A DNA stretch of 64,000 bases from Lishizhenia tianjinensis (GTDB lineage Bacteria > Bacteroidota > Bacteroidia > Flavobacteriales_D > Crocinitomicaceae). The DNA is taken from positions 14,029 to 78,028 of the forward strand of contig CAMDLY010000003.1 in the NCBI GenBank assembly GCA_945902115.1. Reading direction: 5' to 3'. This document shows, one piece after another, positions 1-64,000 of this stretch (within the stretch, counting starts at the first letter, position 1; each line of letters opens with the position of its first letter). Made by a program: the position numbers and the translations under genes. Under the pieces are notes generated by a model that was not told the origin of the DNA, ran no database searches, and saw only the letters and a list, made by a program, of their open reading frames with translations.

Positions 1-35
1 ATTTATTTAATTTATATTTTACTATTCTACATGAA

Positions 36-557
36 TCAAATTTCCTTCAAGTAATCTTCTAAGGTTTTCATTGGTTTTGAAATCGCTACTCTACCTGATT
101 TAGCAAATTCAAGTACACCGAAAGCCTTTAAATCAGCAAATAGCGCATTTATGTCCTCGGGTCTACCTGTTTTTTCAATGGTCGTAAATTCAGTACTTAA
201 GGACAATATTCTTGCGTTGTGCTGCCTCAGTATTCGTTCGATTTCCTCGCCTTTGTCTAAATTGGTAGGCAGCTTGTACAAAGCCAATTCTTGGTATACT
301 ACTTCTGCATCTGCATGATAAAACGCTTTTAATACATCTACTTGTTTCTCAATTTGATTGACCACTTTGATAACTTGCTCCAAGGAGGTATTCACAACAA
401 TCGTATACCGATAAACTCCAGATATTTCGCACTCAGAGGCTGTAATGCTCTCTATATTCAAGTGTCTCCGCGTGAAAATAATGGTGATACGATTCAATAT
501 CCCAATACTATTTTCTGTAAATAGTGATATGTTATACGTTTGCTCCATGTCGTTCAC
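36..557 (-). CDS. ilvN: acetolactate synthase small (regulatory) subunit
   Basis: 173 aa with an ACT-domain-like N-terminus (NISLFTENSIGILNRITIIFTRRHLNIES). It lies directly downstream of ilvB and overlaps it. Confidence 0.85.
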   Translation of the reverse strand: MNDMEQTYNISLFTENSIGILNRITIIFTRRHLNIESITASECEISGVYRYTIVVNTSLEQVIKVVNQIEKQVDVLKAFYHADAEVVYQELALYKLPTNLDKGEEIERILRQHNARILSLSTEFTTIEKTGRPEDINALFADLKAFGVLEFAKSGRVAISKPMKTLEDYLKEI

Positions 558-2247
558 TTAAAATGATTTCTGATACCGAGGCTCCTGTTGGCAACATAGG
601 AAAAACGTTTTCCTCTTGTTCCACCATAACCTCCAATAAATAACTTTCTTTGCTAGCTAACAAGGTGTTTACCCCATCTTTTAGTTCATCGCGTTGGGTG
701 ACTTTGTGGCCTTTGATGCTATAACCTTCAGCGATCTTTAGGAAATTTGGATTTTTGATATCCGTGAATGAATAGCGCTTGTCAAAAAACAATTGCTGCC
801 ATTGGCGAACCATTCCCAAAAAGTTGTTGTTTAGAATGACAATTTTAACGGCTATTTCCGCTTGTAAGATCGTCCCTAATTCTTGAATGGTCATTTGAAA
901 TCCACCGTCTCCAATAATCGCAATTACTTCTTTTTGTGGCATTCCCAGTTTCGCTCCAATGGCTGCAGGCAATGCAAAACCCATGGTACCGAGTCCTCCA
1001 GAAGTGATATTAGAATTAGGTAACTGATACTTGAAGTACCTAGATGTAATCATCTGATGCTGACCAACATCAGTAACAATAATCGCATCACCTTTTGTAG
1101 TTTCTGAAATTAAATGAACCACCTCAGACATTTTCAATTCGTGTCCTTTTGGGTTCACGGCATCCAAGATAACTTCGTGCACTTCCTCTTGCTCCAACTT
1201 TCTAAATGCTTGCAGCCAGTTTTCGTGTGATTTTTGTAGAATCAAGTTTGACATAAAATGAAGAGCTTCCTTTGCATCCGCATGAATTGCCAAATCGGTT
1301 TTTACAATTTTATTCAATTCTGCCTTGTCTATATCAATGTGTATGATCGTGGCTTGTTTGGCATAGCGAGAAACATCTCCTGTTACCCGGTCATCGAAGC
1401 GCATTCCAATGGCGATAAGCACATCGCATTCATTTGTCAATATATTCGGGGCATAATTTCCGTGCATGCCTAAGTAACCGACATATTTTGGATGATCGGC
1501 AGGAAATGCACCTAATCCCAATAAGGTAGAAGCAACAGGAATTCCTGATTTTTCGACAAATGCTAGTAATTCGTTCTCTGCTTCTGCCAGCAAGATACCT
1601 TGACCAATCAATAGGTAAGGTCTTTCAGCTTGATTGATTAATTCTACGGCTTTCTCCAGTAGAGCGAAATCAGTTTTTGGATGAGGCACATAACTTCTTA
1701 CGGAAGAACATTTCTCGTAATAAAAATCCAATTTCCCGAATTGAGCGTCCTTTGTTATATCAACTAACACGGGTCCTGGTCTACCTGTTGAGGCAATATA
1801 AAATGCTCTGGCAAGCGCCGCTGGAATATCCGCAGCTTTCGTTACTTGAATATTCCATTTGGTAACAGGCATGGAAATACCAATCACATCTGTTTCTTGA
1901 AAAGCATCAGTCCCAAGCAAATGAGAGGCTACTTGTCCTGTAATACAAACAACAGGGGTAGAATCAATCAAGGCATCAGCCAATCCAGTAATCAAATTTG
2001 TTGCACCCGGTCCGGAAGTCGCGAAAACGACACCCGTTTTTCCACAGGCCCTTGCGAATCCTTGCGCCGCATGAATTGCTCCTTGTTCGTGTCGCACCAA
2101 AATATGATTGACATCCTCCTTAAAATCATATAGTGCATCGTAAATGGGCATAATCGCTCCACCGGGATAACCAAAAATTGTCGTTACGTTTTCCGCTAGT
2201 AACGAACGAATAACTGCTTCAGCGCCTGAAATTGGTAAATTGCTCAT
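532..2247 (-). CDS. ilvB: acetolactate synthase large subunit (ThDP-dependent)
   Basis: 571 aa with the ThDP-binding motif IIGDGGFQMTIQELGT. It sits in ilv operon context. Confidence 0.92.
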   Translation of the reverse strand: MSNLPISGAEAVIRSLLAENVTTIFGYPGGAIMPIYDALYDFKEDVNHILVRHEQGAIHAAQGFARACGKTGVVFATSGPGATNLITGLADALIDSTPVVCITGQVASHLLGTDAFQETDVIGISMPVTKWNIQVTKAADIPAALARAFYIASTGRPGPVLVDITKDAQFGKLDFYYEKCSSVRSYVPHPKTDFALLEKAVELINQAERPYLLIGQGILLAEAENELLAFVEKSGIPVASTLLGLGAFPADHPKYVGYLGMHGNYAPNILTNECDVLIAIGMRFDDRVTGDVSRYAKQATIIHIDIDKAELNKIVKTDLAIHADAKEALHFMSNLILQKSHENWLQAFRKLEQEEVHEVILDAVNPKGHELKMSEVVHLISETTKGDAIIVTDVGQHQMITSRYFKYQLPNSNITSGGLGTMGFALPAAIGAKLGMPQKEVIAIIGDGGFQMTIQELGTILQAEIAVKIVILNNNFLGMVRQWQQLFFDKRYSFTDIKNPNFLKIAEGYSIKGHKVTQRDELKDGVNTLLASKESYLLEVMVEQEENVFPMLPTGASVSEIILSERHGANV

Positions 2248-2253
2248 ACTTCT

Positions 2254-3927
2254 TTATAAATCGGTTATACATCCCAAGGATGCGCACGAAACATGTTTCG
2301 CATATTTGTATAAAACTCCTGATGAAACTTTCAGCTTGGGTTGTTTCCACTCCTCTTTCCGCTCTTTCAACTGAGCTTCACTAACTTCTAGAATCAATTT
2401 ATTTTCAAGGGCATCAATGGTAATCATATCACCGTCCTTTACTAAGGCAATTGTACCGCCATCGTATGCCTCCGGTGAAATGTGACCAACAACAAACCCG
2501 TGTGTTCCCCCCGAAAAACGCCCGTCTGTTATCAAGGCCACAGAAGAACCCAATCCTGCTCCGATGATGGCAGAGGTAGGCTTTAACATTTCAGGCATTC
2601 CTGGTCCTCCTTTGGGGCCGCAATAACGAATCACGACAACATCACCTTCTTTTACTTTTCCTTTCGAAATACCTGCAATAACATCGAATTCATTATCGAA
2701 TACCACTGCTGGTCCTTGGAAAAACTCCCCTTCCTTACCTGTAATCTTTGCTACCGAACCTCGTTCAGCTAAGTTTCCAAAAAGTATTTGGATATGACCA
2801 GAATCTTTTAGTGGATGCTCAAGTGGAACAATTACCTTTTGCCCATCAATCAGCGAAGGAACCTCAGATAAGTTCTCAGCCAGTGTTTTTCCTGTCACAG
2901 ATAAGCAATCGCCGTGTAGTAGCTTCTTTTCCAATAAATACTTCATGACCGCGGGAGTTCCTCCTACGCGATGAACGTCTTCCATGAGGTATTTTCCGCT
3001 GGGCTTTAAATCAGCAAGCAAAGGAATACGGTTGCTTATATCTTGAAAATCTGCTAGTTTCAACTCTACTCCCACCGCATGTGCCATAGCCAATAAATGA
3101 AGCGTCGCATTCGTTGAGCCACCGAGAGCACAAAGAATTACCATGGCATTTTCAAAGGCTTTTCTCGTCATGATATCTCTCGGTTTGATATCTTTTTCCA
3201 ACAATAAGCGCATCGCACTTCCCGCGCGTAAACACTCTTGTTGTTTTTCTTCACTAGTAGCAGGATTCGAGGAACTATATGGTAAACTCATGCCCAATGC
3301 TTCAATGGTTGATGCCATGGTATTTGCGGTATACATTCCGCCGCAAGCCCCAGCTCCCGGACAGGCATTTTGTATAATTCCCTTGTAGTCTTCGTCGGAA
3401 ATAGTATTCGCCATTCGTTGTCCAAGCGCTTCGAAAGCAGAAACAATATTTAAATCTTGCCCCTTCCATTTTCCTGAATGAATAGTTCCTCCGTAAACCA
3501 TAATAGCAGGGCGATTTAATCTTCCCATGGCAATGACTGAACCTGGCATATTTTTATCGCAGCCCATCACAGCAATGATACCGTCGTACCATTGCGCACC
3601 TGCAACTGCTTCAATCGAATCAGCAATTATGTCCCGAGAAACTAACGAATAGCGCATTCCATCGGTTCCGTTTGAAATTCCGTCACTGACCCCAATCGTA
3701 TGAAAGGTAAGACCAACTAATTCAGCTGCTTGAACCCCCATTTTAACTGTTTTGGCCAGGTCATTCAAGTGCATATTGCACGTGTTTCCCTCGTAGCCAC
3801 TAGATACAATGCCCACTTGAGCTTTGCTCATATCCGCTTCAGAAAAACCAACACCGTAAAGCATCGCTTGTGCCGCTGGCTGTGTCTCGTCTTGCGTGAT
3901 GGTCTTACTGTATTTATTGAGTTTCAT
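2254..3927 (-). CDS. ilvD: dihydroxy-acid dehydratase
   Basis: 557 aa with the IlvD/Edd signature [10 protein letters not shown] and a C-terminal GRFSGGTHG motif. Confidence 0.95.
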
Positions 3928-4823
3928 TATAAATAGACTTCTTTATACTCATTAAAAGCTACCCTTCTCTTGTATTTACGTTGAATGAGGTGACTGTTTG
4001 AATCTTCCCAATTCAACGGTAATATATAGTCGTTGAATTTGCCAATGCCAATTACTTCGGCTGCTGTCCCGCAGAAAAATGCGGCATCCGCTAAATATAT
4101 TTCTTCAGGTTTGAATAATCTTTCTTCAACCTCAATACCTAGTTCCTTAGCAATCTCAAATACGGTGGCACGAGTGATTCCTGATAAGATATTACCGAGA
4201 GGAGGCGTGAATAATTTACCGTCTTTTTCATAAAAGAAATTTGCCCCCGGTCCTTCCGCGATAAATCCATTGATATCCGTCAAGAGTGCTTCATGATACC
4301 CGTTTTGCTTAGCCTCCGTCGTTGCTAAAATGCTGTTTGTATAGTGTCCCACGACTTTTGCTTGCACGTGGCAACTTTTGGGGTTAGGTCGTTGATACGA
4401 GGAAAGCATCACATGCAATAAGTTATCCCCTAGATATTTCCCCCATTCCCAAGCCATCATCACTAAATGCACTTCATTTGTTGGCGTAAGCGACATATTT
4501 GCCCCTAAATAAACCAAAGGACGTATGTATGCATCTTTCAATTTATTAATCTCTAACAATTCATAGGATAATCTTGTCAACTCATCTGCAGTCCAAGGAA
4601 AAGGCATGTACATTGATTCTGCGGAATATTTGAGACGTTCGTAATGTTCTTTAGCTTTGAAAATTCTCACGCCATCAGGTGTATCGTACGAACGAATTCC
4701 TTCAAAAACACCGCTACCGTAATGAAGTGTTTGGGAATATAAATCTGTTTGTGCCTCTTTCGCCGGGATAAACTTGCCGTCCAGGTAAACTTTAGAATCA
4801 GCATTGTAATACATACTTTCCAT
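3927..4823 (-). CDS. ilvE: branched-chain amino acid aminotransferase (class IV)
   Basis: 298 aa with the motif [10 protein letters not shown]. It is the first gene of the ilv operon, and its stop overlaps the ilvD start. Confidence 0.85.
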
Positions 4824-4831
4824 GTTAGGTC

Positions 4832-4865
4832 AAAAAAAAAGCCTTTCTGTAAGGAGAAAGGCTTT
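4832..4865 (-). terminator. intrinsic terminator acting as the ilv attenuator
   Basis: The minus-strand RNA reads AAAGCCUUUCU-CCUUAC-AGAAAGGCUUU, an 11-bp stem, and runs into a U tract (nine T on the minus strand, three of them in the stem). The U tract ends 8 nt before the ilvE ATG (4823) and lies downstream of the leader ORF. Confidence 0.75.
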
Positions 4866-4888
4866 GAATTATTAGTTAAAACGCTTTC

Positions 4889-4945
4889 TCATCGGTCGCT
4901 TGGAACGATAATAATCACGCTGATAATGTTTTTTTGTTGTGTCAT
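4889..4945 (-). CDS. ilv operon leader peptide, 18 aa, MTQQKNIISVIIIVPSDR
   Basis: Hand translation of the minus strand gives ATG ACA CAA CAA AAA AAC ATT ATC AGC GTG ATT ATT ATC GTT CCA AGC GAC CGA TGA. Seven of eight consecutive codons are Ile or Val. The ORF lies between a TAACTTTG promoter box and the terminator. Confidence 0.7.
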   Translation of the reverse strand: MTQQKNIISVIIIVPSDR

Positions 4946-4960
4946 TTTGTAATAGTGGTG

Positions 4961-4968
4961 CAAAGTTA
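4961..4968 (-). promoter_or_regulatory. Bacteroidota -7 promoter box TAACTTTG for the ilv leader transcript
   Basis: Exact match to the TAnnTTTG consensus on the minus strand, 15 nt upstream of the leader ATG. Confidence 0.5.
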
Positions 4969-4999
4969 ATCCCCTTTGATTGAATATTCCAAATAAAAA

Positions 5000-6220
5000 T
5001 TAACTTTTCTTGAAATTAAAATGATCTTCTGCAGTTTTAACAATATGATTTGCAATGGATAAAGAGGCCGTTGCAGCTGGAGATGGGGCGTTTAGTACGT
5101 GTACGGCATTGCCATGCAATTCTATTCTAAAATCGTCGCGTGTATCACCATTTTGAGACAATAATTGCGCCCTCACCCCTGCTCTTCCAGGAACAATGTC
5201 TTCCATTGTTAGCGACGGAATCATCTTTTGCAATGATTTCAAAAACAGTTTTTTAGAAAACGCCCGACGGTATTCATCTATTCCATATTTCATGTTTCCA
5301 AAAAACAATTTCCACGTACCTTGGTATGTCAGTGCATCCCAAGTATCTCTAAATGAGAAAGCGGTTTTGCTATACCCTTCTCTTTTGAATGAGAAAACGG
5401 CATTTGGACCACACTCGACACTTCCATCTGTCATCCGTGTAAAATGCACACCCAAAAATGGAAACGCTGGATCTGGCACTGGATAAATCAGGTTTTTAAC
5501 CTTGTGTTTCGCTTCTTCACTTAATTCGTAGTAGTCCCCTCGGAATGGAACCACTTTTTCTTTCAATTTAACTCCATCTTTTTTTGCTAAACGGTCGGCC
5601 TGTAAACCACCACAATACACAAAATAATTGGCAGAATAGTTACCTTTATTTGTAAATATTTCAGAAGATCCCTCTTTGTGTACGACACTATTAACTTCAT
5701 GATTTAAGAATAAACAACTGTTACTATTTATAGCTAAAGCTAGTTCTACCATCTTTTTTGTAGCTGCCACAAAGTCTATAATTCCCGTCACCGGAACGAA
5801 TAGACCACCAATACATTCTACAAAAGGTTCAATTTCTTTTACTTCCTGTGGAGTTAATTTTTTTATCCCTTCTATCTCATTTTCTACTGCATTTTTGTAA
5901 ATGTTTTCCATGCTGCCCAATTCAGATTCTTCGGTAGCGACGATTACTTTACCGCATATATCGTGAGCGATATTATGTTCTTTCACAAAAGATACAAGTT
6001 CGTGTCTTCCTTCAAAACAATTCTTTGCTTTTAAGGAACCTGGTTTGTAGTAAAGTCCTGAGTGTATAACTCCTGAATTATGACCTGTCTGATGACCTGC
6101 CAAATCAGTTTCTTTCTCAAATAATCCAATTCTAAGATTCGGATATTTTTTTTGGAATTTATAAAAAGTTGCGGCTCCTACTATCCCACCCCCTACAATC
6201 GCAAGATCGACATGCTCCAT
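5000..6220 (-). CDS. lhgO: FAD-dependent L-2-hydroxyglutarate oxidase-like protein
   Basis: 406 aa with an N-terminal dinucleotide-binding fold (DLAIVGGGIVGAAT). Length and layout match LhgO-type oxidases. Confidence 0.7.
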   Translation of the reverse strand: MEHVDLAIVGGGIVGAATFYKFQKKYPNLRIGLFEKETDLAGHQTGHNSGVIHSGLYYKPGSLKAKNCFEGRHELVSFVKEHNIAHDICGKVIVATEESELGSMENIYKNAVENEIEGIKKLTPQEVKEIEPFVECIGGLFVPVTGIIDFVAATKKMVELALAINSNSCLFLNHEVNSVVHKEGSSEIFTNKGNYSANYFVYCGGLQADRLAKKDGVKLKEKVVPFRGDYYELSEEAKHKVKNLIYPVPDPAFPFLGVHFTRMTDGSVECGPNAVFSFKREGYSKTAFSFRDTWDALTYQGTWKLFFGNMKYGIDEYRRAFSKKLFLKSLQKMIPSLTMEDIVPGRAGVRAQLLSQNGDTRDDFRIELHGNAVHVLNAPSPAATASLSIANHIVKTAEDHFNFKKS

Positions 6221-7902
6221 TACACCAATTTTCTGTATTTAATGCGCTTAGGACCTTGGTCACCCATTCGTTTTTTTCGATTTTCTTCGTATTCAGAATA
6301 AGAACCTTCAAACCAATAAACTTGAGAATCACCTTCAAACGCCAATATATGTGTACAAATCCGATCTAAGAACCACCTATCGTGAGAAATGACCACTGCA
6401 CAGCCTGCAAAGCTCTCAATTCCTTCCTCTAGTGCACGCAAAGTGTTTACGTCTATGTCATTCGTTGGTTCATCCAACAACAACACATTCGCTTCGGTCT
6501 TCAATGTCATGGCCAAGTGCAATCTATTTCTCTCACCTCCGGATAGTACTCCAACTTTCTTGTTTTGATCTGCTCCCATGAAATTAAACTTACTGAGGTA
6601 TGCGCGTGAAATTATTTTTTGATTGCCAATTTCAATATATTCGAGGCCGTTAGAAACCACATCAAAAACAGTTTTCTCTGGATGAATATCTTTGTGTGTT
6701 TGGTCTACGTATCCTATTTTCACAGTATCTCCAACCAAAAATTCCCCTTTATCTTGATTAAGTTCATTCATAATCATTTTGAAGATTGTTGTTTTACCAG
6801 CTCCATTAGGGCCAATCACCCCTACAATTCCGGCAGGAGGTAATTTAAAATTCAAGTCGTCATATAATAATTTATCACCAAATGCTTTCGCCACATTTAC
6901 TGCTTCGATCACATTTTGGCCTAGTCTCGGTCCATTAGGAATTGGAATTTCCAACTTAGCTTCTTTGTCTTTAGCGTCTTCTGCTAACAGTTTGTCGTAA
7001 TTCTGTAAACGCGCTTTACTTTTAGCCTGTCTCGCTTTAGGATTCATACGCACCCACTCCAACTCTCTCGCCAACATCTTTTGACGCTTCGACTCAGTTT
7101 TTTCCTCTTCTGAGAGGCGCTGACCCTTTTGCTCTAACCATGAGGAATAATTTCCTTTCCACGGAATACCTTCCCCTCTATCTAATTCAAGTATCCAACC
7201 CGCAACATTATCTAAGAAATAACGGTCGTGAGTAACTGCAATCACTGTTCCTTTGTACTGTTGTAAATGTTGCTCCAACCAATCTATTGATTCGGCATCC
7301 AAGTGGTTGGTAGGTTCATCTAGCAATAAAATATCAGGATTTTTCAATAGTAATCGGCAAAGCGCTACCCTTCTTTTTTCACCACCGGACAAAGTGGATA
7401 TTAACTGATCGTCTGGTGGACAGCGCAAAGCATCCATCGCTCTTTCTAGTTTACTATCCAATTCCCATGCATCGAGGGCATCAATTTTATCTTGTACCTC
7501 CCCTTGTCTCGCAATAAGTTTATCCATTTTATCGGGATCATTCAGCACATCTTCATCCATGAAAGCGGCATTAATTTCCTCGTATTCTTTGAGAATATCA
7601 ACAGTTTCCTGAACTCCCTCCATGACAACTTCCTTAACGGTTTTGGTCAACTCTAAATCAGGCTCTTGCGGTAAATAACCTACCGTATAACCGGCAGAAA
7701 AAACAACGTCACCCTGATAAGCTTGATCCAATCCTGCAATAATTTTCATCACTGTGGACTTTCCAGAACCATTTAAACCTATGATTCCGATTTTTGCGCC
7801 ATAAAAAAATGACAAATAAATATTCTTGATAATTTGTTTTCCTTGCGGGGTGGTTTTTGATACTCCCACCATGGAGAAAATGATTTTTTTGTCGTCTGAC
7901 AT
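6220..7902 (-). CDS. ettA: ABC-F protein, energy-dependent translational throttle EttA
   Basis: 560 aa with two ABC cassettes and no transmembrane domain. The cassette motifs are GLNGSGKST with LSGGEKRR, and GPNGAGKTT with LSGGERNR. Confidence 0.9.
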   Translation of the reverse strand: MSDDKKIIFSMVGVSKTTPQGKQIIKNIYLSFFYGAKIGIIGLNGSGKSTVMKIIAGLDQAYQGDVVFSAGYTVGYLPQEPDLELTKTVKEVVMEGVQETVDILKEYEEINAAFMDEDVLNDPDKMDKLIARQGEVQDKIDALDAWELDSKLERAMDALRCPPDDQLISTLSGGEKRRVALCRLLLKNPDILLLDEPTNHLDAESIDWLEQHLQQYKGTVIAVTHDRYFLDNVAGWILELDRGEGIPWKGNYSSWLEQKGQRLSEEEKTESKRQKMLARELEWVRMNPKARQAKSKARLQNYDKLLAEDAKDKEAKLEIPIPNGPRLGQNVIEAVNVAKAFGDKLLYDDLNFKLPPAGIVGVIGPNGAGKTTIFKMIMNELNQDKGEFLVGDTVKIGYVDQTHKDIHPEKTVFDVVSNGLEYIEIGNQKIISRAYLSKFNFMGADQNKKVGVLSGGERNRLHLAMTLKTEANVLLLDEPTNDIDVNTLRALEEGIESFAGCAVVISHDRWFLDRICTHILAFEGDSQVYWFEGSYSEYEENRKKRMGDQGPKRIKYRKLV

Positions 7903-7905
7903 AAC

Positions 7906-9318
7906 TTATTTTTTAGTTGTTGAACACTGAAAAGTTGATTTTGGCAGTGTTGTTTTTGCAATTGCATTGTAACCCCCTATCACATCTACCAACTGATGAT
8001 AACCTCTGGATTTTAGAATTGATGCTGCAATCATACTGCGATACCCCCCTGCACAATGCAATACAATCGGATTGTCTTTGGGGTAAGATGAGAAATTCTC
8101 ATTGATAAAATCTAAAGGTAAGGTTTGGGCTATTTCGAGGTGCTCGGCTTCAAACTCTCCCGGCTTTCGAACATCAATAATTGGCTGACTAAACCATTCT
8201 CTTTCATTTTCCAACTGCGCAGCCGTGATACGTTCTACTGAGGCGATTTCATTTCCTGCAGCACTCCAAGTGGCAAATCCTCCTTTAAGATAACCTAAAA
8301 CGTTGTCATACCCAACGCGTGCTAATCTTTTAACGGCCTCTTCTTCACGTCCAATTTCAGTAATGAGCAATATTGCTTGTTTTATATCCGAAATTAATGC
8401 TCCAACCCAGGGCGCAAACTGACCGTCTAAACCAATAAAAATACTATTTGGAATATGGCTATCCGCAAAATCTTGCGCACTCCTTGTATCTAAAATAAGT
8501 ACATCTTCACCAGATGCATGTTGTTCAAAGGCTTCAGTAGATAACGGATTCACTCCCCTTTTCATTACATCGTTGATCGAATCATAACCCGATTTATTCA
8601 ACATAACATTTTTTCCAAAATAGCTCGGAGGAGGTAGTAGCCCCTCGGTTAATTCTTTTATAAATTCCTCTTTTGACATGTCTTCTCTGAGTGCATAGTT
8701 GGATATCTTTTGCTCACCGATTGTTCCTGTAGTTTCTTTGGACATATTTTTTCCACACGCACTTCCTGCTCCATGAGCGGGATAGACCGTAACGTCATTA
8801 GGTAGAGTCATTAATTTTGTTCTGAGAGAGTCAAATAATAATCCTGCAAGGCCTTCCTGCGTCATCGAAGCGGCCTTTTGTACTAAGTCGGGTCTACCAA
8901 CATCACCGATAAACAAAGTGTCTCCCGTGAAAACTGCTGCTTCTTTATTGTTTTCATCGAGTAATAAGTAACATGTCGATTCCATCGTGTGTCCGGGAGT
9001 GTGTAAAACTTTTATCGTCAAATCTCCGACGTGTAAAAGTTCTCCATCTAAAGCGGAGTGATACGAATAGTTCGTTGCCGCATTTGGACCGAATACGATT
9101 GTTGCGCCAGTTGCTTTTGAAAGATCGAGGTGACCAGAAACAAAATCCGCATGGAAATGGGTTTCTAAGATATATTTGATTTTAACTCCATCCCGCGCTG
9201 CTCTTTCCAAGTAAGGTTGCGTTTCACGCAAGGGGTCAATAATAACAGCTTCTCCGTTGGAGTGGATGTAATATGCTCCTTGTGCTAAACATCCCGTATA
9301 AATTTGTTCTATAAACAT
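7906..9318 (-). CDS. MBL-fold hydrolase fused to rhodanese domains (persulfide dioxygenase-like)
   Basis: 470 aa with the metallo-beta-lactamase motif THFHADFVSGH. The C-terminal rhodanese active-site loop is HCAGGYRS. Confidence 0.8.
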   Translation of the reverse strand: MFIEQIYTGCLAQGAYYIHSNGEAVIIDPLRETQPYLERAARDGVKIKYILETHFHADFVSGHLDLSKATGATIVFGPNAATNYSYHSALDGELLHVGDLTIKVLHTPGHTMESTCYLLLDENNKEAAVFTGDTLFIGDVGRPDLVQKAASMTQEGLAGLLFDSLRTKLMTLPNDVTVYPAHGAGSACGKNMSKETTGTIGEQKISNYALREDMSKEEFIKELTEGLLPPPSYFGKNVMLNKSGYDSINDVMKRGVNPLSTEAFEQHASGEDVLILDTRSAQDFADSHIPNSIFIGLDGQFAPWVGALISDIKQAILLITEIGREEEAVKRLARVGYDNVLGYLKGGFATWSAAGNEIASVERITAAQLENEREWFSQPIIDVRKPGEFEAEHLEIAQTLPLDFINENFSSYPKDNPIVLHCAGGYRSMIAASILKSRGYHQLVDVIGGYNAIAKTTLPKSTFQCSTTKK

Positions 9319-9339
9319 ATTAGATAATACTATTGACTA

Positions 9340-9347
9340 CAAAATTA
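9340..9347 (-). promoter_or_regulatory. -7 promoter box TAATTTTG
   Basis: Exact TAnnTTTG match on the minus strand, 21 nt upstream of the ATG at 9318. Confidence 0.45.
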
Positions 9348-9369
9348 ATCCTTTATGGTTGTTAAAAGA

Positions 9370-10998
9370 CTATTCTGCCGCGTAAACTTTTTCACCTGAG
9401 ATAAATGTCATCCATGAAAAATTCTCTTCGAATTGAGGTTTTGATTGCACTGGTTTTTCAAAAATGGCAAAATCTGCCCATTTTCCGGTCTCTAAAGTGC
9501 CCCTTTCCTTTTCTTGAAAAGCCGCAAAAGCTGCCCATATGGTCATGCCCTTCAACGTTTCGTTGAGGGTTAATGCTTCACCTTTCAGAAAGCCGTCAAT
9601 AGGCTCATTTTTAGCATTCATTCGTTGAACAGCAGCATGAATAGTTAAAAAAGGGTTAGTTAACTCTACGGGAAAATCTGTTCCTAATGCCAACATACCG
9701 TATTGCTTTATCAAGGTAGCATAGGCATATGCTCCTTTCAATCGGTTCTTCCCAATTCTATTTTCCACCCATCGCTGGTCAGAAACAGCATGCGTTGGCT
9801 GCACAGAGGGCATTACGCCATATTGCGAGAATTTGACAAAATCTTTCGGGTCAACAATTTGTGCATGTTCAATTCTGAATCGATGATCTTTTTTGACTTG
9901 ATATACCTTTCTGTAAAGCTCCAAGACCATTGCGTTCGCAGAGTCTCCGATACAATGCGTGTTCATTTGATAATCTAAATCCAAGGCTAAGAGCGCAATT
10001 CTCCGCATTTTTTTCATGTCGCTAACCAACAAACCGTGATGGTTATGATCGTCTTCATATGGTTTTTTAAGTAGTGCCCCCCGAGAACCGAGTGCTCCAT
10101 CTGCCATCACTTTAAAACTTCGAATGGATAAGTTTTTATAGGCGTAAATACCATTCTTCTTGGCAAAAGCGATATTTTCTTCACTGGGAACAAGCATCGC
10201 ATATACATTTAGTTTAAAGCCATTGTTATCAATTATATTTTTCAAAAAGGATATGTGCTGAAATTCTATTCCGGCTTCATGGACACCTGTAATACCGTAA
10301 GCAAATAATTCCTGTTGGATCGCAATTATGGTAGAAATTATGTCCTTATCACTAAATTTTGGTGAAAAATATTCAACCAGAGACATAGCATTGTCGACTA
10401 ATAAACCAGTCAAACGGCCATTTGAAGTATGAATTTTCCCTCCTTCTACTTTGCTATTAACGGTTATACCTGCTTTTTTTAATAAAAAATCATTCGCAAT
10501 GAGTGCATGACCGTCCACGCGATATAAGCAGACAGGCACATCAGGAAATAACTCATTAAGCAGTTCATTTGTTGGCATTTCACTCGTACCCCATAATGAC
10601 TGATCCCATCCTCTTCCAATAATGAAATTTCTCTTTGTTTTTTTTCTGTATTCTTCACACGCCGTCAATAACTCCTTCATCGAGGATAAACCGAATAAAT
10701 TGACTGATAATTTCTGTTGTGCATATGAAAATAAATGTCCGTGAGCATCGGTAAATCCCGGATAGATATCTCTGCCGCCAGCATCAATAATTTCATCCGC
10801 ATGATATTTGTTCAAAATTTGTCTATCAGGCCCTATCTCCACAATTTTACCCTCTGAGATTGCCATCGCTTGTTGAACATTTTCTCCATCTACCATTGTA
10901 TGGATTGAAGCATTGTGGATTATTCGGTCCACCGTCTCCCCTTTCATACATGAGGACAATAATACTAGACTAAAAAAAGAAAGGATAAAAAGCTTCAT
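9370..10998 (-). CDS. amidohydrolase family protein (Amidohydro_3 / YtcJ-like), secreted or lipoprotein
   Basis: 542 aa with a signal peptide ending LLSSC. It has the metal-binding motif GFTDAHGH and a C-terminal GTDFP. Confidence 0.75.
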   Translation of the reverse strand: MKLFILSFFSLVLLSSCMKGETVDRIIHNASIHTMVDGENVQQAMAISEGKIVEIGPDRQILNKYHADEIIDAGGRDIYPGFTDAHGHLFSYAQQKLSVNLFGLSSMKELLTACEEYRKKTKRNFIIGRGWDQSLWGTSEMPTNELLNELFPDVPVCLYRVDGHALIANDFLLKKAGITVNSKVEGGKIHTSNGRLTGLLVDNAMSLVEYFSPKFSDKDIISTIIAIQQELFAYGITGVHEAGIEFQHISFLKNIIDNNGFKLNVYAMLVPSEENIAFAKKNGIYAYKNLSIRSFKVMADGALGSRGALLKKPYEDDHNHHGLLVSDMKKMRRIALLALDLDYQMNTHCIGDSANAMVLELYRKVYQVKKDHRFRIEHAQIVDPKDFVKFSQYGVMPSVQPTHAVSDQRWVENRIGKNRLKGAYAYATLIKQYGMLALGTDFPVELTNPFLTIHAAVQRMNAKNEPIDGFLKGEALTLNETLKGMTIWAAFAAFQEKERGTLETGKWADFAIFEKPVQSKPQFEENFSWMTFISGEKVYAAE

Positions 10999-11004
10999 AC
11001 GTCT

Positions 11005-13803
11005 TTAAAATGGGTAGCCAATACCAAAATTCAATATCGGAACAAAGGGTTTGGGCATTAGTTTATATTCTTTTATATATATCCACGAATCATCCAAGCT
11101 TGGCGACGTAGTGACATTAGGATTATCTGCCATATATAAATCAAGTGCCTTTTGCCCATAATTGGCGATTCCCTCCTGATAGTAAGAGGATCTATTGAAG
11201 AGGTCTTTGAAATACCATTTATTGGTTCCTGATAGTGCGGGATTATAAATGGGTAATCCAAGATCTAATCGAAAAACAAAAAAATCAAAATCGAAACGAA
11301 TACCAACTCCGACAGAAAGCGCTATTTCTTTGTAGAAACTCGACAAATTAAATTGAGAACCAGGTCTTTTTTCGTCCTGTTTATATGTCCAAATGTTTCC
11401 TGCATCTGCAAACAGGGCACCTTTAAAAAACCCACCCATTGTAAAACGGTATTCCAAGGAAGTCATAAAGCGAATATCACCCGTTTGGGTTGGTAAGCGG
11501 GAAGAGTCAAGGTGATAAGCATAGGCGCCAGGACCTAGAGTTCTCGCTCGGTAACCACGTATATCATTTGATCCTCCAGCAAAAAAACTATAATCATATG
11601 GCATCGATGTCACTGAATTCAAATAAGGTATTCCACCCCCTGCGTTTGCTTTAAAGTGTAAAGATGATTTTTTCTTGTATTTTTTACTTAAAATATATTG
11701 ATTGTCAATTCTAATAAATTGTGAATACGGGACATTTAAAAATTGATAGGAGCCCTGACTATTAATTGTTTGAAGAGATCGAAATCCCCGTAACATGTTT
11801 CCTGCTGCATCAATGGTTGTTTGAAAATAGATCGATGCATTGAAAAGAGGTTTTTTTCTCTTTGTTGTCTCCCAATCTCGCTCACCATTATTGTACTCCC
11901 AACTAAATTTAAAATCCTGCCAAATAAACTGTTTACTGTAGGTATTCCTAAAAAATGGGTCGTCAACCGTATTTAAATAATTCTCAAAATCACCTTTGGA
12001 GTCAAAGAGTACATATTTAATAGATGATAAACCCGGAAGACCAATCTGGAATATCTGCGTTTTACCAACATAGAATTTCCAATAACTTGAGAACTGGAAA
12101 ACCTGTCGATCGAAAATAGAACGTTTTTCAAGGTTATAAGAGGTTGATATTACCGTTCTAGGGCGTTGTCTTTTTGTTAATCTAGTGATAGGAATTGGTA
12201 ATAATCCGGGAGTATCGAATTTAATGGAAGGACCTATTTCTAAGGTATTAAAAAACTGATCTCTCTCATCCGTATTTGCTTTTGTTTGCGACTCAAAGCC
12301 ACCACCGAAAGAAAACGTCAATTTCTGAGCACCTCTCGCAACATTCTTATTGGAATAATTTAACGCTGCCGAAAGACCCAATAATCCACTGGTATTCGTT
12401 GTAAATCTAGGGTCAAAACCAAAAGAGTGCTTTTTAGAAGGCTCTAAGAAATAATGAACATCTACAATGTTTTGTGTTTTTGTTTCGCCAACATCCAGAA
12501 TGATTGGTTTTACATTATCGAAGACACCCAATAACTGAAAACTCCTGTATGATCTCTCTAAATATTTCTCTTTATATATATTTCGATGCTCTAAATAATT
12601 TTGCAGTGACAAAAGCTCGGGTTTAATCCAAGGTTTATCCCCATTATATTTCAACATGATTTCCATGTAAGGATCTGGATCACCCTGCTTTAAATCTGGG
12701 AAATTTTTTAAACGCGCTTTTGAGGCTTTGATTCTGTCGTAATATTGTTCATTCGTAGTTACCAAAAATTGAGGTGCAATAGGATCTTTCTTATCTTTTC
12801 CATTCAATTCTTTGGAAAAATCTCCTTTCACATTTATTGAATCTGCTAAATGAATGTAGACGTTTCTAATTTGTGTTGATTTAAGTGACAACTTATTTAA
12901 ACTATCACTTTTCTGTTTATCAGTCAAGGAAGGATCAACATTGAAAATTAGTTTTAAATGAACTTTCATTTCCCGAGTATTTGTATCCAATTCATAAACC
13001 GTATTGGACGCAAAAAACTTGTAAAAACCTCTGTCTTTCATGTATCTCGAGAAATCGTTTCTATGCTCATCAAGCATTTCAACATCCAAAAATTTACCCA
13101 GAAGAGGTTCTTCACCGTTGGACTCTTTCTGATTTTTTGAAAATATCTTGTGTGCAGATTTCGCAGAAATATTTCCTGCATAGCTTAATGAATCTATTAC
13201 ATATGGGAGTCCTGTTTTGACTGTATATAATGGATAAGCGTATCTTTTTTTATCATTTTTTTCAACCGAAACTGTCACATCGGCGTAATAGAATCCTTTT
13301 TTTCTAAGAAACAATCTCATTTGTTCTTGCGTCTTTCGCACCAATATAGTATCCAATACAACAGGATTCTGACCATATTTATATTTAATTGTTTCACCAA
13401 AAGAAATTTTGGTGTAAACAGTATCGCGAAGTATTTTTGGTTTATAGGTCGGTTTGCCTTTTGAAATCGCCTTATCCCTTCTTTTTTCATTTATTTTAAG
13501 GAACTTGATTCTCTTTTCATTTAACTTAATCGAAAATTCATCCAACTTTTTTATTCTCTTAACGGCTAATGAAGTTGAGTCGTATAAATTAAAGAGATGA
13601 AGACGTATGGGTATACCGATGAATTTTTGATTAGGCTGTTGGCGAAGGACGTATTCAATATCTTCTAGCAAAATAGCATGATTATTCAAGGAAATTTTAT
13701 TCTTTTTTAGTAAATAAGAATTCTCAGGAATGAATTTAGATTGCCTACATGCTGTAATCAGCAGTAAAATATGTAAGAATAATATTACTTTAGCATGTTT
13801 CAT
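11005..13803 (-). CDS. BamA/TamA-family outer membrane beta-barrel protein
   Basis: About 930 aa with a C-terminal barrel ending in the aromatic tail NFGIGYPF. I moved the start to the internal ATG (MKHAKVILFL, signal-like) because the longer ORF would overlap the trmH-like start. Confidence 0.7.
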   Translation of the reverse strand: MKHAKVILFLHILLLITACRQSKFIPENSYLLKKNKISLNNHAILLEDIEYVLRQQPNQKFIGIPIRLHLFNLYDSTSLAVKRIKKLDEFSIKLNEKRIKFLKINEKRRDKAISKGKPTYKPKILRDTVYTKISFGETIKYKYGQNPVVLDTILVRKTQEQMRLFLRKKGFYYADVTVSVEKNDKKRYAYPLYTVKTGLPYVIDSLSYAGNISAKSAHKIFSKNQKESNGEEPLLGKFLDVEMLDEHRNDFSRYMKDRGFYKFFASNTVYELDTNTREMKVHLKLIFNVDPSLTDKQKSDSLNKLSLKSTQIRNVYIHLADSINVKGDFSKELNGKDKKDPIAPQFLVTTNEQYYDRIKASKARLKNFPDLKQGDPDPYMEIMLKYNGDKPWIKPELLSLQNYLEHRNIYKEKYLERSYRSFQLLGVFDNVKPIILDVGETKTQNIVDVHYFLEPSKKHSFGFDPRFTTNTSGLLGLSAALNYSNKNVARGAQKLTFSFGGGFESQTKANTDERDQFFNTLEIGPSIKFDTPGLLPIPITRLTKRQRPRTVISTSYNLEKRSIFDRQVFQFSSYWKFYVGKTQIFQIGLPGLSSIKYVLFDSKGDFENYLNTVDDPFFRNTYSKQFIWQDFKFSWEYNNGERDWETTKRKKPLFNASIYFQTTIDAAGNMLRGFRSLQTINSQGSYQFLNVPYSQFIRIDNQYILSKKYKKKSSLHFKANAGGGIPYLNSVTSMPYDYSFFAGGSNDIRGYRARTLGPGAYAYHLDSSRLPTQTGDIRFMTSLEYRFTMGGFFKGALFADAGNIWTYKQDEKRPGSQFNLSSFYKEIALSVGVGIRFDFDFFVFRLDLGLPIYNPALSGTNKWYFKDLFNRSSYYQEGIANYGQKALDLYMADNPNVTTSPSLDDSWIYIKEYKLMPKPFVPILNFGIGYPF

Positions 13804-13830
13804 TAAGATAGGACAAAAATAAGCAAAGGA

Positions 13831-14568
13831 TTGAAAATACTTACACAAGAGAAAATAAAGTGGCTCAAAGGTCTTCATCTGAAGAAAAATAGATCACAAG
13901 AAAAGTGTTTTTTCGTAGAAGGAAGAAAGATGCTCCAAGAAGCATTAGAATTTGCAAGAGAGCAAATCAGTTGTATAGTTACAATGGATGCTGAAATATC
14001 CGTTGAATCCCTCGAGACGTTCGATATTTTTCATTGTACCCAGAAACAAATGAGTCAAATATCTTATTTAACAACTCCTTCAGACTATTTCATTGTGTTA
14101 AATCAGGCAACTGTTGATCAATCTGCTGGTAATGATAAAATTTTATTACTTGATGGTATTCAAGACCCTGGTAATTTAGGCACTATAATTAGAACATGTG
14201 ATTGGTTCGGTGTAAAGAAAATTATTTGCTCACCGGAAACTGTGGAGCAATATAATCCAAAAGTGATCCAAGCAACGATGGGATCTATATTCAGAATCCA
14301 ACTTTTTTATACGGATTTAGTTGATTTCGTAAAGAATGCCAACTTAAGTTTTTTGTTAACGGGCATGAACGGCGAGTCAATTCATGAAAAAAGTGAGGTT
14401 CTAAACAATATAAATGGCGTTGTTATTGGAAATGAAGGACGAGGAATCAGTAACGCGCTAAGAGAATACATTAAAGACGAAATCGCCATTCCTAAAATTG
14501 GAAATTCAGATTCTTTAAATGCTGCCGTATCCGCAGGAATTATACTTTCCTACTGGACAAAAAAATAA
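13831..14568 (+). CDS. TrmH/SpoU-family RNA 2'-O-methyltransferase
   Basis: 245 aa with the SpoU motifs DGIQDPGNLGTIIR and VIGNEGRGIS. The TTG start is supported by the conserved N-terminal substrate-binding region (IKWLKGLHLKKNR...FFVEG) lying upstream of the first ATG. Confidence 0.85.
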   Translation: MKILTQEKIKWLKGLHLKKNRSQEKCFFVEGRKMLQEALEFAREQISCIVTMDAEISVESLETFDIFHCTQKQMSQISYLTTPSDYFIVLNQATVDQSAGNDKILLLDGIQDPGNLGTIIRTCDWFGVKKIICSPETVEQYNPKVIQATMGSIFRIQLFYTDLVDFVKNANLSFLLTGMNGESIHEKSEVLNNINGVVIGNEGRGISNALREYIKDEIAIPKIGNSDSLNAAVSAGIILSYWTKK

Positions 14569-14604
14569 AAGTTAAATATTTCATTGTGAAAGAGAAAAAG
14601 AGCG

Positions 14605-14612
14605 TAATTTTG
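14605..14612 (+). promoter_or_regulatory. -7 promoter box TAATTTTG
   Basis: Exact TAnnTTTG match, 17 nt upstream of the helicase ATG at 14630. Confidence 0.45.
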
Positions 14613-14629
14613 CCAATTCGCCATTCTCT

Positions 14630-16141
14630 ATGATTGATACGGACTTATACAAAGCTAAAGAATTATACCCATTTCAAGTAGACACAGTCTTTTCAATTCT
14701 TGCTGAGCTAGAAGCAAACGGCAACGATTTTAATTTACTCTATCAATTGCCTACTGGCGGAGGTAAAACTGTTATCTTTTCGGATATTGCCAAAAAATAT
14801 ATCGCGAAATGGAATAAGAAAGTCCTAATTCTTACTCACCGCATTGAATTAAGCGTTCAAACTTCGAAGCAACTTTCAGCAATTGGTGTCAATAATAAAG
14901 TAATTAGTTCTGAGGTAAAAAACCTAAACGATCAAGATGATTACGATTGCTTTATCGCAATGGTCGAAACCTTAAACAATAGATTAAATGAAAACCAGAA
15001 TTTTGTCGAAGATGTCGGGTTAGTAATAGTTGATGAAGCACACTACAACAGCTTTAGAAAAATATTTCAATACTACAATGGGAGAAATATTTTAGGCGTA
15101 ACGGCTACTCCTTTGAGCAGTAATAAAGCTCTTCCTCTGAAAGACCATTATAATAAATTATTGGTTGGCGAATCAATATCTGGATTGATAGAAAAAGGAT
15201 ATTTATCAGCTGCGGAGACCTATTCATACGATGTGAATCTACACGGATTAAAAATCGGAACAAATGGCGATTTCACAATCAGCAGTTCAGACATATTATA
15301 CAGCAATTATTTCATGCAAGAAAAATTAATTTTTGCCTACGAAGAGGTTGCCATAGGACACAAGACATTGATTTTTAACGCAGGTATCGAAACATCTAGA
15401 CGTGTGGAAGAAGTTTTTAAGAAACGGAAATATAATATTCGTCATTTAGACTCGACATTTAGCGACAAGGACAGAAAGGATGTACTTCATTGGTTTAAGT
15501 ATACTCCCGATGCAATCCTTACTTCAGTTGGGATATTGACAACTGGATTTGACGAGCCAACCGTAAAAACAATCATCATTAACAGAGCAACACGATCGTT
15601 AACCCTCTATCACCAGATGATTGGAAGGGGATCACGTCGCCTGCCAGATAAAAAAGATTTTACAATTATCGATCTTGGAAACAACGTTAAAAGATTTGGA
15701 TTTTGGCAGGACTACATCAACTGGCATGATGCATTCCGATTTCCTGATAGATTTTTGGAATCGAGAATTTCAGAATTGGAAGATATGGAATTTGAGGTTG
15801 AATTTGAGTTTCCCAAGGGATTTGAGAAAATAATAGACATAAATATATTAGAGTCTTTTAATATCAAAGAATGTTATTTGGAGTGTATTGAGCGAGGTAA
15901 AAAGGGAAAACTCGCTGTAGAAAAGTCTTTAGACAATCATTATCAGGCAATCTCACTCACAGCCAAAAACTTAGACCATGCTCTCGCATTGCAAAAATCG
16001 CTTCAAGATCATATAGAACACCGCGTCAAACAATATACAAAGTGTATTTCAAAGAGTACAGAAAACTACATGAAGTATTTGTTAGAGACTTACAATAGGC
16101 AACTGAGTCAAAAGTTGAGGTTGGAGGTACAAGATTCATAG
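14630..16141 (+). CDS. SF2 DEAD/DEAH-box helicase (ResIII-type)
   Basis: 503 aa with Walker A LPTGGGKT, DEAH (VIVDEAHY), TATP and QMIGRGSR. The C-terminal ~150 aa carry no motif I recognise. Confidence 0.8.
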   Translation: MIDTDLYKAKELYPFQVDTVFSILAELEANGNDFNLLYQLPTGGGKTVIFSDIAKKYIAKWNKKVLILTHRIELSVQTSKQLSAIGVNNKVISSEVKNLNDQDDYDCFIAMVETLNNRLNENQNFVEDVGLVIVDEAHYNSFRKIFQYYNGRNILGVTATPLSSNKALPLKDHYNKLLVGESISGLIEKGYLSAAETYSYDVNLHGLKIGTNGDFTISSSDILYSNYFMQEKLIFAYEEVAIGHKTLIFNAGIETSRRVEEVFKKRKYNIRHLDSTFSDKDRKDVLHWFKYTPDAILTSVGILTTGFDEPTVKTIIINRATRSLTLYHQMIGRGSRRLPDKKDFTIIDLGNNVKRFGFWQDYINWHDAFRFPDRFLESRISELEDMEFEVEFEFPKGFEKIIDINILESFNIKECYLECIERGKKGKLAVEKSLDNHYQAISLTAKNLDHALALQKSLQDHIEHRVKQYTKCISKSTENYMKYLLETYNRQLSQKLRLEVQDS

Positions 16142-16162
16142 AATAATTGTAATTTTAGTTTC

Positions 16163-17617
16163 ATGATAAAACACCTTCTAAGTTTCCTTATTTTTTTCTT
16201 ACCCATTTTAGTCCTTGGACAAGATAAAAAAATAAAAGCCTACTTGGATTCAAAACAATTTTATTCTCCAGAGATTGGTAATTACATGGAGTTTTATCTC
16301 CAATTTTCAGGGTCTACTGCGAAATATGTGACGGATTCTACTGGCTTCAAAGCTAAACTAGCACTATCTTATCAAATAAAATTACTAGATAGCTTGCTTA
16401 AAAGAGATGCCTACATATTGGAATCTCCTCATGCCAAAGACAGTGTTCAAGAAGATTTCTATGACATCAAACGTTTTGCCCTTCCTCCTGGGGAGTATGA
16501 CTTAGTATTAGATATCGTGGATTTAAATCGCGAAAAATCCGCCATTCATGCGTCCCAAAAATTTGAAATCAAAGACCTATCCAAGTCCATTTCAATTTCT
16601 GACCTTGAAATTGCGGAATTGGCCTATCCTTCTGATAAAGGAAGTGTTTTTGAGAAATCAGGTTTATATATAGTACCGCTTATTAGTACTTTTTTTCCAA
16701 GCGACCTCAATAAAATTCCCTACTACCTCGAAATTTATAATACTCAATCACTTGCCGACACCTCAGTGGCATTGGTTCAAAAAATAATCAATTCTTCCAC
16801 CGGTTTGGAAATGGAGAACTTTACTTATGCTGAACTTATAAAAACAGCTCCCGTTATCCCATATTTTCGAGCTGTTGATATTACGGACTTAAAAACGGGC
16901 TCGTATATCTTGGAAATGAGTGTACTTAACAAAAATATGATAAGTATATGTAGTTCTAGCTACGCGTTCGAACGGTCAAATGACGAGCTTGAAGAATTTA
17001 ATATTGAAACAGTAAGCCTAGACCCATCTTTCCAAAAATCGATTTCAAAAGATAGTGTTCAATATTTTCTAGCTAGCTTGATACCCATAGCCCGGCCTGC
17101 AGAAACGAAAAATATTTTAGCTTCATTGAAATTCAAAAATGAGGAGAAATCGAGAAAACATATCCAAGCGTTTTGGATGCAAATTTCTTCAACAAAAGGT
17201 GGTAAAGCATATGATGAGTGGTTGAAATATAAATTGCAAGTGAATATGGTGGAGCGATTATATCGAACTAATTTTCAAGATGGGTTCGAAACAGATAGAG
17301 GTAGAGTTTACTTAAAATACGGTGCACCGAGCACTATTATTTCAAAAGAGGTTTCGGCCTCAGAGTATCCTTACGAGATGTGGACTTATGATAAAATTGG
17401 CATCTACAGTAACAGAAGGTTTCTGTTCTATAACCCAGACTTGGTAAATAACGTTTATCGTCTACTTCATTCCGATGTGCTTGGCGAGCGAAAAACACCG
17501 GGTTGGGCGCAAGTACTCTCGTCGAGAAATACGAACCAAGGCAATGTGGATAATCCTAATCAATTTGTTACACCAAGTGTAGGAAATAACAGTCAGGACT
17601 TTTTCAGGCAATATTGA
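16163..17617 (+). CDS. GWxTD domain-containing protein
   Basis: 484 aa with a signal peptide. The C-terminal motif GFETDRGRVYLKYGAPS...YEMWTY matches the GWxTD signature. Confidence 0.6.
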   Translation: MIKHLLSFLIFFLPILVLGQDKKIKAYLDSKQFYSPEIGNYMEFYLQFSGSTAKYVTDSTGFKAKLALSYQIKLLDSLLKRDAYILESPHAKDSVQEDFYDIKRFALPPGEYDLVLDIVDLNREKSAIHASQKFEIKDLSKSISISDLEIAELAYPSDKGSVFEKSGLYIVPLISTFFPSDLNKIPYYLEIYNTQSLADTSVALVQKIINSSTGLEMENFTYAELIKTAPVIPYFRAVDITDLKTGSYILEMSVLNKNMISICSSSYAFERSNDELEEFNIETVSLDPSFQKSISKDSVQYFLASLIPIARPAETKNILASLKFKNEEKSRKHIQAFWMQISSTKGGKAYDEWLKYKLQVNMVERLYRTNFQDGFETDRGRVYLKYGAPSTIISKEVSASEYPYEMWTYDKIGIYSNRRFLFYNPDLVNNVYRLLHSDVLGERKTPGWAQVLSSRNTNQGNVDNPNQFVTPSVGNNSQDFFRQY

Positions 17618-18651
17618 TGTTTGAGAAAGAAATAGCAATTGTCATTTTAAATTTCAATGGTTCTCTCCATTTGAAAACATTTTTACCTTCGGTAATTGAG
17701 CATTCCCATTCGGCAACAATTTATGTGATTGACAATGGAAGTACTGACGATTCCATTCAAGTTATCGAAAACGAATTTCCAACTATTCATGTGATTCAAA
17801 ATGAGAAAAACTTTGGATTTGCGGGAGGATATAACGAAGGGTTATCCCAGATAAAGGAAGCTTTCCCATTCTTTGTTTTATTAAATTCAGATGTAGAAGT
17901 TACTGCTAATTGGTTAACTCCACTTCATGAAACTATGAAAAAGGAATTTAGCTGTATTGCTGTTCAACCTAAAATACTATCATACAGCGATAAAAATTCT
18001 TTTGAACATGCGGGCGCTGCTGGAGGATATATTGACAAGCATTACTTTCCATTTTGTAGAGGGAGGATTTTTGATACTATTGAAAAAGATAATTCTCAAT
18101 TCAATAGCCCCAAAGAAGTCGCCTGGACCTCAGGTGCTGCAATGATGGTAAGAGCTAAGGAATTTGTTGAAATTGGGGGATTTGATGCTGATTTTTTCGC
18201 TCACATGGAGGAAATTGATTGGTGTCTGCGTGCAAAAGCCTATGGATATACTCTCTCGTTTTGTCCTGAAAGCACCGTATTTCATTTGGGAGGTGGAACA
18301 ATGCCTTATGAAACTTCATTTAAAGTCTATCTAAATTTTAGGAACAATTTAACGATGATCATTAAAAATCACCAAGGATTTCTTTTTCCGTTATTATATG
18401 CTAGAATGTCCTTAGATGGAATAGCAGCTTTCAAATTTCTTTTGAGTGGAAAACCAAGCTTATTATGGGCAGTTTTTAAAGCACACATGTATACCTATAA
18501 AAATTTAGGTAGAAATCTGCATAAACGAAAAGCTATTCAACACAAAAAGAAACAATCCCTGCTACTTTTCAAAGGAAGTATTTTATGGGATTATTTTATT
18601 CTTAAAAATCGTACTTATTATAAACTGAATAAACGAAGATTTAAGCAATGA
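17617..18651 (+). CDS. glycosyltransferase family 2
   Basis: Motifs AIVILNFNG, VIDNGSTDDS and LNSDVEV. I placed the start at the ATG overlapping the upstream TGA (TGATG); the ORF track starts 3 nt earlier at a TTG. Confidence 0.8.
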   Translation: MFEKEIAIVILNFNGSLHLKTFLPSVIEHSHSATIYVIDNGSTDDSIQVIENEFPTIHVIQNEKNFGFAGGYNEGLSQIKEAFPFFVLLNSDVEVTANWLTPLHETMKKEFSCIAVQPKILSYSDKNSFEHAGAAGGYIDKHYFPFCRGRIFDTIEKDNSQFNSPKEVAWTSGAAMMVRAKEFVEIGGFDADFFAHMEEIDWCLRAKAYGYTLSFCPESTVFHLGGGTMPYETSFKVYLNFRNNLTMIIKNHQGFLFPLLYARMSLDGIAAFKFLLSGKPSLLWAVFKAHMYTYKNLGRNLHKRKAIQHKKKQSLLLFKGSILWDYFILKNRTYYKLNKRRFKQ

Positions 18652-21647
18652 GGAAACTACTATTTGGGCTTTTTTTATTTCAACTTCAACTTGTATTTAG
18701 CCAGGTTCCTGTAATTCAGCAAGTAAGTGATAAAGCAGAGGAAACCTTTGGTAAGGTCAAGAATATAGCCCCCAAATTTACGCCAACGAAATGGGTCAAT
18801 CCATTTATTGGAACAGGAGGGCATGGACATACTTTTCCGGGGGCCACTGCCCCATTTGGTATGATTCAATTGAGTCCAGACACAAGACATGAAGGCTGGG
18901 ATGGTTGTTCAGGTTATCATTACAGCGATTCAATTATTTATGGATTTTCACATACACATTTAAGTGGCACAGGAGTTCCTGATTATTGTGATTTATTAGT
19001 TCTTCCGACAACGAAAAAAGGACAGAGACAGCCGGGTTATTTAAAGCCAAAAACCGGTTATGGGGCCACTTTTAAACATAAAAAGGAAAAAGCAAGCCCA
19101 GGAATTTATTCGGTTTTCTTGGATGAAGAACAAATTGAAGTTCGATTGACAGCCGGGCAGAGAGCAGCTATCCACGAGTATACCTTTCCTGAAAGTGCAA
19201 AAACGAAATGTGTGATCATAGACTTAGAGCATAGAGATAAACTTTTGAAGGGAGGAATAGTTGTTGATGAAAAAAAGAAGAATATTCTTGAAGGTTCGAG
19301 AATTTCATCCTCTTGGGCAAGTGAGCAGCATTTCTATTTTTCAATACTGTTTAGTACTTCTTACACGAAAATCAAGAAACTGAAAGGCACGCGCTACGCC
19401 TTATATTTCCCAAAAGAAACTAAGAAATTGTATTTGTGTGTGGGTATCTCGTCCGTTGATATCGAAGGTGCTAGAAAAAATATTGAAGCGGAAAACAACA
19501 TAGAAACAGTTGATTTTTCCGAAAAATTCATTCGTACCTACCAAAAAACGATGCTCTCTTGGAACAAGGAACTGTCTGCAATTAAAATCACTTCCGACGA
19601 TAAAGATGTGTTGACAAATTTTTATACTTCTCTGTATCACGCTTATTTAGCTCCAAATATTTTTTCGGATGCAGATGGTAGGTATCGGGGTAGAGATAAC
19701 AAAATTCACCAATTGGATAATGATACGCAGTATACTGTTTTTTCTTTATGGGACACCTATAGAGCTAATCACCCTCTATTCACAATTACCCAGCAAGACA
19801 AAACAAATGCATTCATTCGTACTTTCCTCCGTCAATTTGACGAGGGGGGTGATTTACCCGTTTGGGAGCTAGCAGCTAACGAGACTGAATGCATGATCGG
19901 ATACCACGCAGTAAGCGTTATATCCGATGCCTACACGAAGGGATTGAGAGATTTTGATGCGAAGAAAGCTTTAGGTGCTATGCACTACACGTCCAGTCTC
20001 AATGAATATGGAAAAAACCATTTTCAAGAAAATGGTTTCATTAGTTTAGACCAAGAACCAGAATCTGTTTCCAAAACCTTAGAATATGCCTACGATGAAT
20101 TTTGTATCACTGAAATGGCTAAAGCAATGGGAGTTGACAGTATAGAAAAGTCACACCTGAATGCGAGTTTTAACTTCATCAATATTTTCGATCCGACAAG
20201 TAAATTCATGCGTGCACGACGTCAAGCGCAATGGTACAGTCCATTTTCTCCGAATGAGGTTAATTTTAATTACACGGAGGCGAATAGCTGGCAATATTCT
20301 CTTTATGCGCCTCAACATATTGCAACGCTCAGAAATTTGATCGGTGGTCCAGATTCCCTAGAAAATTGGCTTGATAGATTATTTAATACTCCCTCCGACT
20401 TGAGCGGAAGAGAGCAAGCAGACATTACAGGTTTAATAGGTCAATATGCACACGGAAATGAACCTTCGCATCACATGGCGTACTTATACAACTATACAAA
20501 TTCCCCTTACAAAACGCAATTATATGCAGATAAAATATTGAAGGAGATGTATTTAAATACTCCCGATGGCTTATCTGGAAACGAGGATTGTGGGCAAATG
20601 AGTGCATGGTACGTCTTAAGTTCTCTTGGTCTCTACCCTATTGCTCCAGGAAAACCTATCTACGATATCGGAAGACCTCTAGTGAATGAAGCTACAATAA
20701 CTTTAGAGAACGGTAAAACATTCCAATTGAAGACGTATAATAACTCAGGTGAAAACAAATATATCCAACAGATAAAATGGAATGGTAACTCGCTAGGTAA
20801 ATTACAATTCCCTCACGAACAACTCATCAACGGCGGATTACTTGAAATTGAAATGGGTAATACCCCCAATAAAAATATTTTGGGTAATCTAGACGAGGAG
20901 AAAATACCAAATTCACTTGTTCCGCAACCTTTTGTAATTACGGAAGAACGCGTATTCGAAAATGAATTGAAAGTTAGCCTAGGGTACGTAAAACTTTCTA
21001 CTGAAGACGAGTATTTCTTATTTTACTCTTTCGACTCATTGGATTGGTTAATTTATGAGAAACCTTTTATCATTAACAAAACATGCTCAATCCAAGTCAA
21101 ACTTCAGCGGCGCTCTGTCGATAGAAAGGTTAGTCATAGCAAAAGTGTAACTGCGTCATTCAGAAAAAAAAAGACAGGTATTAAGCTTGTTCTTCAAACA
21201 CCTTATGCCAATCAATATGCTGCGTCGGGAGCCAATGCATTAATTGATGAAATAACAGGGGCTAAAGAATTTCGAAATGGCGAATGGCAAGGTTTCCTGG
21301 GAAATGACATTAGGGCAGAAGTACTATTTGATTCCATACAATACTTCAGTCAATTTGGAGTTTCCGCAATCCGTGACCAGAAATCATGGATATTCTATCC
21401 CAGTCAGATTGACGTTGAAGTTTCGAGTGATGGAATAACATTCAGGAAACTGAAACCTCTCAAGATCCAAAAAGCTGAGCCTTCAGAGAAAAACCCTGAG
21501 AAAAACGAGTTTCTAATAATTTTGAATAACCCTATTCCAATAAAAGCTATCCGTTACAATATTAATAACCCAGGGGTATGTCCTGCTTGGCATCTTGGTT
21601 ATGGAAATAAAACGTGGCTATTTCTTGATGAACTGATTTTCAAGTGA
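18648..21647 (+). CDS. GH92-family alpha-mannosidase with a C-terminal discoidin-like domain
   Basis: 999 aa with a signal peptide. GH92 hallmarks NPFIGTGGHGHTFPGATAPFGMIQLSPDT and HGNEPSHHMAYLY are present. Confidence 0.85.
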   Translation: MRKLLFGLFLFQLQLVFSQVPVIQQVSDKAEETFGKVKNIAPKFTPTKWVNPFIGTGGHGHTFPGATAPFGMIQLSPDTRHEGWDGCSGYHYSDSIIYGFSHTHLSGTGVPDYCDLLVLPTTKKGQRQPGYLKPKTGYGATFKHKKEKASPGIYSVFLDEEQIEVRLTAGQRAAIHEYTFPESAKTKCVIIDLEHRDKLLKGGIVVDEKKKNILEGSRISSSWASEQHFYFSILFSTSYTKIKKLKGTRYALYFPKETKKLYLCVGISSVDIEGARKNIEAENNIETVDFSEKFIRTYQKTMLSWNKELSAIKITSDDKDVLTNFYTSLYHAYLAPNIFSDADGRYRGRDNKIHQLDNDTQYTVFSLWDTYRANHPLFTITQQDKTNAFIRTFLRQFDEGGDLPVWELAANETECMIGYHAVSVISDAYTKGLRDFDAKKALGAMHYTSSLNEYGKNHFQENGFISLDQEPESVSKTLEYAYDEFCITEMAKAMGVDSIEKSHLNASFNFINIFDPTSKFMRARRQAQWYSPFSPNEVNFNYTEANSWQYSLYAPQHIATLRNLIGGPDSLENWLDRLFNTPSDLSGREQADITGLIGQYAHGNEPSHHMAYLYNYTNSPYKTQLYADKILKEMYLNTPDGLSGNEDCGQMSAWYVLSSLGLYPIAPGKPIYDIGRPLVNEATITLENGKTFQLKTYNNSGENKYIQQIKWNGNSLGKLQFPHEQLINGGLLEIEMGNTPNKNILGNLDEEKIPNSLVPQPFVITEERVFENELKVSLGYVKLSTEDEYFLFYSFDSLDWLIYEKPFIINKTCSIQVKLQRRSVDRKVSHSKSVTASFRKKKTGIKLVLQTPYANQYAASGANALIDEITGAKEFRNGEWQGFLGNDIRAEVLFDSIQYFSQFGVSAIRDQKSWIFYPSQIDVEVSSDGITFRKLKPLKIQKAEPSEKNPEKNEFLIILNNPIPIKAIRYNINNPGVCPAWHLGYGNKTWLFLDELIFK

Positions 21648-21835
21648 TTGATAATCTCGCTAATTTCTGCTCATAAGAATTTAGGGCCTCATTTAAAGCT
21701 AATTACTTTTTTGAAATCAAGGTTAATTCTCCAAAATCATTGAATAGCAAATGAAGTAAATTGGTATAAAAAACGTTTAAAAAATATATTTTCCATTTAT
21801 TTTCGGTATTTTCGGCTTCCAAAATTATACTTATT

Positions 21836-23983
21836 ATGACAAGAATGAAAAGTACTATTGTAGCCTTTATGTTGTTTATTGGCTTTTTTGTCCGTGCCGA
21901 TGAAGGCATGTGGTTTTTGATGTTTATTGATCGCTTGAACCATCGTGACATGCAGAAAATGGGTTTACAGTTGAGCGCAGAAGAAATATACAGTATTAAC
22001 AACAGTAGCTTGAAAGATGCTATAGTTCAATTTAATGGCGGATGCACAGCAGAGTTGATTTCAAAAGACGGATTAATCTTAACAAATCACCATTGTGGTT
22101 ACGATGCCATTGCTGAACTATCTAGCCCAGAAAATGATTACCTAACTAATGGATGGTGGGCAAAAACGAAAGCGGATGAAATGAAGCCGAAGTCGCTGTT
22201 CGTGCGCTTTTTTGTACGAATGGACGACTGTACAAAGAGAATCCTATCGAAACTCAATGATAATATGTCCGAGGCAGAGAGAGATAAAACTATCAAGGAA
22301 GAAACGAATGCTATAGAAAAAGAGAACAGTGAAGGAGGTAAATACGTTGTTTCTGTTCGTTCCTTTTTTCAAGGAAACGAGTATTATTTCTTCGTGTACC
22401 AGGACTTTAAAGATGTACGTTTGGTAGGAACACCTCCGAGCAGTATTGGAAAGTTTGGCGGTGATACCGACAATTGGGAATGGCCTAGACACACGGGAGA
22501 CTTCTCCATGTTTCGCGTATACGGAGATGCAAATGGTCAACCAGCAGAATATGCAAAAGAAAATGTACCCTTAAAACCCCGTCACCACTTACCGGTTAAC
22601 CTGAAAGGAATTAAAGAAGGAGAATTCGCTATGATTTTAGGCTATCCCGGAAGAACGAATCGTTGGCTTCCTGCAGGAGGAATTGATCAAAATGTAAAAT
22701 TCGCATATCCTGCTTGGGTTGAAGCATCTAAGACATCAATGGATGCCATGAAAAAATATATGGATAAAGACGATGCAGTTCGATTAAATTATGCCTCAAA
22801 ATATGCAGGAATTGCTAATTACTGGAAAAACCGTCAAGGTATGATTGATGCATTAACAGAATTCAATACGGCAAAATCAAAAGCTGTCAATGAAGCCAAA
22901 TTTAATAAATGGGCAAACAAAAAAGAGAATAAGGATAAATACGGTAGAGTAGTAGAAACCATCAATACTTATTATTCTGCCACGAATGAAAAATCGCGTC
23001 ACGACAATTACCTTCAAATTATGTTCAGAGGATCTGAGTATGCCAGAATAGCACGAACATTGGGCGCTCAATTAGAAGCTTACGCCGCAGCTGACCGTGA
23101 TAAAAGAATACAAATGTACGATGGCGTGTCCAATGCTGTAGACGATTTTTTTTCCACTACCTATTTGGCTGCAGAACGAGATATTCTAGTTGATGGATTG
23201 AATCTTTATGCTTCAAAGGCAGGTTATAAATTAGTTCCAACAATTGAAGATATTTATACAAGAAATAATAACTCAATGGCAAGTTATGTAGATGCCATTT
23301 TCGAAACATCTATTTTAACTTCTTCTAAAAAAGTAAAGGCTTTTTTAGAATTTCCTTCAGTGGATCAATTGAAAAATGATCCTTTAATGAAACTTTCGGG
23401 AGACATGATTGCTCATATCAATCAACGTTCCGAGGAATCAACCAAACTTCAAAATGATTTTACAAAGTCTTATCGCCAACTTGTAGATGGGATGAGGATG
23501 TCAGGTTTAAGTCCTATCACTTACCCTGATGCAAATAGCACCCTAAGATTGACTTACGGAAAAGTGAGTGCTTTACCTGCGGATAAAAGAAATGATGCCA
23601 AAGTAAACTACTATACAACACTTCAAGGCACTATCAAGAAATATAAGCCAAAGGATGAGGAGTTTGACTTACCAAAACGTTTAATTGAGTTAAACGATAA
23701 AAAAGATTTTGGAGAATATGCCGATAAAGCAGGGTATATGCCCGTAAATTTTTTAACGGATAATGACATCACTGGCGGAAATTCTGGCTCACCTGTATTG
23801 AATGGAAAAGGTGAACTGATCGGACTAGCATTCGACGGAAATATCGAAGCAATGGCAGGAGACGTTATTTTCGATTCAAAACTTCAGAAAACCATCAATG
23901 TGGATATTCGCTATGTATTGTTTATCATTGATAAATATGCTGGTGCAAAACACATAGTTGACGAGATGACAATTATACGCTAA
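21836..23983 (+). CDS. S46-family dipeptidyl-peptidase (DPP7/DPP11-like)
   Basis: 715 aa with the N-terminal ADEGMWF motif after the signal peptide. The catalytic serine motif is GGNSGSPVLNGKGELIGLAFDGN. Confidence 0.85.
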   Translation: MTRMKSTIVAFMLFIGFFVRADEGMWFLMFIDRLNHRDMQKMGLQLSAEEIYSINNSSLKDAIVQFNGGCTAELISKDGLILTNHHCGYDAIAELSSPENDYLTNGWWAKTKADEMKPKSLFVRFFVRMDDCTKRILSKLNDNMSEAERDKTIKEETNAIEKENSEGGKYVVSVRSFFQGNEYYFFVYQDFKDVRLVGTPPSSIGKFGGDTDNWEWPRHTGDFSMFRVYGDANGQPAEYAKENVPLKPRHHLPVNLKGIKEGEFAMILGYPGRTNRWLPAGGIDQNVKFAYPAWVEASKTSMDAMKKYMDKDDAVRLNYASKYAGIANYWKNRQGMIDALTEFNTAKSKAVNEAKFNKWANKKENKDKYGRVVETINTYYSATNEKSRHDNYLQIMFRGSEYARIARTLGAQLEAYAAADRDKRIQMYDGVSNAVDDFFSTTYLAAERDILVDGLNLYASKAGYKLVPTIEDIYTRNNNSMASYVDAIFETSILTSSKKVKAFLEFPSVDQLKNDPLMKLSGDMIAHINQRSEESTKLQNDFTKSYRQLVDGMRMSGLSPITYPDANSTLRLTYGKVSALPADKRNDAKVNYYTTLQGTIKKYKPKDEEFDLPKRLIELNDKKDFGEYADKAGYMPVNFLTDNDITGGNSGSPVLNGKGELIGLAFDGNIEAMAGDVIFDSKLQKTINVDIRYVLFIIDKYAGAKHIVDEMTIIR

Positions 23984-23986
23984 CTG

Positions 23987-24012
23987 AAAGGCTCATAAGA
24001 GCCTTTTTTTTT
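23987..24012 (+). terminator. intrinsic terminator after the S46 peptidase gene
   Basis: AAAGGCTC-ATAA-GAGCCTTT hairpin followed by a T run. Confidence 0.75.
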
Positions 24013-24015
24013 GAT

Positions 24016-24360
24016 ATGAACTATATATTATACGATGGCGAATGTATTCGCTGTAACAAGTTTGCTTCTTTTGTAAAAAAAAGAAGTAACAACGAAGAAT
24101 TACAACTTGTTCCGCTTACATCAACTTTGGGAAAATCTTTGTTAGCTACTCATAATTTACCCGAGAATTATGAGGAATCCGTGGTGCTTGTACAAAACAA
24201 TTCTTGTTACACTCACTCAACGGCGGTCCTTCGCGTTGTGATAGCTTTGAAAAAATGGTGGTATGTCGCCTATTTGGGATTTTTAGTACCGAAATTTATT
24301 CGCGAATTTGTTTACAACCGTATTGCCAAAAGCAGAAAAAAAATGTCCTGTGAATTATAA
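24016..24360 (+). CDS. thiol-disulfide oxidoreductase DCC-family (DUF393) protein
   Basis: 114 aa with the N-terminal motif YDGECIRCNKF. Confidence 0.6.
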   Translation: MNYILYDGECIRCNKFASFVKKRSNNEELQLVPLTSTLGKSLLATHNLPENYEESVVLVQNNSCYTHSTAVLRVVIALKKWWYVAYLGFLVPKFIREFVYNRIAKSRKKMSCEL

Positions 24361-24444
24361 GTTCGTGAGTAAAAATTGTTCATAAAATCAACTTAATTCC
24401 TTAAAAAATAAAATTTGCTAGACCAATACTTAAAATCAATGTAT

Positions 24445-24452
24445 TAACTTTG
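24445..24452 (+). promoter_or_regulatory. -7 promoter box TAACTTTG upstream of pyrG
   Basis: Exact TAnnTTTG match, 24 nt upstream of the pyrG ATG. Confidence 0.45.
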
Positions 24453-24473
24453 CCTCCCGTAGTTACATTATAA

Positions 24474-26093
<1,620 letters not shown>

Positions 26094-26095
26094 AA

Positions 26096-27943
26096 ATGGA
26101 TCGTAATACATTAACTGGACTTGTTATAATTGGATTACTTCTCGTTGGATTGTCGTTGTACAACCAATATGAACAAACTGAACAAGCCGAAAAAGAGCAG
26201 CAAGAGCAGCTAGAATTAGCTAAAAATAAACCTAAACAAACAACGACAAGTAATAAACAAGTCGTAGCTGACACCTTAAAAAAGGCAATCTCACCAACCC
26301 CGGAAACTATTGTAAAAACGGTAAAAGTTGGAAAATTAGTGAGGAAAGAAACAGATAAATTCATTATCGATTTCAATACAAAAGGCGGAACAGTAGCTGC
26401 CGTTTACTTAAAAAATTACCTGAACTACGATGATTTTAAGGAAAGCAAGTCTTCTCCGATGTGTTTATTTAAGAGCGGTGATCATAACAACACGTTATCA
26501 TTTCCCTACGGTAAGAATCAATTCTATGCTACGGACTCTGTTTGGAATGTCGTATCGGAGTCTTCATCAAATATTGTGTTCGAACTGAGTTTTCCCGATG
26601 GCAAAGTACGTCAAGTATATTCACTAAAAAATGGAAATTTTGATTTAAATTACGACATACAGTTGACGGGATTACCTTCTGTCGCGAGAGGAAATGTCAA
26701 TCTAATATGGGGAGCATCGTTTTTAAGGACAGAACGACTCTTTTCTGAGCAAAGAAGAGTTACGACGATCTGTTTTGATCAAACTGAGGAGGGATTTGAT
26801 TACCTCAGTGAAACGAGCGAAGACTACCTTGAAGTGGAGGACGATATCAATTGGGTGGCATACAAACAGAGTTACTTCTCCTCTATACTGAAACCTTCAA
26901 AGCCCTTTTTAAAGAGCGGTACTAACTTTAAAGTTGAACTTTATGGAGAAGGCCATGCTAGAGAATTTTCCCATTTAAAAGAATTTCAGTCAAAGTTGAA
27001 TTTAAATTTTGAAAATGATAAAGCATCGTTTAACTGGTATTTTGGACCCAATGATTATAATGTTCTTTCTTCATACGATAATGGTTACGATGATATTTTA
27101 AATTTTGGTTGGGGATTATTCCGTTGGATTAATATTTATGCCGTTCAACCTATATTTAAATTACTCGTTAACGCCTCCTTCGGTATAGGTATAGCGATAC
27201 TTTTGCTGACATTTATTTTGAAACTGCTATTGATGCCTATTCAATGGAAAATGTTTGTCTCTTCTGTAAAAATGAAAATCTTACGGCCAGAAATTGATGC
27301 GCTTAATGCAAAATTCCCAAATAAAGAAGATGCCACGAAGAAACAAATGGAAATGATGGGTTTATACCGGGATTCAGGAGCCAGTCCTTTGGCCGGTTGT
27401 TTACCGATGTTGATTCAGATGCCGATTTTATTAGCTGTTTTTCGATTTTTTCCAGCAGCTTTTGAATTGAGACAACAACCTTTTCTTTGGGCTGAAGATT
27501 TATCATCTTACGACTCCATCTTAGATTTAGGTTTCAAAATTCCTTTATATGGGGATCATGTTTCTCTTTTTACCTTGTTAATGGCTGCTACTACCCTAGT
27601 GTACACGTTTATGAACAGTGGGAACATGCAACAACCAACGCAACCAGGTATGCCAAATATGAAGGTTATCATGTATATATTTCCCATCTTGATGATTTTC
27701 TTTTTTAACGAATATTCGGCAGGTCTGAGTTATTACTATTTTATTTCTACACTCGTTTCTATTCTCATCATGGTACTCATCAAACGATTCTTTGTAGATG
27801 AGGATAAGCTGAAACTAAAGATGGATGAACGGAAAGCGAAAGCCTCAAACACTGACGGTACAAGAAAAAAATCCAAATTCCAGGAAAAACTTGAAGAAAT
27901 GCAACGTAAACAGCAAGAAATATCAAAGAATAAAAAACGTTAA
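26096..27943 (+). CDS. yidC: membrane protein insertase YidC
   Basis: 615 aa with a large periplasmic domain and then the Oxa1-like core ([16 protein letters not shown]). The C-terminal tail is basic. Confidence 0.9.
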
Positions 27944-27945
27944 TT

Positions 27946-28602
27946 ATGAAGTTTTTCATCGATACAGCAAATCTAAATGAGATAAAAGAGGCAAATGCGA
28001 TGGGCATTTTGGACGGAGTAACCACCAACCCGTCACTGATGGCCAAAGAAGGAATAACAGGCCCCTCAAATATCCTTCAGCACTATAGAGATATTTGCTC
28101 AATTGTGGATGGGCCTGTGAGCGCTGAGGTAATTGCAACGGAATACGAAGGAATGATTCGAGAAGGAGAAGAATTGGCAGCTTTGCATAAAAATATTGTG
28201 GTCAAAATCCCGATGATTATAGAGGGAATTAAAGCCCTTAGGTATTTCTCAAACAAGGGAATAAAAACCAATTGTACCTTGATTTTTTCTGCTGGTCAGG
28301 CTCTTTTAGCCGCGAAAGCAGGTGCTACATTCATTTCTCCGTTCGTTGGTAGATTAGATGATATCTCCACGGATGGCTTAGCTTTGATTGAACAGATCAG
28401 GACTATTTATGATAATTATGCGTTTGAAACGGAGATTCTCGCAGCATCTGTTCGTCACCCTATGCATATAGTGCACTGCGCTGAAATAGGTGCCGATGTG
28501 ATGACAGGACCTCTCAATGCCATCAAAGCGCTTGCGAAGCATCCATTAACGGATATAGGTCTACAACAATTTTTGGCAGATTTCGATAAAGGAAACAAAT
28601 AA
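27946..28602 (+). CDS. tal: fructose-6-phosphate aldolase / transaldolase (short type)
   Basis: 218 aa with [23 protein letters not shown] and the Schiff-base lysine context VVKIP. Confidence 0.9.
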
Positions 28603-29066
28603 TGCTTTCGAAAGAGGAACGCAAATTACGAAATGAGGCGTTTTGGGATGGATTCAAACTCTCCATGAAGAAGAAAATGTCTTCAACTGGAAGAAGAGTA
28701 AATTGGACCAACTACCCAACAGATATCAAAAACTGCTACTTACGAATGATTTGTGATGGAAAAATTACCGCTGTCTGCTTTGACTTGCAATTCAAAGATG
28801 ACGGGGTTAGATCTATCGTTTGGGAACAACTCGAAGAGCTTAAAAAAGTTATGGAGGATCATATGAAGCACCCTACCCTATGGAAATATAACGTTGACGA
28901 GCCCGATGGTAAAAATTTTTCAAGAATTCAATGGGATATCTCAGAGCTCAATTTCTACCAAGATAATGATTGGCCGCTCATCTATGCATTTTTCAACTCT
29001 CGATTGACCGAATTTGATATGTTTTACCAGGAATTCAAGGATATACTTATTAATTTAGTGGAATAA
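28602..29066 (+). CDS. DUF4268-like protein (tentative)
   Basis: 154 aa ORF whose start overlaps the tal stop. The family assignment is from memory of its sequence character only. Confidence 0.4.
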   Translation: MLSKEERKLRNEAFWDGFKLSMKKKMSSTGRRVNWTNYPTDIKNCYLRMICDGKITAVCFDLQFKDDGVRSIVWEQLEELKKVMEDHMKHPTLWKYNVDEPDGKNFSRIQWDISELNFYQDNDWPLIYAFFNSRLTEFDMFYQEFKDILINLVE

Positions 29067-29082
29067 CAGTACCTTTGATGTC

Positions 29083-29889
29083 ATGAAAAAACTATTTTTA
29101 GTTGCTTTTGCTTTCGTCTGTAAAATCGTAATTGCTCAAACAACTTTATTGAATGTCGATTTCCAAACTGGTATTCCTGCCGCTTTTTCAATCGTTGATA
29201 AAGATGGAAATACACCAGACATTTCCATGACTGAATTTTTAGGGCAAAATGCATGGATAACACTTCCCGATCCCGATGATAACACAAACGTGGTGGCCTC
29301 TGCTACCTCCTATTTTTCGCCTATAGATACTGCTGATCGATGGTTGATCACCCCCGCTTTGAACCTTGGTGCTTTTGGAAATAAAGTTGGTTGGTCGGCG
29401 AAGTCACATGACCCCTCCTATCCCGATGATTACTTGGTTTTGGTATCACACACCGATGCTGAACCTTCAAGTTTTACCGATACGATAGGTAATATTGAAG
29501 AAGAGAATTTTGAATGGACCAATCGTTCAGTTGATTTATCCCAAAATGGATACGATGACAGCACAATATACATTGCATTCGTCTTGAGAACATTTGATGG
29601 TTTTATGCTTTATTTGGACGATTTCCTCGTCGAAAAAGATATAGACACCAACTCTACTGAAATGCTTTCGGCATTAAGCATAAATATTTATCCCAATCCT
29701 GTTTCCAAAATTTTAACTATTGATGGATTACCTGAGTCATTCAAAGGGGAAATAATATCGTTCAACAACCAGTTGGTAAGGAAATTTGATACCAAATCAA
29801 TTGATCTTGAAGACTTGTCCTCAGGAGTTTACTTTATTTTTATAAAATCTGATAATCAGTTAATTAAAGCACGTTTTATAAAAAACTAA
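29083..29889 (+). CDS. secreted protein with a T9SS C-terminal sorting domain
   Basis: 268 aa with a signal peptide. The C-terminal Por-type tail is INIYPNPVSKILTIDGL...LSSGVYFIFIKSDNQLIKARFIKN. Confidence 0.7.
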   Translation: MKKLFLVAFAFVCKIVIAQTTLLNVDFQTGIPAAFSIVDKDGNTPDISMTEFLGQNAWITLPDPDDNTNVVASATSYFSPIDTADRWLITPALNLGAFGNKVGWSAKSHDPSYPDDYLVLVSHTDAEPSSFTDTIGNIEEENFEWTNRSVDLSQNGYDDSTIYIAFVLRTFDGFMLYLDDFLVEKDIDTNSTEMLSALSINIYPNPVSKILTIDGLPESFKGEIISFNNQLVRKFDTKSIDLEDLSSGVYFIFIKSDNQLIKARFIKN

Positions 29890-29899
29890 ATGAAGTAAA

Positions 29900-30580
29900 T
29901 TGCTACAAGAAATTTACGATAAAGTCCGTGAAAAATTCTCATCTCTCGAGGGAAGTCATGATTGGTTTCACATAGAAAGAGTTTTACAAAATGCTAGATT
30001 AATTCAAGAAAAAGAAGGGGGTGATCTACTTATTATCGAACTCGGAGCTTTATTACACGACATTGCTGATCATAAGTTTCATGACAACGACTTCGAAATA
30101 GGTTCTAAAGTCGCCAAACGTTGGGTGATGGAGTTTTTTAACAACGAAGAATTAGCCTGTAAAATTGAAGAAATTGTTTCCGCTGTATCTTATAAAGGTG
30201 CCAACGTGAAAGATATTTCTCTTTCTCTAGAAGGAAAAATTGTCCGCGATGCAGATAGATTAGATGCCATTGGTGCTGTTGGCATTGCTCGAGCATTCGC
30301 CTATGGTGGTTCTAAACATCGTCCACTTTTTAATGAAAGAACAACGCCGGTGCTGCATAACTCAAAAGAAAGCTATGCTGCGAGTAAATCACATACAATA
30401 AACCATTTCTATGAGAAGCTTCTCCTCTTGGTAGATCGCATGGAAACAAATACGGCCAGAAGCATTGGTAATGAACGTCAGGTATTTATGCTCAACTTCC
30501 TTGAACAGTTTTTCAAAGAGGTAAATTTTTCAATCGAAGATTCGGTGTTCGACTTAACAAGTTTTCACGATCAACGGTGA
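29900..30580 (+). CDS. HD-domain phosphohydrolase
   Basis: 226 aa with the motifs LLHDIADHK and RDADRLDAIGA. The apparent start codon is TTG. Confidence 0.75.
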   Translation: MLQEIYDKVREKFSSLEGSHDWFHIERVLQNARLIQEKEGGDLLIIELGALLHDIADHKFHDNDFEIGSKVAKRWVMEFFNNEELACKIEEIVSAVSYKGANVKDISLSLEGKIVRDADRLDAIGAVGIARAFAYGGSKHRPLFNERTTPVLHNSKESYAASKSHTINHFYEKLLLLVDRMETNTARSIGNERQVFMLNFLEQFFKEVNFSIEDSVFDLTSFHDQR

Positions 30581-31466
30581 TTTTTTGAATAACTAGTGTA
30601 GCCTCCTTACTCTCAGGATACATAAACTCATGATTTAACAAACGGTGATATGCCTCTGCTTGTGTTGAGATTGCTGATACCTCTTCCGTGAAATATGTCT
30701 TTTTGAATTTATCCCAAATATATTCAACCGCCTCTTCACTAGGATGGCTTTTATCAATCTTTGAAAAGCGATAATCTCTTAACACATCCATAAAAATTTC
30801 GTAGGCAGGGAAATAAGTAATTGCTTTATCATTTTCTAAACATTCACAGAGTTGTATAAGCCGTGCTTTACTCCTATTATTATTGACTAATCCCTCTTTG
30901 AGATGTCTAACGGGACTCACTGTCACTATCACCTGAAGGTTAGGATTAACTATTTTTATGCGATCTATTGCGGATGTTACTTGCTGCCGCATTTCCTCAA
31001 TACTAGATATGATCTTTACGAAATTTGAGGCCGGCTGCTGGTGACAATTCGCCACAAATAATTGGTTTGGTAATTCGTATCCAATGGAAGTGCCAAACGT
31101 TAGAATTAAATGAGTAGCTTGTTTAAGTTGATTTTTGAGGACGTCACCCATTGTGCTTAATCTAGTCCTTAACTCTTCTTCACTCATCGCGTAAAGTTTT
31201 CCAGAGAAGGAATAATCCAAAAAAACATCGTCCTTTTTAGCTGAATTGAAGTTTCGGTCCCCTAAGGTAAAATGAATGACGTTAGCTATTGAAAAAGGAT
31301 GAAAAAGAGTACCGAATGGATTTACTTGAACATCAAAACCGGAAAGTGTTAATTTATTTCCTATCTCATCCGAAAAACAACTACCTAAGGTTACTATTGA
31401 AGATTGATAGTTGAATGAAATATTTTCTGGTGAAATATTGAGATCAATAAAAAATTTATCAGTCAT
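30513..31466 (-). CDS. GSCFA domain-containing protein
   Basis: 317 aa carrying the name-giving motif TLGSCFSDEIG. Confidence 0.8.
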   Translation of the reverse strand: MTDKFFIDLNISPENISFNYQSSIVTLGSCFSDEIGNKLTLSGFDVQVNPFGTLFHPFSIANVIHFTLGDRNFNSAKKDDVFLDYSFSGKLYAMSEEELRTRLSTMGDVLKNQLKQATHLILTFGTSIGYELPNQLFVANCHQQPASNFVKIISSIEEMRQQVTSAIDRIKIVNPNLQVIVTVSPVRHLKEGLVNNNRSKARLIQLCECLENDKAITYFPAYEIFMDVLRDYRFSKIDKSHPSEEAVEYIWDKFKKTYFTEEVSAISTQAEAYHRLLNHEFMYPESKEATLVIQKITVDRENLLSRTPNLRLKNLPL

Positions 31467-33105
31467 TGATTAATGCTTTTGCGGTGAGGCGTGCACTCTC
31501 TGTGATAACTTCACCACTCATCAATCGAGCGATTTCCTCAATTCTTTCACCATCTGCAATTTCAAATATTTGAGTAGTTACCCTCGAGACATCTTTAATT
31601 TTTCTCACGTAGAAATGCTTATTTGCCTTTGCAGCAACTTGGGGTAAATGGGAAATGGCGAAAATTTGACGTTGTTTTCCCATTTGCTTTAAAAACCTAC
31701 CCATTTTCTCCGCCACCTCTCCAGAAACACCCGTGTCAATCTCATCGAACAGTATCGTTGGTAAAGCTTTTTTCTCTGAGAGCATTTTTTGAAGTGCCAA
31801 CATCAACCTTGAGAGTTCTCCGCCACTTGCTGCCTTTTCTATTGACACAGGAGAAAAACCAACATTAGCAGAAAATAACCAGTTCATTAATGTAAGTCCT
31901 GTTTTGCCCAACTCATGTGATAGAGATAACTGAATAAGTAATTCTGTATCCGGTAAATTCAACTCAATAAGTAGATCAGAGAGATTTTGTGTTACTGAAG
32001 GACTACTATTTTGCCTAGCCATATGTAAAGCGTTCGCCACATCAAATAATCTTACTTCCTCTGATTTTAAGTGCTGTTCTAAAACATTTATTTCTTCTTC
32101 AAGCTTATTTGCATTCGAGAATTGACTGCACAGCTCGTCGTAAAGAATTTTAAGCTCCTCTTGGCTATGTAGTTTGTGTTTATTCAATAAGCGATTGTAT
32201 TCATCAATCTTTTGCGTCAGTTCATTCAATGCTCCTGAGTTCATTTCTTCATTCCCAATATTGGATGAAGCAATCGAAGCAATATCTTTCAATTCAAGGC
32301 GAATCGAACTTATTCTGTCACAAAGCTCTTTTGTTCGCGGATCGATTTCAACCCATTTTTCACCTGCTTGAACGAATTTCTTTAAGGTTTCTATCACATT
32401 TCCCTCGTCTTCCAACGTGGAGATACTGTTATAAAATTCATTCAATCCAAGTTGATGTTCCGAGAGTAGTAATTCTTGCTCTAATGCCACATAATCAGCT
32501 GTTGATAAATTCAATTTTGAAAGCTCCTCTTTGAGATACAAACGGTAATCATTGGATTTTTCACTCTCAAATAATTTATCCTTTAATAGTTGAAGTTTAT
32601 TTTTATCCTGCTGAAAAATAGTAAACTGTTGCCGAAATAATTTTGCGTCATCAAAAGTTCCTGCCAAGTAATCAAATAATTCTAACTGGTAGGATTTATC
32701 CTTTAATTCAATGGTGTTAAATTGTGAGTGTATATGGAATAATTTATTCGCTAGCTCTCGTTGAATAGATAAGGTAATTGGGCTATCATTAATAAATGCA
32801 CGTGATTTCCCCTCTTTTGTGATTTCCCTGCGAACCAATAGCTCGTCATCAATATCGATATCATGTAATTTTAACCATTCCAAGACTTCTGTATTTTGTG
32901 TAAATCGAGCCTCTACGATAGCTTTAGTTGCTGCTGGACCGATGATTGAAAAATCAGCCCGTTCACCGAGAATTAGATGCAGTGCATCAAGCAACATGGA
33001 CTTTCCCGAGCCAGTTTCACCGGTTATTACAGTGAAACCCTCTTTGAACCTTAATTCAACTCGTTCAATTATAGCAAAATTTTGAATGTTTAGCTGAGTA
33101 AGCAT
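31459..33105 (-). CDS. recN: DNA repair protein RecN
   Basis: 548 aa with Walker A ITGETGSGKS, a long coiled-coil middle and the signature ASGGELSR. Confidence 0.92.
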   Translation of the reverse strand: MLTQLNIQNFAIIERVELRFKEGFTVITGETGSGKSMLLDALHLILGERADFSIIGPAATKAIVEARFTQNTEVLEWLKLHDIDIDDELLVRREITKEGKSRAFINDSPITLSIQRELANKLFHIHSQFNTIELKDKSYQLELFDYLAGTFDDAKLFRQQFTIFQQDKNKLQLLKDKLFESEKSNDYRLYLKEELSKLNLSTADYVALEQELLLSEHQLGLNEFYNSISTLEDEGNVIETLKKFVQAGEKWVEIDPRTKELCDRISSIRLELKDIASIASSNIGNEEMNSGALNELTQKIDEYNRLLNKHKLHSQEELKILYDELCSQFSNANKLEEEINVLEQHLKSEEVRLFDVANALHMARQNSSPSVTQNLSDLLIELNLPDTELLIQLSLSHELGKTGLTLMNWLFSANVGFSPVSIEKAASGGELSRLMLALQKMLSEKKALPTILFDEIDTGVSGEVAEKMGRFLKQMGKQRQIFAISHLPQVAAKANKHFYVRKIKDVSRVTTQIFEIADGERIEEIARLMSGEVITESARLTAKALIND

Positions 33106-33109
33106 ATAG

Positions 33110-34018
33110 TTAATTCAATATTTCGGTATACCTCGACGAATTTCCAGAGTCTAATTTCTTCAAAAGATTTACGAAATCTGTTTTTTCCTTTATTTCAGAG
33201 TCGGATAAAACATTCTTGAACTCCATAAATTTGCCGTAAAGGAAATTCTGAACATTCACATTGTTCGGCCTTTGTTGAATGATAGGACTCAATTTATTCA
33301 GTGCATCGAACATTGCCTTCTTGGCGGCTACTTTATCATCGTATAATTTATCAATTCCTTTTCTGTGGTATGCATAATTACAATCTCTTAGCGGTTCATA
33401 TATTTGATGCAATATATTATCTACTAGCCAAAATCTATTTTTCTTTCCTGTTTCGCTGGATTTCCATCCTGCAAAACCCACCGATTGAGCAGTCGAGACT
33501 ATTTGTTGAGCTTCTGTAAAGTATGATGTGCCTCCCTTGGGTGCAAAAGAGTCATAATCCATACCAATAATAAAATAAGCATAGAATGCTAAAATTGATG
33601 TTAGGTTATCCTTGAATTGATTTTGTGCATATTGAAGCACAGTATTTCTAGAAAATGATATTTGCATATCTTCATCCTGAAAATTGAACAACACACTATT
33701 ATAATTTGAATGGAAAGCTGGTCGATTTGACTGCACAGACATACTGCCTGAATAGTTACCGGTACTTGGAATCGATTTTATCTGTATTCGGACGATACAA
33801 TTAATCCTTTCCTCGATATTGAATTTATCCTTTGTCCAAGTAGTATTATTCATGAAATCAGCGACTGTACGTTCCAACTGATCCAATATTTCTTTTTCAG
33901 TAGAGTTGACTTCTACCTTATTGTCTACAATAACATCCACCTGACAATTTAGCTCTTGCGAGTTTGCCTTCAATAAACCAAAGAAAGCGGTTAACAATAA
34001 GAAGGTATACTTTAACAT
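33110..34018 (-). CDS. DUF4835-family protein (PorD-like)
   Basis: 302 aa with a signal peptide. It occupies the recN / DUF4835 / coaBC neighbourhood typical of Bacteroidota. Confidence 0.55.
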   Translation of the reverse strand: MLKYTFLLLTAFFGLLKANSQELNCQVDVIVDNKVEVNSTEKEILDQLERTVADFMNNTTWTKDKFNIEERINCIVRIQIKSIPSTGNYSGSMSVQSNRPAFHSNYNSVLFNFQDEDMQISFSRNTVLQYAQNQFKDNLTSILAFYAYFIIGMDYDSFAPKGGTSYFTEAQQIVSTAQSVGFAGWKSSETGKKNRFWLVDNILHQIYEPLRDCNYAYHRKGIDKLYDDKVAAKKAMFDALNKLSPIIQQRPNNVNVQNFLYGKFMEFKNVLSDSEIKEKTDFVNLLKKLDSGNSSRYTEILN

Positions 34019-35202
34019 GCTGAGTCAATAAAATTCAATATATCCAATGCAACTTCAGATTTGGGTTTTTTATCGAAAGTAGAAATCCCACCTCTTTTAT
34101 CTAAGATAGTAATTTTATTACAATCGGATTGGAATGTTGTCCCTTCATTTTCCATAGAATTTAAGACAATGGCATCTAACTTTTTTGCATTTAACTTAGA
34201 TAACGCATTTTCCATAGAATTATTGGTCTCAAGGGCAAAACCCATGATAAATTGTCTCTCACTCTTATTTTTAGCTGCCCATCCGAGTATATCAGCGTTA
34301 CGTGTGAGCTTAAGTTCGAACTCACTCTCACTCTTTTTTATTTTTTGAGTTGAAATATCAATAGGACGATAATCTGCTACAGCAGCAGCAAAAATCCCCA
34401 CTTCATTTTTACTCCAATTTTCTACCACTTTTTCCATCATCTCGTGAGCAGAGGTAACATCAATTCTCGTCAAGTTGGGGTGGTGTAATTCACGTTGAAC
34501 AGGTCCAGAAATTAGGGTTACTACATACCCTTTGAAGAGTGCTTTCTCTGCAATTTCAAAACCCATTTTACCGCTTGAATAGTTACCAATATAACGCACC
34601 GGATCAATCTTTTCGTATGTTGGGCCTGCTGTAATCAATATGTTTTTTGATGAAACGCTATGATTTAGTAAAGTGTTTTGAATGCATTCAGCAATGTATT
34701 CTGGCTCCTCCATTCTGCCATGTCCTTCCAAGCCACTTGCCAATTTCCCGGATGTCGCAGGAATAACATGCACACCATCAGAAATTAATTGTAATAAGTT
34801 CCGCTTGAATGAAGGGTGCTGATACATATCGAGATCCATTGCTGGGGCAATAATTGTTTTACATTTTGCTGATAAATATGTAGCAAGTAATAAATTGTCA
34901 CACAATCCATTTGACATTTTTGCAACCGTATTGGACGTTGCCGGCGCAATGACGAAGATATCTGCCCAAAGAGCCAATTCTACGTGATTATTCCAAACGC
35001 CAGTATCTTTATTCCAAAATTCTATAAACACTGGATTTTCTGAAAGAGTACTCACCACTAGAGGGCTTATAAAATCAGAAGAGGCAGGAGTCATTATACA
35101 TTTGACTTCTGCCCCTTTACTTTTTAATATTCTAATGAGGTAAGCAATTTTGTAAGCTGCAATGCCTCCTGTAATTCCTAGAAGGATGCGCTTAGATAAC
35201 AT
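34012..35202 (-). CDS. coaBC: bifunctional phosphopantothenoylcysteine decarboxylase / phosphopantothenate-cysteine ligase
   Basis: 396 aa with the flavoprotein N-terminus GITGGIAAYK and the DFP ligase C-terminal domain. Confidence 0.92.
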   Translation of the reverse strand: MLSKRILLGITGGIAAYKIAYLIRILKSKGAEVKCIMTPASSDFISPLVVSTLSENPVFIEFWNKDTGVWNNHVELALWADIFVIAPATSNTVAKMSNGLCDNLLLATYLSAKCKTIIAPAMDLDMYQHPSFKRNLLQLISDGVHVIPATSGKLASGLEGHGRMEEPEYIAECIQNTLLNHSVSSKNILITAGPTYEKIDPVRYIGNYSSGKMGFEIAEKALFKGYVVTLISGPVQRELHHPNLTRIDVTSAHEMMEKVVENWSKNEVGIFAAAVADYRPIDISTQKIKKSESEFELKLTRNADILGWAAKNKSERQFIMGFALETNNSMENALSKLNAKKLDAIVLNSMENEGTTFQSDCNKITILDKRGGISTFDKKPKSEVALDILNFIDSAC

Positions 35203-35525
35203 TACTCTTCTGACTCGGGATTACGAACGTAAATTTTATCTTCAAGTAATTCTTGGGTAGCTATAGCAGTAGCTTTCGCCATTCGCTCATAGTGCTTTGA
35301 AATTTCAATTTGTTCTCTGTTCTCAAAAATCTCCTCAAGGTTATCTGTTGAAGAAGCAAATTCTTGCAGCTTTTGAGTAAGTTCTTCTTTCATATCTGCA
35401 CTTATCTGATTAGATCTTTTGGAAATAACCACTAAGGACTCATAGATGTTTCCTGTTTTTTCCTCCAATAAAATAGTATCTCTCGTTACGGTAGACTTTT
35501 CAGCTATTATGTTTCTTGTACTCAT
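35202..35525 (-). CDS. RNA polymerase omega-subunit-like protein
   Basis: 107 aa acidic protein between bamD and coaBC, the usual Bacteroidota position for this gene. Confidence 0.5.
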   Translation of the reverse strand: MSTRNIIAEKSTVTRDTILLEEKTGNIYESLVVISKRSNQISADMKEELTQKLQEFASSTDNLEEIFENREQIEISKHYERMAKATAIATQELLEDKIYVRNPESEE

Positions 35526-35535
35526 AGTTTATTCC

Positions 35536-36324
35536 TTATTTAATCTTCTCTCCTTTATCTAGTTTATCCATTAAACTATTTAATTCATTTAAATAGTTGG
35601 AAGTTTTGAACTGGCCTACAAAGTTAAGTAATCTTTCTTTAGCTTTATCAATTCTTTGTTGTTTTTTAGCGTCGATACTGTTTTGGGCCAATAAAATTGC
35701 ATTTTTCGTCCATAAATATTCGTTTTCCTCGAAAAACTTTGACCGAGCATACCTTGTACTAAAGATTTCTGCCGAAGTTACTGCTGCTCGGTAGTTATTT
35801 GTTTTATCATATAATCTAACCTCTTCAAAATCTTTCAATTCAATTTTAGAACGAAGGTCATCTATGATTTGGTTGCAAGAATCGATAAGTGTACTCTGAG
35901 GATAGCGATTAACAAAATCTTGGACGTTATTAATTGCTTTGGTAGTTTCGCTCTGGTCTAGGTAATAAAAAGGTGAATTTCTAACACTACATAGAGCTTT
36001 CATAAACATTGACTCTTCAATTTTTGGACTGAAAGGGAATCGAGATAGATAGGATTCAAAGTAATATTCAGCCATGTAATAATCTTTGGTTTCGTAATAA
36101 GACTTTGCCAAGCGGTAATAGGCCAATTCTCCTTCACCAGTTTTTGGGCTATGTTGATAAATTTGCTCAAAAAGTACAATACAGCGATCGAAATCTTTTT
36201 TTTCATAAAGTGCGTTAGCAGTCTCAAACTTCAATGTGTAATCATCTCCCTTTACCACTTTGGAATATTCTGAGCACGAAGCCACCAAAACAAAAAACAC
36301 TAAATAACTTGTAATTACTTTCAT
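35536..36324 (-). CDS. bamD: outer membrane protein assembly factor BamD (TPR lipoprotein)
   Basis: 262 aa with a lipoprotein signal (LVASCSEY) and TPR-like repeats. Confidence 0.65.
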   Translation of the reverse strand: MKVITSYLVFFVLVASCSEYSKVVKGDDYTLKFETANALYEKKDFDRCIVLFEQIYQHSPKTGEGELAYYRLAKSYYETKDYYMAEYYFESYLSRFPFSPKIEESMFMKALCSVRNSPFYYLDQSETTKAINNVQDFVNRYPQSTLIDSCNQIIDDLRSKIELKDFEEVRLYDKTNNYRAAVTSAEIFSTRYARSKFFEENEYLWTKNAILLAQNSIDAKKQQRIDKAKERLLNFVGQFKTSNYLNELNSLMDKLDKGEKIK

Positions 36325-37310
36325 TTTACCCTTAAACTTTTTCCAATTTGTAATGTTGTCGACGTTTTTATCTTGTTTAATTGACAGAGCTGAGATATTG
36401 TTGTGCCATGCTTTCTAGCAATTGACGACAAGGTATCTCCAGAACGAACCTGGTAATACTTAGCCTGCGATGCACGAACTACAGGCTTTGGATTAATTTT
36501 AATTACCTCGCCTTTATCTTCTGTGCTATTGTCAACTTCCTTGTTTCCCGAATAATAATGATCACTCGGCTTGGCACCTGCTCGAAATAAACCACTATGC
36601 ACTAAAACACTGTCATTTTTTAATTTTTTCGTTTGAAAATTAATAATTTCTTCTGGATTCATGGTGGCGTCATAGAACCTCACTTCGAAGTGCAAGTGAG
36701 AACCAAAGGAATGACCAGTATTCCCTCCAAGTGCAATTGGCTCTCCAGCTACAACTTCCTGATTGGGATATACAAGAAATTTGCTTAAATGACCGTAATA
36801 TGTTTCAAAGCTATTTGGATGCCTAAGTACAACTAGGTTTCCGTAGCCACCTTCGTTATATTTTGCGTATCTCACCTTTCCTGACCAAGCTGCATAAACT
36901 GTATCACCTGTTTCCAAATCTAAATCCATTCCAGTGTGCTGCCTTCCATTTCTAAACTTGTAGGTGGAAGTTACTATGCCAGAGACAGGAGGGAAATACT
37001 CACTGCTTTCCCCGCCATTCAGATGAACCCATACGGAATCTTTCATTTGACCGAGGTCGTTTCTCGCACCTGATAGGTAGGAATTATTATTCCAGTTTAA
37101 ATTGAATTTGAATTGTTGTTTTTCTGTCATAAACTGGTGTACCCGTTTATTCATGACCCCATCAAATTTATTTTCATCGTATAAACGCCATGTCTGATTG
37201 GAGAATACTAGAATTTTTCCAATACTTGTCTCAATGGTATCAATACACGTTTGGCCTTTTACCAAGGCAACATTTACGAATACTAAAAACAAAAGAAGCT
37301 TAGCTGGCAA
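36321..37310 (-). CDS. M23 peptidase with a C-terminal LysM domain
   Basis: 329 aa with the motifs HTGMDLD and GHSFGSHLHFEV. The LysM segment is YQVRSGDTLSSIARKHGTTISQLCQLNKI. Confidence 0.85.
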   Translation of the reverse strand: MPAKLLLFLVFVNVALVKGQTCIDTIETSIGKILVFSNQTWRLYDENKFDGVMNKRVHQFMTEKQQFKFNLNWNNNSYLSGARNDLGQMKDSVWVHLNGGESSEYFPPVSGIVTSTYKFRNGRQHTGMDLDLETGDTVYAAWSGKVRYAKYNEGGYGNLVVLRHPNSFETYYGHLSKFLVYPNQEVVAGEPIALGGNTGHSFGSHLHFEVRFYDATMNPEEIINFQTKKLKNDSVLVHSGLFRAGAKPSDHYYSGNKEVDNSTEDKGEVIKINPKPVVRASQAKYYQVRSGDTLSSIARKHGTTISQLCQLNKIKTSTTLQIGKSLRVK

Positions 37311-37346
37311 GGTTTTTTTTATTGAAGGACCAAAGGTACTAAAAAA

Positions 37347-38231
37347 TTAAATTGCTCTTACGTCATCGATTTCTATATTGAATAGAACTGCCTCATTGGG
37401 TTTTACCTTATTGGCAAAGCCAAATTTACCGTATGCTTGTGCCGCCTCCAATAGAACAAAATACCTCTCGCCCACTTTCGCTTTCTTCAATATTTTTCTC
37501 AGACCGGGCACTAAGGCATTTTGACCGGGGATATACCTAATTGGGGTATTGTTAAAATACGTGTTAATGACATTTGCCGTTGTTTTGGTTGATGCCGTCA
37601 TCTGAAGATAAAATTGTTTGTCTTCCGTTTGATCTAAATCAGAAGCTATTCCGTCTTTTATTAACCACGACTTGATTCCATTTTCATTGATGCTTGGCTC
37701 AACATAAGAATATATCTTAACATACAACCAAACAGTAGAATTAGCTGGAATGACATCTCCTAGACCTTTATTTCCATATGCGAATGAAGAAGGTAATTCA
37801 ATTTTTACAAAATCCCCTAGTGATAATTCTTTAAAGGCAATATCCCAGCCCAGTGTTTGAACATTATACCCAACAATAAATGGGAAAACGGGCAAGTTGG
37901 CCCTATTATTTCCGTCTATAATTTTACCATCGGGAAGAGTCAGTCTATATTCAATAAGCACCATTTCGCCATCTTTTATTTTTCTCCCTTCGGCATCGTT
38001 TAACCATTTAATTTGTATTCCACTCGGAAGTGTTTTAGATGTGACTACCTTCCCCTGCTCAAATGACTTTAAATTTTCCTTGGAGTCACCGAACGAGGTG
38101 GTGTCGCCTTTAGGGCTTACTTTATCCTTATTCTTGATTTCGGTTTTTACAGGCTCGTTTGATTTCTCATCTTTCTGCACACAAGAAAACAGAAAAAAAA
38201 TAAGAAGAGAAAAAATTGTAAGTATTTTCAT
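37347..38231 (-). CDS. FKBP-type peptidyl-prolyl cis-trans isomerase (two-domain lipoprotein)
   Basis: 294 aa with FKBP motifs (GDFVKIELPSSFAYGNKG). Confidence 0.75.
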   Translation of the reverse strand: MKILTIFSLLIFFLFSCVQKDEKSNEPVKTEIKNKDKVSPKGDTTSFGDSKENLKSFEQGKVVTSKTLPSGIQIKWLNDAEGRKIKDGEMVLIEYRLTLPDGKIIDGNNRANLPVFPFIVGYNVQTLGWDIAFKELSLGDFVKIELPSSFAYGNKGLGDVIPANSTVWLYVKIYSYVEPSINENGIKSWLIKDGIASDLDQTEDKQFYLQMTASTKTTANVINTYFNNTPIRYIPGQNALVPGLRKILKKAKVGERYFVLLEAAQAYGKFGFANKVKPNEAVLFNIEIDDVRAI

Positions 38232-38752
38232 TTTATTTCCAATAATTTAACATCAACATACAAAATCGCTTGAGGAGGTATGGTATATCGATCCCCTAAT
38301 AACCCATGTCCTAAATAACTCGGTAAAATAAATTTTGCTTTCTCTCCAAGCCTCATCAGTCTTATGCCTTCTTGAATCCCGGACTCAACATCACTTTTAC
38401 CAATCACAATAGACTCCTTTCCAGAAATAGTATCTGTTTTATAGCAGATCGTTCCATCGAGGCGCTCAATTTTGACATTCACACTTACTTCATTCCCCAT
38501 CTTAACTTTATCTCCTTTTGTCTTGTTATAAATCATATAACGAAGACCAGAGCTAGTCGTATCCATTTTTAGGTAGTTGTGATGACGTAAAAAAGCACTT
38601 ATTTCAAGTTGCTCTCTGGCGTTTAACTCCTGGTTAAAATCAACCGAGTGCTCTTTACCCCAATCTTTTTTTTCTTCAACTTTCTTTTGATTCTCTGGTC
38701 GACAAGCGATTAACAAGGCAGAGATCAACAAAAAAGAAAGATACGTGCGCAT
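38228..38752 (-). CDS. FKBP-type peptidyl-prolyl cis-trans isomerase
   Basis: 174 aa with a lipoprotein signal (LIACR) and the motif GEKAKFILPSYLGHGLLG. Confidence 0.75.
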   Translation of the reverse strand: MRTYLSFLLISALLIACRPENQKKVEEKKDWGKEHSVDFNQELNAREQLEISAFLRHHNYLKMDTTSSGLRYMIYNKTKGDKVKMGNEVSVNVKIERLDGTICYKTDTISGKESIVIGKSDVESGIQEGIRLMRLGEKAKFILPSYLGHGLLGDRYTIPPQAILYVDVKLLEIK

Positions 38753-38754
38753 AC

Positions 38755-39741
38755 TTATAATAACTCGTGTAGTAACGACTTGAAGCGAGAAATAGTTACA
38801 TCCAAGCTATCCTTAGATTCGCCACCTGCAGCATATTTATGTCCGCCACCATTAAAATGGTTGGATGCAAATTCGTTCACATAATAAGTACCTTTTGACC
38901 GAAAGGACATCTTGACGCCCCCCTCTTTCTCAACTGCAAATAAGGCTATGTGTATTCCCTTAATGGATAAAACAACGTTTACCAAGCCTTCTGTATCACC
39001 TTTTTTATAATTAAATCGTCTTAAGTCATCACCACTTAGGGTAATAATACCAATAGGAGTATTTGGGATCAGTTCCATGCGTTCTGCAATAGCAAAACCT
39101 CTTAATTGTAATTTACCGACAGTATTATCGTCATAAATTGCCTCGTGAATCTCTACATGGTTAAGTCCTAGTGATAGTAATCTTTCCAATACATGATGTG
39201 TATATGCGCATACAGAGGGGAATCTGAAAGAACCCGTATCTGTCATCATACCCAAATAAATCCCCCTTGCACAAGCCATATCCACATGATTTTCCAAACC
39301 ATTATTTTCTAAAATCTCGTAGAACAGCTCTGCGGTTGAAGAAGACGTAACTTTGGAGATACTCCAAGTGGTAAATATAGACGGATTCGGGTGATGATCA
39401 ATCATTATCGACGGGCGCGTTAACGACTTGAATATGTCCTGCATGTCTTCTCCCACTCTCGATGGGCTGTTATAATCGAGGTGTATAGAAGCCTCTACTT
39501 TTAATAGCTCTATACGTGCCTGCTCGTCGAGTAAATCATAAACTCGGTAGTTGACATTTTGCAAAAAAGGAATTAAAAAGTCAGCGGGTGAATCTGGTAA
39601 CAAAACAATTGCCTCTTTACCTAAATTTTTCAAAAAGAAATAGCAAGCTGAGGCACTACCAATTGCGTCTCCATCGGGAGATTTATGCGTAGTAATTAAG
39701 AAGGAAAGGTGGCTAGAAACTATATGTTTAAAAGAATCCAT
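38755..39741 (-). CDS. nrnA: DHH-family phosphoesterase (NrnA-like oligoribonuclease / pAp phosphatase)
   Basis: Motifs DGDAIGS, MIDHHPN and GGGHKYAAGG. I moved the start to the internal ATG (MDSFKHIV), 1 nt after the upstream gene's stop. Confidence 0.85.
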   Translation of the reverse strand: MDSFKHIVSSHLSFLITTHKSPDGDAIGSASACYFFLKNLGKEAIVLLPDSPADFLIPFLQNVNYRVYDLLDEQARIELLKVEASIHLDYNSPSRVGEDMQDIFKSLTRPSIMIDHHPNPSIFTTWSISKVTSSSTAELFYEILENNGLENHVDMACARGIYLGMMTDTGSFRFPSVCAYTHHVLERLLSLGLNHVEIHEAIYDDNTVGKLQLRGFAIAERMELIPNTPIGIITLSGDDLRRFNYKKGDTEGLVNVVLSIKGIHIALFAVEKEGGVKMSFRSKGTYYVNEFASNHFNGGGHKYAAGGESKDSLDVTISRFKSLLHELL

Positions 39742-39742
39742 A

Positions 39743-41314
39743 TTAATTCTTTTGTTGCATTTGTTCATCTTCCTCTTTGTCGGGAGGAAATAGCTTAGGT
39801 TCATCTTTTTTATTCTGAAGATAATCCAACATATCTTCAATTTGTGAAATACTCACGCGTTTAGCGATGATCTTTTTGTCCTTATCTAAAATATATACGA
39901 CCGGTGTACTAAAAATGTCATAAGTGGTTTGATAATTAAGCGATTCTAGCGTAGTTGGTTTCGGTCTGAGATCTCCGGGCACAGGCACTAGGCTATTTGG
40001 ATCTTTTTTAGCTAATTCATACAATTTATCTGTCACTGCGACATTTATAAATTCTAATTTATTATCTCTGATAAACTTTTTCCAACCTTCAAAATCCTTA
40101 CCTATTGCTTTACCCACAGCTACCACCTCTACATTACGTGCCTTCAGCTTTTTTAGGTATAGTTCATTTAATTTGGGTGTTGTTTTCTTACAATGTCCGC
40201 ACTCAGGATCCCAAAAATACAAGATTGTATATTCCGCGTTGAGTTTATATAAATCAACCCAATTCACATCTGTGGTATCCTTTAGGATAAGGTTCGGTGG
40301 CCGAACACCAACAACTAAGTTCAGTTTATTTTCAATATTGTCGCAAAGGTCTTTCAATTTATCTTCTGTTACCCAGAATGCCGGAGATTTTCCCTCCGAA
40401 TTTTTTGAACAGTAATACTTATTTACCATGTATAAGTATACCTTGTCCATTCCCATGATTTCGCTTTTCCCGTAGTTGGATGTAATCCAACCAACACAGT
40501 ACTCAAACATTTTTGATTTTGGATCTAACCGATCACAGAAGTCGTAGGCATATTTCACGACAGTATCCCAATGTTGTATCATCATATTTTTTCCAAAATA
40601 GAACTCTAACTTGTTATGAAAAACTGGGTTGTTCACCAATGCGTCATATTTGAGATCTACATTATCCCAAAAATGAGTTCTGTAAAATTTAAAACGGAAT
40701 TCGGGATCTATTTCTTTCCCATCTTTATCTTTAGGGCTTTCAGGAACTTCAACTTCCATGGACATCTTTACTATTCTACCCACCATTTTTGAAGCATGTG
40801 TGGTAATGAGATTTTTTTGATAAGCATCTACTTCTTTATTTAAGGACTCAATTTTATCTGTAAGCGTATTGTAAGCGGGGTCGTCTTTTTTTTGTTTATT
40901 TCTTTCCTCTGATAATTTATTTACCTCGACTTTCTTTTCCGTTATGTAGTTTACATAGGGAACAAAAAATCTATTTTCCTCAGACTTCTTGACTTTCATG
41001 TTTTTCATAAAATCTGGCGCAGCGGTTTCCATAATAACATCTTCGTTATTATAAATGAATTCAAAATACTTTTGACCAGGCAATAACAACCCCACAATTC
41101 CTGGTACTTGTTTTTTACCTTCAAAAACAACCTCTCCATTTTTCATTTCTGCTGTGTCAGCATAGAAAAGCTTTTGACCGTAATATTTTATGAGGTATAC
41201 GGTAGTGTCTTTTTGACCGGTAACTTTTAGTCTAATCTTTTGAGCTTCAGCACTGTAAAAAAGACTCATAAACAAGCAAATGGCAACTATTTTTTTCATT
41301 CTATTCATTTTCAT
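39743..41314 (-). CDS. TlpA-like thioredoxin-fold lipoprotein (thiol:disulfide oxidoreductase)
   Basis: 523 aa with a signal peptide and the C-terminal redox motif WDPECGHCKK. The true start may be the ATG at 41299. Confidence 0.7.
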   Translation of the reverse strand: MKMNRMKKIVAICLFMSLFYSAEAQKIRLKVTGQKDTTVYLIKYYGQKLFYADTAEMKNGEVVFEGKKQVPGIVGLLLPGQKYFEFIYNNEDVIMETAAPDFMKNMKVKKSEENRFFVPYVNYITEKKVEVNKLSEERNKQKKDDPAYNTLTDKIESLNKEVDAYQKNLITTHASKMVGRIVKMSMEVEVPESPKDKDGKEIDPEFRFKFYRTHFWDNVDLKYDALVNNPVFHNKLEFYFGKNMMIQHWDTVVKYAYDFCDRLDPKSKMFEYCVGWITSNYGKSEIMGMDKVYLYMVNKYYCSKNSEGKSPAFWVTEDKLKDLCDNIENKLNLVVGVRPPNLILKDTTDVNWVDLYKLNAEYTILYFWDPECGHCKKTTPKLNELYLKKLKARNVEVVAVGKAIGKDFEGWKKFIRDNKLEFINVAVTDKLYELAKKDPNSLVPVPGDLRPKPTTLESLNYQTTYDIFSTPVVYILDKDKKIIAKRVSISQIEDMLDYLQNKKDEPKLFPPDKEEDEQMQQKN

Positions 41315-41368
41315 ATACGAATATCTAATAATATTTATTTAGTGTACAGATATTAACATTTCTTTAAC

Positions 41369-42556
41369 CTATTTATTAAACAACTTCATCACATTTTTTC
41401 TAGCTGTGATAGTTCCAAAGCCTATAAAAGTAATAAAACTTACAGGTAAGATTATCACTGCAATAAAACTAAAGTTTTGATCGAGGTATATCCCTCCAAC
41501 TTGAAGAATGTCATTTATCCACCACTTTACGAGAAAGAATAAAGCAAAAGCCGCTAGTAAAGATAAAGCAAAAACAACCGAGAAATACTGTGCAAAAATC
41601 CTTGAAATAAATAAAGGAGAATATCCAATTCTCAGCAAGGTTTTAACCTCGTAGCTATTCTGAGACAACAACAACTGCATATATTGAAGCAGAACAATAC
41701 TGGAACTAATAACGGCAATTATAGAAACTATAAAGACAATAACAATCATTGTAGAAATAATACTTTTTAATCTACCAACTATCAATTGTGCTTTTTTAGG
41801 TTCCAATCCTTTTTTACTCATATAATCCTCTAAACTTCCAAATTGACCTTCTTTTCCTTTGATTATTAGCTGTGTTGTCTTTCCTGCTTGGTTCTCAGCA
41901 TATTTTTTATTCGCATAATCTAAGAATTCCATTGGAACCAATAAAGCAGAAATTTCATTCGTAAAGCCAATTATCCGAGCGTCCAACCATTCTTCCCCTT
42001 TTGGTCCAGAGATTCTAAGTTTGAAAGGGATAGAGGTTGCCACTTCATCAGTAATCTGAGGTATTCCCGCAGAACTCATGAAGGTGTTCAACATTACCAC
42101 AAAATCTCGAGGCATAATGATAGGCAATACTTTAGATTTTTGGTTCCACTCCCACTCCTTAGCGTGCACATCCACGAACTCTTTATTAATTGATTGGATG
42201 AATGCATCAGTTTTAAATGGGGGCACCATGTCGCTATTTGTTTCTAACCAAACCCTAAAATTATTTGACTTTACTGCCTGAACTTTGTCTACAAAAGGTA
42301 AATTAGCAATCTCATCGATTTCCTCCTGTATAAAGTCATTTTTTGAAAGATTAAAACTGCTGGCACTTGTCACCTTCCTTTGAACCACCAGAATATTAGA
42401 CCCCAAGACATCACTTCCTTCACCAAACTCGTTAATCCTGTAGAGAAAATGAGCTGACGTAATTAAAAATGTCATTCCAAGCAAGGCACCTATTGCAGCT
42501 AAAAGCAATTGTTTCCTGTCTTGATTTTTGAATAACAATTTTTTGATCATCATCAA
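41369..42556 (-). CDS. FtsX-like ABC transporter permease
   Basis: 395 aa with an N-terminal transmembrane helix, a large extracytoplasmic loop and a C-terminal helix bundle. Its start overlaps the upstream ABC ATPase gene. Confidence 0.6.
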   Translation of the reverse strand: MMMIKKLLFKNQDRKQLLLAAIGALLGMTFLITSAHFLYRINEFGEGSDVLGSNILVVQRKVTSASSFNLSKNDFIQEEIDEIANLPFVDKVQAVKSNNFRVWLETNSDMVPPFKTDAFIQSINKEFVDVHAKEWEWNQKSKVLPIIMPRDFVVMLNTFMSSAGIPQITDEVATSIPFKLRISGPKGEEWLDARIIGFTNEISALLVPMEFLDYANKKYAENQAGKTTQLIIKGKEGQFGSLEDYMSKKGLEPKKAQLIVGRLKSIISTMIVIVFIVSIIAVISSSIVLLQYMQLLLSQNSYEVKTLLRIGYSPLFISRIFAQYFSVVFALSLLAAFALFFLVKWWINDILQVGGIYLDQNFSFIAVIILPVSFITFIGFGTITARKNVMKLFNK

Positions 42557-43194
42557 AGTTTTATCTCTTTATTAAATGGGATTTTATCTGTAGGATCTAG
42601 AGTTGTGAAAATATAGCCTGCACTAAGTTCAGTGCATCTTTTTTCAATTAACTCAAAAGCTAATTGCGAATTTTTTTCGTCTAAATGAGAAAAAGGTTCA
42701 TCCAAAATAACAAACTCAAATGGTTGAGAAAGAGCCCGTAATATAGCCAATCGCTGTTGCTGTCCCATTGACATTACCCCTACCTTTTCCTTCCATTTTT
42801 TATCAATACCTAAATGAGCTGACCATTCAATCAATTGATCTACAGTAACTCCTCCCTTTAAATTCGTATTCAAAAGAACATTCTCCTCACAAGTTAAAGA
42901 GGGAAGCAATTGTAAATCTTGAAAAACAAATGAGAGTTTCTTTTGCCTAACCGAGAGCCACTCGGGAATAGTAAATTGCGAAATATCAGTTGAGTTGAAT
43001 CTAATTTTACCACTATAATCATGTCTCAAACCGGCAAGAATATGCGTAAAAGTTGTTTTACCTTTTCCGCTTGCTGCATTAACCAAAATATTCTCTCCCT
43101 GTTCAATACTGTGCGTATTGTTCCATAGGCTTTGGGGATGGTGAGAGTAGTCAGCCAAAGGATCAGGTAAAACACAATCAAATGTTATATTCAT
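42553..43194 (-). CDS. ABC transporter ATP-binding protein
   Basis: 213 aa with Walker A ASGKGKTT, signature MSMGQQQR and Walker B FVILDEP. Confidence 0.8.
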   Translation of the reverse strand: MNITFDCVLPDPLADYSHHPQSLWNNTHSIEQGENILVNAASGKGKTTFTHILAGLRHDYSGKIRFNSTDISQFTIPEWLSVRQKKLSFVFQDLQLLPSLTCEENVLLNTNLKGGVTVDQLIEWSAHLGIDKKWKEKVGVMSMGQQQRLAILRALSQPFEFVILDEPFSHLDEKNSQLAFELIEKRCTELSAGYIFTTLDPTDKIPFNKEIKL

Positions 43195-44117
43195 CAGAAG
43201 CCCTTATTTTCAATAATCATTCCATTATTTTGAAGAATTGAAATCATTTGTTCCTTCAAAGAAATATCCAGATATGGATTCAGTCTCTGTAAGTCATCAT
43301 ATTTATTCAACCAGGTTAATTGACGTTTTGCATAGTTTCTCGTGTGCTGCTTTATTTTTTCTATCGCTAGCGTGCGGGAATTTTCAATGGTTGTCCATTC
43401 CTGGTATCCCACCGTTTGCAGCGGTGAAAGATGACTAAAAGATTTTAATGAATTGACTTCTTTTTCTAATCCATTTTCTAACATATCGTCGACGCGTGAA
43501 TTAATACGATCATACAGATCTTCTCTAGACCAATCAATAGAAAATCGTAAAAAAGGAATATTAATAGGTTTTAAATCTCCGGTCTGTTGGGATTTTAAGG
43601 GCAAGCCTGATATCCTCAACACCTCGAGTAAGCGCATTAGTCTTCGAGGATTTTGAATATCAATATTTTTCAAGGCATTTTCATCGAGCGACTGAATCTC
43701 CTTTATTAAGTACTGCGCGCCATGTTGTTCATATGCTTTCAATATTTCTCTCATAACCCTTGTATCTTTGGGTAAATCATCCAAACCAAACAAATAGGCA
43801 TCGATATACATACCAGATCCACCAACCACTATGAGGATGTCTTTATGTTTAAAATAATCTTCTGTGAATTCCCTTGCCTCTTTAGAAAAAGTAGCTGCTG
43901 TAATAGCTTCGTGAATCGAGTGGCTAGCAATGAAGTGATGCCGAACTTGACTTAATTCATTTATATCTGGACGAGCGACACCTATCTCCAACTCTTTATA
44001 AAACTGCCTAGAATCTGCGGATAGTATGTCAGCATTTAACATTTTTGCAATTTCTATCGATAAACTAGTTTTACCAGAAGCCGTTGTGCCTTGTAGAACG
44101 ATGATTATCTTCTTCAA
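43194..44117 (-). CDS. miaA: tRNA dimethylallyltransferase
   Basis: 307 aa with the P-loop GTTASGKTS followed by DSRQFYKELEIG. Confidence 0.9.
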   Translation of the reverse strand: MKKIIIVLQGTTASGKTSLSIEIAKMLNADILSADSRQFYKELEIGVARPDINELSQVRHHFIASHSIHEAITAATFSKEAREFTEDYFKHKDILIVVGGSGMYIDAYLFGLDDLPKDTRVMREILKAYEQHGAQYLIKEIQSLDENALKNIDIQNPRRLMRLLEVLRISGLPLKSQQTGDLKPINIPFLRFSIDWSREDLYDRINSRVDDMLENGLEKEVNSLKSFSHLSPLQTVGYQEWTTIENSRTLAIEKIKQHTRNYAKRQLTWLNKYDDLQRLNPYLDISLKEQMISILQNNGMIIENKGF

Positions 44118-45463
44118 TCCATCAATTTATATCCGTTGTAAATTTCGAAAATTCTTCGCACATAATATACTGCATGGCCACGATATACGCCACATTTTAC
44201 GACAGGAAGCCTGTAGAAATTCACATTACTTAACTTCATTACTGCTTTTTCAACATGCCCATCCCAAATCAGTGGATTCAAATTTAATTTTTTAGCAAGT
44301 TTTTGAGCATCCTCAATATGGCATTTTCCGGCATTATAGGAGGCTAGCGTAAATTTAACCCTTTGAGTCATGTCTGGAATTTTCTTCCAGTCCTCCATTG
44401 ATGCACCCAGTAATTTCATTCCTGCTGACAGCTGTTGGTCAACAGTAGAAGATGGAGTAATCCCGTATTTTCTACCTGTTGCAGGCATGAACTGTATTAT
44501 ACCAAAAGAACCTCCCATTCCAACAGCCTGTGTATTAAAATTTGATTCTTTTTGCGCTATAGCAGCTAATAATTTCCAATCCCAACCGCTTCCAGTGACG
44601 GCTAATTTGAAAGATTTGTCAAATGGAGTTAAGGCCCCTTTCTTCGAAATGAATTGAACAGGAAGTTCAGAAACAGTATAATCAAAATATCGTTTTTTCA
44701 ACAATGCAAATTCTGAAGATTTGATATAATTGATAAGAAATGAATTCAACTTTTTATCCAATGATATACTCGAATTTCTTAAACCAAAAGCTATTTTTTG
44801 AGGAAAGGATATTACAGTTGATACATCGATATTACTGAATAAATCTTTAGAAATTCTTCCTAAATTCTCATGGGCTACGGTGAAATCAATTACCCCTTTG
44901 TCAACCATTTCGATCAAATCCTCTGAGATAGGATCCCCTTGATACACTTTAATATTAATATCAATGCCTACCTCGTCTTCTAAATATTCAAGTCTTTTTT
45001 GAAAACTAGAATTTTTACGAACATAAACTGTCTTTTTGTCGAGTTCCTCAATCGATTTAATTGGTTTTCCTTTGCGCTGAATTAGGACTTGTGGAGAGGT
45101 GTAAAAAGGTGTTGAATACTTTATATCTTGTATGTTAGAAAGGGATATGCAAATATTTGCCGCGACTATATCGCCCTCACCATTTTTTAGGTGCTGATAT
45201 AATTTATCACTTTCACTGATAACTTTAATTTCAAGCGGCAAACCCAGGTATTTTGCGAAAGTATCTAGAATCTCATATTCAAAACCCAACTGCTTATCCC
45301 TGTATTCATAAAAGGATAGCGAACTATTCTCGGTTAATACGATGAGTTTTCCTCGTTTTGTAATTTGCTCTAAATCAATAGTTTTTTCTATATCCTGAGG
45401 ATTATAGGTGCAAGAAAATAGTGTAATAAGAAACCAAAAGGCTATAAACAATCTCAAAATCAA
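44114..45463 (-). CDS. MltF-like lytic transglycosylase (solute-binding domain plus SLT domain)
   Basis: 449 aa. The SLT catalytic region is IAQKESNFNTQAV...SYNAG. Confidence 0.8.
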   Translation of the reverse strand: MILRLFIAFWFLITLFSCTYNPQDIEKTIDLEQITKRGKLIVLTENSSLSFYEYRDKQLGFEYEILDTFAKYLGLPLEIKVISESDKLYQHLKNGEGDIVAANICISLSNIQDIKYSTPFYTSPQVLIQRKGKPIKSIEELDKKTVYVRKNSSFQKRLEYLEDEVGIDINIKVYQGDPISEDLIEMVDKGVIDFTVAHENLGRISKDLFSNIDVSTVISFPQKIAFGLRNSSISLDKKLNSFLINYIKSSEFALLKKRYFDYTVSELPVQFISKKGALTPFDKSFKLAVTGSGWDWKLLAAIAQKESNFNTQAVGMGGSFGIIQFMPATGRKYGITPSSTVDQQLSAGMKLLGASMEDWKKIPDMTQRVKFTLASYNAGKCHIEDAQKLAKKLNLNPLIWDGHVEKAVMKLSNVNFYRLPVVKCGVYRGHAVYYVRRIFEIYNGYKLMD

Positions 45464-45570
45464 TCAATTAATTTATTAATGAAGTACGAGGAAAAAACAT
45501 AAAAGTTTCTTTTATATTTTTTGTGCAAATCAAAAAAAAACATCATATTTGAATTGATAAAGAGGATTAT

Positions 45571-45825
45571 ATGAATAACGACCAAAATGAAATTTATTCA
45601 AAAGTTGTAAGGGCAGGAAAGAGAACTTATTTCTTTGATATTAAATCAACGAAAAATAATGACCTGTATATTACGTTAACTGAAAGTAAAAAAACTTTTG
45701 GTGAAGATGGTGATGGCAACTATCAAAAGCATAAGATATTTCTATACAAAGAAGATTTTGAGAAATTTAGAGAAGGACTAGATGACGTACTCAATAAAAT
45801 TGAGGAAATTAAAAATAATCAATAA
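45571..45825 (+). CDS. DUF3276 / PUR-alpha-like nucleic-acid-binding protein
   Basis: 84 aa with the motif VRAGKRTYFFDIKSTKNNDLYITLTESKK. Confidence 0.6.
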   Translation: MNNDQNEIYSKVVRAGKRTYFFDIKSTKNNDLYITLTESKKTFGEDGDGNYQKHKIFLYKEDFEKFREGLDDVLNKIEEIKNNQ

Positions 45826-45862
45826 CTTTTGTCTCTAATATATCGCATTTAGAATAAATCAC

Positions 45863-45870
45863 TATATTTG
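45863..45870 (+). promoter_or_regulatory. -7 promoter box TATATTTG for tRNA-Val
   Basis: Exact TAnnTTTG match, 16 nt upstream of the tRNA 5' end. Confidence 0.55.
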
Positions 45871-45886
45871 CATTCTCAAAACACAA

Positions 45887-45961
45887 GGGAGTTTAGCTCA
45901 GCTGGTTTAGAGCATCTGCCTTACAAGCAGAGGGTCGGCGGTTCGAACCCGTCAACTCCCA
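45887..45961 (+). tRNA. tRNA-Val (anticodon TAC)
   Basis: 75 nt cloverleaf folded by hand. The acceptor stem is GGGAGTT/AACTCCC, the D arm GCTC...GAGC and the anticodon stem TCTGC/GCAGA with loop CTTACAA. The T arm is GGCGG-TTCGAAC-CCGTC and the discriminator base is A. Confidence 0.93.
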
Positions 45962-45965
45962 CAAG

Positions 45966-45996
45966 AAAAAAGCACCTATATAAAGGTGCTTTTTTT
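45966..45996. terminator. bidirectional intrinsic terminator between tRNA-Val and the convergent GNAT gene
   Basis: The AAAAAAGCACC...GGTGCTTTTTT hairpin is flanked by an A run and a T run, so it is followed by a U tract on either strand. Confidence 0.75.
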
Positions 45997-46027
45997 ATTT
46001 ATATCTCAACATTAAAACGATATATAC

Positions 46028-46474
46028 TTAACGAACATTGTCCTCATTCAAAATCTTAATAAAATGAAAACCCCTGGGCGCAAAACCTTCGTTATAAAAC
46101 ATTTTGTGCGCTTTGTAATTTGTTGTATATGAATCCAATGAGAGCATAGTACAATTTTCTTCGATTGCCTTTTGATTTAAAAAATCAAATAATAACTTAC
46201 CGACCCCCCTGCTTCGATGTTTATTACAAACTACAATATTGTCTAATTCAAGGTATCTACCACACCACAATTTATTTCCTAGCCAAAAACCACTGATACC
46301 GATACACTCCTCGCCATCAAACACCCCTACTTGGCCGTAATTGTGTTTTAACATATCCATCAATTCTGTCTCATATGCAACTGCTGTTAAAGAAGGATAT
46401 AGTTCATTTAATACCGATAAATATTGAAGCATCTCCTCTATCCCATTCATTTCTCTAACTGTAAGTGAATCCAT
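46028..46474 (-). CDS. GNAT-family N-acetyltransferase
   Basis: 148 aa with the acetyl-CoA binding motif HRSRGVGKLL. Confidence 0.75.
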   Translation of the reverse strand: MDSLTVREMNGIEEMLQYLSVLNELYPSLTAVAYETELMDMLKHNYGQVGVFDGEECIGISGFWLGNKLWCGRYLELDNIVVCNKHRSRGVGKLLFDFLNQKAIEENCTMLSLDSYTTNYKAHKMFYNEGFAPRGFHFIKILNEDNVR

Positions 46475-46579
46475 AATTTATTTCTTTGGAAGTAAAATTA
46501 ATACAACTGTCAGGAATAAAGTCCAATCTTGTTCTTATTTCTTACAAGAATTGACATAGAAGCCTTAACTTCGCAGTGT

Positions 46580-47344
46580 ATGAAAATCATCAAACGGTTT
46601 CTATCTAAAATCTTGACAGTTTCATCCTATCTAAAGGTATTGCATAGAGGTTTTTACCTTTTATATACTCTTCGACTTTTAAAAAATGACCAAAAATTCA
46701 AATTCCATTATGCGGTAAAAAAATGGATTTCACCCACGGACATCGTAGTGGATATTGGCGCCAATCTCGGTTATTTTGCAAAGACATTTTCTCGATTAGC
46801 CAGTGAAGGAAAAGTAATTTGTATAGAACCTATTCCAATCTTTTATCAAACCTTATCATATTTTTTAGGGGCTAAATCCAATGTGGAAATTCACAACATT
46901 GCCTTGGGAGATAACGATGGTCATGTAATGATGGCTATGCCTGAAACAGACGGTTTTATTCGTACTGGTTTACCCCACGTCATAGATATCCAGGATAAAT
47001 CAACACATGAAAAAACGCAGGAGGTAAAAATCGTGAGAGCCCACAATTTTTTGATTTCTCTTCCAAAAATAGATTATATCAAATGTGATATTGAGGGATA
47101 TGAGGCTGTAGTGTTTTCTAATCTTAAAGAAGTACTGCAAAAGTTCCGACCCGTTGTACAGCTAGAAATTGCCCAGGAAAATAGAAATAAAATCCTTGAA
47201 TTATTTCAAGAACTTGGTTACAGGCAATTTGGCATAGTAAATTTTGTGTTGGTTGAAGAGCATGGTGAACAACAAGAAGAAGGAGATTTTTTGTTTGTCC
47301 CCTTAGAGAAAAAAGAAGCGTTTATTTCGCGTAACAACTCATGA
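46580..47344 (+). CDS. FkbM-family SAM-dependent methyltransferase
   Basis: SAM-binding motif VVDIGANLGYFA. I moved the start to the internal ATG (MKIIKRFLSK). Confidence 0.72.
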   Translation: MKIIKRFLSKILTVSSYLKVLHRGFYLLYTLRLLKNDQKFKFHYAVKKWISPTDIVVDIGANLGYFAKTFSRLASEGKVICIEPIPIFYQTLSYFLGAKSNVEIHNIALGDNDGHVMMAMPETDGFIRTGLPHVIDIQDKSTHEKTQEVKIVRAHNFLISLPKIDYIKCDIEGYEAVVFSNLKEVLQKFRPVVQLEIAQENRNKILELFQELGYRQFGIVNFVLVEEHGEQQEEGDFLFVPLEKKEAFISRNNS

Positions 47345-48549
47345 AGATTCTACAACTTTGTAATAAAGCCCCCTTTCCACCTAATGACGGAAGCAGCATT
47401 GCTATTTACAATATGACTCTAGGTCTTATATCACAAAATATTGATATTCATTTATTTACACTAAATACAAATAAACATTATAAGTCTGATAGCCAGGTTC
47501 CAGAAGTTTTCAAACATAAAACAGTGTATACCTCTTTTGACTTAAATACGAATCCCACACTTTGGGGTGCTATGCAGCATATTGTAACTAAAAAAAGTTA
47601 TTTTATTTCGCGATTTCACGATTTACGATTTGAAAAAAAAATAGTCAATTTCATAGAAAAGAACCCTGTGGACATCGTTCAAATTGAAGGACTTTTTATG
47701 TGTTCATATATCCCTGCGATAAGAAAAGTATCTGGCGCAAAAATAGTCTTGCGTGCGCATAATTTAGAGCACCTCATATGGGAGAGGCATATTCAACATT
47801 CTTCTTCCTGGTTAAAAAAAATGTACTTGCAAATTGAAAATAAAAAGTTAAAACAATTTGAAATAGAAACATTCTCAACAGTCGATGCTGTGGTGCCTAT
47901 TACACCGAAAGATGCTTTTTTCATCAAAAACCTTAGTAATGTAGCGCTACACACAGCACTTACCGGAACGAATATAGAAGAATACAAAAAAGAAATTTCT
48001 CCAGAATTCAATACGTTATCCGTCTTTCATTTTGGATCGATGGACTGGATCCCCAATCAGGAGGCTGTAGATTGGTTTTTAGAAAATTGCTGGGAGAAAA
48101 TAAAAGCAAAAATTCCACAAGCTCTATTTGTCATTGCGGGAAGAAATATCCCTGATAAATACAAGAATATAAATGATTCTTCGATAAAAATAGAGGAGAA
48201 TGTTCCTACTTCAGCAGAAATCTATAATAAATACAATATTATGGTAGTTCCTGTTCTTTCTGGCAGCGGACTTCGCATTAAGATTGTTGAGGGGCTCTGT
48301 TTCGGTAAAGTCATAGTTTCCACGAGTATTGGCGCAGAAGGAATTGAATGTCAACCGTCAAGAGATATTTTGATACAAGACAGCCCAGAAACGTTTTCAA
48401 AGGCCATAATTGAATTATTAGAAGACCCCGCGAAATGCATTCAAATTGAAGAAAATGCTAGGAAATTCGCAAATGAGCACTTAAATTTCGAGCCAATTGC
48501 TCAGAATTTAGTAGCTTTCTATAAAAAATTAATCCTTGAAAAAGAATGA
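47341..48549 (+). CDS. glycosyltransferase family 4 (GT-B fold)
   Basis: 402 aa with a C-terminal GT1/GT4-type region (VPVLSGSGLRIKIVEGLCFGKVIVSTSIG). Its start overlaps the upstream stop (ATGA). Confidence 0.72.
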   Translation: MKILQLCNKAPFPPNDGSSIAIYNMTLGLISQNIDIHLFTLNTNKHYKSDSQVPEVFKHKTVYTSFDLNTNPTLWGAMQHIVTKKSYFISRFHDLRFEKKIVNFIEKNPVDIVQIEGLFMCSYIPAIRKVSGAKIVLRAHNLEHLIWERHIQHSSSWLKKMYLQIENKKLKQFEIETFSTVDAVVPITPKDAFFIKNLSNVALHTALTGTNIEEYKKEISPEFNTLSVFHFGSMDWIPNQEAVDWFLENCWEKIKAKIPQALFVIAGRNIPDKYKNINDSSIKIEENVPTSAEIYNKYNIMVVPVLSGSGLRIKIVEGLCFGKVIVSTSIGAEGIECQPSRDILIQDSPETFSKAIIELLEDPAKCIQIEENARKFANEHLNFEPIAQNLVAFYKKLILEKE

Positions 48550-49688
48550 TCATCGCCCTGATACTCATTTGTACGTCAATATTGCTAATTTTCCACTCTT
48601 ACCTTTTATACCCCTGGTTTCTTTCCATTTTACCGAAAAAGAGTAATGATTGGAATAATTCGTTGCAAAAGTATTCTGTCGCTGTTATGATTGCTGCTTA
48701 TAACGAGGAATCCGTGATTGAGGAGAAAATAATGAGCGTTCTGAATAACTTACCGAAAGGAGTCGACCTTGATATCTATGTTGGGTCAGATGCTTCAACC
48801 GATAGGACAGGAGAAATCGTTAAACATATTGGTAAAATTCATTCAAATGTTCATCTAGAAACTTTTGCAGGCAGAACTGGTAAAGCAGCAATTATAAATT
48901 CTCTATCAAAAGATAAAAACCACGATATATTTATTTTAACAGATGCAAATGTGCTGTTTACCTCAAATACAATCATTGAATTGCTTAAGCCGTTTCAAGA
49001 ACCAAAAGTAGCTTTAGTTTGCGCTAATATTTTAAAAATCCCCGTTGGTAAGAGTTCTTTCGAGTCCTTGGAGAAATCCTACATAGAAAGAGAAAACAGA
49101 ATCAAACAGATGGAAAGCGACTTATGGAAAATTGTGATAGGTGCTGAAGGTGGTTGCTATGCTATTCGAAGAAATGAGTATGAGGATATTCCTAAAAATT
49201 TCTTCATGGATGATTTTTTTATGACGATGCAGGTAATTGAGAAAAGGAAATATGTGATTTTTCAAAAAAATGCTATCTGTCATGAATATATCCCTAGTCT
49301 AGCTAAGGAAGAATTCAAAAGAAAAACAAGGATATCAATAGGGAATTTTCAAAATTTATATAGGTTTAAAAACTTGTTGTCTCCTTCTCGAGGGGCGGTA
49401 TCATTTGCCTTCATGTCGCATAAAGTTTTACGCTGGCACACCCCGCTATTTCTTCTTGTAATGCTGCTGTCTTCGGGATATCTTTGTTTTTATAGCTTGA
49501 ACCTTTTGCCTTTTTTTATAGTTCAATTTTTACTGCTTTTTAGCCCGCTATTTTCAGTAAGTAAGATTCCAATATTATCTCCCCTAATTCATTTTTACAG
49601 CATGAACATTGCCTTATTTATCGGCTTTATTCTCTATTTAAAAGGGGTGAGATCCAGTATTTGGGAACCAACATCACGAATGAAATAA
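48546..49688 (+). CDS. membrane-anchored glycosyltransferase family 2
   Basis: 380 aa with the motifs VMIAAYNEE, GSDASTDRT and LTDANV, plus C-terminal transmembrane helices. Confidence 0.75.
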   Translation: MIIALILICTSILLIFHSYLLYPWFLSILPKKSNDWNNSLQKYSVAVMIAAYNEESVIEEKIMSVLNNLPKGVDLDIYVGSDASTDRTGEIVKHIGKIHSNVHLETFAGRTGKAAIINSLSKDKNHDIFILTDANVLFTSNTIIELLKPFQEPKVALVCANILKIPVGKSSFESLEKSYIERENRIKQMESDLWKIVIGAEGGCYAIRRNEYEDIPKNFFMDDFFMTMQVIEKRKYVIFQKNAICHEYIPSLAKEEFKRKTRISIGNFQNLYRFKNLLSPSRGAVSFAFMSHKVLRWHTPLFLLVMLLSSGYLCFYSLNLLPFFIVQFLLLFSPLFSVSKIPILSPLIHFYSMNIALFIGFILYLKGVRSSIWEPTSRMK

Positions 49689-49689
49689 T

Positions 49690-50409
49690 TCATTTAATAG
49701 ACTTATATTCCAAAAACTTCTTTTTTACAAATAAGGCTAAATTGTAATCACTAGCGGATTTAAAAAAGTTCAAATCCATATTCAAATACTCAACAAATTC
49801 GTTAAGTTGACTCTCATTTAGATTTATTAGCGAGTAGGCGTTGCAGGTACGAACATATTCTTTAACCAATTCACGCTGTTTATCTTCAAATCTTGCCTCA
49901 GTAACCCAACGCTTATTTCTCTCCTTTTGCGAAAAAGTTTCATAAAGATAAGTAATCGGACTTTTTAGTATTTCTACCCCCGTGACTGTCCTGGTTTTTT
50001 CCATTGCTAACTTTTGGCGTTGCTCCTTAATTTCTAAAGCACTCTTGATAGGCCGCAGGACAACCTCATTCAACTTCTTGGTTTTATACTTCAATATGAT
50101 CAATTTATTCATTCTGCAGGCGGCATCTACATCGGCTTTAACCACAAATAACTCCTTAGGATATTCCTTAACGGAGACCACGATGGTGTCATTTGGTTTG
50201 GCTTGAATTGAAAAGCTGCCATCAGGTTCACCGAATATTGCTGAGCCTTCTGTTTTATTATAAACAACAGTTTGGTAAAACGATTGCGGCCTTAAAGTGT
50301 CTATCACTCTTGCTTTTACGACAATAAATTGACAAGATTTTTGAGCATAATGGTGAGACATTACTATGAGAAACAAGACTAGAGAGCATGTTTTTATCAT
50401 CCTACACAA
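49690..50409 (-). CDS. hypothetical secreted protein, possible carboxypeptidase-regulatory-like N-terminal domain
   Basis: 239 aa with a signal peptide. A beta-rich segment (ARVIDT...GSAIFGEPDGSFSIQAKPNDTIVV) resembles the CarboxypepD_reg fold; the assignment is weak. Confidence 0.4.
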   Translation of the reverse strand: MCRMIKTCSLVLFLIVMSHHYAQKSCQFIVVKARVIDTLRPQSFYQTVVYNKTEGSAIFGEPDGSFSIQAKPNDTIVVSVKEYPKELFVVKADVDAACRMNKLIILKYKTKKLNEVVLRPIKSALEIKEQRQKLAMEKTRTVTGVEILKSPITYLYETFSQKERNKRWVTEARFEDKQRELVKEYVRTCNAYSLINLNESQLNEFVEYLNMDLNFFKSASDYNLALFVKKKFLEYKSIK

Positions 50410-51364
50410 TAGGCGTTTTGAAATACCATTCGATAGAAATCACCTCTTGCGCGAGCAAAACGAGAAGCAATATCGGCAAAATTATCGTGGTTAAAATCCA
50501 AACGAGAAAAACCAATATTTTGGAAAACAATGCCATATCGTAACAAACGGGTGGCACCAATAAGTCTTGCACATGGGACGCTATAACCACCTCATCAATT
50601 TCGTCTGAGTACTTGTGGTATCTATTCAAAAGTTTGTTATTCTCAAGAGCATAACTTCTTAAATCAGCATATTGCTCATTCGTCATTTCTTGGTAAGTAA
50701 GTTCATATGCTATATTTTTCTCGCTAAGTTCTTTGCGTTGTTGCATTTTCGTCTGCAAATTTCTTACCCTTACCCCCATTAAAAACCCAAAAATCATCAA
50801 TACCCATACCTCCATGACAAAACCCGAAATAATCAATAACAGGGAAGATAAAAAGGCGAAAATCAATAGAAACATATCTTTTCTTTTTTTTGCCATTAAT
50901 TTGACGATTTGACCACCATCTAAGGGATCAATCGGTAATAAATTTATGATATTTAAGAATAAAAATAATACCGAAAGATTGAGTAACCAAGGTATCTGCA
51001 TATCATTAGCAATAAAGAAACAAATAGCTCCTAGTAGCACACCGGGAATAGGACCTGACATCACCACTAGCAAACTCTCTCGTTGTGAATATTTATCTTT
51101 GTATCCTTGCACGAAAGCTCCCATTAGAGGAACAAAAAGCATTTTTACATTTTTATATCCAAACCACTTCATGGCAATAAAATGTCCGAATTCATGGATA
51201 ATGAGAACGAGTACGAGGTGTGTAATAAATTCAAATTCGTGATCAAAGAAAAGTAAAAAAACACCGATAAATAAGATTATTGAGAATACCGTTAATCCCC
51301 AATTACTCTTTTCAGCAGGTGCTGCTAGTGTTGGTTTTTCAGGAAAATGGTTTAATTCACTCAT
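50402..51364 (-). CDS. M50 / site-2-protease-like intramembrane metalloprotease
   Basis: HExxH sits within a transmembrane helix (LIIHEFGHFIAM), and the second S2P motif NLLPIDPLDGG is present. I placed the start at the ATG 1 nt after the ffh stop; the ORF track uses a GTG at 51385. Confidence 0.65.
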   Translation of the reverse strand: MSELNHFPEKPTLAAPAEKSNWGLTVFSIILFIGVFLLFFDHEFEFITHLVLVLIIHEFGHFIAMKWFGYKNVKMLFVPLMGAFVQGYKDKYSQRESLLVVMSGPIPGVLLGAICFFIANDMQIPWLLNLSVLFLFLNIINLLPIDPLDGGQIVKLMAKKRKDMFLLIFAFLSSLLLIISGFVMEVWVLMIFGFLMGVRVRNLQTKMQQRKELSEKNIAYELTYQEMTNEQYADLRSYALENNKLLNRYHKYSDEIDEVVIASHVQDLLVPPVCYDMALFSKILVFLVWILTTIILPILLLVLLAQEVISIEWYFKTPIV

Positions 51365-51365
51365 C

Positions 51366-52712
51366 TTACATTCCGGGCATACCACCCATACCTTTTAACC
51401 TGCTCATCATACCAGTCATGTTTCTGGGATTACTCATCATTTTCATCATTTTTCTCATATCGTCAAATTGCTTTAACAATTTATTGATTTCTTGGATATT
51501 AGTCCCACTTCCATTCGCTATTCTATTTTTTCGTGCAGTATTCAGAATGCCTGGATTTGATCTCTCTTTTGGTGTCATCGACAATATTATCGCTTCAACA
51601 CCCTTAAATGCATCCTCGGGAACATCAACACCTTTCATGGCTTTCCCCATGCCTGGAATCATACCCATCAGGTCTTTTACATTCCCCATTTTCTTTATTT
51701 GTTGCAACTGAGCAAGAAAGTCATTGAGATCAAATTGATCTTTCATGATTTTCTTCTGAAGACGTTTTGCATCCTCCTCATCAAATTGCTCTTGAGCCTT
51801 TTCAACAAGTGAAACCACATCCCCCATGCCTAATATCCTATCTGCCATTCGCTTCGGATAGAAAATGTCTAGTGCATCCATTTTTTCACCCGTACCTACG
51901 AATTTTATAGGTTTGTTTACCACAGCTTTCACGGATAGTGCCGCTCCACCTCTGGTGTCACCATCTAATTTTGTGAGGACAACACCATCAAAATTTATTT
52001 TTTCATTGAATGCTTTTGCTGTGTTTACAGCGTCCTGACCTGTCATCGAATCGACAACAAAAAGTGTTTCGCTGGGTTGGATAGCTGACTTAACACGTGC
52101 AATTTCATCCATCATTTGCTCATCCACAGCAAGTCTACCAGCTGTATCGACAATCACCACGTTGAATCCTTTACTTCGGGCATGAATAACAGCATCTTGA
52201 GCTATACGGACAGGATTTTTCTCTTCGCGATTAGAATACACCTCGATGCCCAATTGTTCTCCAAGCACATGTAGTTGGTCAATGGCAGCAGGGCGATATA
52301 CATCACAAGCCACCAACAATACGTTTTTTCCCTTTTTGTTTTTAAGGTAATTTGCGAGTTTTCCCGAAAAAGTTGTTTTACCTGACCCCTGCAAACCAGA
52401 CATCAACACGATAGAGGGACTGCCCTTCAGATTGATTTCTGATTCATTACCCCCCATAAGCTCAACTAATTCCTCATGGCAAATTTTAACCATCAATTGG
52501 CCTGGAGATACTGCCGTTAAGACATCTCTACCTAAGGCCTTTTCTTTTACAATATTGGTGAATTGTTTCGCAGTATTGAAGTTGACATCAGCGTCCAGAA
52601 GTGCTCTTCGAACTTCTTTTAACGATTCTGCAACATTAATTTCGGTAATTTGACCTTGACCTTTTAATACTTTAAAGGCTCTCTCAAATTTATCGGTAAG
52701 ATTTTCAAACAT
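51366..52712 (-). CDS. ffh: signal recognition particle protein Ffh
   Basis: 448 aa with the NG domain (GLQGSGKTT, DTAGR) and a Met-rich M domain. Confidence 0.97.
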   Translation of the reverse strand: MFENLTDKFERAFKVLKGQGQITEINVAESLKEVRRALLDADVNFNTAKQFTNIVKEKALGRDVLTAVSPGQLMVKICHEELVELMGGNESEINLKGSPSIVLMSGLQGSGKTTFSGKLANYLKNKKGKNVLLVACDVYRPAAIDQLHVLGEQLGIEVYSNREEKNPVRIAQDAVIHARSKGFNVVIVDTAGRLAVDEQMMDEIARVKSAIQPSETLFVVDSMTGQDAVNTAKAFNEKINFDGVVLTKLDGDTRGGAALSVKAVVNKPIKFVGTGEKMDALDIFYPKRMADRILGMGDVVSLVEKAQEQFDEEDAKRLQKKIMKDQFDLNDFLAQLQQIKKMGNVKDLMGMIPGMGKAMKGVDVPEDAFKGVEAIILSMTPKERSNPGILNTARKNRIANGSGTNIQEINKLLKQFDDMRKMMKMMSNPRNMTGMMSRLKGMGGMPGM

Positions 52713-52730
52713 ATTCTTAAGCTTATACTA

Positions 52731-52738
52731 CAAAGATA
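52731..52738 (-). promoter_or_regulatory. -7 promoter box TATCTTTG upstream of ffh
   Basis: Exact TAnnTTTG match on the minus strand, 18 nt upstream of the ffh ATG. Confidence 0.45.
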
Positions 52739-52786
52739 TACAATGCCGTGCTTTCAAAAACAGATTTTAGCAGAAATGGTAACGAA

Positions 52787-53386
52787 TTAAGCTATATCGG
52801 TTACCAATTGATTTTTTTCGATCATTTTCCTTATATTTATAAGAGCATACCTCATTCTTCCTAATGCCGTATTGATTGAAATATTCTCACTATCGGAAAT
52901 TTCTTTAAACGACATATCCTGAAAAATACGCATTTGTATTATTTCTTTCTGAGCTTTTGGCAAATGATCAATAAGCTGACACATCTGAGACTCTAATTCT
53001 TCATGTGATTTTTGTTGAAGGTAGTTTTTATCCTCCGATGCGATTCGATTAAATACGGAATACTCCTCGTCAAAGGAAGATGACTCTGATACCATACGGA
53101 CCTTACTCAACCTTCTATAATGATCAATCACTAAGTTTGAGGCTATTCTCATTACCCAAGATAAGAATTTACCTTCATCCTTGTAATTGCCACTTTTTAG
53201 TGTATTTATGACTTTGATGAGAGTATCTTGGAATATATCATTGGCTAATGCACTGTCGCGGACTTTTATCATAATGAATTTGAAAATTTTGTCCTTGTGT
53301 CGGATGAGAAGTGTCTCGAACGCTTTTTCGTTGCCGTGAATATAATCTTGGATTAAATCACTGTCGGAGAAATTTGATAAAATCAT
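52787..53386 (-). CDS. ECF-type sigma-70 family RNA polymerase sigma factor
   Basis: 199 aa with region 2 (FLSWVMRIASNLVIDHYRR) and a region 4 helix-turn-helix (MSFKEISDSENISINTALGRMRYAL). Confidence 0.8.
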   Translation of the reverse strand: MILSNFSDSDLIQDYIHGNEKAFETLLIRHKDKIFKFIMIKVRDSALANDIFQDTLIKVINTLKSGNYKDEGKFLSWVMRIASNLVIDHYRRLSKVRMVSESSSFDEEYSVFNRIASEDKNYLQQKSHEELESQMCQLIDHLPKAQKEIIQMRIFQDMSFKEISDSENISINTALGRMRYALINIRKMIEKNQLVTDIA

Positions 53387-53525
53387 TTTTACTATTATTT
53401 AGTCTAAAAAAAACTGTTAAAAGTAAAATTGATCTATAGGCTCGAATTCTTTATTTCTACTAAATTAGCATATTCGTTTCAAACGGCCAAAATAAATATT
53501 CATTTTCGATCAATAAATACTCACT

Positions 53526-54086
53526 ATGCGCAAGAGAATGCTCATTTTAGGCTTGGTCACCTTACTAGTATTTCCAATACCTGCATTTCTTTTATTGAAT
53601 TACTTCGAGTCGATTACTTTGGTAGAGTTTTTATCACTCAACGATATAAAAGTTATTCCCATTGGTTTAGGTTTAGAATTTGGATTCGTATATGCTCTTC
53701 TGGCGTATCTCATCATGAATGCTCCTTTTTTCGATAAAGTCCCGGTAAGGATAGATAAACTTGTGCAGCAGATGAATTTAAGGTGGTACGACGGTATTTT
53801 TTTATCCTTATGCGCAGGACTTGGAGAGGAGTTGCTATTTAGGGTTGGGGTTCAACATTACCTCGGCTGGCTATTAACTTCCATCGTTTTTATCGCTATT
53901 CACGGTTATTTGAATCCTTGGAATTGGAGATTTTCCATGTACGGAGTGATTTTACTGCCCTTTATTTTTTTATTATCTATCGGAATGTACACCTTTGGGA
54001 TTTGGTTTTCAATTGCTGCGCACTTCATGTATGACGCTGTACTCTTTTCCATAATTATCTCAAAAACGAAAATGCATGAAGGTTAA
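53526..54086 (+). CDS. CPBP-family intramembrane glutamic endopeptidase (CAAX/Abi-like)
   Basis: 186 aa polytopic protein with the motifs GLGEELLFRVG, AIHG and HFMYDA. Confidence 0.75.
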   Translation: MRKRMLILGLVTLLVFPIPAFLLLNYFESITLVEFLSLNDIKVIPIGLGLEFGFVYALLAYLIMNAPFFDKVPVRIDKLVQQMNLRWYDGIFLSLCAGLGEELLFRVGVQHYLGWLLTSIVFIAIHGYLNPWNWRFSMYGVILLPFIFLLSIGMYTFGIWFSIAAHFMYDAVLFSIIISKTKMHEG

Positions 54087-54741
54087 AGATTCGATGAGCT
54101 CGCCTGCTTTGTGGTTTCAACAAGGTATTCGAATTTTCTGGTTAATAGGTATTGCATTAATACTTTTCACCGATAAATTTGACTTTCACAAAAAAATCAA
54201 TTCATTTCACTCACTTTTGCTTGACTTTTTCTTTCGCTACCTTACACATTTAGGCGATGGGCTTTTTGCAGTAGTATTGGGGCTGATTATAGTCATTAAA
54301 AATGTTCGTTTAGGAATATTAATATGTGTATCCTACATTGGTTCAGCACTGTTTACACAGCTTCTCAAACAAGTGATTTTTCCTCATAACAATAGACCAT
54401 ACTTTTTTTTCAAGAACGACAGTACTTTTCACTTTATAGAAAACTTTCATTATCATTCGCACCACTCTTTTCCGTCTGGTCATGCCACGTCATGTTTCGC
54501 CATTTTCACGATTCTTGCCTATCATTTCAGTTCAAAAATTACTAGTCAAATCCTGTTTATCATTCTTGCAATTATCGTGGGGCTGTCAAGAGTATACCTG
54601 TCACAACATTTCTTTCAAGACGTTATCGCGGGTTCAATGATTGGTTATTTTTTCGCTCATTTCTCTTGGGTATTTTTACACTCAAATTTAGAAAAATTCA
54701 ATGCGCCGATTGGCTCTGTTTGGGGTAGTTTCAAAAAATGA
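54076..54741 (+). CDS. PAP2-family phosphatase
   Basis: 221 aa with the motifs SFPSGHATS and SRVYLSQHFFQDV. Confidence 0.85.
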   Translation: MKVKDSMSSPALWFQQGIRIFWLIGIALILFTDKFDFHKKINSFHSLLLDFFFRYLTHLGDGLFAVVLGLIIVIKNVRLGILICVSYIGSALFTQLLKQVIFPHNNRPYFFFKNDSTFHFIENFHYHSHHSFPSGHATSCFAIFTILAYHFSSKITSQILFIILAIIVGLSRVYLSQHFFQDVIAGSMIGYFFAHFSWVFLHSNLEKFNAPIGSVWGSFKK

Positions 54742-54818
54742 TTCAATGACCATAAAAAAACTCATACAAGAAACGTTAAAAGCTATATTTTTTCGTCAAC
54801 GGAATTAAGGAGAAGTGC

Positions 54819-54826
54819 TACATTTG
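54819..54826 (+). promoter_or_regulatory. -7 promoter box TACATTTG
   Basis: Exact TAnnTTTG match, 18 nt upstream of the ATG at 54845. Confidence 0.45.
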
Positions 54827-54844
54827 TCAAAAAAATAATTTCTA

Positions 54845-56044
54845 ATGCCAAAAATCTCAGTAAAAGCTGAAGCCATGCCGGCATCTCCAATAAGGAAACT
54901 TGTTCCGTTTGCAGAGGCAGCAAAAAAACGTGGTACAACCGTTTATTATTTAAATATCGGACAACCTGACATTGAGACTCCCGAAATCGCGCTTAATGCC
55001 ATTAAAAATTTAGACAGAAAAGTTATTGAATATTCTCATTCTGCGGGCTTCGAAAGTTATAGAATGAAATTGTCAGCCTCTTATATTAAACAGGGATTAC
55101 CGGTAAATACAGAAGATATTTTAGTCACGACGGGAGGTTCTGAAGCTCTTATTTTTGGTTTTATGACTACCTGTAATCCAGGTGACGAAGTGATTATCCC
55201 AGAACCATTTTATGCCAACTACAATGGCTTTGCCGTAACCGCTGGACTGAACGTTGTTCCAGTAACTTCGAGCATAGAAAGTGGCTTTGCTTTACCACCA
55301 GTCGAAGAAATAGAGAAAAAAATTACACCAAAGACTAAAGCTATTGTCATATGTAATCCTGGTAACCCAACAGGCTATTTATACTCTCAAAGTGAATTAG
55401 AGCAACTGCGAGATATCGTCAAAAAATATGATTTATTTCTTTTCGCAGACGAGGTCTACAGAGAATTTTGTTACGATGGAGCACAACCATTTTCTGTAAT
55501 GAATCTCGCCGGTATTGAAAATAATGTCGTGATGATTGACTCTGTTTCAAAACGCTATTCGATGTGTGGAGCAAGGATTGGTGCTATGGTCACGAAGAAT
55601 AAAGATGTCATGGCTGCAGCACTCAAATTTGGACAAGCAAGACTCTCACCTCCAACAATAGATCAGATAGCTGCTGAGGCCGCATTGGATACGCCGCAGA
55701 GCTACTTTGACAATGTTGTAGAAGAGTATGTTGAAAGACGAAATATAATGGTTGACGGATTAAATGAAATCCCCGGTGTGTTTTGTCCAAAGCCGTCTGG
55801 AGCGTTTTATTGTGTAGCAAGCTTTCCTGTTGACGATGCTGAAAAATTTTGTCAATGGTTGTTGCAAGATTTTAGTTACAATGGCCAAACGGTTATGATG
55901 GCTCCTGCTAATGGATTCTACTCAACAAAAGGCGCGGGAAAAAAGGAAGCACGAATAGCTTATGTTCTCAATAAAGAATCACTGAGAAATGCTGTTCAGT
56001 GTTTAAAAAAAGCACTTGAAGAATACCCCGGTAAAACAGTCTGA
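54845..56044 (+). CDS. PLP-dependent class I aminotransferase (aspartate aminotransferase-like)
   Basis: 399 aa with the PLP-lysine motif DSVSKRYSMCGARIG and NPGNPTG. Confidence 0.88.
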   Translation: MPKISVKAEAMPASPIRKLVPFAEAAKKRGTTVYYLNIGQPDIETPEIALNAIKNLDRKVIEYSHSAGFESYRMKLSASYIKQGLPVNTEDILVTTGGSEALIFGFMTTCNPGDEVIIPEPFYANYNGFAVTAGLNVVPVTSSIESGFALPPVEEIEKKITPKTKAIVICNPGNPTGYLYSQSELEQLRDIVKKYDLFLFADEVYREFCYDGAQPFSVMNLAGIENNVVMIDSVSKRYSMCGARIGAMVTKNKDVMAAALKFGQARLSPPTIDQIAAEAALDTPQSYFDNVVEEYVERRNIMVDGLNEIPGVFCPKPSGAFYCVASFPVDDAEKFCQWLLQDFSYNGQTVMMAPANGFYSTKGAGKKEARIAYVLNKESLRNAVQCLKKALEEYPGKTV

Positions 56045-56048
56045 AACA

Positions 56049-56519
56049 ATGACTGTTGAGGATATATTGGCAGCTGTTTCTGAAGAAAGGAAGGACAGCT
56101 TTAATTTGCTCCGAAAAACGATTATAGACAACCTTCCACAAGGATTCGAGGAAACTGTGAGTTACGGAATGATCAGTTATGTAGTCCCTCACAAAATATA
56201 CCCGCAGGGATACCATTGCAATCCTAACATTGCGTTACCCTTTCTAAGTATTGCCTCTCAAAAGAATACCATAAATTTATATCATATGGGTATTTATGCT
56301 GACAGCAACTTATATGACTGGTTCGTATCGGAATTTCCGAAACATACTACTCAAAAATTAGCTATAGGGAAATCCTGTATTCGGTTTAAGAAAATGAACG
56401 AAATTCCTTTTAATCTATTAGGTTCACTTGTTGGTAAAATGACAACCAATGAATGGATCAACCTCTATGAGCGTACATTCAAAAAACAACTTAGCACACA
56501 ACTTTTTGCGACAATATAG
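56049..56519 (+). CDS. DUF1801-like protein (chromosomal paralog of the 63435-63890 gene)
   Basis: About 156 aa, counted from the internal ATG (MTVEDIL). By hand alignment over ~145 aa it is identical to the 63435-63890 product at somewhat more than half of positions. Shared blocks include YVVPH.IYP.GYHC, ASQKN.IN.YHMGIYAD and GKSCIRFKK. Confidence 0.6.
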   Translation: MTVEDILAAVSEERKDSFNLLRKTIIDNLPQGFEETVSYGMISYVVPHKIYPQGYHCNPNIALPFLSIASQKNTINLYHMGIYADSNLYDWFVSEFPKHTTQKLAIGKSCIRFKKMNEIPFNLLGSLVGKMTTNEWINLYERTFKKQLSTQLFATI

Positions 56520-56561
56520 AAAGCATGCTCATGCTAAGCTGCTTTTTTCTATTTTCGTAAA

Positions 56562-57932
56562 ATGAATTATGTTATTGTCGATGTTGAGACTACTGGAGGG
56601 AGTCCAAAAGCTTCTAAAATTACAGAGTTAGCGATATACAAATTCGATGGTGAAAAAATTATTGACGAATTTATCACCTTGTTAAATCCAGAGCAAAGAA
56701 TTCCAGATTTTATAGTTCGCTTAACGGGTATCACTGATAAAATGGTTGAAGAAGCACCAAAATTCTTTGAAGTCGCCAAGCAGATTATTGAATTTACTGA
56801 AGGGTGTATTTTTGTAGCACATAATGTTTCATTCGACTACAATATGATCAGGGCTGAATTTAAAACCTTAGGTTATGACTTTCGGATGCCTCATTTATGC
56901 ACTGTTAGATCTTCACGATATGTAATTCCCGGATATCCTTCATATAGTTTGGGTAAAATAACAAGCTCATTAGGTATCAAAATAGATGGGAGACATCGAG
57001 CCGGTGGAGATGCCTTTGCAACCACTAAATTATTTGAATTACTCTATAATAAAGACCCGTTTAAACTCGAAAAATTCATACAATACGAAGTGAATCCCCG
57101 AAACGTTCATCCTAACTTGGATTTAGACATACTAGAAGACATTCCCAATAAGGCCGGTATTTATAAATTCTTTAACGAATTCAATCAGATTATTTATATT
57201 GGTAAAAGTATTCATATTAAAAAACGGGTTGAACAGCACTTGAGGAATACAAAAAGTGCTAAGGGCGTAAGATTGATACAAGACATAGCAAGAATTGAGT
57301 ATGAATTGACTGGTTCAGAGCTAATCGCCATGTTGAGGGAATCTAACCTGATCAAACAACATAAACCTATATACAATAGGCAATTACGTAAAAGTTTATT
57401 TCCCTACGGCTTATATGACGACTTGAACCCACAAGGGTACATTGAACTGAGCTTGAAATCAACCACGAAAAATCCTATTCAACCCATTCAATATTTTAAT
57501 TCCAAAAAAGAAGGGGGTGACTACCTTAGGTATTTTTGCGAAAAATATGAATTGTGCCAAAAATTATGCTCATTATACAAGACCCAAGGCGCATGTTTTC
57601 AGTACTCGATAAAGTCATGCCACGGCGCTTGTCTAGGAGAGGAAATTGCATCCTTATATAACGAGCGTGTAAACAAATTTATAGAAGATATTAGTTTCGA
57701 AAAAGAAAGTTTTTTTCTCATCGATAAAGGTCGTGATAAAACTGAAAAAAGTCTCGTTTGGGTTGACAATGGTCACTTTAGGGGTTATGGCTACGCGCCT
57801 TTCCATTTTCATGGTAAAGAAGCCATGCATTGGGCGAGATATATAGACGAAATTCCAGAGGACAAAGACATAAAAATGATCATCAAATCATTTATGAAGC
57901 GAGACGCTACTCACAAACTAGTTTCCCTATAA
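56562..57932 (+). CDS. DnaQ-like 3'-5' exonuclease fused to a GIY-YIG (UvrC/Cho-like) nuclease domain
   Basis: 456 aa with Exo motifs VIVDVETTGG and FVAHNVSFDYNM. The GIY-YIG motif is GIYKFFNEFNQIIYIGKS...R..QH. Confidence 0.85.
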   Translation: MNYVIVDVETTGGSPKASKITELAIYKFDGEKIIDEFITLLNPEQRIPDFIVRLTGITDKMVEEAPKFFEVAKQIIEFTEGCIFVAHNVSFDYNMIRAEFKTLGYDFRMPHLCTVRSSRYVIPGYPSYSLGKITSSLGIKIDGRHRAGGDAFATTKLFELLYNKDPFKLEKFIQYEVNPRNVHPNLDLDILEDIPNKAGIYKFFNEFNQIIYIGKSIHIKKRVEQHLRNTKSAKGVRLIQDIARIEYELTGSELIAMLRESNLIKQHKPIYNRQLRKSLFPYGLYDDLNPQGYIELSLKSTTKNPIQPIQYFNSKKEGGDYLRYFCEKYELCQKLCSLYKTQGACFQYSIKSCHGACLGEEIASLYNERVNKFIEDISFEKESFFLIDKGRDKTEKSLVWVDNGHFRGYGYAPFHFHGKEAMHWARYIDEIPEDKDIKMIIKSFMKRDATHKLVSL

Positions 57933-57936
57933 AACC

Positions 57937-58716
57937 ATGGCTGAAGGTGTTTTGACAATATTAGGTTCAGGAACTTCTCAAGGCGTTCCGGTAATCGCTT
58001 GCAATTGTGCTACATGCAAATCTGAGGACCCGAAAGATAATAGAACAAGAAGTAGTGTTTTGATACATGCTGACGGTAGACAATTTGTTATTGATACAGG
58101 ACCAGATTTTCGTCATCAAATGCTACGAGAGAATGTTCAGTTCTTAAATGGTGTTATTTTCACGCACCAGCACAAGGACCATATTGCCGGACTTGACGAT
58201 GTCAGAGCTTTTAATCACAAACAAAATGAAGCAATGCCCGTTTACGCAACTGCTGCAGTTAATGAGGCATTACACCGAGAATATCATTATATTTTTTCCG
58301 AAGAAAGTTACCCAGGTGTTCCTAAGCTAAGCGTCGAACTGATTGACCTTGCACCGTTCTCGATAACAAATTCTTTGCGTTTAACACCTATACTCGTAAA
58401 CCATTACAAGATGCCGGTACTGGGTTTCCGTATGGGTGATCTGACTTATATTACTGATGCTAAAACTATTGCAGAAAGTGAAAAAGAAAAAATTATAGGA
58501 TCTAAGACATTAATAATTAATGCTTTACATATTTATCCACACATATCACATTTTAATTTAGAGGAGGCTTTGGCATTTATCGATGTGGTTAAACCAGAAA
58601 AAGCTTTTCTCACTCATATTTCTCATTTATTTGGAAAACACGAAGACATTTTTCGCTTATTGCCCTCGCATGTAGAACCAGCCTTTGACGGCTTGAAAAT
58701 ACCTTTTTACTACTAA
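57937..58716 (+). CDS. MBL-fold metallo-hydrolase (PhnP-like)
   Basis: 259 aa with the motif FTHQHKDHIAGLDD and an N-terminal Cys cluster (CNCATC). Confidence 0.8.
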   Translation: MAEGVLTILGSGTSQGVPVIACNCATCKSEDPKDNRTRSSVLIHADGRQFVIDTGPDFRHQMLRENVQFLNGVIFTHQHKDHIAGLDDVRAFNHKQNEAMPVYATAAVNEALHREYHYIFSEESYPGVPKLSVELIDLAPFSITNSLRLTPILVNHYKMPVLGFRMGDLTYITDAKTIAESEKEKIIGSKTLIINALHIYPHISHFNLEEALAFIDVVKPEKAFLTHISHLFGKHEDIFRLLPSHVEPAFDGLKIPFYY

Positions 58717-58717
58717 A

Positions 58718-58848
58718 GCTTAACGTTTTGCGGCTACCCGAAGGGCGGGACTTTTACCACAAAACTTGATTTGAAAAACTAATGTTTGATTAACCACAAA
58801 ACTGTCTTTGGAACACGAACCCTCGCCTTTTGGGTAGGTGCTGTTAGC
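58718..58848 (-). repeat. attC-like structured repeat, copy 1 (131 nt), terminal site of the array
   Basis: On the + strand it reads GCTTAAC ... GTTAGCA. The terminal helix is GCT(T)AACG/TGTTAGC, followed by an 8x4 internal loop. A 16-bp stem pairs 58734-58749 (CTACCCGAAGGGCGGG) with 58822-58837 (CCTCGCCTTTTGGGTAG-type arm). Internal modules TTAACCAC and AAACTGTCT are shared with copies 2 and 3. It ends 7 nt before the phzF-family stop codon. Confidence 0.7.
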
Positions 58849-58855
58849 AGTAGTT

Positions 58856-59644
58856 TTATTCTGTCCAAAATTCTCCAATTGAATATGTTTTTGCTTGTCC
58901 ACTAATAATCACTCGGTCTCCTTTGTCTTCACAATACAACTTGCCCAATCGTTCAGAAACTTGTTGAGCATAAAGTTCTTTTTTATTTAGTCTTTTCGCC
59001 CAAAATGGAATTAAAGAACAATGTGCAGAACCTGTTACAGGGTCTTCTAAAATTGATGCTTGCGGTGTGAAAAATCTTGAAATGAAATCGCAATTGTCTC
59101 CAATTGCTGTTACAATTACACCTCCTGGGTCAAGATTTATTTGGTCGAATAATTGTCTGTCAATTTTTATGTTTCTAACTTCTGTTTCATTTTCATACAC
59201 CAAAACATAGTCTCTTGATTTCAAAATTTCTTTCGGTTGAATATTTAAGGATTTTGAAATTGTCGTTGGTAAGATGTCGACAATAGGCATTCTTGATGGG
59301 AAGTTCATTTTATATTTTCCATTTTCAATTTTGACAATTAAGTCGCCACTTAAAGTTTCAAACACAATTTTATCTTTCTTATAGTCAAGAATTGTCGCTA
59401 AACCATGAGCAGTTGCAAGTGTAGCGTGACCGCACAAATCCATTTCAATTTCAGGCGTAAACCATCGTAAATGGATTTTTTCTCCTTTGTCAACAAAAAA
59501 AGCAGTTTCAGCAACTGCGTTTTCTTTTGCTATTTTCAACAAGATTTCGTCTGACAACCAATTGTCAAGTGGCACAACACAAGCAGGATTTCCTCCAAAA
59601 ATTGTGTCCGTAAATGCGTCAATTTGATATATATTATGTTTCAC
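58856..59644 (-). CDS. PhzF-family isomerase
   Basis: 262 aa with N-terminal IYQIDAFT...FGGNPACVV and C-terminal TGSAHC. The start codon is GTG. Confidence 0.8.
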   Translation of the reverse strand: MKHNIYQIDAFTDTIFGGNPACVVPLDNWLSDEILLKIAKENAVAETAFFVDKGEKIHLRWFTPEIEMDLCGHATLATAHGLATILDYKKDKIVFETLSGDLIVKIENGKYKMNFPSRMPIVDILPTTISKSLNIQPKEILKSRDYVLVYENETEVRNIKIDRQLFDQINLDPGGVIVTAIGDNCDFISRFFTPQASILEDPVTGSAHCSLIPFWAKRLNKKELYAQQVSERLGKLYCEDKGDRVIISGQAKTYSIGEFWTE

Positions 59645-59661
59645 TATGTTCTGTTTAAAAT

Positions 59662-59718
59662 TACTGCTAACGAGTATATACTAACAATAAAACGATACTT
59701 ATCTAATCAATGTTGGGT
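59662..59718 (-). repeat. degenerate or truncated attC-like site (boundaries uncertain)
   Basis: TACTGCTAAC at 59662-59671 is the exact reverse complement of the distal box of copy 1 (GTTAGCAGTA, 58843-58852). A GTTGGGT box (GTTRRRY) lies at 59712-59718. The long stem of the full copies is missing, and further family-like fragments (TGAACCATTCTTTGT around 59787) follow. Confidence 0.35.
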
Positions 59719-59872
59719 GACTAAGGATGGTTTTAACATCCAATTTTGTATGACTAATTTAACTGCAATTTACAAATTATGAAAGGTGAACCATTCTTTG
59801 TTCTTCTTTTATTGCTAATTGAAGAACAAAATTATAGGTCGGACTTAAGCTTTCATAAATTGGTTTTATAAA

Positions 59873-60559
59873 CTAGTCAAGTTGTTCGAATGAACGAATT
59901 GCATTGTTTGAACTAAAATAGAGCGTGTAATTTTTACCTACTGTAAAAACTTGGCTAACAAAACTGAATGCAAATGCTTGCTCGCCCATCACTACATATT
60001 CAATTTTGCTGCGGTATTCTATTTTTATCGGACCGCTTATTTTGTCAACCGTTCCTTGTTGCGCAGCTTTACGTGCTTTCCAATAGAAAAAAAGGCCAAT
60101 GGCACTTAGGGGCAAAAAACTAAAGATGGAAAGGACTATCCCCCTTTCTACCATCAGAAGGATTAAAACACTAAAGATTACTGAAAGTGCACCAAAGACA
60201 ACCAAGATAGTTAAACCCGCTTTTTGGGTTTGCTTTTTTTGCCTATCGCTTAAAAATCCTTTTCTATTTATCTTCAAATCCTCTTCAGTAAAACTAAAAA
60301 AAGGATAATTTACCCCTTTGCTTTTTGTTTTTGGTTGAATGGGGGTGGTCTCGTTTTGAGCAATTTTTGCTATACGATCTAGCGTTTGGTTGCCAAAGGA
60401 TTTGTATTCTATAATTTCATCTGCAGTTAAATGAATGTATTTACTATACATACCAACACTGCCGCAAATAACTTCTAAAACATAATCATCATTTAGATTA
60501 TATAAGACATAATTCCAAGGACTTTTGGTTATTTCTGTATAATTGTCGAGGTTAATCAT
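59873..60559 (-). CDS. hypothetical membrane protein (two central transmembrane helices)
   Basis: 228 aa ORF. It has a soluble N-terminal ~100 aa, two hydrophobic helices (LTILVVFGALSVIFSVLILLMV and VLSIFSFLPLSAIGLFFYW) and a soluble C-terminal ~60 aa. I recognise no family. Confidence 0.45.
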   Translation of the reverse strand: MINLDNYTEITKSPWNYVLYNLNDDYVLEVICGSVGMYSKYIHLTADEIIEYKSFGNQTLDRIAKIAQNETTPIQPKTKSKGVNYPFFSFTEEDLKINRKGFLSDRQKKQTQKAGLTILVVFGALSVIFSVLILLMVERGIVLSIFSFLPLSAIGLFFYWKARKAAQQGTVDKISGPIKIEYRSKIEYVVMGEQAFAFSFVSQVFTVGKNYTLYFSSNNAIRSFEQLD

Positions 60560-60575
60560 GCTTTTCCAGATGTTG

Positions 60576-61619
60576 TTACTTTAACTTTTCACAGTTGATT
60601 TCACCTTCTAATTGAAAGCGTTCAAATTCCGAATCACTAAACGCACCATTACCATTATTAATTCTACGGAAATAAACATCACCAAAAAAGCATTTATCAT
60701 TTTCTGAATAAACAATAGTACACCTAGCTGCTTTTGATTTTATGGTGCCATCTACTTTATTGGTTATTGAATAAGATTGAACATAATTTATATATTTTAC
60801 TTTTGAACCAGGTTGCGCATTCTCAAACAATTCTATGGCATGCGCTTTTGATACTTCTGCATCTTTTTCATTAAAACTGTTTGACTGGTAACCCTCTGGA
60901 AGTTCATTATGAACATAATGTTTTGTTTTTCGGGAATTAGTGGACGGGTAACGTACATCAAACAAATACTGTGATCTCAACCCTTTTAACTTTAATGGTT
61001 GATTATTTTTTTTTAATTCACCCTTTGAGTTGGTATATTCAATGGTAATGATGGTGTTAGCGTCTTTTGGACTATCGCTAATTGCCATATTGTTAACTGC
61101 ATCAACACTACTTTTGATGTATGAGTTGTTTTCAAAATCAGGAAAGGAAGATGCCGCATTAACATCTGGTAGTAAATCGAAAAAAAGATAGGTTGTTCCT
61201 TTTCCTTCTGGATCATAGTTGACCGCAAACACACTTAATTCACCAGGATTTGATTGGTTTTTGGATTTTAATTCCATTACTGCTTTTACTTTTGTTTGGT
61301 TTAAAGCACCAAACCAACATTTCCAAGCAATTGCACCCGACTTTTTTGCAGTTGCGTTATGTGCACCTGTGTGTTTTGTATGGTATAAAAATAAATTGTT
61401 TCCAGATGGCGTGCCGAACAAATCAAAAAAACCTGCATCATCAATTTTGATAACACCATATGCATTTTGCTTGGTTATATCTATTTCGTTGATGCCCACC
61501 AATGTGGAGGTTGCGGTATCTTCAATTACAAAAGGTTTTTCAGTAATAATTATCGTTTGTCCAACGGAGAAAAAGGGAGACAAAAAAAACAATATTGCAA
61601 GATGGTTGAGTTTTTTCAT
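60576..61619 (-). CDS. hypothetical secreted protein
   Basis: About 347 aa from the internal ATG (MKKLNHLAILFFLSPFFSVGQ, signal-like). I recognise no motif. It ends 16 nt upstream of the start of the 59873-60559 ORF. Confidence 0.5.
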   Translation of the reverse strand: MKKLNHLAILFFLSPFFSVGQTIIITEKPFVIEDTATSTLVGINEIDITKQNAYGVIKIDDAGFFDLFGTPSGNNLFLYHTKHTGAHNATAKKSGAIAWKCWFGALNQTKVKAVMELKSKNQSNPGELSVFAVNYDPEGKGTTYLFFDLLPDVNAASSFPDFENNSYIKSSVDAVNNMAISDSPKDANTIITIEYTNSKGELKKNNQPLKLKGLRSQYLFDVRYPSTNSRKTKHYVHNELPEGYQSNSFNEKDAEVSKAHAIELFENAQPGSKVKYINYVQSYSITNKVDGTIKSKAARCTIVYSENDKCFFGDVYFRRINNGNGAFSDSEFERFQLEGEINCEKLK

Positions 61620-61640
61620 TTCTAATTGATTTTGGTTAAA

Positions 61641-61648
61641 CAAATATA
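61641..61648 (-). promoter_or_regulatory. -7 promoter box TATATTTG inside a cassette
   Basis: Exact TAnnTTTG match on the minus strand, 21 nt upstream of the ATG at 61619. Confidence 0.4.
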
Positions 61649-61801
61649 GAAAAGTTTTTATTGTTTGCAAGAAAACAAATTTCGTAATTCAATTTAACCA
61701 TACGTTGCAAAAACGTAGAAATTCTTACACCACAAAATATTTATTCCAATCTATTTTTTAAACGATAGCCCTTTTTCTTTTAATGCTTTTTGTAAAATGG
61801 T

Positions 61802-61946
61802 GCATAACGTTTTGGCGCTTGGCGAAGAAGCGGATTTCGAAGCACTAAACTGTCTGCCATCACTAAACTTGATACGAAGCACAATCCCGATAGCTATCGG
61901 GATCATTTAACCACTGAACCGCCAATTTCTTGTAGGTGCTGTTAGC
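61802..61946 (-). repeat. attC-like structured repeat, copy 2 (145 nt, irregular stem)
   Basis: On the + strand it reads GCATAAC ... GTTAGCC with terminal helix GC(A)TAACG/TGTTAGC. It shares TAACGTTTTG and TAGGTGCTGTTAGC with copy 1. It shares ATTTAACCACTGAAC (15/15) and TACGAAGCAC (10/10) with copy 3. It contains the 20-nt perfect palindrome ATCCCGATAGCTATCGGGAT (61884-61903) and lies 30 nt past the stop codon of the T9SS-cargo gene. Confidence 0.7.
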
Positions 61947-61976
61947 CACAGTGAAGTTTGTCGTTGTACAGTCGTG

Positions 61977-63206
61977 TCAGTCAGTGATTACTAGTTTGCT
62001 TTGTGTAATAATTTTATTGTCTTTTGTTAAGCGAATAAAATAAATTCCGCTTGCTAAATTATCCCTGTCTATTTTTATTTCATTTCCGGAAATCCTATTT
62101 ATTGTTTTTACCTTTTGCCCAAACACATTATAAAGGTTGACTTCTGCCTCATGCAACATGGAGTTACTTTGAATAGTTGTAAAATCATTAAATGGATTTG
62201 GAGAAATGCTTAATTGATTTACATCGGTTTGGTTTTCTAAAACAGCAGTAACTAAAGTCAAATCACAATCCAAAATAAAAGGTTGGGAGTTGTAATTGTT
62301 TTTCCAGATTGTTACCACTTCAGGTATGAACTTCCACTCCACTTTGTTTTGAGAAACCAATACGTTAATGGAGTCCATGAGGTCATCCATTTTTACGTTA
62401 ATGAAACCGGGTACTCCAAGATAGCTTTCTCTAAAAAAAACACTTGTGCAATAAAAACCGTTTGCTGGGGCCGCGCCAGATTGAATAGCATTTACTATAT
62501 AGCGAATTTCATTCATTACAGTAGTAATATTTGTAGTGTCATGCACTTCTATCTTACAACCCTGCCCGTAATTGATAAGGTGATTAGAAGGTTGGTGTGT
62601 GAAAAACGAAGTCATAGATTGAGGTTTCCACATTCCGTAATCTACCGGATCATTTGTATGGCCCGGTGTTGCTGCCCCCCAAAGGATTTCAGGCGCCCAT
62701 GTATAATTTGGGAATACAACTCCTGCCGTAGGGTTTTGATAATCTTGCCAGTCGTGTCCACTTTGAAGCTGGCTATATAAAAACCCACTCATTACAGTTC
62801 CGGGATTTACACCCAAACTATCATGAAGTTTTGCAACATCTGCATTGTTGTATGTGCTTTCGTGCGCATGAGGATCACATTCTACATTATTTATGTAAGC
62901 GGAGGAAATGTATTTTAATACATTTTGACCACCTGTGTTCATCTGAACAGTTCCTGTATCATATTTTATTACCGCTCTCAACAGTATATGATCGCTTCCT
63001 AAATGCCACTTAGCTCCTTTAGCAGTAGCCAATTGGGCCATCTGTATTATTCTGGGTCTTACGCTGTAAAACGAAGGAGGGTTAGTTAAGTAAGTGTAAT
63101 TTTCTTCGTTATGCGAAACAATGTTGATATATAATTTTGGAAGTTGAGCCTGAGCAATAAAAAATGTGAATGTAAACTGCAAGGCAAGTAGTAATTTCTT
63201 TTTCAT
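61977..63206 (-). CDS. secreted protein with a T9SS C-terminal sorting domain; N-terminal domain unknown, possibly a metal-dependent hydrolase
   Basis: About 409 aa from the internal ATG (MKKKLLLALQF...AQAQ). The Por-type tail is LSISPNPFNDFTTIQ...LASGIYFIRLTKDNKIITQSKLVITD. Candidate metal ligands are SHNEE and DPHAHE. Confidence 0.7.
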   Translation of the reverse strand: MKKKLLLALQFTFTFFIAQAQLPKLYINIVSHNEENYTYLTNPPSFYSVRPRIIQMAQLATAKGAKWHLGSDHILLRAVIKYDTGTVQMNTGGQNVLKYISSAYINNVECDPHAHESTYNNADVAKLHDSLGVNPGTVMSGFLYSQLQSGHDWQDYQNPTAGVVFPNYTWAPEILWGAATPGHTNDPVDYGMWKPQSMTSFFTHQPSNHLINYGQGCKIEVHDTTNITTVMNEIRYIVNAIQSGAAPANGFYCTSVFFRESYLGVPGFINVKMDDLMDSINVLVSQNKVEWKFIPEVVTIWKNNYNSQPFILDCDLTLVTAVLENQTDVNQLSISPNPFNDFTTIQSNSMLHEAEVNLYNVFGQKVKTINRISGNEIKIDRDNLASGIYFIRLTKDNKIITQSKLVITD

Positions 63207-63292
63207 TTTCTTTTTGTCAGTGATTATAGTGCTGACTCTGCACTTTTTAGTTGAATCCAAGGTCAATAATATTCTGTCTTTGTTGCATTGTG

Positions 63293-63423
63293 GCTAACGG
63301 TTCTCAGCTATACGCAGGCAGGGATTTAACCACTGAACTTCCCACGAAGAACTGAACTTTAAATTTATCACTTTCCTGTCCTACGAAGCACGAAACCCCT
63401 GCTTGCGTATAGGTGATGTTAGC
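63293..63423 (-). repeat. attC-like structured repeat, copy 3 (131 nt)
   Basis: On the + strand it reads GGCTAAC ... GTTAGCG with terminal helix GCTAACG/TGTTAGC and an 8x4 internal loop. A 16-bp stem pairs 63308-63323 (CTATACGCAGGCAGGG) with 63397-63412 (CCCTGCTTGCGTATAG). It lies 12 nt past the DUF1801 stop codon. Confidence 0.7.
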
Positions 63424-63434
63424 GGGTCGTTGTT

Positions 63435-63890
63435 CTATTTTTTCATTGTTTTTTCGTAAATATTTATCCATTCTTTGACACTTATTTTCTTCATTAAGTC
63501 ACCAATGAGTTTGTATGGAATTTCGTCTAGCTTTTTAAAACGAATACAACTTTTTCCCATATCAAGTTTTTGCTTAGTGTGCTTTGGATATTCCGTTACA
63601 AACCATTCCAATAATTTGGTGTCTGCATAAATGCCCATATGGTAAAAATTAATAGAATTTTTCTGCGAAGCAAGTCCTGCAAATGGTAGTGGTTCACTTG
63701 GTTTACAATGATAACCTGCTGGATAAATTGTATGAGGGACAACATATCCCAAACCACCATAACTAATGGCTGCTTCAAAACCGTCCGGCAGGTTCTTTAC
63801 TATAACTTCGTGTAGTTTGTTAAAAGGTTCTGACCTGTCTTTGGGAAGGTTTGTCAGAATTTCGTTTACAGTTTTTCCGTTTGCTTTCAT
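63435..63890 (-). CDS. DUF1801-like protein (cassette-borne paralog)
   Basis: 151 aa. See the alignment with the 56049-56519 product. Confidence 0.6.
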   Translation of the reverse strand: MKANGKTVNEILTNLPKDRSEPFNKLHEVIVKNLPDGFEAAISYGGLGYVVPHTIYPAGYHCKPSEPLPFAGLASQKNSINFYHMGIYADTKLLEWFVTEYPKHTKQKLDMGKSCIRFKKLDEIPYKLIGDLMKKISVKEWINIYEKTMKK

Positions 63891-63902
63891 ATGTGATTAG
63901 TG

Positions 63903-64000
63903 TTAACGATGTTGGTCAAGTAAAATCACATTTCCGTCAGGGTCGGTTAGCATTAGGCTTGCAGGCCCTTTGGTTTTTTCGTCAGCTTCGCTTGTAAGTT
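63903..64000 (-). CDS. VOC/glyoxalase-family protein, C-terminal fragment (partial at the window edge)
   Basis: Hand translation of the minus strand gives ...LTSEADEKTKGPASLMLTDPDGNVILLDQHR-stop. The DPDGN.I.L ending is typical of the VOC fold. Only 32 codons are visible. Confidence 0.4.
   Translation of the reverse strand, partial: LTSEADEKTKGPASLMLTDPDGNVILLDQHR

Follow-up and report, generated by a model that had tools for sequence, protein, structure and literature searches.

Positions 58718-64000 of the window, the 64-kb stretch of DNA analysed here, are very probably the end of an integron-style mobile gene cassette array in a Bacteroidota chromosome, and we are comparably confident that the array is of the integron type, in a non-canonical Bacteroidota variant. 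A sequence-only reading of the same DNA had proposed an integron-type array with attC-like sites, situated at a distal end and possibly served by a non-canonical recombinase; the boundaries of the units, which fall at GTT, support it.

The convergent MBL-fold gene next to the first repeat belongs to a chromosomal backbone conserved in two related contigs (L019 and L020) and marks the distal end of the array (Table 1). All open reading frames between 58856 and the end of the window run on the minus strand, and three related repeats of 131, 145 and 131 nt (c1, c2 and c3) lie 7, 30 and 11 nt past stop codons, start with G[CG][TAC]TAAC and finish with GTTAGC on the plus strand, with no copy in either the 12- or the 16-nt gap; in all these respects the sequence-only reading was accurate. 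The 228- and 355-aa proteins have no match in Pfam, NCBIfam or PADLOC, and the pair of genes is also present in L017 and L018.

Table 1. Features of the array and its chromosomal border, in window coordinates.
Feature	Position	Strand	Basis
Convergent MBL-fold gene, chromosomal backbone	57937..58716	+	PF12706, 1.3e-32
attC-like site c1 of the PhzF cassette	58718..58848	+	Match to covariance model R1; fold
PhzF cassette, gene plus site as mobile unit	58724..59670	-	Begins with TT of the upstream GTTAGC, closes with G of GTTAAGC
PhzF-family isomerase, 262 aa, cassette cargo	58856..59644	-	Pfam PF02567, 2e-46; TIGR00654, 115 bits
attI-like junction, apparent remnant, ending ...TAGTATATACTC before GTTAGC	59672..59746	-	Match to attI consensus; alignment with L030
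Gene without family match, 228 aa	59873..60559	-	
Gene without family match, product probably secreted (355 aa in the L017 gene call)	60576..61643	-	
Hybrid, non-pairing attC-like site c2	61802..61946	+	R1, 31.4 bits; many pairs broken
Secreted protein sorted by type IX secretion (T9SS), 409 aa, cassette cargo	61977..63206	-	C-terminal sorting domain (PF18962 / TIGR04183)
attC-like site c3 of the VOC+DUF1801 cassette	63293..63423	+	R1 match; fold; homology break
DUF1801 gene, 151 aa, second gene of two-gene cassette	63435..63890	-	PF08818, 1.4e-16
VOC/glyoxalase gene, 3' end, first gene of the DUF1801 cassette; runs off the window	63903..64000	-	

The three repeats share the 3' word TAGGTG[C/A]TGTTAGC, whose sole further match in the 64-kb window (with two mismatches) is at 30270; 0.17 matches to the word are expected by chance. 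A covariance model (R1) trained on 29 sites of other contigs, each less than 70% identical to the window copies, matches exactly these three copies in the 64 kb, all on the plus strand. Copy c1 scores 72.7 bits (E 5.4e-16), c3 67.1 bits (E 1.3e-14) and c2 31.4 bits (E 9e-6), and the next-best match has an E of 0.73. Copy c1 extends from R' GCTTAAC(G) at its low end to R'' (T)GTTAGC at its high end and folds into an R helix of 7 bp that is followed by a 4-nt bulge and then a long stem, with energies of -17.4 kcal/mol for the plus strand, which is the bottom strand, and -15.8 kcal/mol for the minus strand; the corresponding values for c3 (fold z -5.2) are -24.2 and -19.8 kcal/mol. All the copies had been described as palindromic, which holds for c1 and c3 and fails for c2 (fold z -0.87), whose two arms derive from different sites and do not base-pair with each other. 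Its R'' and R' halves belong to two site types, with matches to L007 1-119 and to L009 4202-4331 or L041 6181-6310, and it contains the palindrome TCCCGATAGCTATCGGGA.

The repeat family is common to Flavobacteriales, Sphingobacteriales, the Saprospiraceae-like Opimibacter and others, and the earlier description of it as host-specific is incorrect. AACG...TGTT is invariant in all 39 sites of the family, and the consensus ends are (G/C)(C/A)YAACG...TGTTR(G/T). Canonical integron ends had been claimed: AAC and GTT are present throughout (39/39), whereas the full motifs RYYYAAC (5/39) and GTTRRRY (7/39) fit poorly. Fifteen of the 20 pairs in a 29-site alignment have compensatory changes, and the covariation score is 0.593 compared with 0.182 in shuffles (0/500 of which reach 0.593) and 0.08-0.17 with the partners slid. 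Mean column identity in this alignment is 47% and 89.6% of cells at paired positions are paired, a percentage inflated, as the number of pair types is not, by choosing the sites with a scanner that demands arm complementarity. The sites are imperfect palindromes kept in structure and not in sequence. The scanner, which combines AAC...GTT with an arm duplex, is too noisy at -14 kcal/mol, especially in GC-rich DNA (L001, L083); a cut-off of -22 kcal/mol or below was used, and then the covariance model in its place.

Beside the R helix, 23 of the 31 folded sites have a loop of 4 nt on the 5' arm with 0 nt unpaired opposite, and the 3' arm leaves 0 nt unpaired in 28 of the 31. The family thus lacks the central spacer of canonical attC sites, in which five to six bases stay unpaired on both arms (PMC5027507). 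Canonical attC sites also have extrahelical bases (G and T) on the R''-L'' arm of the bottom strand, but a conserved bulge on the 3' arm is absent here, from the consensus structure and from the folds of single sites alike; a pair of conserved G.T wobbles stands in place of this strand mark. The bottom strand is the more stable one in 28/39 sites (mean 1.57 kcal/mol; the advantage reported for classical attC is 2.12 kcal/mol, PMC5027507), and arm-duplex energies are consistently lower on the bottom strand.

A degenerate copy had been reported from 59662, but the gap at 59672-59872 contains neither a repeat copy nor an R1 match, its sole common feature being the GTTAGC core. The preceding 48 nt match the attI-type junctions of related loci in register, with 31/48 positions identical to L030 without gaps (counted by eye; local alignment about p 0.004). 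The element also fits the attI consensus GTATA(A/T)A..A followed by GTT and shares the central word CACCCAA.AT with the junctions that follow integrase genes. By this resemblance it looks like an attI remnant and not a degenerate attC. The window locus looks partly decayed, with the non-pairing hybrid c2 and an attI-like remnant that lies between cassettes and has no adjoining integrase.

The PhzF gene and its site are 95.8-99.4% identical in six genomes of different taxa (among them L001, L002 with two copies, L004, L005 and L006); the homology is limited to 58721-59671/4, stops at the GTT cores, and is flanked by unrelated DNA. L003 has a degraded PhzF cassette in two pieces (95.9% and 89.7%). 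The VOC and DUF1801 genes with their site are 99-100% identical in at least 10 metagenome contigs with differing neighbours (L007-L016), in which a 166-aa PF00903 gene is followed after 12 nt by DUF1801, and an identical DUF1801 protein is present on 19 contigs. In seven contexts, which differ in their neighbouring genes, this unit breaks off at 63293, and since L012 reads GGC after GTT where the other contexts read AGC, the crossover would be in or next to GTT. The T9SS-protein cassette is 99.8% identical in L010 and L013. Cassettes 99-100% identical are found in different contexts even within one project or sample (L010 and L019, both from ERZ937126), the contig of the near-identical strain L019 starts inside the array, and assemblies break within the array. 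The near-identity across contexts and the assembly breaks point to apparently recent exchange in these populations. Judged by these comparisons, a cassette is a discrete unit of one or more genes and one site, in the same orientation, that is exchanged between contexts.

Two checks proposed with the sequence-only reading concerned the distribution of the repeats and the constancy of the locus: copies are arrayed and not dispersed, both in the window and in 678 kb of related loci, and the locus varies among relatives. Two examples are L002, with 10 sites in 8 kb, and L022, with 8 sites in 21 kb; R1 has 41 matches, in 16 of 80 integrase loci. Some gene-to-site re-associations break right after R'', which does not follow from a simple model of crossover at R' only.

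The window contains no tyrosine recombinase gene, as had been noted: there is none in the 58 kb on one side of the three sites, and on the other the window ends at 64000. Searches of the window and a subset of the related loci by tblastn with IntI1 revealed no classical IntI; two weak matches in the window are unrelated, the one at ~52600 falling in an SRP54 gene by mapping to L019. Looking for a linked integrase, also proposed earlier, revealed a dedicated tyrosine recombinase family and an attI joined to the site family in other contigs, where the sites lie downstream of the recombinase and of an attI-type junction (...TATAAACAA followed by GTT). L043 is complete, with an integrase, attI and then eight R1 matches (nine scanner-detected sites) downstream, and its R'' ends CCTAACAGCACCT, as in c1 and c2. 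L030, L031 and L034 represent the same locus, identical up to ...ATAAACAA followed by GTT and divergent beyond. The attI junction is 81-109 nt past the integrase stop codon in 16 loci, and the close relatives have integrase and cassettes in one orientation, with attI downstream of the integrase stop codon.

The C-terminal 86 aa of the linked integrase are 46.5% identical to IntI1 (residues 245-330). On TIGR02249 (cut-off 265 bits) the linked integrases (P0193, P0196, P0199, P0204, P0216, P0226 and L043) score 199-211 bits in two stretches, with profile positions about 180-230 left unmatched; IntI1, run as a control, aligns in a single stretch at 508.6 bits. Alignment with IntI1 shows that 31-aa and 10-aa insertions of IntI1 are absent from the linked integrase, which has an extra N-terminal beta-alpha domain. 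Its scores on XerA_Arch (NF040815) are borderline (216-224 bits, cut-off 220), and those on XerC (178-190 bits) and XerD (187-204 bits) are far below cut-offs of about 330; the closest folds are XerA (PDB 5hxy and 4a8e) and IntI4. All integrases and remnants adjoining the site family (L029-L047, L052, L076) are of the insertion-lacking type. Most arrays examined (L004, L022, L029, L030-L036) have a truncated integrase remnant or no integrase, so that any activity in the source genome is putative; remnants are widespread (69 short ORFs, plus L029, L030 and L036).

We propose that the window carries the promoter-distal end of a chromosomal integron-type array of a freshwater Bacteroidota. Each cassette has a ~130-nt imperfect palindrome in the role of attC after its one or two minus-strand genes, and a site-specific tyrosine recombinase would cut at AAC/GTT of the site end such that gene and site move together; the bottom strand would fold as single-stranded DNA, and the cassette would be excised as a circle and inserted at attI. 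The predicted platform comprises an integrase whose core is IntI/Xer-like and which has the additional N-terminal domain but not the IntI-specific insertion, an attI ~100 nt past its stop codon, and then same-strand cassettes. On the bottom strand (plus in the window), which folds better, the 7-bp R helix of each site closes with an invariant G.T wobble; next come a 4-nt bulge confined to the 5' arm, a long stem that holds the second conserved G.T, and a large loop. Any integrase acting on the window array would be encoded beyond 64000 or elsewhere in the genome.

A classical integron, with a canonical IntI just beyond 64000 and the window sites as divergent attC, would account for the AAC/GTT cores, the GTT crossover, the palindromes after promoterless genes and the bottom-strand stability. 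It is nonetheless unlikely, given that all integrases and remnants adjoining the site family lack the insertion, that tblastn with IntI1 gave no classical IntI in the related loci searched, and that the sites have neither the 5-6 x 5-6 spacer nor the extrahelical bases contacted by the IntI domain (PMC5027507). Slightly less probable still is that host chromosome-dimer resolvases, instead of a dedicated integrase, act on the sites and that Xer mobilises the cassettes in the way of the Acinetobacter plasmid pdif modules. The linked recombinase does score best on the XerA model and resembles XerA folds, but the sites are 130-nt hairpins and not 28-bp dif-like duplexes, the recombinase gene is tied to attI and arrays and carries the extra N-terminal domain, and the XerC and XerD models remain far from their cut-offs. 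We regard it as highly improbable that the repeats are REP/MITE-like dispersed elements or the hairpins of long terminators and have nothing to do with gene mobility, even though they are intergenic, palindromic and just past stop codons and have loops that share sequence words. Only three copies are present in 64 kb, in one array, and elsewhere they form arrays downstream of an integrase; the unit boundaries are at GTT, the sites have no T-run, and an Rfam scan of 58000-64000 with E up to 10 gave chance matches only (snoR07 and a microRNA precursor); Rfam has no attC family. Covariation with many pair types also indicates selection for structure, not copy-and-paste identity.

Clusters of attC sites lacking an integron integrase constitute the CALIN category of IntegronFinder (PMC9024848), and it is a real if doubtful possibility that the array is a dead relic of this kind, built by the insertion-less system and now immobile for want of a functional integrase, with cassettes that are inherited vertically or are moved by homologous recombination only. 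The non-pairing hybrid c2, the attI-like remnant without an adjoining integrase gene and the widespread truncated integrase remnants speak for such a relic, but it fits poorly with cassettes 99-100% identical in different contexts within ERZ937126, with assemblies that break inside the array, and with a full-length integrase followed by attI in the same freshwater sample set (L037, ERZ27280299).

Beyond the integron-type reading of the window itself, we lean somewhat towards the view that the Bacteroidia have a widespread integron class of their own, with an insertion-less IntI/Xer-like integrase, differently marked sites and cassettes circulating among orders. In this class the 4-nt bulge and G.T wobbles would replace the extrahelical bases and symmetric spacer, with the bulge lying on the arm where cleavage is expected if attC is a guide, and the added N-terminal domain of the integrase is possibly an arm-type DNA-binding domain. 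The circulating cassettes would include PhzF and VOC+DUF1801, and standard surveys would miss the class or label its arrays integrase-less clusters. A literature search of incomplete coverage found no description of this Bacteroidia cassette system, and integrons of Bacteroidetes are reported to be near-absent, with integrase-alone elements only and one complete integron in Salinibacter (PMC9024848). The Bacteroidota integrases may fall within the 'integron-like' subgroup of simple tyrosine recombinases of Smyshlyaev et al. 2021 (PMC8138268); in the portions of that study drawn on here, the IntI insertion is called essential for integron function and insertion-less members are not linked to cassette arrays or attI/attC-type sites.

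The loci described here appear to represent a large, evidently recently active Bacteroidota cassette system without the IntI-specific domain or extrahelical bases, and they give access to a pool of accessory genes that circulate among the abundant Bacteroidota of freshwater and wastewater. Integrons are a model system for gene capture via folded single-stranded DNA, and the IntI-specific domain and extrahelical-base contacts are regarded as essential to integron chemistry. If the reading is true, the cassette-array lifestyle is not bound to the canonical IntI-attC recognition code, the reported scarcity of Bacteroidetes integrons is partly a detection artefact, and a second, independent structure-specific recombination system would be usable for experiments and as a tool.

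The likeness to Vibrio VCRs drawn in the sequence-only reading holds for function and not for architecture. As in the sedentary chromosomal integrons of Vibrio (VCR, VchIntIA), the arrays are long and same-stranded with small, mostly uncharacterised cassettes; sites are about 120-130 nt long and related within an array, with a GTT crossover and a bottom strand that folds better; and cassette duplications occur (here PhzF, twice in L002 and in L022). Unlike those of Vibrio, the Bacteroidota sites have a 4 x 0 bulge in place of the 5-6 x 5-6 unpaired spacer (PMC5027507), and have the invariant AACG...TGTT and G.T wobble instead of a conserved extrahelical G/T. The Bacteroidota integrase also differs in having no IntI-specific insertion and an added N-terminal domain and, in close relatives, in being co-oriented with the cassettes, with attI after its stop codon.

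Integrons of Treponema, Chlorobi and Planctomycetes reportedly have co-oriented integrase and cassettes too, and their integrases are said to contain the IntI additional domain, on the basis of which they were recognised; the Bacteroidota loci share the direction of transcription and differ in having integrases without this domain. The window resembles a CALIN in having at least two attC-type sites and no integrase, as do the many related arrays with integrase remnants only, although that label is tied to the canonical attC model and IntI profile, and a linked Bacteroidota integrase would not count as IntI. Archaeal XerA and bacterial XerC/D provide the best sequence and fold match to the integrase core and likewise have no insertion in the catalytic domain, but whereas the task of Xer enzymes is the resolution of chromosome dimers, at a single short dif site in duplex form, the Bacteroidota integrases adjoin attI and cassette arrays.

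Downstream of the MBL-fold gene (stop codon at 58716), all sizeable ORFs up to the window edge are on the minus strand, referred to here as the gene strand. Read along this strand, the array consists of the VOC and DUF1801 genes, site c3, a gene whose product carries a sorting tail for type IX secretion (T9SS), the hybrid site c2, the 355-aa gene, the 228-aa gene, an attI-like remnant (TAGTATATACTC/GTTAGC, the slash marking the junction), the PhzF gene and site c1, where the array ends abutting the MBL gene. No integrase is present within the 64 kb, as had been noticed from the sequence alone. A resident paralog of the cassette-borne DUF1801 gene is located in the backbone 7 kb away (56016–56519, plus strand), and the two share 73% nucleotide identity over 188 nt as an inverted repeat (56236–56423 / 63501–63688).

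Coordinates of the array features in the window and of truncated integrase genes in three comparison contigs
Feature	Location	Strand	Remarks
PhzF gene	58856–59644	minus	
Two genes of unknown function (228 aa, 355 aa)	59873–60559, 60576–61643	minus	
T9SS-sorting-tail protein gene	61977–63206	minus	
DUF1801 gene	63435–63890	minus	
VOC/glyoxalase gene, 3′ end	from 63903 to window edge	minus	
Related repeats (sites c1, c2, c3)	58718–58848, 61802–61946, 63293–63423		7, 30 and 11 nt past stop codons
Truncated integrase 3′ ends	L029 7689–7778, L030 6337–6561, L036 10001–10216		

The three repeats share the end TAGGTG(C/A)TGTTAGC, which is found in the window only at these copies, except for a match with two mismatches at 30270 (0.17 expected by chance). 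A covariance model built from 29 sites of other contigs matches exactly the three copies, all on the plus strand (E values 5.4e-16, 1.3e-14 and 9.4e-6), and no other match below E 0.7 occurs in the rest of the 64 kb. The sequence-only reading had described all three as imperfect palindromes; this holds for c1 and c3, which form long imperfect hairpins more stable on the plus than on the minus strand (−17.4 vs −15.8 and −24.2 vs −19.8 kcal/mol, respectively), but not for c2, which keeps both conserved ends with unpaired arms. Besides c2, contig L005 has a hybrid site (1534–1673). The loop of c1 contains a tandem direct repeat (58753–58782 / 58790–58819; 77% identity). Inside c2 is a perfect 18-nt palindrome, TCCCGATAGCTATCGGGA (61885–61902), the sole copy in the window; the same 18-mer is intergenic in two unrelated Bacteroidota contigs (L004 ~4690 and L005 ~8–25) and may represent a small motif of its own, mobile or regulatory.

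The 29 sites are each less than 70% identical to any window copy and have a mean identity of 47% in alignment. Their consensus contains 20 pairs, 15 of them with compensatory changes, and the covariation score is 0.593, compared with 0.182 for shuffles and 0.08–0.17 when partners are slid; the proportion of paired cells (89.6%) is inflated because the scanner that found the sites demands arm complementarity. On the better-folding strand (the window plus strand), the ends are invariant in 39 of 39 sites, 5′ NNYAAC-G and 3′ T-GTTRNN, with the end G and T forming a wobble where the other strand would have an A·C mismatch. Of the attC-type ends initially proposed, AAC and GTT are invariant (39/39), and the canonical 7-mers fit few sites (RYYYAAC in 5/39, GTTRRRY in 7/39). 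The 5′ arm has a 4-nt bulge with nothing opposite in 23 of 31 folds, and the 3′ arm has no unpaired nucleotide at this position in 28 of 31. The bulge is followed by a helix of 3–4 bp, often a 1 × 1 mismatch, and a main stem of at least 12 bp with a second conserved G·T (25/29) and a large loop beyond. In 28 of 39 sites, the bottom strand (the window plus strand) folds more stably than the top strand, with a mean difference of 1.57 kcal/mol. Site loops carry conserved direct-repeat words; words such as GGTTCAGTGG and TTCGTGCTTCG (gene strand) are shared across the family, which is unexpected in a terminal structure regarded as 'variable'.

Mobile units are delimited by the repeats. Searching species-representative genomes for an exact 35-nt match identified six contigs, labelled Flavobacteriales, Candidatus Opimibacter, Bacteroidales, Sphingobacteriaceae, Fluviicola and 'Limnohabitans', and in all six the homologous part of the window is limited to 58721–59671/4, corresponding to PhzF and its repeat. 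The unit is intact in five of these (96–99% identity), L003 holding a degraded copy, and its borders on the gene strand are GTTAGC upstream and GTTAAGC downstream. The 'Limnohabitans' contig (L006, JASGCW010000049.1) has a GC content of 0.35 and carries a Bacteroidota-type cassette array, and is probably mis-binned. Similarly, the VOC–DUF1801 pair with c3 is 99–100% identical on at least ten metagenome contigs with different neighbours on both sides, and in seven of these the homology ends at 63293, in the GTTAGC core. The exchange point is in or beside GTT, because one junction (contig L012) reads GTT/GGC rather than GTT/AGC. A 93.6-kb contig of a nearly identical strain begins inside the array, as expected of a locus that varies within the population. 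An IS3-family element (HTH_Tnp_1 plus rve; L021–L024, ~8030–9258) is present near the array start of a 2.27-Mb contig and recurs in a different contig, L021, with the same adjoining cassettes (a 170–177 aa gene plus PhzF).

Genes can also be paired with unrelated sites. The T9SS-tail gene (99.8% identity) and PhzF (90%) are each followed by an unrelated site in other contigs, and the homology stops directly behind the R′′ word GCTAACA (window breaks 61933 and 58842; L010 2493–2726, L022 10797–10927). The pattern suggests that recombination also takes place at the second AAC, or that the body of the site is replaced. A lone PhzF cassette of GC 0.41 lies within DNA of GC 0.60–0.68 in contig L001 (4881–6504), flanked by a 213-nt duplication (95% identity); the ORF upstream has a T9SS-like tail, read from the sequence by eye. 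Either the cassette was inserted into the genome of a high-GC member of the Bacteroidota, or the contig is a chimera of long-read assembly.

The arrays examined first have no integrase gene. In contig L029, a 29-codon remnant ending TTEIYIHVSTKSIQQIKSPFDDL and a stop codon is directly upstream of the first cassette on the same strand, and 69 database proteins match it (P0121–P0189), all of 37–74 aa and all C-terminal tyrosine recombinase fragments, from Flavobacterium, Algoriphagus, Pedobacter and others. In their contigs the fragments immediately precede small genes on the same strand, a set that varies from contig to contig. Since all 69 are short ORFs, truncated integrase 3′ ends beside an intact-looking attI are common across those genera, and they are remarkably often retained. 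Contigs L030, L031 and L034 represent one chromosomal locus; their sequences agree as far as GTCAGACATATAAACAA/GTT and diverge beyond it, the signature of an attI junction. With residues 245–330 of IntI1 the fragment shares 46.5% identity (the IntI1 query was validated, with 799.5 bits on NF011946). At 8 of 16 loci (L029–L031, L034, L038–L041), TAnnTTTG, the Bacteroidota −7 promoter element, occurs 10–15 nt after the integrase or remnant stop, upstream of attI, and is a candidate cassette promoter.

Full-length relatives are 350–384 aa long; one is in contig L037, with GGGTATAAAGGA/GTTATAGG 102 nt after it. Scanning metagenome contigs with the family alignment yielded 80 loci. In the close relatives the junction is 81–109 nt past the stop codon, and paired repeats and a word resembling CCCAATTTGGG come before it. 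Covariance-model matches are found 3′ of attI on the same strand. The L043 locus is complete: a 379-aa integrase and an attI are followed in the next 10 kb by eight covariance-model matches (nine sites by the scanner), whose R′′ ends, CCTAACAGCACCT, match those of c1 and c2. Two more sites in the same orientation are upstream of its integrase (8028–8157, 9195–9324), so its platform lies inside an array. The more distant relatives (L063, L057, L056, L062 and L082) have the classical layout, with a divergently oriented array upstream.

The element at 59662 in the window, initially taken for a degenerate copy of the repeat, is outside the site family, with no covariance-model match there. It aligns in register with the L030 attI junction (31/48 ungapped, counted by eye; p ~0.004 for the local alignment), and is putatively an attI-like remnant; since L043 too has sites upstream of its integrase, platforms embedded within arrays do occur.

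The integrase clearly passes no curated family model: XerA_Arch scores 216–224 bits (cut-off 220), the integron integrase model TIGR02249 scores 199–211 (cut-off 265) over two segments, with profile positions ~180–230 skipped, and XerC and XerD are far below their cut-offs. In an alignment with IntI1 (31% identity), a 31-aa and a 10-aa insertion of the IntI1 catalytic domain are missing from the family, which has 75–110 extra N-terminal residues. A predicted structure (pLDDT 84.7) has a beta-beta-alpha-beta-beta-alpha N-terminal domain; structurally it resembles XerA and VchIntIA (IntI4) most closely, and full-length lambda integrase aligns over ~350 columns. This last alignment hints at an arm-type DNA-binding domain, which may read the attI repeats. 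Loss of the IntI insertion would go together with the absence of extrahelical bases from the sites. A recombinase classification describes the insertion of its 'integron-like' subgroup as not fully conserved yet essential for function (PMC8138268).

Reviews name Bacteroidota as one of the phyla in which integrons occur (PMC8618304, PMC9668308), and IntegronFinder surveys of Bacteroidetes report only integrase-alone elements and one complete integron, in Salinibacter (PMC9024848); our literature searches, of incomplete coverage, found no description of the present system. Classical attC sites have five to six unpaired bases per arm, extrahelical G and T on the R′′–L′′ arm, and a bottom strand more stable by 2.12 kcal/mol (PMC5027507). 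The Bacteroidota sites, in contrast, have neither a five-to-six-base spacer on each arm nor the extrahelical G and T. The system lacks three defining features of integrons (an IntI domain, a symmetric spacer and extrahelical bases) but resembles them in its attI site, cassettes, GTT crossover and bottom-strand bias, and, judged from sequence, it is functionally an integron.

What the first reader, a model, noticed from the sequence alone, without database searches (positions are those of the whole stretch)
58843..59671. A second cross-gene complementarity pair brackets the phzF-family gene
GTTAGCAGTA (58843-58852, the distal box of copy 1) is the exact reverse complement of TACTGCTAAC (59662-59671). 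The latter lies 17 nt upstream of the phzF-family GTG start.

The 58856-59644 gene is therefore bracketed in the same way as the T9SS-cargo gene. Two independent 10-nt matches at the predicted positions are very unlikely to occur by chance in 64 kb.
Basis: seen in the sequence. Interest (0 to 1): 0.65.

Follow-up and report, generated by a model that had tools for sequence, protein, structure and literature searches.

The report
Integron-like gene cassette boundary in Bacteroidota
The two complementary 10-mers are the two halves of the recombination site of a mobile phzF gene cassette, part of an integron-like cassette array that is widespread in Bacteroidota and sits beside a Xer-like recombinase rather than a classical integron integrase.

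Summary
GTTAGCAGTA (58843-58852) is the reverse complement of 59662-59671, and the match extends to 15 of 16 nt.

A 10-mer inverted repeat is not rare in this window, so the count alone proves little. The position rule is what matters. The ~130-nt repeats behave like integron attC sites, read on the minus (gene) strand. Each cassette starts just after ...CG|TTR of the upstream repeat. Its first 9-16 nt are complementary to the bases ending at the YAAC box of its own downstream repeat.

- This rule holds in 47 of 79 consecutive repeat pairs from many Bacteroidota genomes, against 1.6% of random pairs.
- The phzF unit (58724-59670) occurs with exactly these ends in unrelated genomes and metagenomes.
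- At 59671|59670 a different cassette is joined in the same population.
- The strand antisense to the genes folds better, shows covariation and carries invariant G.T wobbles.
- Arrays lie next to tyrosine recombinases with a conserved attI-like motif. These lack the IntI-specific insertion.

I found no published description. Two points are unexplained: there is no recognisable attC upstream of phzF, and attC bodies are swapped between copies of the same gene.

The parts
59656..59671 (-). 5' end of the phzF cassette. G59671 is the last base of the upstream unit. TTAGCAGTAATTTTA (59670-59656) are the first bases of the cassette and form the outer half of its recombination site.
   Evidence: Contigs from other samples end or switch context at 59671/59668. 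Homology with L135 and L136 stops at 59671/59673.
58843..58858 (-). Extended R'' box (TAAAACTACTGCTAAC on the minus strand) of the cassette's own attC-like site. It is complementary 15/16 to 59656-59671 and overlaps the phzF stop codon (58856-58858).
   Evidence: It fits the family-wide pattern of 10 bp, then an A/G position, then 4 bp.
58718..58849 (-). attC-like repeat copy 1, belonging to the phzF cassette. The crossover lies at G58724|T58723.
   Evidence: Covariance model (CM) R1 scores 115 bits on the + (bottom) strand and 7.2 on the - strand. Loose ends fall at 58721-58723 in other samples.
58724..59670 (-). The complete phzF gene cassette (947 nt): 5' box, gene, attC.
   Evidence: Exactly this span is 95.8% and 93.5% identical in L135 and L136, in unrelated contexts. 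Read depth is zero outside it in runs X10, X12, X15 and X16.
58856..59644 (-). PhzF-family (PF02567) gene, 262 aa, GTG start.
   Evidence: Its 90%-identity protein cluster has 502 members.
59672..59872 (-). 3' non-coding end of the upstream cassette (364-aa and 228-aa genes). It has no recognisable attC, although its last bases ...ATATACTCG serve as the inner half of a crossover site. An ~85-nt hairpin lies at 59774-59858.
   Evidence: nhmmer finds no hit. The best CM hit is 11.1 bits, E 0.17. There is no fold for 59660-59800 (z +0.44), while the hairpin has z -3.5. An alternative downstream cassette is joined at the same point.
59671..61807 (-). Upstream cassette B: hypothetical 364-aa (60576-61670) and 228-aa (59873-60559) genes. 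It starts with TTATGCACCATTTT after copy 2.
61802..61946 (-). attC-like repeat copy 2, belonging to the T9SS-cargo cassette. The crossover lies at G61808|T61807. It carries an extra internal hairpin at 61882-61901.
   Evidence: CM 77.5 bits.
61808..63297 (-). T9SS-cargo cassette (gene 61977-63266, Por_Secre_tail), bracketed by GTTAGCCAC / GTGGCTAAC.
   Evidence: L008 and L011 carry the same gene with a different attC body.
63293..63426 (-). attC-like repeat copy 3, belonging to the glyoxalase+DUF1801 cassette. R'' is CCCGCTAAC and the crossover lies at G63298|T63297.
   Evidence: CM 93.9 bits. It is followed by 8 different cassettes in L005-L014, with the break at 63293/63292.
63298..64000 (-). 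Glyoxalase+DUF1801 cassette. It is partial: the array runs off the right end of the window.
   Evidence: In L005, L007 and L013 it is preceded by three different attCs, and every time it starts with G|TTAGCGGGCATTG.
57937..58716 (+). Convergent MBL-fold gene. This is the chromosomal flank: the array ends 7 nt after its stop codon.
   Evidence: Synteny to the left is conserved on a 93-kb contig.

Best explanation
The two 10-mers are the two halves of one site-specific recombination site that becomes split when a circular gene cassette is inserted into an array.

Anatomy. Read on the minus (gene) strand, the region is an integron-like array of co-oriented cassettes. Each cassette is made of 1-2 genes followed by a ~125-nt imperfect palindrome (attC-like): an inner YAAC box (R''), a ~20-bp stem and an outer CG|TTR box (R').

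Mechanism. Exchange takes place at G|TT. The bases after the G in any R' box therefore belong to the next cassette. They match that cassette's own R'' across its gene. For phzF, G59671|TTAGCAGTAATTTTA pairs with TAAAACTACTGCTAAC at 58858-58843. In the excised circle these ends would rejoin into a 17-bp arm.

Shown:
- the split-site rule;
- the exact unit boundaries in other genomes;
- re-use of the 59671 junction by another cassette;
- strand-asymmetric structure with covariation;
- the position of the exchange, which lies before the 4th base of GTTR.

Inferred:
- the substrate is the folded bottom strand, antisense to the genes, as in integrons;
- the enzyme is the Xer-like tyrosine recombinase found beside such arrays in other genomes, next to a GCGTWWA-N7-G|TT attI-like site;
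- cassettes pass through a circular intermediate.
For: 1. Split-site rule. It holds for the phzF, T9SS, glyoxalase/DUF1801, DUF6438, MerC+CDF and lipocalin cassettes. It also holds in 47 of 79 consecutive pairs from about 60 Bacteroidota genomes, against 1.6% of random pairs. A conserved A/G position follows 10 bp, exactly as in the phzF pair.
2. Position of the exchange. In L010 the same copy 3 ends CCGTTGGC instead of CCGTTAGC, and the incoming cassette has the matching R'' TTCTGCCAAC.
3. Modularity. Copy 3 is followed by 8 different cassettes. The glyoxalase cassette is preceded by 3 different attCs.
4. Mobility of the phzF unit. Depth is confined to 58716-59675 in four unrelated runs, with contig pieces ending at 59671. 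L135 and L136 share exactly 59671/59673-58721 at 95.8% and 93.5%. The protein cluster has 502 members.
5. Re-use of the junction. In runs X1 and X6 a different cassette start (G|TTATGCGGCATTTTAGAC...) is joined to the same right-hand sequence at 59668.
6. Structure. The bottom strand is more stable in 116 of 146 copies, p = 2e-15. Sixteen of 19 stem pairs covary, and G.T wobbles are invariant in 79-80 of 80 copies. The CM scores 115, 94 and 78 bits on the + strand, against 7 and 19 bits for copies 1 and 3 on the - strand; copy 2 gives no - strand hit. The circularised phzF site folds at -28.3 kcal/mol, against -21.2 in the array form.
5. Recombinase. Twelve loci carry a tyrosine recombinase next to an array, either upstream and co-oriented or divergent. 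In 9 of them the first cassette start lies close to the recombinase gene, within 45-100 nt of its stop or a few hundred nt before its start. Six loci carry the motif GCGTWWA-N7-G|TT.
Against: - No recombinase is visible in the window, because the array runs off the right end.
- No attC of the family can be recognised upstream of the phzF cassette (59672-59872). In all four contexts seen, the cassette is preceded by non-family sequence.
- The same gene occurs with different attC bodies, with breakpoints right after R''. Exchange at R' alone does not predict this.
- Thirty-two of 79 pairs do not obey the rule. Unrecognised attCs lying between detected copies may be the reason.
- No circular junction was observed; the available runs are contigs, not reads.
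- The link to the recombinase rests on co-location only.
Confidence: 0.85

Rival explanations
1. [quoted passage not shown] The sites would be ordinary attC sites recombined by a true IntI encoded elsewhere in the genome, and the Xer-like recombinases next to arrays would be incidental.
For: The R''/R' boxes fit RYYYAAC/GTTRRRY approximately. The split-site logic, bottom-strand bias and co-oriented promoter-less-looking cassettes are all integron hallmarks. The neighbouring recombinases carry the Phage_int_SAM_4 domain and score 188-219 bits on TIGR02249. Integrons have been reported in Bacteroidota (PMC8618304; one complete integron in Salinibacter ruber, PMC9024848).
Against: All recombinases found next to arrays score below the TIGR02249 cut-off of 265. 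Against VchIntIA (2A3V) the alignment skips residues ~210-242, which is the IntI-specific insertion. The Pfam catalytic domain is contiguous over ~162 residues. A conserved attI-like motif sits beside these genes in six independent loci. IntegronFinder surveys report almost nothing in Bacteroidetes (PMC9024848). The R arm is 15-16 bp, not 7 bp.
Confidence: 0.1
2. The cassette system is the same, but the exchange happens on double-stranded DNA at short GTTRNN core sites. Both the inner (R'') and the outer (R') box would be usable. The hairpin would be an accessory or transcriptional feature rather than the substrate.
For: attC bodies are swapped behind the same gene, with breakpoints right after R''. 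This is seen for the T9SS gene (window against L008) and for phzF (window against L136). Xer-type enzymes normally act on duplex sites. The junction at 59671 works without any recognisable hairpin.
Against: Invariant G.T wobbles and a G/T-rich asymmetry make only one strand a good hairpin. A purely duplex site would not need this. Strong covariation maintains the stem in 16 of 19 pairs. Length is fixed at 130 nt in 110 of 146 copies.
Confidence: 0.2
3. There is a fourth, degenerate and inverted copy of the repeat (a MITE- or REP-like element) upstream of phzF. The 10-mer would simply be the homologous terminus of two oppositely oriented copies.
For: GCTAAC at 59666-59671 is the family's terminal hexamer. 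The intergenic region (228 nt) is long enough to hold a copy.
Against: nhmmer and the covariance model find nothing significant in 59645-59872 on either strand. The region does not fold. The 16-mer travels with the phzF cassette into other contexts, whereas 59672 onward does not. Every copy within an array is co-oriented.
Confidence: 0.03
4. The match is either chance or an RNA-level 5'/3' UTR pairing of the phzF mRNA.
For: Ten-mer inverted repeats are frequent in this AT-rich window. Both boxes would lie in the transcript if it starts upstream.
Against: The rule recurs in 59% of pairs against 1.6% of controls. The conserved non-Watson-Crick position is A.C on the sense strand and G.T on the antisense strand, so the sense RNA is the worse pairing partner. 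The boxes coincide with DNA breakpoints.
Confidence: 0.02

Closest known systems
Sedentary chromosomal integrons, such as the Vibrio cholerae superintegron with its VCR-type attC sites
   Same: Long co-oriented arrays of 1-2-gene cassettes, each followed by a ~120-130-nt imperfect palindrome of one sequence family. RYYYAAC-like and GTTRRRY-like terminal boxes. Exchange at G|TT, so that each cassette begins with the outer half of its own site. The bottom strand folds better. Cassette content varies between strains. Cargo is diverse and mostly uncharacterised.
   Different: The recombinases found beside arrays lack the IntI-specific insertion and score below the IntI model cut-off. The complementary R arm is 15-16 bp with a conserved wobble, not 7 bp. 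The spacer is a one-sided TTTT bulge. One sequence family is conserved across a whole phylum. The recombinase is often co-oriented with the cassettes. attC bodies are exchanged behind the same gene.
CALIN (clusters of attC sites lacking an integron integrase; IntegronFinder category)
   Same: The window itself shows an array without a visible integrase, ending against a core gene. L135 shows an array that begins directly after a housekeeping peptidase gene.
   Different: CALINs are defined by hits to the IntegronFinder attC model, which I could not run. Here the array continues beyond the window, so absence of an integrase is not established.
Integrons with a co-oriented integrase, of the Treponema denticola type ('inverted' intI; from my own knowledge)
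   Same: The recombinase gene lies upstream of the cassettes and reads in the same direction. An attI-like site follows 45-100 nt after its stop codon in L024, L078, L108, L130 and L137.
   Different: Those integrases carry the IntI additional domain.
Xer/dif-type recombinases, and XerA of archaea
   Same: These are the best sequence matches of the array-associated recombinases: 5HXY XerA at E 4e-48, and NF040815 at 198-230 bits.
   Different: Xer enzymes resolve chromosome dimers at a single duplex dif site. They are not known to maintain arrays of cassettes with folded sites. Here many members carry an extra ~100-aa N-terminal region.

Membership tests
Integron gene cassette / attC site | Terminal inverse-core (RYYYAAC) and core (GTTRRRY) boxes flanking an imperfect palindrome | tested here: met
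   On the minus strand the sites read nnYTAAC ... CG|TTRnnn. TAAC and GTTA are invariant or nearly so in 80 aligned copies.
Integron gene cassette / attC site | Exchange within the core site (G|TT), so that the first bases of a cassette are the outer half of its own attC and pair with its own inverse core | tested here: met
   47 of 79 own pairs have at least 9 nt exact, against 1.6% of random pairs. In L010 the R' of copy 3 changes to GTTGGC together with the incoming cassette. Population breakpoints fall at 63293/63292, 59668-59671 and 58721-58723.
Integron gene cassette / attC site | Strand-specific folding: the bottom strand forms the recombinogenic hairpin, with extrahelical bases and an unpaired spacer | tested here: inconclusive
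   The bottom strand is more stable in 116 of 146 copies. It carries invariant G.T wobbles, a TTTT bulge and a G.G mismatch. Whether these play the role of the integron's extrahelical bases cannot be told from sequence.
Integron gene cassette / attC site | Cassettes are discrete mobile units found in different contexts | tested here: met
   The phzF unit has identical ends in L135, L136 and runs X10, X12, X15 and X16. Eight different cassettes follow copy 3.
Integron (complete) | IntI integrase with the characteristic additional domain, adjacent to attI | tested here: not met
   None is present in the window, but the array runs off its end. In 12 loci elsewhere the adjacent recombinase lacks the insertion. 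The alignment to 2A3V skips residues ~210-242. TIGR02249 scores 188-219 bits against a cut-off of 265. The Pfam catalytic domain is contiguous.
Integron (complete) | An attI site next to the integrase gene, where the first cassette starts | tested here: met
   The first cassette start was located by the split-site rule. It lies 45-100 nt after the stop codon (L024, L078, L108, L130, L137) or 100-400 nt before the start of divergent genes (L153, L154, L156, L160). The motif GCGTWWA-N7-G|TT occurs in six loci.
Integron (complete) | Detection by the IntegronFinder attC covariance model and IntI profile | not testable with these tools
   These models are not available here. Rfam has no matching family.
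MITE / REP-type dispersed repeat | Dispersed, independently inserted copies with target-site duplications and no link to gene modules | tested here: not met
   Copies form co-oriented arrays spaced by 1-2 genes. Flanks are complementary across genes rather than duplicated directly.

The most novel reading that the evidence does not exclude
Bacteroidota carry a phylum-wide analogue of the integron that does not depend on IntI. Its proposed parts are:
- a Xer/IntI-clade tyrosine recombinase without the IntI insertion, often with an extra N-terminal region;
- a GCGTWWA-N7-G|TT attI site;
- a conserved ~125-nt folded attC, whose recombination arm is a 15-16-bp duplex split between the two ends of each cassette.

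On this reading it exchanges genes such as phzF, T9SS cargo and metal-resistance genes between orders and habitats (freshwater, sludge, sediment). IntI/attC-model-based surveys would have missed it.
Probability: 0.55. Interest if true: 0.9.

Novelty: new variant of a known kind. Interest (0 to 1): 0.78.

Why it matters
Integrons are the best-known gene-capture system of bacteria. Surveys based on IntI and the attC model describe them as almost absent from Bacteroidota (PMC9024848; 10.1101/2024.07.02.601686).

If the system here is real, a major environmental and host-associated phylum has its own cassette platform. Its recombination site has a readable sequence and is conserved from Flavobacteriales to Bacteroidales and Ignavibacteria. 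Its recombinase lies between Xer and IntI.

Three consequences follow:
- It gives a second, independent case for studying how folded-DNA recombination and cassette genesis evolved.
- It explains strain-variable islands and assembly breaks in Bacteroidota MAGs.
- It provides a simple sequence rule (a cassette start is complementary to its own R'') for delimiting cassettes in metagenomes.

In this window it also shows that the phzF-family gene, the T9SS-cargo gene and their neighbours are accessory cargo, not core genes.

Tried and rejected
- Rfam, at gathering and at E<=10 thresholds, and tRNA/tmRNA scans give no family for the repeats.
- Plus-strand cassette orientation (the repeat belonging to the gene on its left in window coordinates) is rejected. 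Copy 3 stays with DUF1801 while the gene on its other side changes.
- A fourth copy in 59645-59872 is rejected by nhmmer and by the covariance model with filters off.
- The ends of contigs L001 and L002 at 59794 first looked like an island boundary. They are explained instead as the MEGAHIT k=127 overlap beyond the real branch at 59667/59668, which also matches the Logan k=31 contig end at 59668.
- Aligning the sequences upstream of the phzF cassette in the window, L135 and L136 with attI regions showed no shared motif. BLAST of 59645-59875 against all loci found only the same lineage.
- The window site ...GTATATACTCG|TT resembles the attI motif, but with the wrong spacing. It was not accepted as an attI.
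- Naming the organism through protein cluster look-ups gave no names. L019 is not the window's contig.
- Seven literature searches found no description of this repeat family or of such arrays.

Full report
**Observation**

GTTAGCAGTA occurs exactly twice in the window, at 58843-58852 (+) and 59662-59671 (-). The complementarity extends to 16 nt with one mismatch: GTTAGCAGTAGTTTTA at 58843-58858 against TAAAATTACTGCTAAC at 59656-59671. Between the two boxes lies a 262-aa PhzC-PhzF family gene on the minus strand (58856-59644, GTG start; Pfam E 2e-46).

As a bare count the match is unremarkable. The window is 36.6% GC and holds 236 exact 10-mer inverted pairs within 1.5 kb. Its number of 16-nt pairs with at most one mismatch (9) is no higher than in Markov simulations (about 12). 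The position is what needed testing.

**The repeat family**

The window holds three ~130-145-nt copies: 58718-58849, 61802-61946 and 63293-63423. All lie in its last 6 kb and all have the same orientation. Each is an imperfect palindrome with GCTAAC-like and GTTAGC-like ends and a long stem. Rfam has no matching family. All genes between the copies are on the minus strand: phzF, two hypothetical genes (228 and 364 aa), a T9SS-cargo gene (Por_Secre_tail) and DUF1801.

**Population data show cassettes**

Exact-protein look-ups gave near-identical metagenome contigs.

- The DUF1801 gene with copy 3 is followed in different samples by eight different sequences. These include the T9SS cargo gene, DUF6438, MerC plus a cation-efflux gene, and a lipocalin-like gene. 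Identity to the window stops at 63293/63292, the outer end of copy 3.
- Conversely, the glyoxalase+DUF1801 unit is preceded by three different repeats (L005, L007, L013). Each time it starts with G|TTAGCGGGCATTG.
- Read on the gene (minus) strand, every unit begins right after ...CG|TTR of the upstream repeat. Its first bases are complementary to the bases that end at the YAAC box of its own downstream repeat:
  - GTTAGCGGG / CCCGCTAAC (glyoxalase/DUF1801)
  - GTTAGCCAC / GTGGCTAAC (T9SS)
  - GTTAGCGGTA / TACCGCTAAC (DUF6438)
  - GTTAGCAGTAATGG / CCACTACTGCTAAC (MerC)
  - GTTGGCAGAA / TTCTGCCAAC (lipocalin)
  - GTTAGCAGTAATTTTA / TAAAACTACTGCTAAC (phzF)
- In the lipocalin case the same copy 3 ends in GTTGGC instead of GTTAGC. 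The exchange point therefore lies before the fourth base of GTTR.

This is the logic of integron cassettes. Recombination at G|TT leaves the outer half of a cassette's site at the cassette's other end.

**The rule is general**

They span Flavobacteriales, Chitinophagales, Cytophagales, Sphingobacteriales, Saprospiraceae, Bacteroidales and Ignavibacteria, and include cultured strains. nhmmer found 197 copies in these 8-kb loci, in co-oriented arrays of up to six.

For 79 consecutive copies, the cassette start is complementary to its own R'' over 9-10 nt exactly in 47 cases. Among 6044 random pairs the rate is 1.6%. One recurrent class has 10 bp, then a fixed A (cassette start) opposite C (cassette end), then 4 bp. 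This is precisely the phzF pair. That position is A.C on the gene strand and G.T on the other strand.

**The phzF unit moves as a whole**

- In two activated-sludge runs (X10, X12) and two further runs whose organism labels are coded (X15, X16), sequence at least 99% identical covers only 58716-59675. Contig pieces end at 59671 and loose ends fall at 58721-58723.
- Two long contigs carry the same unit: L135, a Sphingobacteriaceae MAG, and L136, a JGI metagenome contig. Homology to the window spans exactly 59671-58721 (95.8%) and 59673-58721 (93.5%), in unrelated surroundings.
- The 90%-identity protein cluster has 502 members.
- In freshwater runs of the window's own lineage, a second junction exists. 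The sequence to the right of 59668 is joined to another cassette start, G|TTATGCGGCATTTTAGAC.
- This branch also explains why two MEGAHIT contigs end at 59794 (59667 + 127) and a Logan contig ends at 59668.

**Structure**

- With DNA parameters, the strand antisense to the genes (the window's + strand) folds better in 116 of 146 copies (p = 2e-15).
- 110 of 146 copies have the same length.
- In an 80-copy alignment, 16 of 19 pairs of the main stem show compensatory changes.
- Three positions are G.T in 37-80 of 80 copies.
- There is a one-sided TTTT bulge between the terminal box and the stem, and a G.G mismatch.
- A covariance model scores the three window copies at 115, 94 and 78 bits on the + strand. 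On the - strand copies 3 and 1 reach only 19 and 7 bits, and copy 2 gives no hit.
- Joining the phzF cassette's ends in silico gives a bottom-strand hairpin with a 17-bp terminal arm at -28.3 kcal/mol. The array form gives -21.2.

**Recombinase**

None is in the window; the array runs off its right end, and everything left of 58716 looks like core genome.

- Among the genome loci, the only recurrent neighbour with a plausible role was a tyrosine recombinase. It is always upstream of the array and co-oriented with it (L024, L075, L078, L108, L130).
- A metagenome scan with its profile added co-oriented cases (L137, L140, L143) and divergent cases (L153 with seven copies, L154, L156, L160).
- Using the split-site rule, the first cassette start falls 45-100 nt after the stop codon or a few hundred nt before the start codon. 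Six loci share GCGTWWA-N7-G|TT there.
- The proteins have Phage_int_SAM_4 plus a contiguous Phage_integrase domain.
- Their best matches are XerA (5HXY) and NF040815.
- They score 188-219 bits on the integron-integrase model, against a cut-off of 265.
- They align to VchIntIA in two pieces that skip residues ~210-242, the IntI-specific insertion.
- The defining protein feature of integrons is therefore not met, although the system works like one.

**Literature**

IntegronFinder 2.0 reports only In0 elements (integron integrases lacking cassettes) and a single complete integron (Salinibacter ruber) in Bacteroidetes (PMC9024848). A review lists Bacteroidota among phyla with integrons (PMC8618304). 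A 2024 preprint names Bacteroidota as an example of clades "previously found without any integrons". Seven searches found no description of this repeat family or of Xer-like recombinases with cassette arrays. Papers in subscription journals are not covered.

**Unexplained**

1. The 201 nt upstream of the phzF cassette (59672-59872) are the 3' end of the 364-aa/228-aa cassette. They contain no recognisable attC. In all four contexts seen, the phzF cassette follows non-family sequence. Insertion at secondary G|TT sites, or a second unrecognised site class, would fit; neither is shown.
2. The T9SS gene and phzF each occur with two different attC bodies, and identity ends just after R''. Occasional exchange at the inner box, gene conversion, or duplex recombination could account for this.
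3. A purine-rich motif, TA(A/G)(A/G)AC or AAGACGAC, follows the split arm at cassette starts.

**Verdict**

What is there is the boundary signature of an integron-like gene cassette. The array belongs to a widespread Bacteroidota family that differs from canonical integrons in its recombinase and in the architecture of its site.

Noticed in passing
window 56016-56519 (+) and 63435-63890 (-); inverted repeat 56236-56423 / 63501-63688: There are two DUF1801 paralogues in opposite orientation, 188 nt at 73% complementarity. One lies in the core region and the other inside a cassette together with a glyoxalase gene.
   Followed up: partly
window 59774-59858: An ~85-nt imperfect hairpin (TTTATGAAAG...CTTTCATAA, with an inner TTGTTCTTC/GAAGAACAA stem) lies downstream of the 228-aa gene. 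Its fold z-score is -3.5. It is not related to the repeat family.
   Followed up: partly
window 61882-61901 (inside copy 2): A perfect 8-bp hairpin, ATCCCGATAGCTATCGGGAT, is inserted in the central part of copy 2. It makes this copy 144 nt long instead of 130.
   Followed up: no
window 63304-63471 (-): A 55-aa ORF called as a gene in several metagenome records lies almost entirely within attC-like copy 3. It is probably spurious.
   Followed up: partly
L008 2522-2695; L136 9610-9738: The same cargo gene occurs with a different attC body. The T9SS gene in L008 carries a ~170-nt variant ending in G|TTGGTGGC. phzF in L136 carries the MerC-cassette type. In both, identity ends right after the R'' box.
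   Followed up: partly
L024, L078, L130, L153, L154, L160 (next to recombinase genes): A conserved attI-like motif, GCGTWWA-N7-G|TTR, sits at the first cassette start, often inside a short inverted repeat.
   Followed up: partly
L136 1515-2568: Four partial hits to the repeat's 3' end are spaced exactly 342 nt apart. This looks like a tandem run of very short cassettes or a duplicated unit.
   Followed up: no
Cassette starts in the window (59650-59640, 63285-63275) and in many loci: A purine-rich motif, TA(A/G)(A/G)AC or AAGACGAC(A), lies 16-25 nt after the crossover. An ..AGAA.. tract lies just before the extended R''. These could be further protein-binding or translation signals.
   Followed up: no
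window 57937-58716: The MBL-fold gene that flanks the array carries a precomputed Pfam hit to Anti-Pycsar_Apyc1 (PF23023) in the contig look-up, alongside Lactamase_B_2.
   Followed up: no
L130 2961-4060; L135 7765-9878: The recombinase in L130 and the S9 peptidase upstream of the array in L135 both appear frameshifted.
   Followed up: no

Follow-up and report, generated by a model that had tools for sequence, protein, structure and literature searches.

Integrons are the textbook device for gene capture and shuffling, are thought to depend on the I2 helix of the integrase IntI and to be nearly absent from Bacteroidota. The I2 insertion is held to be essential for the recombination of single-stranded attC sites (PMC7790495). 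In sedentary chromosomal integrons (IntI / attI / attC), such as the superintegron of Vibrio cholerae and its VCR sites, a tyrosine recombinase heads an array of co-oriented and mostly single-gene cassettes, each of which closes with an imperfect hairpin of variable length and sequence and of conserved structure. The crossover falls at G/TT (the slash marks the point of exchange here and below), so that a site ends in bases of the cassette that follows it; new cassettes turn up at the integrase-proximal site, the hairpins fold better on the antisense strand, and arrays vary from strain to strain and include cassette duplicates. Classical attC sites have a ~7-bp R box and, on the 3' (R''/L'') arm of their bottom strand, extrahelical bases. 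Genes between inverted boxes also characterize the modules mobilized by XerA / XerC / XerD recombinases (pdif, IMEX), the pdif site being a 28-bp site with conserved XerC/XerD arms. Finally, a 'xerD' gene (TnpF) next to tet(X3) on Acinetobacter plasmids has been treated as of unknown role (PMC7473080, PMC7530245).

The window analyzed here, meaning the whole stretch of DNA that was studied, comprises 64,000 nt of Lishizhenia tianjinensis GCA_945902115.1 (contig CAMDLY010000003.1, positions 14,029-78,028, forward strand). Its last part, from 58.7 to 64 kb, contains three hairpin sites of ~130-145 nt each (Table 1) and most likely represents the distal stretch of a chromosomal integron-like gene-cassette array in this freshwater Crocinitomicaceae (Flavobacteriales) host. 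This array shares with sedentary chromosomal integrons the features given above for them, from the recombinase at the array head to the cassette duplicates, yet we consider it likely that the system, although integron-like in its working, is not a canonical integron, and that an unusual recombinase, without the feature that marks classical integron integrases, drives it. We found no description of such a Bacteroidota system in the literature that we searched. Our evidence comes from assembled metagenomes and one plasmid record; neither a circular intermediate nor recombinase activity was observed.

Table 1. Parts of the cassette array at the end of the window (window positions; R1, covariance model).
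Feature	Position	Strand	Crossover between	Description
Site 1	58719..58848	-	58723 and 58724	Last hairpin recombination site of the array, part of the PhzF cassette; R1 123 bits on the + strand (antisense to the genes); distal box CG/TTAAGC (window + strand GCTTAA/CG)
PhzF-family cassette, crossover to crossover	58724..59670	-		Gene 58856-59644; Pfam PF02567
Two-ORF segment	59671..61807	-		ORFs 59873-60559 (membrane-like protein) and 60576-61670 (no family match); likely a decayed or fused cassette
Site 2 (copy 2)	61803..61950	-	61807 and 61808	Hybrid site after the T9SS gene; R1 54.7 bits, E=1.9e-11
T9SS-cargo cassette, crossover to crossover	61808..63297	-		1490 bp: leader, gene, end extension and site 2
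T9SS-cargo gene	61977-63206	-		409 aa; C-terminal domain Por_Secre_tail
Site 3 (copy 3)	63289..63424	-	63297 and 63298	131-nt hairpin site of the glyoxalase-DUF1801 cassette; R1 123.2 bits
Glyoxalase + DUF1801 two-gene cassette	63298..64000 (runs off window)	-		DUF1801 gene 63435-63890, Pfam PF08818; 3' end of glyoxalase gene begins at 63903

A preliminary description of this locus, made from the sequence alone, had claimed that a 10-nt box of site 2 is exactly complementary to a box of site 3, that both bracket the T9SS-cargo gene, and that the two ends of site 3 share nothing with each other beyond a 6-nt core. All three claims held. The box GTTAGCCACA of site 2 (61941-61950, + strand) recurs as its reverse complement TGTGGCTAAC in site 3 (63289-63298), on the other side of the minus-strand gene, and neither 10-mer has another exact occurrence in the window (~0.1 expected per given 10-mer in 128 kb), while the two ends of site 3, TGTGGCTAAC and GTTAGCGGGTCG, have only GCTAAC/GTTAGC in common. 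The complementarity even extends beyond the 10 nt first noticed, with GTTAGCCACAaTGcA matching the reverse complement of the other end at 13/15 positions. One of its two mismatches is at position 11, which is a recurrent mismatch position in other cassettes and the only one in the nine cassettes that match at 11/12. Over the 12 nt beyond GTT, 23 distinct cassettes matched the box across their gene at 9.09/12 positions on average, compared with 4.65/12 between the two ends of the same site and 4.63/12 with shuffled partners (Mann-Whitney p=3.4e-10), and this cross-gene pairing was replicated in 80 further, independent loci (8.35 vs 5.04, p=2.7e-5). Since the rule holds in the 23 cassettes and again in the 80 loci, the complementarity is not due to chance; the expectation that box extensions pair across the gene rather than within the repeat was met in both sets.

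Natural variants of the array showed where exchange takes place. The body of the T9SS cassette (1357 bp, 61941-63297, i.e., the full cassette without its hairpin site) was nearly identical in 12 contigs (0-6 differences), and among metagenome contigs it was flanked by at least 8 different neighbours on the left and at least 7 on the right, with all left junctions located within G-T-T. In one contig (L099), this cassette is the first after the integrase. The last bases of the site 3 box on the gene strand, TTAGCCACA, are the start of the T9SS cassette, and site 3 itself is identical in 7 contigs, where it has 5 different downstream partners. In contigs where the same DUF1801 site is not followed by the T9SS gene, it is joined to other cassettes: the sequences are the same through ...CCGTT and then continue with AGCCACA, AGCAGTC, AGCGGTA, AGCAGTA or GGCAGAA. 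The base before the G also varies with the left partner, being a C in hairpin sites and a T in the integrase-proximal site. Because continuations diverge after CCGTT and the base before the G differs, the crossover is confined to G-T-T. The integrase-proximal sites of L097 and L099 are likewise identical through GATGTTA and then diverge, as are those of L107 and L108. One junction (L004/L104) is on the ...TAACA side and not on the CG/TT side, which a simple one-crossover model does not predict, and another contig (L098) holds inverted sites and cassettes; both observations count against the proposed reading. The break expected at G/TT in contigs lacking the gene was thus found, and the integron-like reading of the preliminary description, a cassette boundary at G/TT, is directly supported by these natural variants, with two qualifications: the recombinase falls outside the canonical integron integrases, having no IntI-specific insertion and a TIGR02249 score under the cutoff, and the geometry of the hairpins is unlike that of classical attC sites. 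Altogether, these observations demonstrate cassette boundaries and cassette mobility, and the complementary boxes around the T9SS-cargo gene are very probably the true boundaries of a mobile gene cassette.

The distal box of site 1 adjoins the stop codon of a chromosomal MBL-fold gene (57937-58716), and the constant flank CGTTAAGctttag is joined by five different last sites in other contigs, one of which is only 62 nt long. The ends of the PhzF cassette pair at 14/15 positions (start extension GTTAGCAGTAATTTT, reverse complement of 59657-59671, against end extension AAAACTACTGCTAAC, reverse complement of 58843-58857). By contrast, the 3' end of the two-ORF segment lacks an intact hairpin site (an R1 search of 59672-59872 gave no significant match), where just a remnant ...CG box is left beside 59671; its start, GTTATGCACC, has no matching end box (5/12), and its proteins gave no Pfam match over any family's curated cutoff (best E 0.014). 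The array goes on past the window towards the integrase, with other contigs (L007 and L001-L006) showing the glyoxalase gene and more sites upstream. In one respect the preliminary description had to be corrected: its second repeat copy, site 2, turned out to combine two different sites. Read in gene orientation, it begins with 79 nt that are identical to the site belonging to the T9SS cassette in contig L103 and closes with 36 nt that are identical to an unrelated one (L003:4204), and the hybrid does not fold (z-score of merely -0.75 to -0.95).

The copies of the repeat family are too divergent for a generic repeat finder, which missed them; they were found with box motifs, a duplex-energy caller and the R1 covariance model. 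R1 gave 3 matches in the 64 kb, all within the array. Rfam gave no family match for the repeat, with only snoR07 and MIR5048 at the E-value threshold, both noise. A tRNA-derived element, suggested by the D-arm-like loop motif GTTCAGTGGTTAA, was rejected, ARAGORN and Rfam giving a tRNA-Val at 45887 alone. Beside the MBL-fold gene of related species (<=78% identity), the array is absent, and 43 weak hairpin calls in these species were dismissed as scattered background rather than an array.

The repeats could in principle be MITE/REP-like dispersed elements or intergenic terminator hairpins, with the differences in gene content arising by homologous recombination between them. In favour of this, the hairpins are intergenic and have loop motifs in common, and hybrid site 2, whose two parts are joined inside the loop, shows that sites do undergo homologous or illegitimate exchange with one another. 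Against it, there is no copy outside the array in the 64 kb or beside the same MBL gene in related genomes, and a site's own ends match no better than shuffled partners, without complementarity past the core, so that neither the terminal inverted repeats nor the dispersal of a MITE / REP element is met. The contrast with a MITE drawn in the preliminary description therefore held. Moreover, junctions are precise to 3 nt between non-homologous partners (58-nt and 131-nt sites, or the integrase-proximal site), and a sense-RNA terminator is unlikely, given that the hairpin has no T-run behind it and folds better on the strand antisense to the genes. We therefore consider this explanation very unlikely and retain the mobile-cassette reading.

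The recombinase of this array is absent from the window: no integrase was detected in 52.7-64 kb with Pfam, nor by tblastn across the window or 80 related-genome loci, and the link between array and enzyme depends on other contigs carrying the identical cassette. At the head of the array in such contigs is a 556-aa tyrosine recombinase (Pfam PF13495 + PF00589) whose gene, in a departure from classical integrons, is co-oriented with the cassettes. Its best PDB match, both by sequence and by fold, is VchIntIA (2a3v), and its catalytic half is closest to integron integrases and XerA. The IntI-defining I2 insertion is missing, however: in a phmmer alignment with 2a3v, query residues 458-477 (20 aa) lie opposite residues 182-244 of IntI4 (63 aa), a lack that counts against the recombination of folded single-stranded sites by this enzyme. 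Scores were below the integron-integrase cutoffs (209.8 bits for TIGR02249, cutoff 265, with a match in two pieces; 142 for PRK15417, cutoff 435), and the score against XerA (NF040815, 211 bits) equalled the IntI level. The protein also differs from IntI and Xer proteins by ~280 extra N-terminal residues forming three beta-beta-alpha-beta-beta-alpha repeats. These weakly resemble the structure-specific DNA-binding domains HARP / XPB-DRD, but not significantly so (Pfam E=0.52, Foldseek E=0.24), and Foldseek gave no significant match for the N-terminal model.

Downstream of the recombinase gene, the integrase-proximal site consists of palindromes, then 8-9 nt, then G/TT; such paired palindromes also set it apart from classical integrons. 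In both L099 and L097, the recombinase is followed by the palindromes and GATG/TTA and then by different first cassettes, and the same is seen in L107/L108, L109 and L192. In three lineages (100%, about 67% and 64% identity), the recombinase thus occupies precisely the head of the array, with a variable first cassette joined at G/TT. Around 80 recombinase homologues, 48 sites were found in 153 kb downstream as opposed to 4 in 302 kb upstream (~24-fold, Poisson p=6e-48). A like architecture is present in L109, whose integrase is about 67% identical, and on plasmid pFA3 of the cultured bacterium Fulvitalea axinellae, whose homologue PGAP calls 'xerA'. These data demonstrate that the arrays are physically linked to the 556-aa recombinase family. 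This family is widespread in Bacteroidota. The recombinase is probably the catalyst of cassette exchange, an inference made without any observation of its activity.

Sites range from 54 to about 300 nt (commonly ~126 nt) and, read on the gene strand, are made of a ...NTAAC-A box, a 3-bp and a ~15-bp stem of free sequence, a variable loop with GTG-rich motifs, a 4-nt one-sided bulge and the box CG/TT. Among 28 sites, 19/23 stem pairs displayed compensatory changes and 93% of cells were paired, a level reached by 0/500 shuffles and by none of the slid controls (<=51.5%). The antisense strand folds more stably in 35/42 sites (p=2.4e-6), as exemplified by site 3 (-25.1 kcal/mol, z=-4.1 on the + strand vs -20.3 on the - strand), and one stem pair is always G.T on the antisense strand, that is, A.C on the sense strand. 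The sites are therefore conserved in structure and not in sequence, and their folding is asymmetric between strands. Compared with attC (RYYYAAC and GTTRRRY), the boxes are looser (nnnTAAC and GTTRnnn). The sites have a 5-bp invariant core, an extension of <=15 bp and an internal mismatch of 2 nt in which one G never varies. The outer stem would reach ~15 bp in the circular form, with a recurrent imperfection at 10-11, instead of ~7 bp. In the array context, just ~4-7 bp can pair, which counts against the proposed reading. The 4-nt bulge, confined to the 5' arm of the antisense strand, replaces the symmetric unpaired spacer and extrahelical bases of attC.

One alternative is that a Xer-type enzyme acts on duplex sites similar to dif modules, the inverted boxes being inward-facing binding arms as in Acinetobacter pdif, without any folding of the DNA. 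The recombinase core is indeed as near XerA as IntI and lacks I2, inverted boxes around genes recall dif modules (PMC7530245), and symmetric duplex sites would more easily explain the TAACA-side junction (L004/L104) and the inverted segments. Still, what is kept between cassettes is the pairing of the arms and not their sequence, as shown by the compensatory stem pairs and the cross-gene extensions, and the one-strand G.T pairs at recurrent positions and the one-sided 4-nt bulge would be meaningless in duplex DNA. Unlike pdif, the array sites have no conserved 11-bp arms or 6-bp spacer, and their arms past GTTR/YAAC differ among cassettes, covarying only with their pairing partner; they are long hairpins with covarying stems, arrayed beside a recombinase gene. 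This alternative thus appears highly improbable.

A second alternative is a canonical integron with ordinary attC sites and a classical I2-containing IntI elsewhere in the genome, the 556-aa recombinase being incidental. The G/TT crossover, the xTAAC...GTTRnnn boxes, the variable-length hairpins and the co-oriented cassettes fit integron logic, and the window by itself, in which no integrase was found, would class as a CALIN (attC cluster without integrase). Yet the recombinase heads arrays in three lineages with a first cassette variable at G/TT, sites are enriched downstream of its homologues, the site geometry (4-nt one-sided bulge, 15-bp outer stem) is unlike that of classical attC, and hardly any complete canonical integron is known from Bacteroidetes (PMC9024848), the phylum of this host. 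Of what defines an integron, the recombinase beside the array and the proximal insertion site (both outside the window), the G/TT crossover and the variable hairpin sites are met; the I2-bearing integrase and the classical attC fine structure are not. We hold this alternative to be very unlikely too, and keep to an integron-like, non-canonical system.

In the mechanism that we propose, a cassette carries one or two genes and closes with its hairpin recombination site, and site-specific recombination within G/TT exchanges cassettes, so that the ~15 bases after GTT belong to the next cassette. These bases pair across the gene with that cassette's own ...TAAC box, usually with an imperfection at positions 10-11, and this is the pattern noticed at first around the T9SS gene. 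The 556-aa tyrosine recombinase would be the likely enzyme, new cassettes entering at the integrase-proximal site. By analogy with integrons, and with only indirect support here, the folded antisense ('bottom') single strand may be what recombines, with replication resolving the product. A circular cassette intermediate, of which none was observed, is inferred on the same grounds; if excised, the circle would carry the junction ...TGTGGCTAAC-hairpin-CG/TTAGCCACAATG. Recognition of the hairpin by the three N-terminal repeats is likewise only presumed by analogy.

The 'xerD' next to tet(X3) in ISCR2-xerD-tet(X3)-res-ISCR2 is a truncated member of this recombinase family and shares 66% identity with the array recombinase over residues 321-555 of the latter. 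Behind it come a palindrome, 9 nt, G/TTATGTGCC, tet(X3), a ...CTAAC-A box and the start of a hairpin site, a layout that corresponds to an array head with its first cassette. Unlike in the array, this 'xerD' is 5'-truncated (221 aa), its hairpin site is cut off, and the element is now mobile with ISCR2 in Proteobacteria. Two other Tet(X) homologues (P0273 and P0285), considered as possible array-head cases, were rejected, being in conjugative-transposon-like regions (MobC, relaxase, RteC). Separately, one bona fide site was seen after tet(X)-AHSA1 in Pedobacter.

A bolder reading is that these arrays form a second, previously undescribed class of integron for cassette capture across Bacteroidota. 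It would use an Xer/IntI-related tyrosine recombinase without I2 helix and folded hairpin sites recombined at G/TT, their structure being read by three N-terminal HARP/DRD-like domains, perhaps with a conserved 120-aa zinc-ribbon-like partner protein, and ISCR2 would have taken tet(X3) and its 'xerD' from this system as their native platform. Taken as one joint claim, this reading seems to us as likely to fail as to hold. A widespread Bacteroidota system with integron cassette logic, another recombinase architecture and another site geometry would explain mechanistically where the puzzling 'xerD' beside this tigecycline-resistance gene came from and would provide a new structure-specific recombination system for engineering, and plasmid pFA3 of the cultured strain F. 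axinellae DSM 100852 makes the system directly testable. Hairpin-site cassette capture would then have arisen, or diversified, beyond IntI, and a big pool of cassettes would come to light that current integron finders probably miss because these require an IntI-type integrase; T9SS cargo, metal resistance, restriction-modification and nucleases are among the cassettes of the present arrays.

The preliminary description had claimed that exactly complementary 10-nt boxes bracket the T9SS-cargo gene and that the right-hand repeat (copy 3) shares only a 6-nt core between its own ends. Both observations held: GTTAGCCACA on the plus strand is the exact reverse complement of TGTGGCTAAC, each is unique in the window, the minus-strand gene lies between them, and GCTAAC/GTTAGC is all that the two ends of copy 3 have in common. 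The product of this gene ends with a Por_Secre_tail (T9SS) sorting domain. On the plus strand, all three repeats display the layout xTAACG-(4 nt)-stem...stem-TGTTAGC, and the genes between them (PhzF, two unknown ORFs, the T9SS-cargo gene, DUF1801 and a cut-off glyoxalase gene) are all on the minus strand. A covariance model trained on 28 related sites and run over the whole 64 kb found these three repeats only, all on the plus strand (123, 123 and 54.7 bits), showing that the repeat is confined to the array. The transposon-like MITE that had been set against a cassette boundary is thus not supported.

Coordinates of features in the window and in the compared contigs (L-numbers)
Feature	Sequence	Position	Strand
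Hairpin repeat 1	window	58719-58848	+
Hairpin repeat 2 (hybrid)	window	61803-61950	+
Hairpin repeat 3	window	63289-63424	+
Left box	window	61941-61950	+
Right box	window	63289-63298	
T9SS-cargo gene	window	61977-63206	-
T9SS cassette	window	61808-63297	
Segment that has lost its own site	window	59671-61807	
18-nt palindrome	window	61883-61902	
RGAC(R)AC motif (gene strand AAAGACAGAAT)	window	63270-63280	
DUF1801 cassette gene	window	63435-63890	-
DUF1801 chromosomal paralogue	window	56016-56519	+
tRNA-Val (TAC) gene	window	45887-45962	
T9SS body, then different site	L004	2525-2690	
T9SS body, then different site	L104	from 2647	
Inverted sites and cassette genes	L098	2790-2932, 4580-4713	
IS transposase fragment	L006	3-446, ~440-525	
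Sites with nested loop insert	L109	~13480-13690, 18100-18300, 20740-20910	
119-120-aa protein	L099	448-810	-
119-120-aa protein	L097	965-1327	-
119-120-aa protein	L109	9492-9851	-
119-120-aa protein	L110	936-1295	-
Integrase-proximal region	L099	2784-2848	
Integrase-proximal region	L109	11815-11896	
Integrase-proximal region	L107	11806-11876	
Integrase-proximal region	L192	10190-10225	
xerD-tet(X3) region	L191 (NZ_CP041297.1, Acinetobacter indicus p80-1-2-tetX3)	5043-7170	
Complete system	L192 (plasmid pFA3)	8815-18809	

Copy 2 is a hybrid of two different sites: read in the direction of the genes, it opens with 79 nt matching exactly the T9SS cassette's own site as found in contig L103 and closes with 36 nt of an unrelated site (L003:4204), and it consequently lacks a fold. 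The segment next to it has lost its own site. Some site alleles of the T9SS cassette (140-144 nt instead of 126 nt) carry an 18-nt perfect palindrome, TCCCGATAGCTATCGGGA, in their loop, as in the window, in L103 and, inverted, in L098. Just beyond the array lies a chromosomal paralogue of the DUF1801 cassette gene, in inverted orientation (188 nt at 73% identity, repeat I1). The tRNA-Val gene, the sole Rfam/ARAGORN feature of the window, is unrelated to the array.

Natural variants were chosen as contigs encoding exactly identical DUF1801, MBL-fold or T9SS proteins, and this lookup yielded many contigs of metagenomes that had been assembled in several projects and by several assemblers. Contigs with an identical 131-nt DUF1801 site agree as far as ...GAGAACCGTT and then split five ways, continuing with AGCCACA (T9SS cassette), AGCAGTC, AGCGGTA (DUF6438), AGCAGTA (MerC and a cation-efflux gene) or GGCAGAA (lipocalin). 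At the chromosomal MBL-fold gene, the constant flank CGTTAAGctttag is joined by five different last sites, one of 62 nt. The 1357-bp body of the T9SS cassette, with 0-6 differences among 12 contigs, follows seven different hairpin sites or the integrase-proximal site, the insertion point downstream of the recombinase gene, and precedes at least seven different cassettes. Since left partners end in ...CG (...TG at the integrase-proximal site) and right partners start with TTA or TTG, the exchange falls within G-T-T, the same position as in canonical integrons. One exception was found: in L004 and L104, the T9SS body is followed, straight after GCTAACA, by a wholly different 167-nt hairpin site, so that the junction lies on the ...TAACA side and not at CG/TT, possibly reflecting an occasional exchange on the other strand. 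Array segments can also invert: in L098, a T9SS cassette in the usual orientation is immediately followed by inverted sites and cassette genes, and ~110 nt separate two sites placed head to head. In L006, the glyoxalase-DUF1801 cassette has an IS (rve-family) transposase fragment upstream of it in place of the hairpin site.

To score pairing across genes, the 12 nt after GTT at one end of a cassette were compared with the 12 nt preceding AAC at its opposite end, taken as their reverse complement. Across 23 distinct cassettes, this score averaged 9.09/12, against 4.65/12 for a site's own two ends and 4.63/12 for shuffled partners (Mann-Whitney p=3.4e-10), and an independent set of 80 loci gave 8.35 versus 5.04 (p=2.7e-5). 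Nine cassettes reached 11/12, with the lone mismatch always at position 11, where an A.C on the gene strand is therefore a G.T on the antisense strand. Because the extensions pair across the gene, an excised circular form would have an outer stem of ~15 bp; few of its base pairs can form in the array context. The proposed boundary at G/TT is thereby supported: extensions pair across the gene rather than within a repeat, and contigs lacking the gene are joined at G/TT, where the DUF1801 site continues into other cassettes. An A-rich RGAC(R)AC motif is also present in many cassettes ~17-24 nt past the crossover (AAAAAGACGACAG, TAGGACGACC and similar; examples in the window, L001, L003, L109 and L107/L108), with AAA[AG]AC at 9/33 cassette starts and looser GACGAC forms in ~20/33 by eye; it might serve as an additional binding site or as a translation leader.

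In a structural alignment of 28 sites (124-134 nt), 19/23 stem pairs showed compensatory changes and 93% of cells were paired; 0/500 shuffles matched the observed values and slid controls reached at most 51.5%. The hairpin sites are thus conserved in structure, not in sequence. On the antisense strand, their AACG/TGTT core always contains a G.T, only one arm bears a 4-nt bulge, and the more stable fold is on the strand antisense to the genes for 35/42 distinct sites (Wilcoxon p=2.4e-6). Two alternatives were considered: a terminator acting in sense RNA is disfavoured by the antisense-strand folding and the structural features, and a duplex binding site by the covariation, the one-arm bulge and the strand-bound G.T. 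Together, these properties favour a folded single strand as the substrate; strand-specific recombination remains an inference, and no circular intermediate or enzyme activity has been observed. Three sites of L109 (~290 nt) contain the same nested ~170-200-nt loop insert, a repeat within recombination sites that one called ORF overlaps.

A co-oriented gene for a 556-aa tyrosine recombinase has the T9SS cassette as its first cassette in L099 and other cassettes behind it in L097. Downstream of this gene are two palindromes and then AGCGAGATG/TTA, beyond which the two contigs differ. The integrase-proximal sites of L099, L109 and L107 comprise a pair of short palindromes that have AAACGC-type half-sites, and 8-9 nt lie between the end of the second and G/TT; L192 and L191 show one palindrome (ending 5 and 9 nt before G/TT, respectively). 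The two palindromes of L099 also combine into a single 22-bp inverted repeat, and its loop is not the same in L097 as in L099. Residues 287-540 of the recombinase correspond to a SAM-like and a catalytic domain (PF13495, PF00589), and the nearest solved relative is VchIntIA (2a3v), by sequence (1e-39) and by fold. The alignment is interrupted at the IntI-specific insertion (20 recombinase residues versus 63), and the protein stays below both curated cutoffs, that of integron integrase (209.8 versus 265) and that of XerA (211 versus 220). Three beta-beta-alpha-beta-beta-alpha repeats bearing a W..K.W.IP motif make up the N-terminal 280 residues; they resemble HARP and XPB-DRD domains only weakly and without significance, a few homologues have precomputed HARP matches, and any role can only be inferred. 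Immediately upstream, a divergent gene encodes a cysteine-rich 119-120-aa protein (N-terminal CxxC...CxxxC motif), 83% identical across lineages in which recombinase identity is ~67%. It matches no Pfam family, is absent from this position in L107/L108 and might be a cofactor or regulator.

More than 100 clusters in the protein collection have lengths of 540-560 aa and identities of >=54%; the few organism-named ones are mostly from Bacteroidota or Bacteroidales MAGs and bear no label other than XerD or site-specific integrase. An N-terminal profile matched 1548 representative clusters, 115 at E<=1e-30. In L109, an integrase ~67% identical precedes at least 10 cassettes to which the same rules apply, and L107 and L108 (64%) have their integrase in common and split directly past GGTG/TTA. 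Around 80 further homologues, 48 sites were found in 153 kb downstream (same orientation) versus 4 in 302 kb upstream (Poisson p=6e-48). The cultured Cytophagales strain Fulvitalea axinellae DSM 100852 carries a complete system on plasmid pFA3. Its 435-aa recombinase relative, named 'xerA: site-specific tyrosine recombinase/integron integrase' by PGAP, apparently has fewer N-terminal repeats. The system also includes an integrase-proximal palindrome, at least seven hairpin sites (seven antisense-strand model matches), extensions that again pair across genes, one duplicated cassette (same protein accession twice) and an IS3 insertion within the array.

The 'xerD' (TnpF) gene upstream of tet(X3) on Acinetobacter plasmids has been treated as unexplained (PMC7473080, PMC7530245). 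We found that it encodes a 5'-truncated member of the array-recombinase family, 66% identical over residues 321-555 (catalytic half). After it come a palindrome, 9 nt, G/TTATGTGCC, tet(X3), a CTAAC-A box and the first part of a hairpin site, which breaks off ahead of 'res'. The start and end extensions match at 12/16 positions, with an A/G difference at the recurrent mismatch position 11, and tet(X3) occupies the spot expected of a first cassette. This suggests capture of tet(X3) by ISCR2 from such an array. Other Tet(X) homologues lie in conjugative-transposon-like regions, and Pedobacter sp. Hv1 has one true site after tet(X)-AHSA1.

IntegronFinder 2.0 reported essentially no complete integrons in Bacteroidetes (PMC9024848), and the full-text literature searched holds no description of this Bacteroidota cassette system. 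The I2 helix has been seen as the innovation enabling single-strand recombination (PMC7790495). Unlike canonical integrons, the array has a recombinase that, when tested, lacked the defining IntI insertion, and sites without classical attC fine structure, so that it does not qualify for the canonical family. With integrons it shares a recombinase, a proximal insertion site, a hairpin-bounded cassette array and a G/TT crossover and, even with no circular intermediate or enzyme activity observed, this array is likely to be, functionally, an integron.
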